In this document: in pieces, positions 1 through 28,166 of the stretch
How the letters are laid out: each line of letters starts with the position of its first letter
Numbering within the stretch: the first letter of the stretch is position 1
Virus record (IMG/VR): IMGVR_UViG_3300033075_000957
Span: 128,001 to 156,166 of that record
Reading direction: 5' to 3' (one strand)
Length of the DNA stretch: 28,166 nt
Source: a virus
Lineage: Duplodnaviria > Heunggongvirae > Uroviricota > Caudoviricetes
The notes under the pieces: generated by a model
The model's input: only the letters and a program-made list of their open reading frames with translations
Databases searched by the model: none
What the model was told of the DNA's origin: nothing
Position numbers and translations under genes: made by a program

Positions 1-311
1 GAAATACTATCTGCCGCGAACTCGTCCTTTTGATTGATATAGATACGAGCGTCACCACCGTCGTTATTGACGATAAGTAATTCAGTAATTAATCCGTGAT
101 CTGCATCCGTATTATCAAAAATCGTTTCTGAACCGTTACTCATTTTATAAAAATTGGCATTTATAAGCCGATCAAATATAGTATTAACAGTATCAACTTG
201 CGTTAAATTTGTTTTAACTGTATAAGTAGGATAGCCTGTAGTATAAATACCACCATAATTAACAACTGGTTTTCCCTGATTAAACGGGGCCGATCCAAGA
301 CTTAGTATCAT
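1..311 (-). CDS. Hypothetical virion/head-associated protein, runs off the window edge (MILSLGSAPFNQGKPVVNYGG...)
   Basis: Not in the ORF track. The frame is open from ATG at 311 to the edge. It has a GAGG SD and GTGTATA motif (330-336) upstream and lies directly after the capsid gene. Confidence 0.75.
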   Translation of the reverse strand, partial: MILSLGSAPFNQGKPVVNYGGIYTTGYPTYTVKTNLTQVDTVNTIFDRLINANFYKMSNGSETIFDNTDADHGLITELLIVNNDGGDARIYINQKDEFAADSI

Positions 312-337
312 ATGATTACCTCTATTCTATATACACC

Positions 338-369
338 AAAAAAATAGAGGACACCGAAGTATCCTCTAT
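338..369 (-). terminator. Rho-independent terminator after the major capsid gene
   Basis: Minus strand reads ATAGAGGATAC-TTCG-GTGTCCTCTAT (cUUCGg loop) followed by a U-tract. Confidence 0.85.
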
Positions 370-394
370 AATTTATTTTGATGTCAATCTTGAA

Positions 395-1417
395 TTAGCA
401 GGAGCCCAAGAGCACTCTGCGAGAGTCTAGTACGGCAAAGCCTAATGACATTGTTCCGTACCAGCTTACAAGACCACGCCGACGAACCGTTGGATCTTCG
501 TTGATCGTGAGGTTTTCACGGATAGGCATTACGAAGCTATCAGAACGCTGTAAGTCTAAACCAACCATGATTTCTACGTCAGATGCGGCCATAGTACCGC
601 TAAGAACTGTACCGTAGTAGTTCTGATATTCCTGACCTTCACCCATCTCATCAATGGCGTGCAGTTTAGTATCAAACACGGTGATTAGGTCTTGCGAGCC
701 TTCCGAAGAGTAATAAATGTTCTTACGAACTTCATCGGGCACTTCGGTCAGAGTCCACGCACGAATATCTGTCATGGCTTCTGGAGAGAGCCAAATATCG
801 GTCAGTCTAGACCGCACCTTGCTCCCGCTATTACCACCACCGTTACGCCGCATGACGTTCTGCATGATCGTTACTAAGCGAGGGGTAAACTGGCCAACTG
901 CGGCATTGGGATCGAAGACTAACAGACCGCGATCTTTAGCAGCAGAGATCAGTGTCTGCCAACCATCATCGTTTTTCTTCTGCCGGAAACCAGCTTCAAG
1001 GATTTCCATAGCACGAGCCACTACGTTCCAGCGAGCATCGCGAACGGTTGTTCTACGAAGATCGATGCTGGCACTCATTTCATAATCGGGAACCATTAAA
1101 TAGTCACCGGTAACTCTACGCTCGGGAATACGACCTTCGCCGGGAGAAACATACGCAACGAAGTCACGTTCCTGACCGGGCGTGAGCAAGTCAAGAGGAT
1201 ATTCAATACGCTGATTATCGGTATGGTCTTCAGGAGTATAAATCGCTTCGACTCCGTTATCACCGCTCAGGATAACCTGACGGAGAGGGGCTTCGATAGC
1301 TTCTGCAAACATGGCAGCAGCTTCTGCGGCTTGTTCGCGATCGGCTGAACCGACAAGTTTGAAATTGTCTAGAATCAGCTTCTGGTCGTTATCATTTACT
1401 TCAATCATGTTTGGCAT
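395..1417 (-). CDS. Major capsid protein (HK97-fold)
   Basis: 340 aa, last gene in the order portal-protease-decoration-capsid. It has a GAGG SD, a strong terminator and a capsid-like C-terminus (GFAVLDSRRVLLGS). Confidence 0.85.
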   Translation of the reverse strand: MPNMIEVNDNDQKLILDNFKLVGSADREQAAEAAAMFAEAIEAPLRQVILSGDNGVEAIYTPEDHTDNQRIEYPLDLLTPGQERDFVAYVSPGEGRIPERRVTGDYLMVPDYEMSASIDLRRTTVRDARWNVVARAMEILEAGFRQKKNDDGWQTLISAAKDRGLLVFDPNAAVGQFTPRLVTIMQNVMRRNGGGNSGSKVRSRLTDIWLSPEAMTDIRAWTLTEVPDEVRKNIYYSSEGSQDLITVFDTKLHAIDEMGEGQEYQNYYGTVLSGTMAASDVEIMVGLDLQRSDSFVMPIRENLTINEDPTVRRRGLVSWYGTMSLGFAVLDSRRVLLGSC

Positions 1418-1440
1418 TTTAATTTACCTCTATATTTCTA

Positions 1441-1929
1441 TTAAGCAAGTGTTGCGTTAATGCGAACCTTTGCAAAGCCGTCACTGTCTTTGAGGGTTAG
1501 GGCATGTCCAACTAATGGCCAGCCGGAACCGGAGAAGTTATCAGTATACATCAGACCAGAAGGACCGGCGTAAACTTTAGCGGGAACAACTACGCTAGAA
1601 CCAAGCTGACCTGATCCCCAAGCGTTAGTATTGTACTCACCTATCACGCCGACAAGAACCTTGCCGTTAACTTGCTGTTCTTCGTTGTAGGGATTCTTTT
1701 GCTGGCGGGAAAGATCGATGTTAACAACAGGCTGCAATACGATACCGACAGGCTTGCGACCGGAAGTAGCGATTGCGTTGATATATTCAATCTTGTTGTT
1801 AGTCGAGTCCAGACCGTTACCAACGGGCTGCGTACCAGTTGCAGCGAACGCGATACGTCCGGCATCACCAGTGGTTGTAATAAAATAATCGATTGATTCA
1901 AGGACGGGATTGCGATCTGGCTTTAGCAT
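1441..1929 (-). CDS. Head decoration / capsid cement protein
   Basis: 162 aa, Gly-rich and beta-rich, located between the protease/scaffold and capsid genes; ends KDSDGFAKVRIN. Confidence 0.65.
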   Translation of the reverse strand: MLKPDRNPVLESIDYFITTTGDAGRIAFAATGTQPVGNGLDSTNNKIEYINAIATSGRKPVGIVLQPVVNIDLSRQQKNPYNEEQQVNGKVLVGVIGEYNTNAWGSGQLGSSVVVPAKVYAGPSGLMYTDNFSGSGWPLVGHALTLKDSDGFAKVRINATLA

Positions 1930-1991
1930 TGTTTTTACCTCTATTAGATAACATTTAAGTTATACACTATTTTTTTCAATATCTTAAGATC

Positions 1992-2663
1992 TTATTTGGA
2001 ATTTTTCTGATTTTTTCCAAATTTATTAGCAAACGCCGACTTCAACTGATCACGAACACCAGCCTCGGCAACATTGTCTGCGGCAACGGCGGCTGCCTGT
2101 GCAGTACTGGAAGCAGTATCTTTTTCTTCCTTTACTTCTGCTACTTCGGTAGCAGTAGTATCGACCTTAGATTCTTTAACTGTTTCTTCGGACTTAGATG
2201 CTTGTGCTTGTGAAACTGTCTTAGCCGCACAAATCTTTTGTGCCATAGAAAGTACAATTGCCCATTCAGCATCAGTATAATTCGCGACCTTATCTTTCGC
2301 CTTCGCTTCATCTTTCTCTTCGAGAACATCGGTCATGTCGATGGAGGCGAGTGCGGAATATCGATCATTTGCCATAGCGGTTCTACGCATAGCAGAGATA
2401 GACGCTTCTAGATTGGCAATCAGAGCCTCTTTCTTCCGCATGGATTCGGACATGCATTCATAATCTTTTTGCATCTGATCCATTTTGGTAGAGCATTCTG
2501 TCTTATATGCATTGTATTCAGCACGAACAGAATCTACCATTGCCTGTAAATCTGCACAACGTTTTTCTGCTTCGGTAGCTTTGGCCGCGAGTGCTTCATC
2601 GGCAACAGGCTTAGCTTCAATCTTGTTTTCTTCAACTTTTACAGTTTCTTTATTCTCGGCCAT
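1992..2663 (-). CDS. Nested in-frame scaffold protein (MAENKETVKVEE..., 223 aa)
   Basis: Internal ATG at 2663 with a TAAGGA SD and its own GTGTATT motif at 2695-2701. Confidence 0.65.
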   Translation of the reverse strand: MAENKETVKVEENKIEAKPVADEALAAKATEAEKRCADLQAMVDSVRAEYNAYKTECSTKMDQMQKDYECMSESMRKKEALIANLEASISAMRRTAMANDRYSALASIDMTDVLEEKDEAKAKDKVANYTDAEWAIVLSMAQKICAAKTVSQAQASKSEETVKESKVDTTATEVAEVKEEKDTASSTAQAAAVAADNVAEAGVRDQLKSAFANKFGKNQKNSK

Positions 2664-3539
2664 AGTTAATTCCTTAGTCGGTTGACTATCTGATAATACA
2701 CTATTATTAGAATTTTCTTCGATTTTTGAAAGATTTATTTCTGATATAGTCATAAATTTAGGATCGCTAGCCTCCGACGCAGAGGTGTGCGAAACATAAT
2801 TATTAAATACAATTGATTCAGGATTAGCTGGTTTTGTAACAAATCCAACTCCGGTAAAAGATACATTTTTAAGCCATCTACCAATTCTATATTCTTTACC
2901 CTCGATTGTTACAATGCCTTTCCCTTTAAATGCACGTAAAAATCTTGTTAATTTAGAAGTGTCTTTGTTTCTCTCTAAAAGTTTAATAGGACCGGAACCA
3001 TCGGCCAATTGTAAAGCATAACCAAAACCAAAGAACATGCACTCCATTGATACATATTGTGTACCGTCGTCCACGCATTCTTTAATATCGGCTGTAGCCG
3101 TGGGCCAATAGCGTTCCCACAAACTAATACCGCATACAAGATGCTCTAACTTATCTTCGCTATCAACAATCTCATATTTAGAATTAACAGGATAAGATTC
3201 GCGAATAACGCCTAAAATCTTATTTTCTTTATCACTTTCACTCTTCTGATGATCGCGATTAGCTGGTTTCCATACTGGACTGTTTCTTGCTGCCCAGCAC
3301 TCAGCCGGTGTAAACACATCGTCATTTCTATTCCAAGTAGCGGTAACTAATACGGCGTAAAATAAAGCCATATCAGTTGAAACACCGTCTAAAACAGGAG
3401 GAATAAAAATCTCGGAACCTTCGGCTTGAGATTTATTAGACAGAGCACAGGAGGCTTCTAAATAAATACTTTGAGACAGAGACTCTTGAATAATTTCTGC
3501 GAGTCCTGCTGTTTTTTCATATTCAAAAATCTCAATCAT
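1992..3539 (-). CDS. Prohead protease with C-terminal coiled-coil scaffold
   Basis: Motifs NRNDDVF, NRDH, VSMEC and FTGVGFVTKPANPES are typical of phage maturation proteases. The C-terminal half is an Ala/Glu/Lys-rich coiled coil. It lies next to the portal gene. Confidence 0.8.
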   Translation of the reverse strand: MIEIFEYEKTAGLAEIIQESLSQSIYLEASCALSNKSQAEGSEIFIPPVLDGVSTDMALFYAVLVTATWNRNDDVFTPAECWAARNSPVWKPANRDHQKSESDKENKILGVIRESYPVNSKYEIVDSEDKLEHLVCGISLWERYWPTATADIKECVDDGTQYVSMECMFFGFGYALQLADGSGPIKLLERNKDTSKLTRFLRAFKGKGIVTIEGKEYRIGRWLKNVSFTGVGFVTKPANPESIVFNNYVSHTSASEASDPKFMTISEINLSKIEENSNNSVLSDSQPTKELTMAENKETVKVEENKIEAKPVADEALAAKATEAEKRCADLQAMVDSVRAEYNAYKTECSTKMDQMQKDYECMSESMRKKEALIANLEASISAMRRTAMANDRYSALASIDMTDVLEEKDEAKAKDKVANYTDAEWAIVLSMAQKICAAKTVSQAQASKSEETVKESKVDTTATEVAEVKEEKDTASSTAQAAAVAADNVAEAGVRDQLKSAFANKFGKNQKNSK

Positions 3540-5407
3540 AATTTATTCCAAGATTCGCAATAACATGCAACTAAAATAATTTTTAATTCTTCATTAGTCA
3601 GTTTGCTTATACCCGAATTTTCTGAATATTGTTTAAATAATTCTGCGAAAGACAAAGAAATAGACGGTACGAAAGAGTCGAGGCACGCAGCAATAGTTTC
3701 ATCATCCGCGTCTATTAGTTCGGGATTTACGGTTGGATACAGTAGACATTTAGCATCAAAAATTTCTTTCTTTTGTTCATTAGTTAATTGCCGAGCGTCT
3801 TTAACACCAAAAGATTCCATGAGGGTAGACTGAACTAATTTATCGACGCGATCATAGATTTTACTAGCCTGAACTATATTTACAGTATTCGCCCTAACCA
3901 CTCTAGGAGTCTTATCACGAGAACCAACGGGCCTACCTCCTGATTTACCACTCTGCTTTTCTTTCGCCATATTTTCGGATTGTATTTTTTTGATCTCATG
4001 CTTTTGTTGCATTAGCAACAGTGGATTATGGAACGGGCTTGCCTTTTGCGGCATTTCCTCCTTAGTACGAAGTGCCTCGTCCTCATCAATGCGAGCACGC
4101 TCTACAGAAGAATCTTCTTTAAGCAGTTCACGCATACGATCGTCCGATAATATATTACGATCTACTAAATCACGAATAATATTCCAATAAATCTTTTCAT
4201 CAAAAAGATTACTATTATTAAAGGTTACAGTTGGATTATTTCTAAAACCTGTCGCTTTACGGATGATAGTAAATTCGGAATCTAACCATTTCGCAATAGC
4301 AATTCTACAATTGATTATGCGAGAAATAAAATCTTTTAAGCCAATCGGTTTGCCGTTTTCTGCACTTCCATCTTTGTAAAGCTGAATACCTAAACCAAAT
4401 AATATTGGTTCAATACGTTCTTCAAATGCAGCAATTTTATCAATCGGAGGAAAGAATTCTTGATAATCAATCGCACTATCCCAAATGATTTCTCTCTTTC
4501 CTCCGTTTGTATTAGCCTGTGTGATACCCGCTAATTTTTGACCTAATACCGGAGAGGGCATTAGTTGATTTTTATGATCGCCAAGCCGCCAAAGTGCAGT
4601 CGGGCACGAGGCTCCGTCTAACATTGTTATCTTTGCAGTCTTAACCTTTTGATTATATAATAAATCATCAAATATTGAATAAAGCGTAGGTACGGCCCAA
4701 ATTGAAGTGTCATCTTTTTTACAGTATGCTACATAAACATCATTTTCAGGAAGTGGAATAAAAGTTGGATTTCCGTTACCAGTCTTATTTTCAATAGCGT
4801 CCCTAACTTCTTTAGGGTAGGTGGAATAGACCTGTTTTTCAATTTCAGTCGTTGGTGTCCGTTTGTGACCGTTGCTGGTGGACGGTATCTTAATTCCATA
4901 GCGTAATTTTTCAGCCATGGTACCATAAAAATCACCAATAAGCTCTATATTTCCGGGATTGTAGAAGAAATATCGAATAGGAATCTTGTTACCTCGAAAT
5001 TTACCATATTTACGCTGTAAAACAACGTTATTAGATTTTAAATACCACCGTGCAAATTGCTCAACTCGGTCAAAAATATCAGCACGCTTTGACCAAGAAT
5101 CGTAAAAGATCTGTGTACTATCTTCTGTAGCGTGGATAGATAAACCATCAATGGCTAAATCTACCTGTAAATCAACAATTGATCTAACTACACCATTACG
5201 CTTATAGAAAGCGTCGGCCATAAGCATGATTTTTTGCTGGTCTTGCTGGGTACGACAGTCCGGAATAATTTCAGCAGGACGAAAAGCCTCATAGGATTCA
5301 CGACCACCCTGCGAACGAACATACGTATTAGAGGTGCTGTCGTAAAAATTTGCAGCAGCCGCATTCTGATATGTCTCTTGGGGTTTTGAAATATCCTTTT
5401 TCATCAT
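3536..5407 (-). CDS. Portal protein
   Basis: 623 aa, between TerL and the protease. Portal-like segments include FYKRNGVVRSIVDL, KKDDTSIWAVPTLYSIFDDL and LVDRNILS. Confidence 0.85.
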   Translation of the reverse strand: MMKKDISKPQETYQNAAAANFYDSTSNTYVRSQGGRESYEAFRPAEIIPDCRTQQDQQKIMLMADAFYKRNGVVRSIVDLQVDLAIDGLSIHATEDSTQIFYDSWSKRADIFDRVEQFARWYLKSNNVVLQRKYGKFRGNKIPIRYFFYNPGNIELIGDFYGTMAEKLRYGIKIPSTSNGHKRTPTTEIEKQVYSTYPKEVRDAIENKTGNGNPTFIPLPENDVYVAYCKKDDTSIWAVPTLYSIFDDLLYNQKVKTAKITMLDGASCPTALWRLGDHKNQLMPSPVLGQKLAGITQANTNGGKREIIWDSAIDYQEFFPPIDKIAAFEERIEPILFGLGIQLYKDGSAENGKPIGLKDFISRIINCRIAIAKWLDSEFTIIRKATGFRNNPTVTFNNSNLFDEKIYWNIIRDLVDRNILSDDRMRELLKEDSSVERARIDEDEALRTKEEMPQKASPFHNPLLLMQQKHEIKKIQSENMAKEKQSGKSGGRPVGSRDKTPRVVRANTVNIVQASKIYDRVDKLVQSTLMESFGVKDARQLTNEQKKEIFDAKCLLYPTVNPELIDADDETIAACLDSFVPSISLSFAELFKQYSENSGISKLTNEELKIILVACYCESWNKL

Positions 5408-5442
5408 CTAATCACTATACCTTTACAATATAATCACAATAC

Positions 5443-7590
5443 TTATACACTTTTTTCTCTAAAATTTACATCGTAAAAAGAATTACCGCCGGTGTAAAAC
5501 TTACCATTTTGCATTCTTTTAATTCCTACTCCGTAATAGGCGGGCTCGTTTGGATCAACAACCTGACCGATCTTATAACCCGCTACGGTCGGTTTTTCTT
5601 TTTGATGCAACGCTTCTATTTCGGCATCAAAACCTAAAATTCTAGCACCGTAATTAGCAAGAAGAACCGAGCTAAATCGGTCTTTTTTCATAACCATACC
5701 CTCTCCACTAGTTTTAGGGCCTTTAATATTTGGAACGTCCCATCTTTCAATTCCGGTTGATGTTTTATCAAGTTTAATCATAATCATTTCTTTTTTACAC
5801 TGTTCTATTTCAAAAATACAATCATTGATATCATCATAGACTTTACCTAAAACTTCATTTATTAAAGTTTGCAGTCCTATTTCTTTAATATCATAAGATG
5901 GAAACATTAAAGTTTTATCTGATAAATCTTTTTTTAATCCATAATGTGCTTCTCGACGTAATTCTGTCTTTTGAAAATTAATCATTTTTAATATTCTATT
6001 ACCATCCATAAGCTCGGTATTTTCATCTTCCATGTCAAGAATCGCCTGATCTCGTCCATCAATAAATTTATCAGGGTCTTTTAGACATTCTCTAAGAGCT
6101 ACTCCACCGCCGCCAGCATCCATGATGACCATTTTTACATTAAATCGACGCATTAATCCGCGTATATGACGAGTACAGAAAGTATTGTAATCTACAATTT
6201 TAGGATCGATTAATTGCTTATCTTTATCCTTAATCAATTCTTCAAACTGTTTTCTATTTGTAGTCCATTGGTATAGTAGCCCACGCCATGTGCCAAACAT
6301 GCCAACTATACTAATCGCAAAATTATCTGACTCAGACGCCGGATCTATACCCATTACACATGGTATATTTTCAGCCTGTAAAGCCGGATAAAATGTATGT
6401 TTTTTACCATCTGGAAATTCTATTGGACACGTAGCTCGTGTCAGTAAGCTCATTGGGAAGAATCCTGCCGAATCCTTGGTGAAACAGGCCGCATATTCCA
6501 TTAAGAAAATACTGCGATCCATGGTCGCTCTGGACTGAGCAATGATATCATCATCCATAAGACCGGGAGGAAGGTGAGTGCATGGAATACGTATTATGCA
6601 ATATTGTGAAGAATCAATATCGTCTTTAATATCAAAGTCTGGAAACAATTCTTTCAATCGATCTTTTTTGCCACCTGTTAAAATAATTGCACGATAGTAT
6701 TTATATTTCTTATAGAAATGATTAAATTCAAACGATGGCGTTCCAGATAAAATAATCTGGTTACCAGCAAGAGCGTTTTTCACTCGACTTTCTTTACGTT
6801 CAATTCCTCCTGCCGACTTCATTAATCGACTACGATAGGCACGGTGAACGTTGGAGTATGTTCCTTCTGATTTAACAGCCGCGAAACCCTTAACAACGGT
6901 TTCAAATACCTCATCTGAGATAGATGAAAATTCGTCGGCAATAATAACGCTAGCACGCTGACCACGGATAGTTTCGCCATCGCCGAGAGGCAAGAAAGTC
7001 GCTTTGCTTTGACCGACATTCCAATAATGCATATTAACATCACGTACAGGACGATTATCTTTTCCTCCGCAAATATCTTGTAGTACTGGAGCATTATTAA
7101 ATATGTTAACGATATAATTAAAAATAACAAGAGACTGACGTAAAGCCGCACCGACAACACACACTCGACATCCCTGATGCATGAGTAATCGGAGAATAAT
7201 ATATACGGCTATCAAAAAACTTTTAGCAGCACCACGACTACCAATAAAAATAACCTGCGATTTACTCCACATCATTCGTAAAATGGCTAATTGATATGGA
7301 AATAGATCAAGATTCAGAACATATTTTGTTAAGAAGTGAAGATAATCAGGGTCCATCACCAGTTCAACAATGTGCTCTGGAATCTTTTCTGAATCAGTCC
7401 AATCGGCATCCTCGAAAATATCTTCGGTATAAATATTACGAGTATCGCCGAGTTCAAGTGGGATATATTTGATCAACCGGTCAATGTTTTGCTGATTATT
7501 TAAAGCGTGTTCGAGTTGACTATCATACGCTTTAGTGCCGAAAGACGGAATTTTCTTGCAACTAAATTTAGTTTTCTTAGTAACTAGCAT
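5443..7590 (-). CDS. terL: Terminase large subunit
   Basis: Has adenine-binding LFPYQ, Walker A GSRGAAKS, Walker B VIIADEF, coupling motif LSGTP and RNase H-like nuclease motifs MGIDPA ... KDRFSS. Confidence 0.93.
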   Translation of the reverse strand: MLVTKKTKFSCKKIPSFGTKAYDSQLEHALNNQQNIDRLIKYIPLELGDTRNIYTEDIFEDADWTDSEKIPEHIVELVMDPDYLHFLTKYVLNLDLFPYQLAILRMMWSKSQVIFIGSRGAAKSFLIAVYIILRLLMHQGCRVCVVGAALRQSLVIFNYIVNIFNNAPVLQDICGGKDNRPVRDVNMHYWNVGQSKATFLPLGDGETIRGQRASVIIADEFSSISDEVFETVVKGFAAVKSEGTYSNVHRAYRSRLMKSAGGIERKESRVKNALAGNQIILSGTPSFEFNHFYKKYKYYRAIILTGGKKDRLKELFPDFDIKDDIDSSQYCIIRIPCTHLPPGLMDDDIIAQSRATMDRSIFLMEYAACFTKDSAGFFPMSLLTRATCPIEFPDGKKHTFYPALQAENIPCVMGIDPASESDNFAISIVGMFGTWRGLLYQWTTNRKQFEELIKDKDKQLIDPKIVDYNTFCTRHIRGLMRRFNVKMVIMDAGGGGVALRECLKDPDKFIDGRDQAILDMEDENTELMDGNRILKMINFQKTELRREAHYGLKKDLSDKTLMFPSYDIKEIGLQTLINEVLGKVYDDINDCIFEIEQCKKEMIMIKLDKTSTGIERWDVPNIKGPKTSGEGMVMKKDRFSSVLLANYGARILGFDAEIEALHQKEKPTVAGYKIGQVVDPNEPAYYGVGIKRMQNGKFYTGGNSFYDVNFREKSV

Positions 7591-8069
7591 TAGATATTCT
7601 TTCTCATAACTTCAACAAAAGATTGAAATACAAAACGTTCTGCCGATCTCTTATTATCAAAAAAGAGAATCGGTACACGATAATCAAGATGAATAGTTGA
7701 TAATCTTTTTAATATTAAATTTGGATGAACTTTTGTGAGCCCTTGTTCATACAGCCATGGATAGCTATAATTCTCACATACAATAATAAAAGGATATTGG
7801 TATTTAGCCAATCCCTCTAATTCGCGTTTAAATCTATCCCAATCAGCAACTAAATTTCTGCAAAGTTCTCGACAGTCTTTTTTTCTTTCAATAACAATAC
7901 TGTGCTCATCTGTAGGAAGATCGTATCCTGCTAAAGAATAATCTCCGTATTCAAGAGTATCAATACCTATTTCGAAATTTTGATACTGCTCAGAGGCCCA
8001 CTCAAAAGGGGACTGTTCCCTCGTGTCCTGTATTATCCTGAGTTTTTCGTAACTTATATGCTTTTTCAT
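7590..8069 (-). CDS. ERCC4/XPF-domain nuclease
   Basis: Motifs IIQDTREQ, GDYSL and IERKK. Confidence 0.88.
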   Translation of the reverse strand: MKKHISYEKLRIIQDTREQSPFEWASEQYQNFEIGIDTLEYGDYSLAGYDLPTDEHSIVIERKKDCRELCRNLVADWDRFKRELEGLAKYQYPFIIVCENYSYPWLYEQGLTKVHPNLILKRLSTIHLDYRVPILFFDNKRSAERFVFQSFVEVMRKNI

Positions 8070-8382
8070 TTTTTAAAACCACATCGTACAACATAATAGC
8101 GTATCGAGATTCTCTGCCGGTTACCTGTTCATGATGTTTTTCGCATAAGCAAATCCCATTGCAGGTATCGAAACGTAAATGTTTCGCTTTTCTATCAGCC
8201 CATTTTCTAATATGATGAACCTCGATCTCATCGCTTAAATCTTTACATCCGGGAAATTGACATTTTTTCTGATCGCGTTCGTGAATATAATCTTTCCATT
8301 CCTTGTACCGTTTACTATTAATATCTCTATCTCGGAGATTTTTAAGTTTTTGATTATCGTTAATAACTCGTAAGGGCTTCAT
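8002..8382 (-). CDS. HNH endonuclease (packaging-associated type)
   Basis: RDQKKCQFPGC...EVHHI...NGICLCEKHH. Confidence 0.9.
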   Translation of the reverse strand: MKPLRVINDNQKLKNLRDRDINSKRYKEWKDYIHERDQKKCQFPGCKDLSDEIEVHHIRKWADRKAKHLRFDTCNGICLCEKHHEQVTGRESRYAIMLYDVVLKNEKAYKLRKTQDNTGHEGTVPF

Positions 8383-9370
8383 GCTTATATCTCCGTATGT
8401 CGTTTGACACCATTCTTTTAATCATATCGGAAAACGATACGCTCGGCTTCCACCCAAGTATACGCTCGGCTTTTTCATAAGACAGGCACGATACAGAAGG
8501 GTCAAGTGGGCGATAGAACTTTTTATTTACGGCAACGAGTATGTTACCGTTTTTGTCGGTGGCTTCCTCGGACATCCCTTCTCCATGCCAGTGTAATTCG
8601 ATTCCGGCAGAAGCAAAAGCATGTGTGCAGAATTCGCGAACAGAATATGTTTTGCCTGTACAAAAAATATAATCATCCGGGACATCCTGTTGCAGCATAA
8701 GATAACTACCCATAGCCATATCTTCTGCATATGCCCAGTCGCGTGTAGCGTTCAGATTGCCTAAAATTAGTGGCTTAGTAACTTTACCATTTACTCTACG
8801 CCCTATATAGTCTGTAATTTTACGACTTACGAACTGCGATCCTCTCCGCTCACTTTCATGATTAGATAAAATACCTACGCTAGCGTGTATTTTATATGAT
8901 TCTCTGTAAATTTTTACAAGATTATGAGCTAATATTTTGGCAGCAGCATATGGTGATTTCGGATTAAATCCTTCCTCTCCTCCAAATTCTTCGACACTAC
9001 CGGCCTGATAAAAACGAGTAGAAGATGAATATTGTTTAATCGCTTCTAAGATGCGAAGAGTCCCAAGACCTGTAATATCAATGGTATGTTCGGGCTGTTC
9101 GAAGGATGTAGCGACAGAAGATAATCCGGCAAGATTATAAAATTCTGTTGGGCGAATTCGACTAATTTGCTTATAAATACTTGCGTCATCAGACAGGTCG
9201 CCGTGAACAATTTCTACTTGATCCAATCCCATTTCTTCGATGAAATCCATAGAAGCGTGTGAAGTGTCCCGAACCATACCATATACTTTATATCCTTTGG
9301 ATAAAAGTATTCTCGCAAGATATGGCGAGGTTTGGCCAGTAAAACCTGTAACTATAGCAGACTTACTCAT
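8360..9370 (-). CDS. gmd: GDP-mannose 4,6-dehydratase
   Basis: Rossmann motif VTGFTGQ, YNLAG.S.V..SF..P, SPYAAAK, NHESERRG..FVSRKI, LGNLNATRDW, MLQQDVPDDY. Confidence 0.9.
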   Translation of the reverse strand: MSKSAIVTGFTGQTSPYLARILLSKGYKVYGMVRDTSHASMDFIEEMGLDQVEIVHGDLSDDASIYKQISRIRPTEFYNLAGLSSVATSFEQPEHTIDITGLGTLRILEAIKQYSSSTRFYQAGSVEEFGGEEGFNPKSPYAAAKILAHNLVKIYRESYKIHASVGILSNHESERRGSQFVSRKITDYIGRRVNGKVTKPLILGNLNATRDWAYAEDMAMGSYLMLQQDVPDDYIFCTGKTYSVREFCTHAFASAGIELHWHGEGMSEEATDKNGNILVAVNKKFYRPLDPSVSCLSYEKAERILGWKPSVSFSDMIKRMVSNDIRRYKHEALTSY

Positions 9371-9698
9371 CGAATTTACGCTTCTTCTTCTTATTCTGAA
9401 AATCTACAAACTGATCTTTTGTGTTTCCGCCCTGTCCATACCGACGATGAAATTCTTCGTGACACGCTTTGCATAAAGTAATACCGTTTGAAATCTCTGT
9501 GCGTAATTCCGGATTAGATAAATACGCTGCTAGATGATGAGCATTTAATATAGCACGCTTTCCAGCCCAGCATATTTGACACCGATAACCATCGCGGCGA
9601 AGTACGGCTTCTCGCCAGATTTTATAGCCAACCTGTTTACGCTCCTTCACTCGTCTCTTCATCGCTATTTTCAGTCTTATCTGCGTTAATTTGTCCAC
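9363..9698 (-). CDS. HNH endonuclease
   Basis: WREAVLRRDGYRCQIC...NAHH...NGITLCKACHEEFH. Confidence 0.92.
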   Translation of the reverse strand: MDKLTQIRLKIAMKRRVKERKQVGYKIWREAVLRRDGYRCQICWAGKRAILNAHHLAAYLSNPELRTEISNGITLCKACHEEFHRRYGQGGNTKDQFVDFQNKKKKRKFDE

Positions 9699-10572
9699 TG
9701 ATTACCTCTTTAGGCACGGCCTTATCTAAATAGTCTGAGCCGTCCATAATAATCGGCTCTACGGTTCCGTCTTCAAATTCTATATTTTGCTTCATCTTCG
9801 CTATCTTGTTTTCGGTAGCTATACGCCAGAGTTCCTCGTCATCAGCAACCTCTGCTCTCCTAGCCCGATCCGTCATCATAATAACTAAACTCGCGAACGT
9901 GTCTCCGCCAATCTTTTGAGTCTTTTCACGCTGTTCACGAGAAGCGTTTAATAGTTTCTGCAAGTTGTTAAATTTATCGGTAAGATCTTTAATATCTTTA
10001 TTAAGTTCGATCTGAATCAGATCGGCGGATTCAAGTTTTTGATGCAGGATTCTTTGCTGCTCGTCCGATTCATCGATAGTCATATCTAGCGATTCTAATT
10101 CGGCATTAAGCTCCTTAAGCATCTGATTGTATCTGCTATATTTTTCCTGATTATCTTGCAGACGCAATTTGACCATGATGGCTAGCTCAATAGCATCTTC
10201 TTCCGAAGGAGTAACGTCTTTAAGCTGGATATGCCAATCGGTCCACTGTTCTAGAAATGATCGCAGACTAACTTTATCATATATTTCTGCAATTTTTTTA
10301 TACCGATCAGTTTTGATAAATTCGTTTTTTAATTCTTCACGACGGCTAAGAATTTTATCTTTTTCTGAACCAGACTTCTTCTGTACCGTCGCATAATATT
10401 CACCCTGCTTCTGTCTTGAAGCATGAATACCAAGCTTCATCGCTTTTCTATAAATAGTATCATCGGATACTCCAAATTCTTTGGCAATATCACTATAACT
10501 TTTGTTTTCCCGCAAAACCATATCAGCTAGTCTAGCGGATTGTTCCGGTGTTAATTTTGGTTTTGCCGCCAT
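9637..10572 (-). CDS. N-terminal HTH plus coiled-coil protein, probable terminase small subunit
   Basis: HTH SYSDIAKEFGVSDDTIYR, a long coiled coil, and a position upstream of TerL. The TerS role is inferred from synteny. Confidence 0.55.
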   Translation of the reverse strand: MAAKPKLTPEQSARLADMVLRENKSYSDIAKEFGVSDDTIYRKAMKLGIHASRQKQGEYYATVQKKSGSEKDKILSRREELKNEFIKTDRYKKIAEIYDKVSLRSFLEQWTDWHIQLKDVTPSEEDAIELAIMVKLRLQDNQEKYSRYNQMLKELNAELESLDMTIDESDEQQRILHQKLESADLIQIELNKDIKDLTDKFNNLQKLLNASREQREKTQKIGGDTFASLVIMMTDRARRAEVADDEELWRIATENKIAKMKQNIEFEDGTVEPIIMDGSDYLDKAVPKEVISGQINADKTENSDEETSEGA

Positions 10573-11084
10573 TTGTTCCTCAATTCCATAATCTTGCTTT
10601 GAAGTCTATATCTATAATAAGAACCGACGTTTTCTCCGCTCATGCAAGAAAACATCAGTTCGATAAAAGTCATATCCATTTCTTTAAGTAAATATTCAAA
10701 AAACTCTTCATCTTCGTGATGATTCAAAGGATCAGGAATATCCATGCTCGATAAATCTATCGGATGATGTAGATTCACTCGTTTTTGTTTGTCAAACTCT
10801 GTATCCTTTTTCCTTGGCTTATGTTTTACTCCAAAACGATCGCGATAAAAATTAGTTAAACGATTAGAAATTAACGCATTTAACCAACTTTCAAACGCCT
10901 TCTCAGGATCTTTGTTCTTACTTTTAGTATAGTGATATTTAGGGAGAGCAATTAACGCAATCTGATGAACTTGCTGACTAATATCTTCTTCGTCATGAAT
11001 GTCAAATGTTTTTCGTTTGTGATTCTCCGCAACCCTCTTGATTACAGCTAATATTTGTTCCCGATTTAAGTTCGTGTTCTCCAT
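10551..11084 (-). CDS. Sigma-70-like (region 2) protein
   Basis: DEEDISQQ...ALPKY...FESWL..LISNRLTNFYRD resembles sigma region 2. The C-terminus is degenerate. Confidence 0.65.
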   Translation of the reverse strand: MENTNLNREQILAVIKRVAENHKRKTFDIHDEEDISQQVHQIALIALPKYHYTKSKNKDPEKAFESWLNALISNRLTNFYRDRFGVKHKPRKKDTEFDKQKRVNLHHPIDLSSMDIPDPLNHHEDEEFFEYLLKEMDMTFIELMFSCMSGENVGSYYRYRLQSKIMELRNKWRQNQN

Positions 11085-11244
11085 CGTTCAATAACTTTCC
11101 TATAGCACTCTGTTCTTCTTCGGTTAATTCATCCGTTTCTTCCGAAGCGATTGCTGTGGTTAAAAGCAACATTTCTTCTTCTGACAGACCAGAAACAACT
11201 TCTGGCTCAATTGATCTAATTACTTGATTATAGTCTTGTTTCAT
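11002..11244 (-). CDS. Small acidic hypothetical protein
   Basis: 80-aa ORF filling the gap between genes, downstream of two GTGTAT motifs (11310-11331). Confidence 0.55.
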   Translation of the reverse strand: MKQDYNQVIRSIEPEVVSGLSEEEMLLLTTAIASEETDELTEEEQSAIGKLLNDGEHELKSGTNISCNQEGCGESQTKNI

Positions 11245-11260
11245 TTATAAATTCCAAAAA

Positions 11261-13267
11261 TTATCTTCTTTTACGAATTGCAGTAAATACTGAGCCGTTT
11301 AATACATAAAATACACCAAAATTATATACACCAATACCACCGCTACCTTCAACTAAATCACTAAATCCAGCAGAGACATACGTCATCAAATTGCTTGCCG
11401 TAAATCTGTTATCCCAACTTCCTTTTCTATTAGCAAGTGCTCGTAAAATAAAGCTTTCTTCACCAGAAGCGGTGGATAATCCAAGCGAACCGATATATGA
11501 GACATCATCGCGACTTACAGCATCCCATACGGGCAGACTACCGGTCCCATAAACAGAACTTGAATCACCCAATCCGTTCATTAAGTGCTGCCAGTTGTAA
11601 CTAGCAGTATCGGTAAACGATACATACGAACCGGAAGGTGCTTGACGCCAGAACGTATTGCCGGAAGATAGATAGGAGCCCTGTCCAAAACCAATCACGG
11701 TTTTATAAGCTACGCCTTTAGTATATGCCGTATCGCCAGTAGCGTAAGGTTCAATCAAGTAATTTTTGACAAACTTGAAATTATTTTCTGGCAACTTAAT
11801 ATAAGGTGATCCGTGTACCGTTTTTGTAACACCAAACGAAACGGACGAGCCTGCGGGATTTCGGCTGCCGATCCAATCGTATACAATATTGCCACTAACT
11901 AGAACAGGATGTGTAGTATTATCCCACGGCCAACTAAATTCTGAAAATGACAGGGCGATGCAGTTTCCTGACGATGTTCCGGCTCGCGTCAGAATATTAT
12001 TGCTCATGTTCATGCTGTTGATACGTCCAGCACCGATACCTTCGCCGCGAGCATTATTACCATCATAACTTCCGGTTGCACCAAGAATATTAGAAGGTTT
12101 CATGATCAGATTTTTAATAATATCCGCTTGATGGAATCGAATAAACGAATTGTTTAATGTATCTGCATAAACATCGTTGTAATTATTTTGATCGTGACCA
12201 AAAGGAATTGCGAATCCAGCCCGCATGATAACGTTGCCACTTACAAGATGGCCCGAACCACCACGCAACTGAATGCCACCATAACTTGGTTGATTAATAA
12301 TGTTGCCGCGAAATTTAAACTGATCATTATACGATCCAGCTACATAAAACGCGTGATTTCTCGTGCTACCGGGTGATCTACCAGAAGGATCATAAGGATA
12401 ATGTCCAGCCTTATCGACAACACAATCTATTATTTCAGCATTGGCCACACCGCCAAAATAACACGCAGTAGAATCCTGACCGTTCAATGCGTAAATCTTT
12501 TCAAACTGACATCGATTTAACAATAGATTGTAGTATGGGTCTTCGCTGTCCGAATTAATCGCACCTTTAAAATATGCAAAACGACAATCGTCAAGAACGT
12601 GAATTTCAGTTGGATCAGAACTGGTATAAAAACGAATAGCCGCCGAATTCAAATTAACTACGTTATCAAACTCGTATGAAACATAAGCAGGATCACGACG
12701 AACACTATGCCAATCAATTGACTTAAACGCCACATTGCTTTTAGTACTGGGAGAACCGAGTAAAATCAGCGATGTCTCGGCACAAGTAATTTTCGGTCGA
12801 TCGCCTGTAACCGAGCCGTACGCGTCAACAAGAGCGGGATATTGAGCCGATAAACCTCTGAACGGCCAGCTTTCATGAATATTGGTTTGTAATTTAACAC
12901 CGGTATTAAATACCGAACCGCGTTTGAGTAAAAACCAGAATGATCCGGAGGTTCCGTGAGTTTGATATACCGCATCCATTGCGTATTCAGGACTTAACCA
13001 TCCAGAAACAGACGAAGAAGGAAGTAATGGATCAGAACCGATGGTGCTGTCGCCGTAGTTATAAATTAAACCTGTAGCGTGACCGTTATCCGGGTCCACA
13101 TAAACTATACGCGTTTGAATCGCACCGCTTGACGGATAAAATACGGCCCAACCACCAGACATAGTAGGAAATACCTGACTATAATTCGGAGTCATTTTTT
13201 GAGCCGCAGTAAAACTAACCGGCACAGCACGGTTAGGGGCAGAAAATTTGGGCAGATATTTAATCAT
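11261..13267 (-). CDS. Right-handed beta-helix (pectate-lyase-like) virion protein
   Basis: Repeating Asn-ladder rungs (FRGNII, VSGNVI, IIKNLI, MSNNIL, VSGNIV) and HAFYV/GIQLR. Confidence 0.7.
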   Translation of the reverse strand: MIKYLPKFSAPNRAVPVSFTAAQKMTPNYSQVFPTMSGGWAVFYPSSGAIQTRIVYVDPDNGHATGLIYNYGDSTIGSDPLLPSSSVSGWLSPEYAMDAVYQTHGTSGSFWFLLKRGSVFNTGVKLQTNIHESWPFRGLSAQYPALVDAYGSVTGDRPKITCAETSLILLGSPSTKSNVAFKSIDWHSVRRDPAYVSYEFDNVVNLNSAAIRFYTSSDPTEIHVLDDCRFAYFKGAINSDSEDPYYNLLLNRCQFEKIYALNGQDSTACYFGGVANAEIIDCVVDKAGHYPYDPSGRSPGSTRNHAFYVAGSYNDQFKFRGNIINQPSYGGIQLRGGSGHLVSGNVIMRAGFAIPFGHDQNNYNDVYADTLNNSFIRFHQADIIKNLIMKPSNILGATGSYDGNNARGEGIGAGRINSMNMSNNILTRAGTSSGNCIALSFSEFSWPWDNTTHPVLVSGNIVYDWIGSRNPAGSSVSFGVTKTVHGSPYIKLPENNFKFVKNYLIEPYATGDTAYTKGVAYKTVIGFGQGSYLSSGNTFWRQAPSGSYVSFTDTASYNWQHLMNGLGDSSSVYGTGSLPVWDAVSRDDVSYIGSLGLSTASGEESFILRALANRKGSWDNRFTASNLMTYVSAGFSDLVEGSGGIGVYNFGVFYVLNGSVFTAIRKRR

Positions 13268-13270
13268 ATA

Positions 13271-13891
13271 TTACGACCAAGAAAGCACACCAGACGGGCT
13301 AAGCACAACGGATGATCGGTTACCCAATGCATCAACCGTCATTGTAATACGATTCAGGCTTCCGGATACAGACGAGAATGAAATCAGTCCGGAAGTATAG
13401 GTTGCACCACTCGCTTTACCTAACGCAAACGCGGCAAGCAGTTTCATTGTATCGACTAAACTGTAACCATCGATACCAGTTGTTGATACATCACCAATAC
13501 GGGAAGCCGAAGCGTTGAATCCGGTATTATCGTACATGGCTTCAAGATTATCTGCCGCAGTCTGGTCGCCGCTAATTTGAGCCACGTTAACATCTGGAAC
13601 TGACGATCCTGTAGTAATAACAACCGGATCTAATTGATAATTCGGATCAGAATCCGCAGAACAAAAAACAATAAGATCGGCATTCGTTTCTGTCTGCGTC
13701 AGATCGAAGATATACATACCAGCGGAAATTTCGGTTGGATTCACATCATTACTCGCCGTAGCCGATCCGCCGTCTTTTGAAACGGTTGCGGTAATAGTGC
13801 TTGCTCGCCCGGTAGCGGGATTACCAGTTACTTTATTGTAACAAAAAACAGCTATTTTTTGAGACGCGACATTTTTATACAAAGTTTGCAT
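13271..13891 (-). CDS. Hypothetical virion structural/adaptor protein
   Basis: 206 aa, beta-rich N-domain (GMYIFDLTQTETNAD), VNVAQISGDQTAADNLE, C-terminal RITMTVDALGNRSSV. Confidence 0.6.
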   Translation of the reverse strand: MQTLYKNVASQKIAVFCYNKVTGNPATGRASTITATVSKDGGSATASNDVNPTEISAGMYIFDLTQTETNADLIVFCSADSDPNYQLDPVVITTGSSVPDVNVAQISGDQTAADNLEAMYDNTGFNASASRIGDVSTTGIDGYSLVDTMKLLAAFALGKASGATYTSGLISFSSVSGSLNRITMTVDALGNRSSVVLSPSGVLSWS

Positions 13892-15012
13892 TACATCATC
13901 CTCGGAGTTCTAATTAAATTGCCTAAGCGTGTTGCACCCGCTCCGTTAGCGTATTGACTGCGATTATAAATTCCGGTTGCCCGTGAAGAATAACGGAAAT
14001 CTTTGCCACTGACATCTACGAATACATCGGTTGCAGCCATGATTCCTGTTGGAGAAGAGAGCGGAATAAAATTGCCGTAACCGGTCGAAGCGGCAAGCGT
14101 GTTGTAACTCATATTATTGAACGAAGTTAAGAAAACGCCAGTACTATAAGAATAATCGATTACCCCGTTAGAATCGATTACGGCAGTTGTAGGACCAGAA
14201 TTATACGCGAAATTATTCGCGGTAGCCATCTGTCCACTATGACTAACGATCGAGTTTCGCTGACCGATGCAGTATTCAGTACAGTTAATAAAGCTGTTAC
14301 CAAAACTGTATCCATCACCAGCAGACGCGGATGCATTTCTGAGTCCGCGACGACATGTATCGAACACACAATCAATAACGGCTTCGGGATTGTTAATCTG
14401 TACGCCCACCCCTGATGGAGCCGAGAGATAGCATCCATACGCCATACCGTTCAAACTGTTTGCCAAGTTTAACGCGATACCGTTATTAACAATTCCGCTG
14501 GTGATTAAATCACAATTAATAACATTGCATCTAAAAGCGGTTGCAAGTGCCTGAGCCGAATTTCCTGTACTCATATTTTGTATATAACAATTATGAAAAT
14601 TACAATTGGCAGCAGTTACGTTTAAAAGCGTAGTGTTATTTAGACCACTAACATATACATTAGCAATCGTCACATAGGCACCGTTCGCGTTGGCGTATGC
14701 GACCGCACCGCTAAACGAAATTTTGGGCATATGATCAGTACGACGCCTAAATCCAGAAACCTGATGGTCGGCATATACTAAACCAGAAATATCGGAACAT
14801 CCAACGAAGTATGCTGGAGAAAAAACACTTAGTCCGGTCGGCGAAGTCGTAATAGAGCCTGTTACAATATGAACACCGTCGTTCAGTATTCTATATTCAC
14901 TATTGCCACTAGGGGCTCTTAAAGCGTCATTGATATTCATCGCGTTCGCAAGAGTTAGCCCGTCAAGGTTTTGAGCCGCATTTGCTCGAACATATCTAAC
15001 TGTAAGTGCCAT
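13891..15012 (-). CDS. Beta-helix virion protein
   Basis: Rungs such as NCNFHNCYI, VINCDL, IDCVFD and FGNSFINC, plus a C-terminal VFVDVSGKDFR. Confidence 0.65.
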   Translation of the reverse strand: MALTVRYVRANAAQNLDGLTLANAMNINDALRAPSGNSEYRILNDGVHIVTGSITTSPTGLSVFSPAYFVGCSDISGLVYADHQVSGFRRRTDHMPKISFSGAVAYANANGAYVTIANVYVSGLNNTTLLNVTAANCNFHNCYIQNMSTGNSAQALATAFRCNVINCDLITSGIVNNGIALNLANSLNGMAYGCYLSAPSGVGVQINNPEAVIDCVFDTCRRGLRNASASAGDGYSFGNSFINCTEYCIGQRNSIVSHSGQMATANNFAYNSGPTTAVIDSNGVIDYSYSTGVFLTSFNNMSYNTLAASTGYGNFIPLSSPTGIMAATDVFVDVSGKDFRYSSRATGIYNRSQYANGAGATRLGNLIRTPRMM

Positions 15013-16592
15013 TATCTAACTCCTCGTGGACGACCATTTTTAGCCGTTCTATCTATTGTATTAATTGCTGTATAACTAACGCCAGAGATCGAATTAAATG
15101 TGGTCGGGCTGGTAAGTGTAATAATTCCTAAACCAGCCGCTTCGCATCTGGCAATTTCAGCATTGTATAAACCAGTATTCGCAAACTCTGATGAATTCAA
15201 GATAGCCCAATTCTGATATCCGGGGAATACCGTATCAAGCCAAGGACAACGTAAACCGTCCCACCGATAAGACGGATAATATGTACATGGTATATAAGAT
15301 TGTGTTTGAGGAGTTTTAAACGCTTCGGCCAAGATAAATTTACCCGGACGCTCGTTTCTCAGTGTTTGAAGTACGCCCGTCATATATGGCCGTAATACCA
15401 CATCGGGCATCGCATCTAAACCAATTCCGTCAAACCAAACTAATGCACCGTTATCGATATTGAGTTTACAAATATCATGAGCGACAGGATTAATCGCATG
15501 GCGAGTCGCCGTAGCCAGATTGTAACCTGTAACAGTAGCGGTATCTAATTCCATTCGTAAGAATGGATCGTTCCAGTTTCCACTTGGTTGATAATATAAG
15601 TAACCGGCACCAATATAAAGATATACTTTTACACCATTAGCACGGGACCAGTCGTTAACCTGATAAAATTTACTTGCTAGATTTTCCGGAGTAGACTGAG
15701 CAATGTTCATCGGAAATTCGTAATTAGGTATCTTGCCCGGCAAACACCAAATCATTACTCCGTTTTCACCCTTAGCAGCCATGTTAGCTGGGGACGGGAA
15801 GAACGTTTCGAGTACAGTGTTCCAATCAACAGTTCCGCTTGATGGATATACTCCACTTATAATGTTATAGCCACGCGGATTACCCGAAGACTCTGTTTGT
15901 CCAAAGAATTGACCGTGAATACGTCCAGACATCACCGGAGGTCGCTGATTCGGCCATGCAGAAGTAAACCAATCTGTATAAGGCTGTATCATTGCCAAAC
16001 TGACTCCGGTCGTTACCGGATATCCGGAACACTCACGTAGCCAAATATTCCAGCTACGCGATTCACCCGAGGCATAGAAATCATTAATCTTTTCGGTACC
16101 GTGATCTGCCGTATAGCTGTGGTCGCCAAAACTTTCTATACCATACGATCCAGACACTATTACCGTACGAAGTACGTGAGCATATGGATAATTATTTGCA
16201 ATACCAATAGCTCTTGTTCCAGCGTGCAAACACATCGCTGGAATATTTAAACCGGCGTTAGCATCGTTTCCAGTAGAAAAGAACGAAATGCCCCAAAAGG
16301 AATTTCGAAGTGAATTAACATACTGAGCACCTATAGGGCGATTTTTCCAAGATATATCAGCAAGGAAAATACCGGTTGGCACATTGCCAACACCACTAGC
16401 TCCCCAACCACAATCTATACGCCACTTTAACGCGGGCATGTTGCCAGTAGTTAAATTACGAACAGTCACATCAAGATTAATACCAGAAGTGACAATAGTT
16501 CCTGTAACTGTAACGGCATAACCGCTACCTACAACCGAATTATCGGTCTTTGAAAATATACCGGAAGTGTAAGCGGCGATACTAAAAGGCAT
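15012..16592 (-). CDS. Putative glycoside-hydrolase-like (TIM-barrel) virion protein
   Basis: NGVKVYLYIG, WFDGIGLDA and FILAEA recall barrel strands of glycoside hydrolases; aromatic-rich. Confidence 0.45.
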   Translation of the reverse strand: MPFSIAAYTSGIFSKTDNSVVGSGYAVTVTGTIVTSGINLDVTVRNLTTGNMPALKWRIDCGWGASGVGNVPTGIFLADISWKNRPIGAQYVNSLRNSFWGISFFSTGNDANAGLNIPAMCLHAGTRAIGIANNYPYAHVLRTVIVSGSYGIESFGDHSYTADHGTEKINDFYASGESRSWNIWLRECSGYPVTTGVSLAMIQPYTDWFTSAWPNQRPPVMSGRIHGQFFGQTESSGNPRGYNIISGVYPSSGTVDWNTVLETFFPSPANMAAKGENGVMIWCLPGKIPNYEFPMNIAQSTPENLASKFYQVNDWSRANGVKVYLYIGAGYLYYQPSGNWNDPFLRMELDTATVTGYNLATATRHAINPVAHDICKLNIDNGALVWFDGIGLDAMPDVVLRPYMTGVLQTLRNERPGKFILAEAFKTPQTQSYIPCTYYPSYRWDGLRCPWLDTVFPGYQNWAILNSSEFANTGLYNAEIARCEAAGLGIITLTSPTTFNSISGVSYTAINTIDRTAKNGRPRGVR

Positions 16593-16606
16593 ATTAGCAT
16601 ATACAC
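16593..16606 (-). promoter_or_regulatory. GTGTATA putative late promoter, leaderless start (representative copy)
   Basis: Other copies lie at 330-336, 1961-1967, 2695-2701, 5444-5450, 11310-11316, 11325-11331, 17115-17121 and 17628-17634, all just upstream of minus-strand starts. Confidence 0.75.
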
Positions 16607-16621
16607 CAAAATGGGAAAAAA

Positions 16622-17107
16622 TTAGGCTTTAATTGCCTCAACCCAAGTTTTATTATTGACTATGCAATGGATAGTATAATACGCTACTCCGTATTTCTCT
16701 GCCAGTTTTCTCATCGATGTCCCTCCGGCATACGCCGCACGGATATCTGCCGCATTTTTTACACTTAAACAACTACGCCCATTCTCTACTCCATATCTGC
16801 CAGTAGATAAATCTTCATACGTCAAATTCACAGCCGCACAATTAGACATATTTCCATCGATGTGATTAATTTTATAGTAACCTTGCGGGGGCTCTGGAAG
16901 AAAATGCTGTGCTACTAAACGCTGCACTGGAATGATTTGCCACTTCTTTTTCGCCGACTTTAATTTCACGCACCACTTATCATTATATTTCATACGATCG
17001 ACTTCAACTGTAGTGCCACCTCCGATATCTTCGTAAACGATACCGTTATTGCCGATATAATAATTTGGATACTTTTCTCCGATAGATAGCGTCTCTATGT
17101 TTTCCAT
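16622..17107 (-). CDS. HNH (I-HmuI/NUMOD4-like) protein with C-terminal HTH, possibly degenerate
   Basis: VQRLVAQHFL...INHIDGNMSN..VNL and SMRKLAEKYGVAYYTIHCIVNNKTW. Confidence 0.8.
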   Translation of the reverse strand: MENIETLSIGEKYPNYYIGNNGIVYEDIGGGTTVEVDRMKYNDKWCVKLKSAKKKWQIIPVQRLVAQHFLPEPPQGYYKINHIDGNMSNCAAVNLTYEDLSTGRYGVENGRSCLSVKNAADIRAAYAGGTSMRKLAEKYGVAYYTIHCIVNNKTWVEAIKA

Positions 17108-17149
17108 AGAAGATTATACACTAAAACTATGATCTTGATTGACGAAAAG

Positions 17150-17612
17150 TCAAATTTTGACGTTAGGTGTAAAAGTTTGCGGAGAAACAATAAACATTCC
17201 GCTTGGGTGCATAGTAATTGTTAATATACTACCAGCGGGACAAGTAACGTCGGCAGGAGTGGCGTCCAAGATCGAATAGCATAAAATATTGCCACTAGCT
17301 ATATTTTCGTAGACCACAGCACCTAGCAATTATCGGACCACCAGAGGCATGCCAAGATACAGACGAATCAGAAACCGATGGGATAGTTCCGGAAATCGAC
17401 AGCGGTCCCATAGAAATACCACCAATAGTATAACTGTTAATATTGGGATGTTCATTAGTAAGTGCTGTATATAAAGTACTATCCGCCCCTAAATTCGATC
17501 CAGAAGTGAAAAGAGCCATATTGAAATTATCAGACCCCAAATTGAATGTGCCGTTAAGTAAATTCGTACGTCCGTTATTAGTAAAAAACCATGTGCTAGC
17601 TGTCATAATCAT
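17150..17612 (-). pseudogene. Frameshifted small virion structural protein
   Basis: After WHASGGPIIAR the sensible continuation (AVVYENIASGNILCYSILDATPADVTCPAGSILTITMHPSGMFIV...) is in the +1 frame from 17320 to TGA at 17150. Confidence 0.75.
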
Positions 17613-18794
17613 TCCTCTAGTACTCTATATACACGAAATCGCTAACGCAAAATGGAACGGTACGCAAGTTTCATTCATTATTGAAAATTCAGAAACTTCA
17701 ATAAAAATCTCACAAAGACCAAACGTGGTCGTCTACCTCGTCTATAATTTGTGGTCGAAAGGTTTTCACATTCAGCGTGTGACGGGGACCAGTACCTCGA
17801 TAACAAAGTGTATAAAAATGGCCGTGGAAATCCCATAACGTATATTGGGAAAGTCTGGAAATACTAGAAACGACGCGGTATTTAGGCCACCGGTAAGGAT
17901 TTTGACATAGCGGGGATTTCACATCACATTCTATTCGGGGCCATTTCTCCTTTCTGCCTCGGTTAGATAACGGATGCCTTCCTACGGGTTTCCTTACTCT
18001 CACACGCGTTATACGGATTTCTGGCTTTACAGGGCCTACGTATAGAGTAATACATAAGAATACAGTGTGTTTCACACTCAGTATTAGCCTTGTATATACT
18101 CTGTATTGTTGATCTCTGGAAAGGGCGTCGGTCTAAACTTATAAAATTCTAGCCTTATTGTGGACTGGACATTAAGGCTGCGTCGGGAAGTGGGAGGCAG
18201 AAATGCTTCCCATTTTCATTTAACGGCCCGCTACGGCGATTTGGGCCATGGAACGGTACACGAAGTGGTCAGTGATGCGTTTCGCCTCTAATACCCTTTA
18301 AACGCCTTTTACGCGGATTGATCATTTCTTGATCTCCCGTCCGATTCCAGAATGTAAAGTTTAAACTTTAAAAGTTGTTGAATGCACCGGCATCCCCTAT
18401 TCTAGTGCCAGTGAGGGTTTTGGCTCAAAAGGCCCCGCGATTTTTCATCCTGCTCTTTCGTACCGTCGATCGATTTCAAACTGATTAAAATAAGCAGATA
18501 ATCTAAACCCATAGGTTAAAAAGATTAACATACTCTAATCATCAATTGCAACAAACAACAAGGAGAAGGATAAGGACAAGGGCGAGGTTTTCTAAAAAGG
18601 GGGCGTGGGTAAAATGTGGATGCCACCGCCGCCACTCCCTGCTTTCAATACCTTCTGAAAGTTTTGCAATAACCCTCCCCCACCCCTATAGGGGATCAAT
18701 TGTTGAATTCTTTATTTTTTTATATGTTTAAACTTCTAACCTTGCAAACCCGATACAACTGGGTACACTTGTGCGGGGCGTGTAACCCCTTGGA

Positions 18795-18823
18795 TTGTAA
18801 CCCCTTGCAATGGAATTTAGAAT
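18795..18823 (+). promoter_or_regulatory. Sigma70-type promoter TTGTAA-17 bp-TAGAAT
   Basis: Canonical spacing. It overlaps the direct repeat TGTAACCCCTTG (18781-18792, 18796-18807). Confidence 0.6.
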
Positions 18824-18841
18824 ATGCTAACTTTTACCGAT

Positions 18842-19855
18842 ATGCTCGCCCTTGCCCCTCGCACCCAAACGGCACCCGAACATCGGGACGACGATACCAA
18901 ACAACACCCTAATACCGCCGGTTCTCGCTATCTCCAGAGAATAGCGGAGGGCATGGACCCGAACAGTGCCCTAATCATGGCACGTAATGAGGGGGAGAGG
19001 AAAGCCAAACGGATACTTAACGAACGCCCCGATACCCTCAATAGGGGATATAAGGCCGCGAATTACGATCAATTCGTGGCCGATGTTGGTGGCATGTTAG
19101 TGGAGCGTATACTTTCCGCCCCCAATGACGATGCCAGAAAACTGATAACCATATCCTCTTGTGTGGGAAGGGTAGATCGGCAATACAATAAGGCTACCCG
19201 GTATTGGGTATGTTTGTACTTTGTTAGGCTCAACTACGTGTTGGCCCCCCACAATGGGGATAGTACCCCGATTGTGGTGCCGTTCGATTCGGATTGGGTT
19301 AGGGTAACTAAGAAACAGTACAAACTTGCCCGCAAACATGCTACCCACCAATTGGAGGGGCATCCGTGGATTGAAACGTACGAATACCGTACAACGCCCC
19401 GACGCCTAACAGAATCCGATCACGACGAGTCCACGGGGTACCATAAAGGGGACAATAGGGTATGGTATGCAATCAATACCCTGTCGGATGCCGAACGCAC
19501 CGCTCTGCACTTGTACGGTATGGGTGTGCGTTCCCCGATTATTGGACAAGCGGTGTTTGGGAAGCGTAAGGGTGCAGCGGCTGCGGCCCGTATTCTTGTG
19601 GCCCGAACACTTGCCAAACTCGCGTCCACTCTCGGGCAACTTGACAGCAACCCTAACATCGCCCGATACCGTGATTGTTCGGAAGCCGTTAGGGCCTACT
19701 ACGGTGGAACCCGCTTCGCTGACCGCCCCGAACGGGCACCGAACGAGCCGAAGAAACTTGACCCGAACGACCGCCGAACGACTCGTTCGGATTGGACTAG
19801 GGAATCTACCCGCAGGAGGCTGCGGGCCAACATTGGAAAGGCGGCAACCATCTAA
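18842..19855 (+). CDS. Protein with C-terminal sigma-4/LuxR-like HTH (paralog A)
   Basis: AINTLSDAERTALHLYGMG...IGQAVFG...ARTLAKL. The start was moved from 18824 because that ATG abuts the -10 element. Confidence 0.65.
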   Translation: MLALAPRTQTAPEHRDDDTKQHPNTAGSRYLQRIAEGMDPNSALIMARNEGERKAKRILNERPDTLNRGYKAANYDQFVADVGGMLVERILSAPNDDARKLITISSCVGRVDRQYNKATRYWVCLYFVRLNYVLAPHNGDSTPIVVPFDSDWVRVTKKQYKLARKHATHQLEGHPWIETYEYRTTPRRLTESDHDESTGYHKGDNRVWYAINTLSDAERTALHLYGMGVRSPIIGQAVFGKRKGAAAAARILVARTLAKLASTLGQLDSNPNIARYRDCSEAVRAYYGGTRFADRPERAPNEPKKLDPNDRRTTRSDWTRESTRRRLRANIGKAATI

Positions 19856-20300
19856 AAACCTAACAACCTAACGCGTGGCGAACTCGATCAATCGAGGGGG
19901 CAGCAGTACGCACTAGTGGCCTAACGCTTCCCTAACGCCCAGCCATGCGGTTTTCAATCTTTTCTGAAAAAAGAATAAGATATGTATAGTGTACACTAAC
20001 CGATTGCGAGCATTATTAGGGGTGTAAGCGACAATTGATACAACACACACGCAAGCGTATTGCATGTTGTTTGTATTGTTTGTTGTTTGGAGTGTTGCAT
20101 ATGGCATGCAAAGCGTTCTCGGTGCGTGGGCTTCGCTGGAGGAAGCCACGCGTTCGCAAGTGGTATAAGACCGCTGCTGCCCGTGCGGCTCGGCGACTCT
20201 GGCAGCGGCATGGCGAGGATGCACCGCTCAAGTCCACCTCGCGTGGATACGCCGATTAGGGCAAGGTCGAACATTGCGGTTTCACCGCAGGAGGTTTGTC

Positions 20301-20498
20301 ATGCAGAAGTTTATTCGGGTCGTGCTGGACGATCGTGGTTATAAAGTGCTGACCCATGAAGGTCAGTTTGTGTCTGTCCATCCTCAGCGGCACCTTGCCG
20401 TGCGGGAGGCTCAGGTCTTGTGCGATATCCTTGCCGCGATCGGCAAGGGCGTGGTTTGGTCGATCGATTGCAGGACGCCGCTCGGCGGCTCATGCTGA
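20301..20498 (+). CDS. Small hypothetical protein (MQKFIRVVLDD..., 65 aa)
   Basis: Strong AGGAGG SD before ATG 20301. Confidence 0.7.
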   Translation: MQKFIRVVLDDRGYKVLTHEGQFVSVHPQRHLAVREAQVLCDILAAIGKGVVWSIDCRTPLGGSC

Positions 20499-20726
20499 AG
20501 TCAACCGGTCAATAATCACCACTCACTTGTTCAGGGGAACCTGAGCGGATGGGATTAGACGGTACACAAAGGTAAAACATGTGCATGTTTCCTGTACCGT
20601 TCATCTTTGCGGCGAATGCCGATGACGAAAGTCGTCGGTGGGGTTTACGCTAGCGTGTGCTAGTGTTACTGAATGGGCTGAGTGCTCAGCCCGAGTTTTC
20701 TTGCCACTGAGTGGCAGGAGGTTGGT

Positions 20727-22163
20727 ATGCAGAACGCTCTTGATCGTCTCTTCTCTCACATCGCCAACAGCGAAGTCGCCGGGATGATCTCCCGACTGAT
20801 GTCGCTCGCTGGCTGCCCCGAGGGTGGTCGCGGGGTCCAGTTCGTGTGTGGTGTGAAGCACTACATGGGGCTGCCTGAGCAGTATTACAAGGGGTGGCTG
20901 CGTGGTAACGCGATGTACACGGTGACGCGTGGACTCGTGTACCGCAACATGAAGGATGGCCACTTTGGGAAGTGGGAGGTGCCGCCCCACATCCTGAAGC
21001 AGCACGCGGCGGAGATGCGGGCACAGGCCCGCCGAAAGATGCTGGCCTTCAAGACCCGATACGATGATCTTGACAAGGCCGACATGGTGGCACTCGTCTT
21101 CGAGATGTCTGTGGACGAAGACACCTCAGACGGCGAGGGCATGAGCATCATGGCCGAACTGGAAGAGATGACCCGCACCGAACTGATTCGGCGGGCTCGT
21201 GAACTGACAGACGATCGTGGGCAGAACATGCTGAACTGCGAATTCGCCGAATCGGTGGTGAATTCCTACGTCTTGCAGGTGCTCGACTACTGTCGTCAAG
21301 ACGAGGTGTGGTCTTCATCGGATGCGGAGTACCGTCTGACCCACCGCAAGCCCCGACTGCGGGGAATGAAAGCGATCGCTGAGGCGGTATTCAAGGCCGA
21401 CTTCGCCCGCCGCAGTGTGGCACACTTCGATCCGCTCAGCCCATCGGCACCCCGTATCGGATTCGCTACGCGTGGCACGAACAACGCCGAGTACTACGTC
21501 ACCATCGAGGGTGTGTCTCGTCGGGTGCCGTATGGCGAATACAAGAAGACGCAAGCGGCCTTGCATCTGATGCGGTGCCAAGGGCTGCACAATCCTCCGG
21601 TGGCCGCTTTCGTCACCGAACCCACACCACGCACATGGGGAGACACGCTTAGTGATCACCCCAACTACAACGAACCGGCGAGGGTGTTCGAACTGCTTGA
21701 AGTGGCAAACCTGAGCCCTCGCGAGAAGGAGGTGTTCGGCATGTCCTGTCGTGGCTACAGCAAGAAGCAGATCGCCGAAACGCTCGGCATCAGCCAGAAC
21801 ACTGTCGGACCTCTCGTGAGTCGTGCCACGGAGAAGATGAAGTCCGCCGATGTTCGCAAGGCATTCGAGCACGGACCCGGCAAGCTGGACTTGGAGATCG
21901 ATCGCGGTACCCCAACCGAACGCGTTCGCCCGATGATGACAGATCATCAGACGCGTGGGCTGTCGCGGACCTTCCTTCCTCCCGCACACCCAACCATCCA
22001 CTACATCGAAGCCGGACCTTGCTCGGCGAGCGAATCACCGGCGGCGATGGCTGCAATCGAACACGCGAAGGTGCTGGCCGCACGCAAGGCGGAGGAAGCC
22101 GAACGTGCCAAGGAACGAATTCGCAACATCAAGACCTTCGTGAGTCTTGACAGGGCCGGTTGA
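20727..22163 (+). CDS. Large protein with sigma-70 region 4/LuxR HTH (paralog B)
   Basis: LSPREKEVFGMSCRGYSKKQIAETLGISQNTVGPLVSRATEKM, AGGAGG SD before ATG 20727, and GC3-rich codons. Confidence 0.8.
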   Translation: MQNALDRLFSHIANSEVAGMISRLMSLAGCPEGGRGVQFVCGVKHYMGLPEQYYKGWLRGNAMYTVTRGLVYRNMKDGHFGKWEVPPHILKQHAAEMRAQARRKMLAFKTRYDDLDKADMVALVFEMSVDEDTSDGEGMSIMAELEEMTRTELIRRARELTDDRGQNMLNCEFAESVVNSYVLQVLDYCRQDEVWSSSDAEYRLTHRKPRLRGMKAIAEAVFKADFARRSVAHFDPLSPSAPRIGFATRGTNNAEYYVTIEGVSRRVPYGEYKKTQAALHLMRCQGLHNPPVAAFVTEPTPRTWGDTLSDHPNYNEPARVFELLEVANLSPREKEVFGMSCRGYSKKQIAETLGISQNTVGPLVSRATEKMKSADVRKAFEHGPGKLDLEIDRGTPTERVRPMMTDHQTRGLSRTFLPPAHPTIHYIEAGPCSASESPAAMAAIEHAKVLAARKAEEAERAKERIRNIKTFVSLDRAG

Positions 22164-22177
22164 GTAAACCTTCAGAT

Positions 22178-22208
22178 CGGGCAGGCTAACGCTTGCCCGT
22201 TTCTATTC
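22178..22208 (+). terminator. Probable intrinsic terminator
   Basis: CGGGCAGGC-TAAC-GCTTGCCCG followed by TTTCTATT. Confidence 0.6.
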
Positions 22209-22260
22209 CTTCGGGATGGGATGCAATGACGTATCCCAAGTGCAGGAGCGTTGTATGTGT

Positions 22261-22677
22261 ATGGATCGCAAGATTGTCCTGTTGAGCGTGTTGGCGTTTC
22301 TGTGTCTGTGCTGTGGCCGTGCCCCATCAATCGAGAAAGCAGTCAGCCCGCAATTGCTACATGCTCTGTGGATGGTTGAGTCGGGCGGCAAAGATAATCC
22401 TCCGGATGGTGATGGTGGTAAGGCGATCGGCCCGTATCAGCTATGGGAGTGCTATTGGAAGGATGCTATTGAGCATGACCCATCGATCGGTGGTACCTAT
22501 CAGGACTGCCGAAAGAAGGAGTACGCCGAGAAGATCATCGTGGCGTACATGTGCCGATACGCTCCGAAGAACGCGACGGCGGAGCAGATTGCGAGGATAC
22601 ATAATGCAGGTCCGCAGGGCTGGAAAAAGAAAGTTAGCCTGAAATATTGGGAAAAAGTAAAGAAAAATTTGAAGTAA
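22261..22677 (+). CDS. Lysozyme-fold muralytic enzyme, i-type/destabilase-like, with N-terminal signal or anchor
   Basis: Catalytic VES, GPYQL..YWKDA, YM.RY and ARIHNAGPQGW. The N-terminus is hydrophobic (MDRKIVLLSVLAFLCLCC) and the SD is AGGAG. Confidence 0.8.
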   Translation: MDRKIVLLSVLAFLCLCCGRAPSIEKAVSPQLLHALWMVESGGKDNPPDGDGGKAIGPYQLWECYWKDAIEHDPSIGGTYQDCRKKEYAEKIIVAYMCRYAPKNATAEQIARIHNAGPQGWKKKVSLKYWEKVKKNLK

Positions 22678-23237
22678 CGACTAATCCCAACGTCGGGCCA
22701 CTAGGAATAGTGGTCCGAACGTTTCAACGGTACAGAAAGCCATCCCTCCATCAAGGTAGCCCCTTAGTATCGCCGATCGCATACTAGGGCACGGTCGCCG
22801 GTGGGTATGGTAGAATGGTGATATAACTCTTCTGTATCGTGTGGCTTGGGAATCGCCACGAACCCAATAAAGGGGTAATATGGACCAGCATCACTGGTAT
22901 GGCATGCTGCCACTTCTATGCGAACTACCGGGGTTCGTCTATAGACAGCACAGTAGCGGGATTCCGCCCGTATACCCTAACAAATACCAAACGCAAGGTT
23001 CGGGTTTTGTTCCAACCACTTATACCTATGTGGAGAAACGCCACTAGCCACTATGATAGGGGATTATAAAAAACAACTTGCGGTGTAACCGATTCGCTTG
23101 CGGGTAGGGGAGTGTATACGTCGGGTGCCAACTGGCACCAACCCACCCCGCAACCGCTACCAGTTGTAACGGGTTTCTTGCGTGGTGTTTGTTTTTAGTT
23201 TGTGGTTTTATACCACAGAAAGGATTGTGTTACTTTT

Positions 23238-23651
23238 ATGACGACAGCAACAATTCAGAGGCAGAAGTTTTCTCCTGCCGAACTCCGTGAACGCATCGCG
23301 GAGTTGCGTAAGGTGCAGCGTTCCAACGCCAAGCGGCGTGGTCGTGCTCCTGCTGTATGGCACGCTCTTTTCAATGGGCTGAATGTCGGCGAACAGATCG
23401 TCGTTCAGACCAATGCGAAGAATGTGGATGGGAATGGCGATAAGGTGTCGCTGCCCAAGTTCATGTCCGTGAGGAATTGGCTCCAGCGTCGGGCCAAGGT
23501 CGATGGTCGTATGTTCCTTGTGTTCGGTGCCAGCGATGCCGATGGTAACGGCGAGATGCTGGTGATCCGCTCCGAAGATGATCCCGAGAAGATCGTCAGC
23601 GAGGACACTGAGGACACCGATGAATCGGACGACGAGTCCGAGAATCAGTAA
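23238..23651 (+). CDS. Hypothetical basic protein with acidic tail (possible nucleic-acid binder)
   Basis: GAAAGGA SD; RRGR..W..LF..LNVGEQIVV core; D/E-rich tail. Confidence 0.75.
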   Translation: MTTATIQRQKFSPAELRERIAELRKVQRSNAKRRGRAPAVWHALFNGLNVGEQIVVQTNAKNVDGNGDKVSLPKFMSVRNWLQRRAKVDGRMFLVFGASDADGNGEMLVIRSEDDPEKIVSEDTEDTDESDDESENQ

Positions 23652-23906
23652 CTAACCGGGGGATAGGTAATATCTTCCGTCCCCCGTGTTAGGAATGATG
23701 CGGGGTTTCTTTTTACCTGCGGTACGCTATAAACGCATGCCGCAGGTTTTGCCCTAGTTGCAGGCTCCGTTCCTTAGCGAATAACAGAACCTATAGAAGT
23801 ATAGGTCATACGTCTATCGCCCCAAAAATAGCGGATACCAACCGGGCGTTCCCTGTGTCTATAATAGGACACTGGGAAATTTGTCAATCTTTCAGAAAGG
23901 ATCGTC

Positions 23907-24077
23907 ATGAACGAGAACAGTCGTCAGCGTTCGCGTGATTATCGCCGTGCTCATGCGAGCAAGTTCAAGCAGATCGGCGATGGTGTTTTCGGTGGATACA
24001 AGAGTGGCGTAATGAATGGTCCCGAACCATCGACGGATCGGGGTCGGCGGCGTGCCGCTAAGAAAAAGACTGGTTAA
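23907..24077 (+). CDS. 56-aa Arg/Lys-rich peptide (MNENSRQRSRDYRRAH...RGRRRAAKKKTG)
   Basis: Below the ORF-track cutoff. GAAAGGA SD and codon usage like its neighbours. Confidence 0.65.
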   Translation: MNENSRQRSRDYRRAHASKFKQIGDGVFGGYKSGVMNGPEPSTDRGRRRAAKKKTG

Positions 24078-24375
24078 CACTAACCAGTGGCGATAGGCCA
24101 TTCCTATTATCTCATACCTATGGTGGTCGGGTTGAGATTATGGCACCACTAGGTGGCTACAGCCTGCGATTCCGTAACCAATCGGAGCGATGAAAAGTGT
24201 GGCGGTGATCCTCAGCCCAATGAGGTAGAATAGACGCCGATATATTCGTAACATTTCTCGGCAAGCGTAGTCTACTACGACTAGAGTGTGGAGCGTCATG
24301 AACAGGCCCGATGGTCTGTGACAGTAGCGGGCGATACCCGAGGAAGGAAACCTGAATGGTTTTTTTTGTTGCCCG

Positions 24376-24564
24376 AACGATACGGGGGAAGTATAGTCTA
24401 GATGTTCCCGGATATCCGGGTTTAGAAAAACATCTGGAAACTATGGACGAATCGCCATAGCAATATTGTGGTAGTCAGGACCGAATTGAGTGCTGGCCTA
24501 AACTCTGTAACCACAGAGGGTCATGTGCAATTCACTGGAATCCATCTATTACTTCCGTATCGTT
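24376..24564 (+). ncRNA. Unknown structured RNA, copy 1
   Basis: Closing stem AACGATACGG/CCGTATCGTT. Core AATATTGTGGTAG (24462-24474) and GAATCCATCT (24538-24547) are shared with copy 2. Confidence 0.65.
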
Positions 24565-24579
24565 ATTGCCGCAGGCAAC

Positions 24580-24651
24580 GGGCGATTAGCTCAGCGATAG
24601 AGCAAGGTGCTCATAATACTTAGGTCGTTGGTTTGAATCCAACATCGCCCA
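24580..24651 (+). tRNA. tRNA with CAT anticodon (Ile2 or elongator Met), no encoded CCA
   Basis: Acceptor GGGCGAT/ATCGCCC+A, D-arm GCTC/GAGC, anticodon loop CTCATAA, T-arm GTTGG-TTTGAAT-CCAAC. Confidence 0.88.
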
Positions 24652-24665
24652 TTAGGGAGAATGTC

Positions 24666-24878
24666 ATGTTTCAAGTTGGCGATCGTGTGCAGGCGAACAT
24701 TTCTGTGCTTCAAACGGATAACTCCATCCGGGTTTACGAGAATCGGACGGGCAAAGTGGTTTCAACTTTGCCGCCGCCTTTGGTAATGGTTCAACTCGAT
24801 GTACCTATTGATAGTGGTACTGAATACGAGATGAGAACGGTGTATACCCGTGTAGAGAATTGCTCAATTTGCCTCTAA
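24666..24878 (+). CDS. Small SH3/KOW-like beta-barrel protein, paralog 1
   Basis: FQVGDRV...TGKVV...VMVQLD; GGGAG SD; clear paralog at 27228. Confidence 0.8.
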   Translation: MFQVGDRVQANISVLQTDNSIRVYENRTGKVVSTLPPPLVMVQLDVPIDSGTEYEMRTVYTRVENCSICL

Positions 24879-24900
24879 ATCGCCCCTAAAACACTAGGAA

Positions 24901-24931
24901 TTGTCCACAATTGTGGATAACTTGTGGAAAA
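24901..24931. promoter_or_regulatory. DnaA-box cluster 1
   Basis: TTGTCCACA (24901-24909), TGTGGATAA (24912-24920, perfect) and TGTGGAAAA (24923-24931). Confidence 0.7.
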
Positions 24932-25282
24932 CCACCCTTAATTGGGGTGTGCTTAATATATGGGACACATATTCCCATCCCAGCATATATCCAACCATCC
25001 CTTCCCTATCCCCCTTTCTCTTCTGTCTTCTGTATGTAATGAGGGTACTTTTGGTATAAAACCTCATTATTTCGCTAAAAACGAGGTTTTAGAGCAATCT
25101 GCTCCCTCATTGATCCCCTGTCTAGGGAATCAATTAAACTGTCTGATTGAATATTATCAATCAAGAAAACAGCGAACACCACCCACAATTAAATACGTCC
25201 ACAGATATGCGGTATGACTGTAAAGGCCAATTCCGCAATTGGAGTGCAGATAGGGTCCGATAACAAACGTAAATCACTAATT

Positions 25283-25567
25283 ATGGAAACCCCCATGTCT
25301 CAATCACCATTCATTGCCGTGCATACTTCTCCTGTTGTTTCATTAAAAAGTGTCACCGGTTCGGATAATATACCCGGATGGTATAAGGACACAACCACGA
25401 ACCATCTTTGGCTCGTTAATGCGTCTGGTCTTTTGATAGGGTTTATCAGTTCTCATGACGGAAGATTTTTCTATCACACCCATGAGACAGATTTATTTTC
25501 CCGTCTTTCACGAATTTCTGATGGGACAAAAATTGAACTGATTCAACCCTCGTCCAAGGATACATAA
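25283..25567 (+). CDS. Hypothetical protein
   Basis: Open frame heading a run of small ORFs. The start is uncertain (25214, 25283 or 25295). Confidence 0.6.
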   Translation: METPMSQSPFIAVHTSPVVSLKSVTGSDNIPGWYKDTTTNHLWLVNASGLLIGFISSHDGRFFYHTHETDLFSRLSRISDGTKIELIQPSSKDT

Positions 25568-25628
25568 TGGATAAGCCAATGCCGAACGTATTGGGCCAAT
25601 TAGTCCGACCACCCATTTAGGGGATTAT

Positions 25629-25790
25629 ATGTACGCTCTCCAACGTTTTGACGGATTAACTTGGGGCCGTTTCACCAAAGATGAGGCGTATCGTTTAGCC
25701 AATCTCTACCGTCGTTGTGGAGCAAGCGATGTGCCGGTCAAAATCCAAAACCACTGGGTTTCTCAACCAAATGGTAGTTGGACCACATGA
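25629..25790 (+). CDS. 53-aa hypothetical protein (MYALQRFDGLTWGRF...)
   Basis: AGGGG SD; tiles between neighbouring ORFs; not in the ORF track. Confidence 0.55.
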   Translation: MYALQRFDGLTWGRFTKDEAYRLANLYRRCGASDVPVKIQNHWVSQPNGSWTT

Positions 25791-25800
25791 GGGTCCGATA

Positions 25801-25998
25801 ATGTCTAAAGAAGAAATCGCTGCGTCTATTCATCAGATGATGCAACAAGATGCTGAAACAGTAGTCAAAGCTATAGCCGATTCCTGTCGTCTAATTGCTC
25901 GGGCTTGTAACGAAGAATTAGACGGTACTTCCGAGCAATTTTGGGGTGAAGTCGCTCAAAAAATTGACGAGGTACATAAATATATGGAAGAACACTAA
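25801..25998 (+). CDS. Small helical hypothetical protein (MSKEEIAASIH...)
   Basis: GAGGG SD before ATG 25801. Confidence 0.65.
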   Translation: MSKEEIAASIHQMMQQDAETVVKAIADSCRLIARACNEELDGTSEQFWGEVAQKIDEVHKYMEEH

Positions 25999-26770
25999 GC
26001 GGACAGAAATGTCCGCAATCAAACTAAATCAGTGTGAAGCAAGAGAATAGGCCCCTCTTGCCAGATCCGAGCTATACTTCGTACACTGTTTGTCTGTGCT
26101 GGGTTACACCGGCATGGACAATTTAGCTCCGCAAGTCGGAGATAGGGACACTGGCAGTTCGTCTAGCAAAGACCCGAAATTAAAACTTTTAAGACGCGAA
26201 TGATTCCCGTAAGGGATTATAGGTTAGCACATACTAGATCGCCCGCAAGGGCGAGAGTGCTGTCTGATTACAGATAGAAGTATCTGTTGTCGGATTCCTC
26301 GGCTATAGCCGAGCTTTCGAAGTATGCAAAGGTAATGAGGGTCTAGCCCCTCAACGCCGTATAGACCGTAAGGTGAGGGCGTTTAGGTATAAGCCGAAAG
26401 GCCAGAGTAATACCACCTTTCATACTTCATCTGTCGTGGCGATAACTTCAAGACGATAGGTTTAAGGAGTTGTTGGTTTCAGAGAGTATATGTTCATAAC
26501 CAACCTCTGCACACGAGGATACTCGCATAACCGTGTGTATATTATTAGCGAGTTGCGATTACGGATAGTCTGGTCTTAATAATTTGCAAATTAAGGCTGG
26601 CATACACCAAAAACACTGTCGTATCCGTAGTCTAAGTTTTAAAATACTGCACAAACAGGTGGTGCTGTTGTGGAGTATGGACAGTTACCTAGATGGTTTA
26701 GACATAGGCCATCGAGGGTTCCATCGTTGTTCTCCCCTTGCCTACGCGATAATTTCAACTAGGCAAGGTT
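25999..26770 (+). ncRNA. Large structured non-coding RNA candidate
   Basis: Continuous helices with GNRA loops (GCGGACA-GAAA-TGTCCGC, TCCC-GTAA-GGGA, TCGCCC-GCAA-GGGCGA, ACC-GTAA-GGT, GCC-GAAA-GGC), a multibranch domain, and no credible ORF. Confidence 0.65.
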
Positions 26771-26935
26771 TGACGGTACAGAAGAGTGATAGGGCATAAA
26801 GGATACTACCAATCGATAGAGTATCTAGTCGTGCCAAAAGATAATATTGTGGTAGGTGCCGGACTAGCATCGATTCTCCCTAGGTAAGATTTCGAGCTAG
26901 CGAAGCGAACCCATCTTTACTTTTCTGTATCGTTA
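26771..26935 (+). ncRNA. Unknown structured RNA, copy 2
   Basis: 19-bp closing stem 26771-26789/26917-26935 with four G-U pairs. Core AATATTGTGGTAG (26843-26855) and GAACCCATCT (26907-26916). Confidence 0.65.
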
Positions 26936-27227
26936 TAAATGAAACAATGATAGGTCCACGTATCACCCTCCATTAATGGCACGTTTGTGTCTTGGGATAT
27001 CCCTGTTGGATCGGTGAGAATGGATAGTCCGACAATAATAAAGGACAATCTGACAATGCTCTAGACATTAATATGGAGCAGCAAAGTCAGACACTAAATC
27101 AGGTACTCTGACGCTTTGCGAAATTAACTAGTCCCAAAGCGTTGGAAATCCTGCTATCGTTTTTTGATAAAACGCTGGTTTTGTTCGGCCTTGTGACCGA
27201 GGCCCTTAACGATATAAGGGGACGAAT

Positions 27228-27455
27228 ATGTCATTCAAAATTGGCGAGCGTGTTTCCGCCGATATCTCTGTAGCACAACCTACTGGTCCTAATCGTATCT
27301 ATTACAATAAAACAGGGAAGATCATCGAGGTTCGGGATAATTCGTTGGTGCAGATACGTTTTGATGAACCAATCGATGCGGGAACAGAGCGTGAAATAAG
27401 AACTGTTTATGCGAAGGCAAGGAATTGCGTTTACTGTTTGAAGGGAGAAGCCTGA
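27228..27455 (+). CDS. Small SH3/KOW-like beta-barrel protein, paralog 2
   Basis: 33 of 69 ungapped identities to 24666..24878 (hand count); AAGGGG SD. Confidence 0.82.
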   Translation: MSFKIGERVSADISVAQPTGPNRIYYNKTGKIIEVRDNSLVQIRFDEPIDAGTEREIRTVYAKARNCVYCLKGEA

Positions 27456-27456
27456 T

Positions 27457-27519
27457 AAGCAGTTTATTTCGGCAAAATTATACACTAAAATACTTTTAGT
27501 TCGAATCCAGCATCGCTCA
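27457..27519 (+). pseudogene. Decayed tRNA / tRNA 3' remnant
   Basis: 27499-27521 matches the 3' end of the intact tRNA (24631-24653) at 20 of 23 nt, while the 5' half no longer pairs. Confidence 0.55.
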
Positions 27520-27899
27520 TTGAAGAGAGAAAGAGATCGCCACATGGTCCCTTATGAAAAGATAGGCGTGACGGAGGAAGAGTACATTAGGCTGACTCTT
27601 CTGTACCGTTCAGGGCGTTATTCCTTTCCTCTTGGGGGATAGGATGCGTGAATAGTCTACAATGACTACAATGGGTCTAGGTCGAACGCTGTTTTTAACG
27701 AAATAATGACCACGCTGTTAGGGGATAAAATGGTCAATCCCCTATTCTAATAGTGCTTTCAAAAAAGCCTATTTTTACAGCACCAAATGAACTTCTGACC
27801 CCCCTCCGGATCAACAAAAAGTATACAAGAAGACTAGTGTATCCAGATTTGATCACTTTTCACACTTCCCACCCTCTATAACCATGACAGAGAGGTAAG

Positions 27900-27983
27900 T
27901 TATCCACATTCCTTTTTCGAGGAAAAGTGGCGTTTTTAGCGTAAAAAGGGCGTTTTTGGGGATTTATTCACATATTATCCACA
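27900..27983 (+). promoter_or_regulatory. DnaA-box cluster 2
   Basis: TTATCCACA (27900-27908), TTATTCACA (27964-27972) and TTATCCACA (27975-27983). Confidence 0.7.
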
Positions 27984-28166
27984 TTTTCGTCAAATATTTA
28001 AGACAATATTCAACCAACCAGTTGAACATCCCTCCCCACTCCCTCCCCTCCCTCCCCTTCTCCTTACTCTTATAGATATAGAATGCTTATTATTACGCTA
28101 ATAATGAGGTTTTTCACTGTTTTTGGCCCTTTCACCGCGTGGTGAAATAGATATATCAATTCAGAT

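What the first reader, a model, noticed from the sequence alone, without database searches (positions are those of the whole stretch)
17652..27611. Family of dispersed RNA-like elements all closed by the same covarying stem (ACGRTAC ... GTAYCGT)
Seen in sequence: six inverted-repeat pairs share one arm sequence but enclose different cargo. They are 18253-18466 (ACGGTAC/GTACCGT), 20558-20601 (GACGGTACA/TGTACCGTT), 22727-22840 (ACGGTACAGAA/TTCTGTATCGT), 24376-24564 (AACGATACGG/CCGTATCGTT), 26771-26935 (19 bp) and 27570-27610 (GACGG..GGAAGAGT/ACTCTTCT..CCGTT). One position is G-C, G-U or A-U in different copies. The mismatches are G-U on the plus strand, which fits pairing in plus-strand RNA rather than a DNA palindrome. 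Inference: this is a common handle, such as a processing site (like the T7 early RNase III sites) or a binding site for a phage protein, that releases or protects a set of phage small RNAs. I do not recognise it as a described family.
Basis: partly seen in the sequence, partly recalled or inferred. Interest (0 to 1): 0.85.

Follow-up and report, generated by a model that had tools for sequence, protein, structure and literature searches.

The report
Genome-wide phage motif bracketing structured RNAs
The six "closing stems" are real, but each arm is one copy of a 15-base motif that this 156-kb phage carries about 80 times on both strands, mostly inside genes and conserved in a distant relative, so it is a genome-wide signal of unknown reader rather than a handle private to small RNAs.

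Summary
All six inverted pairs sit at the stated coordinates and are far beyond chance: 5 core pairs against 0.03 in dinucleotide shuffles. The stem is not a covarying helix. Each arm is a copy of an asymmetric 15-nt motif, RACGRTAC plus a purine tail.

- **Copy number.** The whole 156-kb phage holds about 82 copies, against 1-5 in shuffles. They lie on both strands, and about 80% are inside ORFs in every frame.
- **Arrangement.** Copies are evenly spaced, alternate in strand, and are convergent whenever they are close.
- **No arm-arm covariation.** Arms of a pair match no better than randomly re-paired arms (p=0.63).
- **Conservation.** A relative with 52-68% protein identity has the same motif. 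It keeps 8 of 10 alignable sites, including synonymous positions.
- **Early region.** Convergent pairs bracket a real family of structured RNAs of 110-310 nt. These share a 3' module and show compensatory changes between orthologues.

My best reading is a clade-specific recognition site read copy by copy, most simply on DNA. Inverted pairs were co-opted as the closing helix of early ncRNAs. The scan's other notes concern this same window only.

The parts
17656..17670 (+). Single motif copy with no partner
   Evidence: PWM 15.7 bits. No complementary stretch within 600 nt.
18253..18466 (+). Convergent pair with 214-nt intergenic cargo
   Evidence: This is the weakest fold of the set: z -1.5 on +, -2.9 on -.
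20558..20601 (+). Convergent pair forming a 44-nt hairpin
   Evidence: Folds to -15 kcal/mol, z -3.6.
22727..22840 (+). Convergent pair with 114-nt structured cargo
   Evidence: z -3.9 on +, -1.8 on -.
24376..24564 (+). Convergent pair closing a 189-nt structured RNA, 16 nt upstream of tRNA-Met. It has the shared GGAAUCC module.
   Evidence: z -6.4. Module seen. Positional counterpart in the relative: an element followed by a tRNA 18 nt later.
24580..24651 (+). tRNA-Met (CAT)
   Evidence: ARAGORN and Rfam, 61.6 bits.
26771..26935 (+). Convergent pair with a 19-bp closing helix and 165-nt structured RNA
   Evidence: z -4.1. Shares a 13-nt core with the element at 24376-24564.
26945..27172 (+). 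Structured RNA without intact motif arms, homologous to the arm-bearing 308-nt element of the relative
   Evidence: BLAST match. Alignment shows compensatory pairs and truncated arms.
27570..27610 (+). Short hairpin. The 3' arm is a perfect motif copy; the 5' arm lacks the TAC of the core.
16089..16103 (-). Motif copy inside the 526-aa virion gene
   Evidence: PWM 18.4 bits. The core is kept in the 84%-identical relative although 4 of 8 codons differ there.
10376..10390 (-). In-ORF motif copy (late gene)
   Evidence: PWM 20.7 bits.
8487..8501 (+). In-ORF motif copy, antisense to a late gene
   Evidence: PWM 21.4 bits.
3663..3677 (+). In-ORF motif copy, antisense, in the portal gene
   Evidence: PWM 18.7 bits.
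3054..3068 (-). In-ORF motif copy
   Evidence: PWM 15.0 bits.

Best explanation
**Shown.** The stems are built from a clade-specific dispersed repeat, the asymmetric 15-nt motif RACGRTAC-RGRARRG. About 82 copies are spread over the whole 156-kb genome, on both strands and mostly inside ORFs. They are evenly spaced, tend to alternate in strand, and close neighbours are always convergent. The copies are kept by purifying selection at the nucleotide level.

**Inferred.** Each copy is read on its own as a sequence. The simplest setting is duplex DNA, bound by a protein of this phage clade. That would make it a 'self' or landmark site, comparable to uptake sequences, Chi sites or mycobacteriophage stoperators. 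A facing pair is the preferred working unit.

**Shown.** In the ncRNA-rich early region (genome 145 kb through the record end to 17 kb), such pairs bracket members of a family of structured RNAs.

**Inferred.** When transcribed, the two copies fold into the basal 14 bp of the RNA's closing helix. This helix is extended to 19-27 bp in several members. There it probably serves as a stabilising or processing stem. The RNA helix would then be a co-option of the genome-wide site, not the reason the site exists.
For: - **Over-representation.** 82 sites at 12 bits or more, against 1-5 in shuffles.
- **Location.** 54 of 68 strict copies lie in ORFs, 27 sense and 27 antisense, in all frames. There is no enrichment at gene boundaries.
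- **No tie to the mRNA strand.** The sense:antisense ratio is 1.34, lower than the 1.5-2.0 of weak chance matches.
- **Spacing.** Inter-unit CV is 0.66 against 0.98 for random placement. No two units lie closer than 449 nt, against a random median minimum of 27 nt; both p<0.001.
- **Orientation.** 67 of 86 neighbour steps alternate in strand (p<5e-5). There are 13 convergent neighbours within 213 nt, against 1 divergent and 0 tandem.
- **Singles are real singles.** About 47 copies have no hidden partner.
- **Arms are independent draws.** Shown.
- **Conservation in a relative.** A 163-kb relative (52-68% protein identity) has the same motif and the same pairing. It keeps 8 of 10 alignable sites at 13-15 of 15 nt, while flanks are 66-84% identical.
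- **Selection on nucleotides.** In the RNA-ligase gene both arms are identical through third codon positions. Overall third-position identity there is 40%, and the encoded residues differ. One site in the relative differs from ours only by synonymous changes.
- **The RNAs are real.** One orthologous RNA has arms in one phage and lacks them in the other.
Against: - No reader protein is identified.
- No DNA-level process I know predicts close pairs that are convergent only, with 40-300 bp between the sites.
- The motif lies exactly in register with the extended RNA helices. In one orthologous pair a motif-edge position changed A-U to G-C. Position 8 of the motif shows AU:7, GC:2, GU:1 and no A.C in the intergenic set. 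Pairing may therefore be under some selection there.
- In-ORF close pairs (68-109 nt apart) also form hairpins, with z down to -4.9.
- Gene calls are crude longest-ORF calls.
- Only two relatives carrying the motif were found.
Confidence: 0.4

Rival explanations
1. First reader's model. The helix made by the two arms is an RNA handle, either a processing site (host RNase III or a phage nuclease) or a protein-binding site. It releases or protects RNAs, and the in-ORF pairs also act on mRNAs.
For: - Close copies are always convergent, which gives one fixed helix polarity.
- Intergenic elements are structured and fold better on the transcribed strand.
- Closing helices reach 19-27 bp, long enough for RNase III.
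- Compensatory changes occur between orthologues.
- A hammerhead-like ribozyme follows one element in the relative, which suggests processed precursor transcripts.
Against: - About half of the copies are singles without a partner.
- Antisense copies are as frequent and as conserved as sense copies.
- The arms do not covary, and A.C mismatches are common.
- Even spacing is unrelated to gene boundaries.
- The phage has no RNase III.
Confidence: 0.2
2. Strand-specific signals on single-stranded DNA, such as priming or replisome-loading sites like plasmid ssi signals. Single copies would serve either strand. Convergent pairs would fire outward as bidirectional starts. The structured 'cargo' would fold as ssDNA.
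For: - Copies are on both strands, evenly spaced about 2.5 kb apart and independent of transcription.
- Close pairs are convergent only.
- The phage has its own DnaB-like helicase, Toprim primase, Pol III alpha and RecA.
- G.T pairs are also tolerated in ssDNA folds.
Against: - Known DnaG-type primases read only three bases.
- 21 or more 'origins' is implausible.
- The intergenic elements look like RNA genes, lying next to tRNAs and a ribozyme.
- There is no direct evidence.
Confidence: 0.12
3. Ends of mobile or recombining cassettes: terminal inverted repeats, or attC-like or PeSL-like junction sites that shuffle early-region modules.
For: - The convergent geometry has the best-conserved 7 nt outermost.
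- The early region is mosaic between the two phages, and elements lie between the shuffled blocks.
- One RNA has arms in one phage only.
- A gene of 177-179 aa is bracketed in both phages.
Against: - In-ORF copies are conserved at orthologous positions and do not interrupt the ORFs.
- Cargoes are not homologous, as MITE cargoes would be.
- No transposase, tyrosine or serine recombinase, or reverse transcriptase is present.
- Inverting the bracketed segments would break most of the ORFs.
- The deletion variant seen in a sludge run does not end at the motif.
Confidence: 0.1
4. Guide and target network. The ncRNA arms act as antisense seeds that pair with the sense and antisense copies in phage transcripts, or with the DNA.
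For: - It explains why both polarities are conserved and why the arms keep a fixed sequence instead of covarying.
- It explains why the RNA family carries both arms.
Against: - The arms are locked in a stable intramolecular helix.
- Targets are not placed near ribosome-binding sites or gene ends.
- No effector is known.
- It does not explain the even spacing or the in-ORF pairs.
Confidence: 0.07
5. A second class of Y-like RNAs bound by the phage's own Ro60, with the conserved stem as the Ro60 site.
For: - The phage encodes Ro60, with TROVE plus vWA domains.
- Y RNAs are defined by a conserved 5'/3' stem and a variable interior (PMC4201824).
- The motif loosely resembles the vertebrate GGUCCGA site.
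Against: - Three units carrying the canonical bacterial motif GNCGAAG and T-arms lie directly upstream of the Ro60 gene. The present motif does not fit that consensus.
- No Rfam Y RNA hit was found.
- The model cannot explain the in-ORF or antisense copies.
Confidence: 0.05

Closest known systems
DNA uptake sequences (Haemophilus USS, Neisseria DUS)
   Same: A short asymmetric motif, hugely over-represented and present on both strands. Most copies lie inside ORFs in several frames, are evenly spaced, and are kept at orthologous positions. Inverted pairs in intergenic DNA fold as RNA hairpins. This comparison rests on my own knowledge of that literature.
   Different: USS and DUS are bacterial chromosome features driven by transformation, and their inverted pairs have short loops. 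Here the genome is a lytic-type phage, no uptake process applies, and the loops are 40-300 nt and hold structured RNAs.
Stoperators of cluster A mycobacteriophages and dispersed C1 operators of phage P1
   Same: Asymmetric 13-17-bp protein sites scattered in tens of copies through a phage genome, some of them within genes.
   Different: Stoperators are oriented with transcription, lie mostly in intergenic DNA, and serve a repressor of a temperate phage. Here orientation is independent of transcription, copies are mostly in ORFs and form convergent pairs, and no integrase was found.
T7 early RNase III processing sites; rRNA processing stems
   Same: Long helices in polycistronic transcripts that flank RNAs or cistrons. 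Here the closing helices of the intergenic elements reach 19-27 bp.
   Different: RNase III sites have no shared sequence, are local hairpins between genes, and do not occur as single half-sites inside ORFs.
REP/REPIN elements and integron attC sites
   Same: Inverted 7-bp core sites with a variable centre, repeated many times, and sitting between cassettes.
   Different: Both are extragenic and depend on a RAYT transposase or an IntI integrase. Neither enzyme is present here, and most copies are in ORFs.
Y RNAs and YrlA (Ro60 partners)
   Same: Paralogous RNAs of 100-200 nt with a conserved terminal stem, a variable interior and a tRNA-like arm stacked on the stem. A Ro60 gene is present in the same genome.
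   Different: The motif does not fit GNCGAAG. Canonical candidates lie elsewhere in the genome. There is no canonical T-loop.

Membership tests
Any Rfam family (including Y RNA, 6S, tmRNA, ribozymes) | Covariance-model score at or near the gathering threshold | tested here: not met
   Only tRNA-Met reaches threshold in the window. Nothing matches the elements at genome 2050 and 6170 or those of the relative.
RNase III processing sites (T7 type) | A continuous helix of about 20 bp in the transcript | tested here: inconclusive
   Met by 3-4 intergenic elements with 19-27 bp. Not met by the others or by the in-ORF pairs, which have 8-13 bp.
RNase III processing sites (T7 type) | Cleavage by RNase III, with RNA ends in the stem | not testable with these tools
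   No RNA run is listed for this phage. The phage has no RNase III gene. The host is unknown.
Structured RNA with a covarying closing helix | Arm-arm covariation above controls | tested here: not met
   65/133 observed against 66.2 expected, p=0.63. 87.5% against 85.4% paired, with 52 of 500 shuffles as high. G.U:A.C is 33:25.
REP/REPIN | Extragenic location and a RAYT (Y1 transposase) in the genome | tested here: not met
   About 80% of copies are in ORFs. No PF01797 match.
Integron attC / cassette array | An IntI tyrosine recombinase, with sites only between cassettes | tested here: not met
   No PF00589 match. Copies lie inside conserved ORFs.
MITE / transposon terminal inverted repeats | Homologous internal sequence between copies, insertion polymorphism, and a transposase | tested here: not met
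   Cargoes are unrelated except for a short 3' module. ORFs run through the pairs. No transposase or recombinase was found.
Y RNA (Ro60 ligand) | The GNCGAA(N)G motif in the 5' strand of the terminal stem (PMC4201824) | tested here: not met
   The motif consensus lacks it. Canonical units lie at genome ~29.3-29.9 kb.
USS/Chi-like genome-wide recognition motif | Strong over-representation on both strands, inside ORFs, with even spacing | tested here: met
USS/Chi-like genome-wide recognition motif | Conservation at orthologous sites, including synonymous positions | tested here: met
   8 of 10 alignable sites are kept.
USS/Chi-like genome-wide recognition motif | A known reader (uptake receptor, RecBCD-type enzyme or repressor) | not testable with these tools
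   No candidate was singled out. The phage has several HTH and sigma-like proteins.

The most novel reading that the evidence does not exclude
This phage clade marks its own genome with a 15-nt tag, kept by selection at about 1 copy per 2 kb even through coding sequence. The tag is read by an unknown clade-specific factor. The same tag, as facing pairs, delimits a new family of tRNA-minihelix-like early ncRNAs. On this reading, one recognition system links genome-wide DNA or transcript sites to a set of small RNAs. No such dispersed-repeat system has been described for phages, as far as I know.
Probability: 0.3. Interest if true: 0.85.

Novelty: new variant of a known kind. Interest (0 to 1): 0.72.

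Why it matters
A motif of about 20 bits of information, held at roughly 80 evenly spaced places in a phage, implies a strong sequence-specific process. The motif persists through coding sequence and across about 50% protein divergence. The process is not yet known; candidates are self-recognition, replication, packaging, protection or RNA handling.

It also comes with natural controls, because TerL relatives at 38-48% identity lack the motif.

The work also reveals a new family of structured early RNAs. They occur in a phage that also carries Ro60, Y-RNA-like units, an RNA ligase, a SpoU methylase and about a dozen tRNAs, so RNA biology is clearly central to its infection strategy.

Tried and rejected
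- **Public phage records.** INPHARED has no near match. The closest TerL is about 24% identical.
- **Exact 14-mer scan of IMG/VR.** It gave only single chance hits. A pattern joining the 3' module to the 3' arm gave 73 single hits. The few loci with 2-3 motif copies have them all on one strand.
- **IMG/VR relatives by TerL.** Relatives at 38-48% identity carry no motif, including two near-complete records of 128 and 160 kb.
- **JGI metagenomes.** No relative of the 526-aa protein was found.
- **Sequencing runs.** No RNA holder is listed. DNA holders are sludge and wastewater runs with short contigs. One contig skips window 24189-25649, but its ends are not at the motif.
- **Literature search for the motif.** It returned only primers.
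- **Splicing or intron idea.** ORFs run through the pairs, and pair lengths fall in all three residues mod 3.
- **Invertible coding segments.** Inversion would introduce stops in 10 of 12 cases.
- **Promoter idea.** Sigma-70-like hits in the region are fewer than in shuffles. A search for a T7-type RNA polymerase found nothing, but the control was silent, so that result is inconclusive.
- **Retron idea.** No reverse transcriptase was found.
- **Hidden partners for single copies.** None were found.
- **Enrichment at gene boundaries.** None was found.


Full report
**Setting.** The window is the last 28 kb of a single 156,166-bp virus record with 39.5% G+C, rated 99% complete. TerL and portal lie at window 5443-7590 and 3536-5407 on the minus strand. 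By crude longest-ORF calls, genes run on the + strand from 1-100 kb, on the - strand from 100-145 kb, and on + again from 145 kb to the end. The finding lies in this last stretch. It is poor in ORFs and mosaic in G+C.

**Check of the observation.** The 5' arm of the sixth pair lacks three core bases. The 7-mer core occurs 28 times in the window against 6.5 +/- 2.7 in shuffles. Five convergent core pairs within 250 nt stand against a mean of 0.03 and a maximum of 2 in 2000 dinucleotide shuffles of 17652-27611.

**The arms are copies of a genome-wide motif.**
- The core is followed by a purine tail and preceded by a purine, giving 15 informative positions.
- The most frequent 10-mer of the whole genome is part of this motif.
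- A weight matrix finds 82 sites at 12 bits or more, against 1-5 in shuffled genomes.
- Of 68 strict copies, 54 lie in ORFs: 27 sense and 27 antisense, in all frames. The other 14 are intergenic.
- Copies show no preference for gene boundaries.
- Their sense:antisense ratio of 1.34 is below that of weak chance matches, which is 1.5-2.0. Orientation is therefore not tied to the mRNA strand.

**Arrangement.**
- Neighbouring copies alternate in strand in 67 of 86 steps (permutation p<5e-5).
- Thirteen convergent neighbours lie within 213 nt. Only one divergent pair (177 nt) and no tandem pair are that close.
- When close pairs are treated as units, the 64 units are more evenly spaced than chance. 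The CV is 0.66 against 0.98. The minimum gap is 449 nt against a random median of 27 nt.
- About 47 copies are true singles with no cryptic complement nearby.
- Even the singles alternate somewhat more than expected (29 against 22.3, p=0.02).

**The helix does not covary.**
- Beyond the motif the arms are usually not complementary.
- The R:Y position that looked covarying in the window is A.C in 12 pairs genome-wide.
- Transcribed-strand G.U against A.C mismatches are 33:25. Intergenic pairs give 12:5 and in-ORF pairs 21:20.
- Re-pairing arms at random gives as many Watson-Crick matches as the real pairs, in both phages.
- A formal pair count on ten intergenic elements is not above its shuffle control.
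- The helix therefore exists because two copies of one motif face each other.

**Relatives.**
- TerL relatives in IMG/VR (38-48% identity) have no copies.
- Two closer relatives turned up in Logan assemblies.
- The first is a 3-kb contig at 84% protein identity. It keeps the copy homologous to window 16102, although half of the surrounding codons differ.
- The second is a 163-kb contig, of which I read 40 kb. Its SpoU, RNA-ligase and radical-SAM proteins are 60, 52 and 68% identical to ours.
- That 40 kb carries 30 copies of the same motif, again in convergent pairs.
- Of ten own sites that can be aligned, eight are motif sites in the relative. They are 13-15 of 15 nt identical, where the flanks are 66-84% identical.
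- In the RNA-ligase gene both arms, 443 and 442 nt apart, are identical through third codon positions. Overall third-position identity there is 40%. The tail keeps the motif while the amino acids change.
- In the radical-SAM gene the sites are lineage-specific. One of them differs from our sequence only by synonymous changes.
- This pattern shows selection on the nucleotides, with some turnover.

**The intergenic elements are real RNAs.**
- Two more elements lie outside the window, at genome 2050-2225 and 6170-6328. At least five more occur in the relative.
- Most fold far better than shuffles, and 5 of 6 fold better on the + strand.
- They share a module near the 3' end. A hairpin ending in GGAAU-CC abuts the 3' strand of the closing helix, much as a T arm stacks on an acceptor stem.
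- The orthologues 2050 and r6980 have diverged almost completely in the centre. They keep a 27-bp closing helix with one compensatory and three compatible changes. They also keep the T-like stem through an A-U to G-C swap.
- Window 26945-27172 is homologous to a 308-nt arm-bearing element of the relative. It shows two compensatory pairs in one helix, but it has lost its arms.
- In both phages one element sits 16-18 nt before a tRNA.
- In the relative a hammerhead-like ribozyme follows another element (E=5e-4, below the Rfam threshold).
- Elsewhere a convergent pair brackets a whole gene of 177-179 aa in both phages. Other pairs bracket parts of genes.

**Gene content.** I found no RNase III, Y1 transposase, tyrosine or serine recombinase, or reverse transcriptase. 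Present are Ro60, an RNA ligase, a SpoU methylase, peptide deformylase, radical-SAM enzymes and NAD salvage. Also present are class II RNR, Pol III alpha, DnaB, a primase, RecA and many glycosyltransferases.

**Interpretation.** Several results say that each copy is recognised as a sequence in its own right. These are the single copies, the equal standing of both orientations, the even spacing, the conservation inside ORFs and the lack of arm-arm covariation. The most economical setting for such recognition is duplex DNA. The convergent-only rule and the in-register extension of the RNA helices say that facing pairs are a unit and that, once transcribed, they matter for the early RNAs.

I therefore put a DNA-level, clade-specific recognition site first (0.4), with co-option as an ncRNA closing helix. 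The pure RNA-handle model comes second (0.2). An ssDNA start-signal model (0.12), cassette ends (0.1), a guide-target network (0.07) and a second Ro60 ligand class (0.05) follow. None of these is demonstrated, and the reader protein is unknown.

Noticed in passing
genome 30753-32360 (locus L200:10753-12360), outside the window: The phage encodes a Ro60/Rsr orthologue with TROVE and Ro60-vWA domains (E 1e-35 to 1e-45). Two tRNAs follow it. The 163-kb relative also has this gene.
   Followed up: partly
L200:9330-9900 (genome ~29.3-29.9 kb): Three repeated units each begin with GGGCCGAAGAU, which fits the bacterial Ro60-binding motif GNCGAAG. They carry perfect T-arms. They are candidate YrlA-like Y RNAs upstream of the Ro60 gene. 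Rfam gives no Y RNA hit, and ARAGORN calls one of them tRNA-Glu.
   Followed up: partly
L206:1545-1625 (relative phage): A hammerhead-type ribozyme core (CUGAUGA ... GAAA ... GUC) lies 17 nt after an arm-bearing element. Rfam scores it 29.5 bits, E=5e-4, below the gathering score.
   Followed up: partly
window 26197-26296: A 100-nt stretch of the 1.2-kb ORF-free region is 97% identical to the relative, where coding DNA is about 65-75% identical. It is probably the core of a conserved large ncRNA.
   Followed up: no
window 24189-25649: One contig of a sludge metagenome run joins 24188 to 25650. It thereby lacks the element at 24376, tRNA-Met and three small ORFs. This is a natural deletion variant whose ends are not at the motif.
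   Followed up: no
window 27490-27520 and 24667-24878 / 27228-27455: A tRNA 3'-half remnant lies at 27490-27520. Two paralogous small ORFs of about 70-75 aa mark a duplicated cassette.
   Followed up: no
window 18824-19855 and 20682-22163: The 493-aa protein has a GerE / sigma-70 region 4 HTH (E 3e-10). These genes and the destabilase-like lysozyme at 22216-22677 have 55-61% G+C in a 39.5% G+C phage, which suggests foreign origin.
   Followed up: partly
genome 0-17 kb (L199): A cluster of RNA-related genes lies next to several tRNAs: RNA ligase, SpoU 2'-O-methylase, an HD-domain protein, two radical-SAM enzymes and peptide deformylase. AT-rich minus-strand ORFs look like homing endonucleases (HNH, DUF723).
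   Followed up: no
genome-wide (exact position not located): The 10-mers GACCAAGACC and GACCCAGACC each occur 14 times, which suggests a tandem coding repeat somewhere in the genome.
   Followed up: no

Follow-up and report, generated by a model that had tools for sequence, protein, structure and literature searches.

A new 156-kb phage carries two diverged copies of one structured element of 160-190 nt, A and B, in its early region, and the locus raises the question of whether they are noncoding RNAs or regulatory DNA that also folds. Positions refer to the window, that is, the whole stretch of 28,166 nucleotides that was analysed, unless they are given as genome positions. Element A, a candidate ncRNA of ~190 nt, occupies 24376..24566 on the + strand, as delimited by sequence reading, its fold and a model derived from B, and element B, a candidate of ~165 nt, occupies 26771..26936 on the same strand, as delimited by its fold and by an orthologue in the contig of a close relative, L175. 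The original prediction described a layout common to both, which is present as described when the sequence is read. The exact 13-mer AATATTGTGGTAG (24462-24474 in A, 26843-26855 in B) is followed 51-63 nt further 3' by GAAYCCATCT (GAATCCATCT at 24538-24547 in A, GAACCCATCT at 26907-26916 in B), all enclosed by a closing stem of 18-21 bp. This stem pairs 24377-24394 with 24548-24564 in A and 26771-26789 with 26917-26935 in B, and terminates in (T)ATAG in both. The pattern AATATTGTGGTAG N40-70 GAAYCCATCT has two matches in the window, whereas 100 dinucleotide shuffles yield not one, and the shared core is therefore not a product of chance. Outside the core, the interiors show no significant sequence likeness (global alignment z 0.9), MAFFT yields no usable alignment of A with B, and a model derived solely from B detects A weakly (15.1 bits, E 0.02). 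The 5' hairpins are not positionally equivalent, as A has two, side by side, and B has one, nested.

Folding supports the view that the two elements are real and non-random, in line with the shuffle test. The minimum-energy fold of the whole of A reaches -70.4 kcal/mol (z -5.5) and that of B -55.0 kcal/mol (z -4.6), and each forms a separate domain when folded in context (581 nt for A, 961 nt for B). Once the closing stem is removed, the advantage of the interiors over shuffles is modest: the halves of A score z -3.9 and -1.4, those of B -1.7 and -0.75. The peripheral helices claimed at the outset, TCTAGATGTT/AACATCTGGA in A and GGCAT/GTGCC with GGATACT/AGTATCT in B, recur in the minimum-energy folds. 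The pairing of GTGG with CCAT holds in part: it is predicted for A, but B prefers a shifted register, from which forcing GUGG/CCAU costs 1.8 kcal/mol, and the helix, being invariant, has no covariation to support it. In the closing stem, four of the 21 pairs differ between A and B on both sides and five on one side, with 95% of cells paired, and shifting the 3' partners along lowers pairing to 38-48%; the sample behind this comparison is thin, consisting of two paralogues and one near-identical orthologue. The duplexes measure 13+4 bp in A, 19-21 bp in B and 27 bp in an element at genome 2050-2225, and the closing stems thus offer a near-continuous duplex of some 20 bp or longer, the criterion used for RNase III substrates.

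A and B sit in a diverged duplication of a cassette, in which the genes on either side have the orientation of the elements. The adjoining small SH3-like proteins with a C-terminal CxxC are 48% identical (E 5e-25). Paralogue 1 (24666..24878, +) lies downstream of A and a tRNA and belongs to no Pfam family, and paralogue 2 (27228..27455, +) starts 292 nt downstream of B and has an L175 orthologue with 88% identity. A word-based search returns no homologues of the SH3-like protein, and a profile search only three small ones among 1.8 billion cluster representatives. The tRNA is a tRNA-Met (CAU) at 24580..24651 (+; ARAGORN; Rfam tRNA, 61.6 bits), which begins 16 nt past the closing stem of A and is probably co-transcribed with it. 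On the B side, sequence reading reveals a 3' remnant of tRNA-Met comprising the T arm and the acceptor 3' strand (27494..27520, +), 560 nt downstream of B. At the corresponding position, 950 nt downstream of its B, L175 has an intact tRNA-Met (1755-1828 of the contig) and one extra ORF. Judged by the 48% identity of the proteins and by interiors that are otherwise unalignable, the duplication is old. The exactness of the core in spite of this argues for selection on the core, and speaks against decaying duplicated DNA, which had been raised as a possible refutation. Further short islands are conserved in the cassette, among them a 28-nt stretch that is 86% identical and a number of DnaA boxes, and such island-like conservation would fit regulatory DNA too.

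What makes up the closing stem also occurs outside A and B. Its arms are two inverted copies of a genome-wide 14-nt motif, A-ACGRTAC-RGAARRG (string AACGRTACRGAARRG), whose core has 116 matches in the whole genome against ~35 expected; with a good extension, ~67 remain against ~2 expected. The copies lie on both strands at even density, mostly singly inside genes, and most are without a nearby partner. Some 51 good copies fall within long ORFs, in either orientation. The initial description of a conserved core with a variable periphery is accordingly right about the exact core and overstated as to the rest, since the stem consists of inverted copies of a motif found mostly singly inside genes. 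One single copy, ACGGTACAGAAGAG (27596..27609, -), is an inverted repeat conserved in L175, and together with one further base (27595-27609) it is the exact complement of the 5' arm of B. The motif is mainly a DNA-level feature, and the stem could be a side effect of two neighbouring binding sites.

Seven intergenic elements are bounded by the motif, all in the early region (genome 145-156 kb and 0-7 kb). Besides A and B, they include an element with the same inverted motif at its ends (18253..18466, genome 146253-146466, +; motif scan), a 42-nt hairpin (20559..20600, +) located 82 nt upstream of a gene for a sigma-4/LuxR-type HTH protein (Pfam), and a 114-nt element (22727..22840, +) whose + strand folds better by 7.6 kcal/mol. 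HTH proteins of the phage are encoded at 18824-19855 and 20682-22163. The invariant 13-mer is found in two of the seven, A and B, and the other interiors are unrelated. The function of the closing stem is probably one that it has in common with the other motif-bounded elements, the core alone being specific to A and B. One extension of this idea, which we consider a long shot, is that A, B and at least five more early-region elements constitute an ncRNA family whose arms, complementary to ~60 single motif copies embedded in either orientation in phage mRNAs, would after opening or cleavage act in trans on targets across the genome, or else arms and copies would be recognised by one shared protein, with the A/B core as an extra effector module; the result would be an RNA regulon with a 14-nt tag. 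Among known dispersed signals, the phage motif, 12-14 nt long and occurring about once per 1.4-2.3 kb, is comparable to DUS/USS uptake sequences and mycobacteriophage stoperators. Like the uptake sequences, it is present in genic and intergenic DNA on both strands, and its inverted pairs form intergenic hairpins. Stoperators, in contrast, are orientation-specific and intergenic, and neither system is related to the motif in sequence. For the motif to derive from uptake sequences, the host genome would have to carry it as well. The cyanobacterial HIP1 repeat was considered as a clue to the host and dropped, its three copies against 0.8 expected being no clear enrichment.

Evidence for the RNA level comes from strand asymmetry and from L175. 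In A, B and three further intergenic motif-bounded elements, compared by means of mononucleotide shuffles, the fold of the + strand is more stable than that of the - strand by about 8-11 kcal/mol, and the mismatches in the intergenic elements become G.U pairs on the + strand. The B orthologue lies at 641-807 of the L175 contig (196 bits) with two substitutions, both compatible with the structure. Across 26498-26940 of the window, all four substitutions at predicted pairs keep the pairing (A-U to G.U, G.U to A-U twice, C-G to U.G) and the four indels located in the aligned structured region all affect unpaired loop positions, the structure having been predicted from one of the two sequences compared, which biases the test toward preserved pairs. 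With respect to that predicted structure, these changes favour an RNA role on the + strand. Directly after the 3' arm of B, L175 contains 198 inserted nt within mosaic flanks, leaving ~475 nt between B and the next gene; thus, B is no fixed leader of that gene. Conservation in related phages, which the original prediction had made a point of, is therefore seen for B in this one relative; no orthologue of A was found.

Beyond L175, searches of IMG/VR, JGI metagenomes and GTDB genomes return no homologues of A or B. The contigs of two other carriers of SH3-like homologues, L174 and L176, are without a similar RNA. The exact core occurs at 58 loci in IMG/VR, all of them coding sequence or true tRNAs and about as many as expected by chance, at five loci in JGI metagenomes, none with the A/B architecture, and at two in GTDB genomes, a chance level. 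The pattern of the 3' arm has no match in IMG/VR. Three terminase-related records, two of them near-complete (38-48% large terminase identity), contain neither the motif nor A/B-like elements. The phage is only distantly related to any sequenced one: its large terminase shares 24% identity with the counterpart in the closest GenBank phage and no more than 48% with any IMG/VR contig. In Rfam, searches at gathering and E-value thresholds recover the tRNA-Met only, and the check proposed for known families leaves A and B without a match to any of them.

The reading that we tentatively prefer, while granting that it may well be wrong, is that A and B are processed ncRNAs of the phage and form a new orphan pair, A lying directly upstream of tRNA-Met. 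It is likewise plausible, though far from assured, that the two represent old paralogues of a single structured noncoding RNA module on the + strand of the early region. This builds on the sequences, the folds, the selection on the core and the structure-preserving change in L175, from which we infer transcription, processing and a binding partner. Each element would be a separate domain in which the stem of 18-21 bp ties the 5' to the 3' end and is stacked on a second arm starting with GUGG/CCAU, with hairpins emerging from the 5' strand. Both would be excised from longer early transcripts by cuts in or beside the long stem, whose length is close to that of an RNase III substrate; A may receive an extra RNase P cut at the tRNA-Met 16 nt downstream. 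Function would reside in the invariant junction AAUAUU-GUGG-UAG ... GAAY-CCAU-CU, most likely as a binding site for a protein or another RNA. If they are stable RNAs, A and B constitute a new family and offer a way to approach the role of the genome-wide motif. To our knowledge, few phage-encoded structured ncRNAs have known roles, some acting in takeover or counter-defence.

Several alternatives account for parts of the same evidence. A and B might instead be duplicated regulatory DNA, the arms being two inverted sites for a motif-binding protein, the 13-mer and 10-mer further putative protein sites (e.g., connected with DnaA-box clusters close by or with sigma-4/LuxR-type HTH proteins of the phage) and the fold incidental, in which case the finding reduces to just that. 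The overrepresented motif behaves as a DNA signal, being mostly single, genic, evenly dense and present in both orientations. The conserved islands and DnaA boxes of the cassette, the nested, operator-like palindrome at 20559-20600 and a weak DnaA-box-like TGTGG overlapping the core (6/9 positions matching, read by eye) point the same way. Such an arrangement does not predict better folding of the + strand in five intergenic elements, nor pairs kept through G.U in L175, which work on one strand only; moreover, an arm spacing that ranges from 42 to 214 bp is ill-suited to a dimeric DNA binder, and the core stands at no constant distance from downstream starts. On balance, we regard this explanation as rather unlikely, although it deserves continued attention. 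A role in cis is also unlikely by our estimate. Here, A and B would be intercistronic structures that process or stabilise early polycistronic mRNAs in the manner of T7 RNase III sites, with no function as free RNAs and with the core as part of the processing signal. The early location of all seven intergenic elements agrees with it, as do the position of most of them 0-100 nt upstream of a gene or tRNA, the stems of 18-27 bp in A, B and the genome 2050-2225 element, and the run of U directly after the element at genome 6170-6328. However, a simple processing hairpin needs neither a branched interior of 120-150 nt nor an invariant 13-mer common to only two of the seven elements, and the distance from B to the next gene changes from 292 nt in the window to ~475 nt in L175.

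Least probable of all are MITE-like non-autonomous copies with terminal inverted repeats, or functionless decaying duplicates, an origin we consider most improbable. The ends are indeed inverted repeats of a dispersed motif, and the 198-nt insertion in L175 begins right after the 3' arm of B, amid mosaic flanks. Yet none of 11 motif-bounded elements examined is flanked by target-site duplications, their interiors show no relationship beyond the A/B core, and single motif copies run in frame within long genes; an exact 13-mer next to proteins with 48% identity misfits neutral decay. The MITE-like identity was rejected on the first two of these grounds.

The phage encodes an orthologue of Ro60 (genome 30753-32363) with TROVE (E 5.6e-35) and Ro60 vWA (E 1.7e-45) domains, which brings Y RNAs into consideration. 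Y RNAs are ~100-200 nt long, with a stem that joins the 5' and 3' ends, and their paralogues have the same stem and differ in the interior; A and B, like YrlA (RF02553) and Yrl1 and Yrl2 of Thermus phage phiLo, share this size, end stem and relation between paralogues, as well as a Ro60 gene in the same genome. They could thus be extra ligands of the phage Ro60, bound via the closing stem, with the variable interior tethering other factors, a proposal that strikes us as very unlikely. The Ro60-binding motif GNCGAAN0-1G lies near the 5' end of Y RNAs (PMC4201824) but is absent from A and B in a regular-expression scan. In the known bacterial and phage cases, no more than 4 kb separates a Y RNA from the Ro60 gene, which is encoded on the same strand (PMC4201824, PMC12135203), while A (genome 152377) and B (genome 154773) are ~35 kb away even if the record is treated as circular. 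Neither YrlA nor Y_RNA (RF00019) of Rfam matches A or B at E up to 10 (window 23800-28166), and the T/D-arm domain is missing. Furthermore, the phage already has a canonical-looking array adjoining its Ro60 gene, which fits far better: four GNCGAA motifs within ~420 nt upstream, T-arm-like and D-arm-like sequences, and weak YrlA matches on both sides. Searched genome-wide, YrlA gives these weak matches and one at genome 48148-48202. The phage combines three uncommon RNA-related features, namely the orphan pair with an invariant core, the genome-wide stem-forming 14-nt motif, and a Ro60 gene accompanied by a Y-RNA-like array.

Comparison with other known systems yields partial likenesses. T4 species 1 and 2 (rnaC, rnaD) are RNAs of ~140 nt of unknown function, situated in the tRNA cluster and released by tRNA-processing enzymes. 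Like them, A and B are small structured phage RNAs if read as proposed, and A lies just upstream of a tRNA; they differ in having no sequence or Rfam kinship with the T4 species, in the lack of an intact tRNA adjacent to B, and in a long end stem made from a genome-wide motif. The early RNase III hairpins of T7 and the stems flanking rRNA are, as here, long intergenic duplexes with related sequences at several sites, and such duplexes would bracket an excised RNA. The T7 sites are simple hairpins of ~60 nt, whereas here the interiors are branched and of 42-214 nt, and the stem sequence occurs ~50 times singly in genes. The classes first suggested (ribozyme, 6S-like RNA, decoy, antitoxin-like RNA) gained no specific support. 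6S RNA resembles A and B in length and in its long closing stem, but the assignment fails on defining features, as there is no Rfam match and the folds lack a central bubble in which both strands are open, the 3' strand going from CCAU straight into the closing stem. A retron msr-msd is rejected because the genome has no RVT_1 match anywhere, and RtcB-linked RNA repair because it has no RtcB. A T-box leader finds no Rfam match, B is without an AUG, and A and B do not share a conserved partner for a first antiterminator helix (by eye). Readings of the core as a T-box, kink-turn, loop E or tetraloop-receptor misfit in register (by eye). No D stem or T stem of a tRNA-like domain can be drawn in A or B by eye, and ARAGORN finds none. 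The strings UUGUGGUAG and GAAYCCAUC resemble those of D-loops and T-loops, and real tRNAs match the same pattern.

Elements A (24376-24566, + strand) and B (26771-26936, + strand) are real, are under selection and resemble no curated RNA family. They share the exact 13-mer AATATTGTGGTAG, followed by GAAYCCATCT after 63 nt in A and 51 nt in B; this pattern matches twice in the window and in none of 100 dinucleotide shuffles. Both fold much more stably than shuffles (A, -70.4 kcal/mol, z -5.5; B, -55.0 kcal/mol, z -4.6). The layout put forward in the original prediction is present in the sequence. In context folds of 581 nt and 961 nt, they are predicted to stay separate domains. The proposed GUGG/CCAU helix within the core holds up in part: it is the minimum-energy solution in A and costs 1.8 kcal/mol in B, and, since it never varies, it is without covariation support. 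When the closing stem (the long helix joining the ends of each element) is removed, the interiors fold modestly (z -0.75 to -3.9), and outside the core those of A and B show no significant similarity. The ORF-poor region 26000-26960 is itself predicted to be strongly structured as the + strand (-329 kcal/mol, z -7.4, vs z -4.4 on the - strand), with several predicted GNRA-capped hairpins at 26200-26420.

A and B lie in the two diverged copies of a duplicated ~3-kb cassette. Besides an RNA element, the cassette holds DnaA boxes, a small SH3-like CxxC protein, and a tRNA, intact or as a remnant. The two protein paralogues (24666-24878, downstream of A; 27228-27455, downstream of B) are 48% identical while the core is intact, which argues that the core is under selection. 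An exact 13-mer and a 9/10 match in GAAYCCATCT, in the same order, would not be expected of unconstrained DNA at such divergence. Downstream of both cassette copies, at 24909-24931 and 27897-27986, lie clusters of DnaA-box-like sequences (TTATCCACA and variants), which may mark a replication origin or regulatory region.

The closing stem of both elements is two inverted copies of a 14-nt motif. From the tested stem pattern, ACGRTAC...GTAYCGT, the arm ACGRTAC has 63 + strand and 53 - strand copies in the genome (~17 expected per strand), and aligned copies yield the motif A-ACGRTAC-RGAARRG; ACGGTACAG is the most over-represented 9-mer of the source genome. About 67 copies with good extension are found against a calculated expectation of ~2, and the window alone holds 12 matches against 0.19 expected (e.g. 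at 3664, 8488, 10376, 16089, 18453, 20559, 22727, 26773, and 27596). Some 51 good copies sit within long ORFs in both orientations, intragenic copies use a limited set of preferred reading frames (e.g. TVQK, NGTE, SSVP), and density is even across + and - strand gene blocks. Within 400 nt of most good copies there is no partner of complementary sequence. Pairs with facing, hairpin-capable arms within 250 nt number 15 (4.9 expected), and all nine pairs formed by good copies are of this facing kind. The seven intergenic pairs, which include A and B, all map to the early region (genome 145-156 kb and 0-7 kb). The motif was not found in three terminase relatives, and its main role is probably at the DNA level. 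With the main helix now known as a genome-wide motif, the earlier picture of a conserved core and covarying periphery is weakened, and what sets A and B apart is the core alone. A motif-bounded element precedes each of the early genes 18824-19855 and 20682-22163, the latter carrying a GerE/sigma-70 region 4 HTH (E 2.6e-10); their products are candidate motif-reading factors.

On the + strand, A, B, and three further intergenic elements fold more stably than on the - strand, by 8-11 kcal/mol; their arm differences are G.U pairs on the + strand. Between A and B, four of the 21 closing-stem pairs have changed on both sides and five on one; 95% of cells are paired, vs 38-48% once the 3' partners are slid. 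A profile of two neighbouring small proteins reached one close relative, L175, a 2305-nt contig (Logan run SRR32548944) with a B orthologue at 641-807 (196 bits). Identity between L175 and the window is 97% over 26498-26934, compared with 90% over the small-protein gene. Across 26498-26940, all four substitutions at predicted pairs keep the pair via wobble-type changes, the remainder fall in loops of the predicted structure, and all four indels in the aligned structured region are at unpaired positions. In B, 26788 G-to-A converts a closing-stem G.U to A-U, and 26808 A-to-C lies within a hairpin loop. The test is biased, since just one of the two compared sequences supplied the predicted structure; despite this, the direction of the changes, judged on the modelled fold, fits the + strand only.

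L175 is mosaic: 198 nt are inserted immediately after the 3' arm of B, unrelated sequence takes the place of what lies upstream of 26498 in the window, and where the window has a tRNA remnant alone (27494-27520), L175 has a complete tRNA-Met plus an additional ORF. B therefore behaves as a discrete module, and its distance to the downstream gene is not fixed as it would be for a leader. With its upstream part replaced, region 26000-26960 appears modular. Comparison of 27494-27554 with L175 1500-1829 indicates that the source phage has lost an ORF of 80 aa along with the 5' part of a tRNA-Met gene, of which the 3' part alone remains.

Neither A nor B matches an Rfam family, whether at gathering thresholds or with E values up to 10. 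The suggested 6S likeness fails, as neither element has a bubble open on both strands, and a retron is rejected because the genome lacks a reverse transcriptase. UUGUGGUAG and GAAUCCAUC, present in A/B, occur in real tRNAs; neither element allows a D or T stem to be drawn. Scans for the exact core in IMG/VR, JGI metagenomes, and GTDB genomes gave chance-level matches only, which leaves three known members: A, B, and the orthologue of B in L175.

The strand bias, the closing-stem covariation, and the structure-keeping changes in L175 speak for a role as + strand RNA. Tentatively, and at somewhat under even chances, A and B are read as a pair of processed + strand ncRNAs, whose release would use the long closing stem and, in the case of A, also the tRNA next to it; the invariant junction would be a binding site. 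That they are duplicated regulatory DNA is rather unlikely. Purely cis-acting processing structures are an unlikely reading. An origin as mobile elements or as decaying duplicates is highly improbable, and target-site duplications, looked for beside motif-bounded elements, were not found. The genome encodes Ro60, yet it is improbable that A and B are its ligands: judged by published Y RNA features (PMC4201824, PMC12135203), they lack GNCGAAN0-1G and any YrlA match, and the Ro60 gene is no closer to them than 35 kb.

That gene, a Ro60/Rsr orthologue with TROVE and Ro60 vWA domains, occupies genome G000 30753-32363 (+) (6754-8364 of genome stretch L064), outside the window. The 620-nt intergenic region directly upstream holds four GNCGAA motifs and T-arm-like and D-arm-like strings in YrlA order, and weak YrlA matches, both below threshold, lie on either side of the gene (16.9 and 13.1 bits). 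On these features, the flanking array is likely Y-RNA-like and a likelier Ro60 partner than A or B. It spans G000 ~29330-29920 (L064 5330-5920) and 32549-32696, on the same strand as Ro60; its upstream GNCGAAN0-1G motifs lie in hairpin loops reading UGGGYCGAAGA, and an odd 84-nt 'tRNA-Glu' and an 86-nt 'tRNA-Asn' lie upstream and downstream of the gene, respectively. After the Ro60 gene come genes for a metallophosphoesterase and for NAD salvage (NAMPT and a cytidylyltransferase-like gene).

The source record is a 156,166-bp IMG/VR phage (rated 99% complete; GC 39.5%), of which the window is the last 28 kb (128001-156166). Its large terminase, virion genes, and GDP-mannose dehydratase lie on the - strand of the window, and an early-type region of small ORFs runs on the + strand from ~17.4 kb onward. 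Judging by terminase identity (24% to the nearest GenBank phage, at most 48% to any IMG/VR contig), sequenced phages are only distant kin. Elsewhere, a repeat array built on CCAAGACCCAGACC (nine exact copies; G000 23464-23663, - strand reading) is the source of the genome's most frequent 13- and 14-mers.

What the first reader, a model, noticed from the sequence alone, without database searches (positions are those of the whole stretch)
25999..27227. ~1.2 kb ORF-poor region folding into back-to-back helices: candidate large ncRNA
Seen in sequence: there are five GNRA-capped stems. A multibranch domain is closed by GAAGTATG-C-AAAGGT (26319-26333) and ACCTTT-CATACTTC (26415-26428) and holds three sub-helices. 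Other stems lie at 26030-26088, 26091-26120, 26270-26287, 26298-26313, 26560-26629 and 26738-26767, with more to 27220. GCACACG (26509-26515) can pair with CGTGTGT (26532-26538) in a hairpin loop, a possible pseudoknot. Established knowledge: large ornate RNAs such as GOLLD and ROOL occur in phages near tRNAs. I cannot assign this one to a known class.
Basis: partly seen in the sequence, partly recalled or inferred. Interest (0 to 1): 0.75.

Follow-up and report, generated by a model that had tools for sequence, protein, structure and literature searches.

The report
Shuffled array of new phage RNAs
The 1.2-kb gene-free stretch of this uncultured 156-kb phage is real folded RNA, but it is a string of six or more separately folding RNA modules that related phages gain, lose and reorder, including an uncatalogued 240-base RNA with at least one proven and up to three pseudoknots; what the modules do is untested.

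Summary
The structure is real: 26000-26999 folds at z -8.7, the five GNRA stems and the multibranch domain are present, and Rfam has no match. It is not one conserved large RNA. Relatives from Logan assemblies carry its parts separately and in other orders: 26158-26296 after a tRNA-like gene or another module, 26472-26713 behind a hammerhead module, 26946-27161 inside another closing stem, and a short hairpin (25999-26016) followed by four different modules. Two other modules share a 3x3 internal-loop arm with seven more closed domains of this clade. Most likely this is a cassette array of small RNAs cut from an early transcript and swapped by recombination, acting as protein-binding accessories or decoys (inferred; no expression data). 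The window has no hammerhead; some modules may be new self-cleaving RNAs. GOLLD, ROOL and YrlA tests failed. The scan has reported shuffled phage RNA arrays on other DNA before; these particular RNAs had no earlier match.

The parts
25999..26016 (+). M0: short hairpin with a GAAR tetraloop. Recurs in six relative loci, usually just after a gene end, and is followed by different modules (M1 here; M2, an M7-bearing or other closed domain, or a hammerhead elsewhere)
   Evidence: the motif occurs only at 26002 and 26273 in the whole 156-kb genome
26027..26157 (+). M1: about 130-nt multibranch domain (closing helix 26030-35/26149-54, four arms); no homologue found
   Evidence: (z -2.8); no hit
26158..26296 (+). 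M2: about 140-nt RNA of three hairpins plus a 5' arm; 96-97% identical copies in three relatives, after a tRNA-like gene or after M0
   Evidence: z -4.2 for 26156-26315
26298..26313 (+). Hairpin ending M2; in relative L254 it is followed by a T run (terminator-like), here by only three T
26319..26428 (+).
   Evidence: (z -5.7 on both strands)
26431..26459 (+). H1: hairpin whose 13-nt loop core matches that of H2; the two flank M4 and occur nowhere else in the genome
26472..26713 (+). M4: about 240-nt RNA. 5' hairpin, H-type pseudoknot (26508-26553), 11-bp helix 26557-67/26622-32, hairpin with an invariant 6-nt loop (26659-64), and two further probable pseudoknot helices (26605-09/26660-64; 26615-20/26680-85)
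   Evidence: against L206 4233-4465, 24 double changes, 4 single, 22 unchanged, 0 broken of 50 bp
26736..26768 (+). H2: hairpin with the same loop core as H1
26771..26935 (+). M6: domain closed by a 19-bp helix made of two inverted copies of the genome-wide ACGRTACRGAAR motif; last arm carries the UAN/AAY internal loop; paralogue at 24376-24564
   Evidence: (z -4.3)
26946..27161 (+). M7: four-arm domain with the same UAN/AAY arm; found separately in L205 (2200-2508) inside a motif-closed stem
   Evidence: (z -6.2 on +, -3.1 on -)
27166..27227 (+). Two small hairpins and the ribosome-binding site of the next ORF
24376..24564 (+). Paralogous closed domain (same closing motif, same 13-nt core, same last arm) just before tRNA-Met
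24580..24651 (+). tRNA with CAT anticodon; a 3' remnant of a second copy lies at 27499-27524, intact in L084

Best explanation
[quoted passage not shown] Shown: it is non-coding, folds on the + strand, and its modules occur separately and in other orders in relatives; M4 is under selection for its base pairs; M6 and M7 share a closing stem plus internal-loop arm with other domains of the clade. Inferred: the array is transcribed by read-through from the upstream small-gene operon and cut into separate 100-300-nt RNAs (by host nucleases at closing stems and tRNA ends, by a hammerhead in relatives). Modules are exchanged by recombination at short shared elements (M0 hairpin, the ACGRTAC motif, tRNA ends). 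Least certain: the RNAs act in trans as protein-binding accessories, most likely decoys or inhibitors of host RNA-targeting defences, with the shared stem and loop as a common handle and the rest as variable cargo. My odds: array of separate modules about 0.85; processed into separate RNAs about 0.7; decoy or anti-defence role about 0.35.
For: L084 is 97% identical over 26498-26934 but has an unrelated 5' part with a hammerhead and a self-closed 200-nt domain inserted exactly after 26934. M2 stands alone in L205, L254 and L256; M4 alone in L206; M7 alone in L205, upstream of a hammerhead and 1.8 kb upstream of M2, the reverse of the window's order. M0 is followed by four kinds of module. M4: 50 of 50 pairs kept with 24 double changes; slid controls pair 17-23 of 50, cross-genome chimeras 29 and 35 of 50. 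All four single changes give or remove G-U pairs on the + strand. The UAN/AAY arm passes a strict pairing test in 9 of 15 closed domains against 0.4-4.4% of shuffles. The genome encodes 12 or more tRNAs, Ro60, an RNA ligase and a SpoU methylase, genes associated with RNA repair and counter-defence (established knowledge).
Against: No expression, boundary or processing data. M4 covariation rests on one diverged copy, with helices chosen by eye from both sequences; its second and third pseudoknots are invariant or nearly so and so are not proven. The arm motif was defined on the domains it was tested on. M1, M3 and H1 have no homologue. M2 copies are too alike to test (four compatible changes, one break). 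M7 has only 2 double changes and 2 non-pairs in 26 bp against L205. No target, host or defence system was identified, so the decoy role has no direct support. No sigma-70 promoter signal was found, but the phage's own promoters are unknown.
Confidence: 0.6

Rival explanations
1. One or more modules (M1, M2 or M4) are undescribed self-cleaving ribozymes that cut the early transcript, standing in for the hammerhead that relatives carry in the same array.
For: A type I hammerhead follows M0 within about 25-50 nt in L206 and L258, where the window has M1 and L254 has M2. Five relatives carry it. New ribozyme classes were found beside known ones in phage-linked settings (PMC6765202). M4 has invariant unpaired bases around short invariant helices.
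Against: Descriptor scans for hammerhead, HDV-like, twister, pistol, twister-sister and hairpin cores give no + strand match in the region; a loose 5-letter hatchet word matched but is not diagnostic. In L206 and L084, M4 sits downstream of a hammerhead rather than replacing it. The hammerhead travels with its own 170-nt RNA, so it may belong to that module only.
Confidence: 0.2
2. The closed domains (M6, M7 and paralogues) are non-canonical Y-RNA-like partners of the phage's Ro60: a common handle bound by Ro60 and a variable effector module.
For: The genome encodes a full-length Ro60, about 40% identical to actinophage Ro-like proteins. Y RNAs are built as an end-pairing stem plus a variable module (PMC4201824). 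M3 and the 5' arm of M2 in relatives have a bulged C helix.
Against: The YrlA model finds nothing in this region. GNCGAAN0-1G occurs only at 26393, inside a GNRA hairpin. There is no T- or D-arm in the window modules. The Ro60 gene is about 123 kb away on the linear map (about 33 kb if the ends join), whereas known YrlA genes nearly all lie within 4 kb.
Confidence: 0.12
3. It is one large ornate RNA (GOLLD/ROOL-like scaffold or nanocage) with a variable 5' and conserved 3' domain.
For: Size, GNRA loops, closeness to a tRNA, overall z -8.7. L084 keeps 26498-27227 in order with a replaced 5' part, as GOLLD has a conserved 3' and variable 5' region (PMC12286853). A helix 26723-30/26944-51 spanning H2 and M6 is predicted in full-length folds of both window and L084.
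Against: L205, L206, L254 and L256 carry M2, M4 and M7 apart and in other orders. The spanning helix gives way to M7's own closing helix when 26715-27170 is folded. L084's shared block is 97% identical, which is recent common descent. No GOLLD or ROOL model match.
Confidence: 0.08
4. The structures work as DNA or as cis-acting signals (replication, terminators, attenuators), since the array lies between two DnaA-box clusters and uses a genome-wide DNA motif.
For: The ACGRTAC motif lies mostly in ORFs (64 of 80) and its pairs often mismatch as A-C on the transcribed strand. The hairpin after M2 is terminator-like in L254. M3 folds equally on both strands.
Against: M2, M4, M6 and M7 fold better on +. 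G-U-compatible changes, GNRA loops and a covarying pseudoknot are RNA features. Modules of 140-240 nt are far larger than terminators.
Confidence: 0.07

Closest known systems
Intergenic small-RNA cluster of Pseudomonas phage LUZ7, orf69-orf70 (PMC9163698)
   Same: A gene-free phage interval; in LUZ7 it yields several RNAs under 250 nt, one apparently by processing, with function unknown.
   Different: LUZ7's are overlapping late transcripts shown by sequencing. Here there are six or more non-overlapping structured modules in the early region, shown to shuffle, with no expression data and no sequence link tested.
Hammerhead-punctuated prophage and phage transcripts (Perreault et al. 2011, PMC3088659; Rfam RF00163)
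   Same: Five relatives carry a type I hammerhead in the same array, which would cut a polycistronic early RNA.
   Different: The window and its genome have no hammerhead, and the cargo here is mostly non-coding RNA rather than genes.
GOLLD (RF02032) and ROOL (RF03087) large ornate RNAs (PMC12286853)
   Same: Phage-borne, near tRNA genes, many helices, GNRA loops and pseudoknots.
   Different: Those are single chains of about 600-800 nt or more with conserved architecture. Here the parts travel separately and no model matches.
PeSL cassettes of T4-type phages (Arbiol et al. 2010, PMC2839356)
   Same: Short repeated stem-loop elements in hypervariable regions at which modules are exchanged by recombination.
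   Different: PeSLs are promoter plus terminator units flanking ORFs. Here the repeated elements show no sigma-70 promoter and the exchanged units are structured RNAs.
Bacterial and phage Y RNAs, YrlA (RF02553; PMC4201824)
   Same: End-pairing stem plus variable module; the phage encodes Ro60.
   Different: No Ro-binding motif at the 5' end, no tRNA-like arms, far from the Ro60 gene.
Phage RNA mimics of type III antitoxins (PMC3594212)
   Same: Precedent for a phage non-coding RNA that disarms a host defence; M4 begins with an H-type pseudoknot.
   Different: From my own knowledge those mimics are tandem repeats of about 36 nt; M4's pseudoknot is single, larger and embedded in a 240-nt fold, with no Rfam antitoxin match.

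Membership tests
GOLLD | Match to the conserved 3' domain model RF02032 | tested here: not met
   none at E <= 10
GOLLD/ROOL-type large ornate RNA | One chain of 500 nt or more whose domains stay together in fixed order across homologues | tested here: not met
   modules split and reordered; longest unit with covariation is about 240 nt
ROOL | Match to RF03087 | tested here: inconclusive
   no match, but the search rang in no control genome
GOLLD/ROOL-type large ornate RNA | Homo-oligomeric nanocage | not testable with these tools
   needs cryo-EM or mass photometry
Hammerhead ribozyme type I | CUGANGA and GAAA core with three stems and NUH site | tested here: not met
   absent from the window. 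Present in L084, L202, L205, L258 and, with one extra core base, L206 (scores below Rfam gathering cut-offs)
Other self-cleaving ribozymes (HDV-like/theta, twister, twister sister, pistol, hatchet, hairpin) | Class-specific core sequence and topology | tested here: not met
   my descriptors are from memory and may miss variants
Self-cleaving ribozyme, any class | Site-specific self-cleavage | not testable with these tools
   needs an in vitro assay
Y RNA / YrlA | GNCGAAN0-1G near the 5' end | tested here: not met
   only at 26393 in a GNRA hairpin
Y RNA / YrlA | tRNA-like domain, match to RF02553 | tested here: not met
Y RNA / YrlA | Ro60 encoded in the genome | tested here: met
   (genome 30753-32363), but far from the array
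Group I/II intron, RNase P, tmRNA | Catalytic-core or tRNA-like consensus (Rfam models, ARAGORN) | tested here: not met
   M4's 3' half has a P3/P7-like helix order, but by inspection the junction lengths and G-binding site do not fit
Phage intergenic small-RNA cluster | Several separate structured non-coding units in one gene-free interval | tested here: met
Phage intergenic small-RNA cluster | Discrete RNAs detected in infection | not testable with these tools
   no RNA holder listed

The most novel reading that the evidence does not exclude
This phage clade uses a plug-in RNA system not yet described: a sequence-specific closing helix (the same motif that dots the whole genome in convergent pairs) and a shared internal-loop arm form a standard handle, by which many different RNA cargos are excised and loaded on one protein; and M4 is a new class of triple-pseudoknot catalytic or ligand-binding RNA.
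Probability: 0.15. Interest if true: 0.85.

Novelty: new variant of a known kind. Interest (0 to 1): 0.5.

Why it matters
Large phages carry much unexplained non-coding RNA. This locus gives concrete, short, testable units: a compact pseudoknotted RNA with strong covariation that matches no Rfam family, and a family of closed domains with one shared handle and different cargo, in a phage that also encodes Ro60, an RNA ligase and many tRNAs. If the modules are defence decoys or new ribozymes, the array is an RNA counterpart of the small-gene anti-defence islands of phages. It also warns that ORF-free, hairpin-dense kilobases need not be single giant RNAs. Interest is limited by the few homologues and the lack of functional or expression evidence.

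Tried and rejected
Rfam at gathering and E <= 10: only tRNA and a chance miRNA hit. BLASTN against cultured phages: nothing for the whole region, L084, M3 or M4. RNA runs: no RNA holder listed; this says nothing about expression. The search for related loci in IMG/VR with the downstream ORF, Ro60 and a 373-aa late protein found no relatives; terminase relatives are 37-48% identical and hold no match. Pattern scans for the M6 core, motif pairs, the H1/H2 loop, the pseudoknot, the M4 core (IMG/VR, JGI metagenomes, GTDB) and the M7 core (GTDB) gave only matches without the expected flanking structure; exact patterns would miss diverged copies. The rest of the 163-kb relative could not be searched by handle; 22 kb of it was read. 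Rejected: HDV-like reading of the pseudoknot (no room for P3/L3); FMN riboswitch, 5S loop E, SRP helix 8 and sarcin-ricin resemblances (short words only, pairing does not fit, judged from memory); a long-range pairing of 26861-67 with 27129-35 (M6 and M7 separate in L205). In one search the window row of the M7 closing helix was off by one base; one search corrects it, and that helix is left out of the M7 counts. Host not identified.

Full report
Setting. The window is the last 28 kb of a 156,166-bp IMG/VR virus record, 99% complete. Late genes (portal, terminase) run on the minus strand up to about 17.6 kb and early genes on the plus strand thereafter. The genome has 12 or more tRNA genes and encodes Ro60, an RNA ligase, SpoU, DnaE, RecA and DnaB. 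It has no close cultured relative: the terminase is 24-25% identical to the best cultured phages. The host is unknown.

Observation. The interval has no credible ORF, folds at z -8.7, includes the most structured tile sampled in the genome and has exactly five GNRA loops. The multibranch domain and the listed stems are predicted with high probability, except 26030-26088, which re-pairs in context. The suspected pseudoknot is a complete H-type with 8-bp and 6-bp stems; 2-3% of shuffles of such a segment contain one. Rfam gives no match, nor do the GOLLD, ROOL and YrlA models.

Relatives. Neighbouring proteins led to Logan contigs of a small clade. L084 is 97% identical over 26498-26934 and about 90% over 27023-27444, but its 5' part is unrelated and contains a type I hammerhead, and a self-closed domain of about 200 nt is inserted right after 26934. 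More distant relatives carry the window's parts one at a time. M2 (26197-26296) is 96-97% identical in L205, L254 and L256, where it follows a tRNA-like gene or the M0 hairpin. M4 has a diverged copy in L206 behind the hammerhead module. M7 lies in L205 inside a different closing stem, upstream of the hammerhead and of M2. M0 precedes M1 here, M2 in L254, a closed domain in L202 and L205, and the hammerhead in L206 and L258. Homology begins and ends at helix ends. M1, M3 and H1 have no homologue in anything fetched. The unit of inheritance is therefore the module, not the 1.2 kb.

M4. Anchored on invariant unpaired words, eight helices were compared between the window and L206: 22 pairs unchanged, 4 changed on one side (all to or from G-U), 24 changed on both sides, none broken. 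Sliding the 3' strands by 1-3 bases leaves 17-23 of 50 paired; mixing strands of the two genomes leaves 29 and 35. Two further short helices would make second and third pseudoknots; they are invariant or nearly so, so they are likely but unproven. The caveat is that this is one pairwise comparison with helices picked by eye. Pattern scans found no further copies in IMG/VR, JGI metagenomes or GTDB.

M6, M7 and the shared handle. M6's closing helix is built from two inverted copies of a motif that occurs about 87 times across the genome, alternates in orientation (65 switches in 86; shuffles 43 +/- 4.6) and forms close convergent pairs far more often than expected (13 against 2.3 within 200 nt). 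Its density is ten times that in distant terminase-related loci. Most copies lie inside ORFs and many pairs mismatch on the transcribed strand, so it is probably a DNA-level motif that intergenic RNAs use as a closing stem; there the helices extend to 19-26 bp with G-U pairs on the plus strand. Nine of 15 closed domains from the clade, including M6, M7, 24376-24564 and genome 2049-2226, end in an arm with a UAN/AAY internal loop flanked by helices (M6 has one extra base); shuffles pass the same test 0.4-4.4% of the time. Their other arms are unrelated. This looks like a common protein-binding handle on variable cargo (inference).

Mechanism. Shown: non-coding plus-strand structure, modular inheritance, selection on M4's pairs. 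Inferred: no sigma-70 promoter signal stands out in the region, so the array is probably read through from the upstream operon and cut into small RNAs; relatives have a hammerhead and tRNA ends that would do some of the cutting, and L254 has a terminator-like end after M2. Exchange at short repeated elements parallels PeSL-mediated shuffling in T4-type phages (PMC2839356). Rapid gain and loss in an early variable region, in a genome rich in tRNA and RNA-repair genes, is what conflict with host defences produces (established knowledge), and phage RNAs that mimic antitoxins are known (PMC3594212). I therefore favour accessory RNAs acting as protein decoys or partners, at about 0.35 for that last step. 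New self-cleaving ribozymes (0.2) and Ro60 partners (0.12) are the main rivals; one large RNA (0.08) and DNA-level or purely cis signals (0.07) fit less well.

Comparison and novelty. It works like a phage small-RNA cluster (LUZ7, PMC9163698) and, in relatives, like hammerhead-punctuated phage transcripts (PMC3088659). It fails membership tests for GOLLD, YrlA and the known ribozyme classes. Earlier notes of this scan describe shuffled arrays of phage RNAs on other DNA (unchecked), so the layout is not unique, while sequence look-ups found no earlier record of these modules in other genomes. The new elements are M4, the closed-domain family with its shared arm, and the link to a genome-wide motif. 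Verdict: real, new variant of a known kind, interest 0.5.

Noticed in passing
whole genome G000; window 3068-27610: About 87 copies of a 12-13-bp motif (ACGRTACRGAAR), one per 1.8 kb, on both strands, 80% inside ORFs, alternating in orientation with close convergent pairs; also in relative L205. Looks like a binding site for a DNA-acting protein; unexplained.
   Followed up: partly
L084:39-275, L202:4634-4867, L205:2534-2755, L206:3860-4107, L258:54-289: Type I hammerhead always followed by the same uncatalogued 170-nt structured RNA; absent from G000. The L206 copy has one extra base in the catalytic core.
   Followed up: partly
L084:812-1000: Self-closed four-way domain with two T-loop-like hairpins inserted after M6; no homologue or Rfam match.
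   Followed up: partly
window 22673-23200, 23766-23837, 24096-24266: Further non-coding segments conserved and rearranged in L202, L204, L205, L206 and L258; probably more RNA modules of the same array system, no Rfam match.
   Followed up: no
window 27499-27524: 3' remnant of a CAT-anticodon tRNA that is intact in L084 (1755-1828); the window lost its 5' part together with an 80-aa gene.
   Followed up: yes
window 24666-24878 and 27228-27455: Two paralogous 70-75-aa proteins ending in a Cys-x-x-Cys motif, with no Pfam or PHROG family; one more homologue lies behind a SprT-like gene in L096.
   Followed up: partly
window 24905-24931 and 27892-27986: Two clusters of DnaA-box-like 9-mers and a repeated 24-28-nt motif (25063-25090, 27691-27709 inverted, 28086-28113) flank the array; conserved in relatives.
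   Followed up: no
L205:3328-3399 and 4204-4275; L258:1482-1553: tRNA-like genes with an atypical anticodon region that ARAGORN did not call in the loci scanned; M2 follows one directly.
   Followed up: no
L086:9611-9845 and 12579-12696 (genome 29611-29845, 32579-32696): tRNA-like sequences on either side of the Ro60 gene score weakly with the YrlA model (E 0.07 and 0.8, far below cut-off; controls ring too); possible true Y RNAs of this phage.
   Followed up: partly
L086:3450-3670 (genome about 23450-23670): Tandem 6-bp repeat encoding an Arg-Ser run at the end of a small ORF.
   Followed up: no
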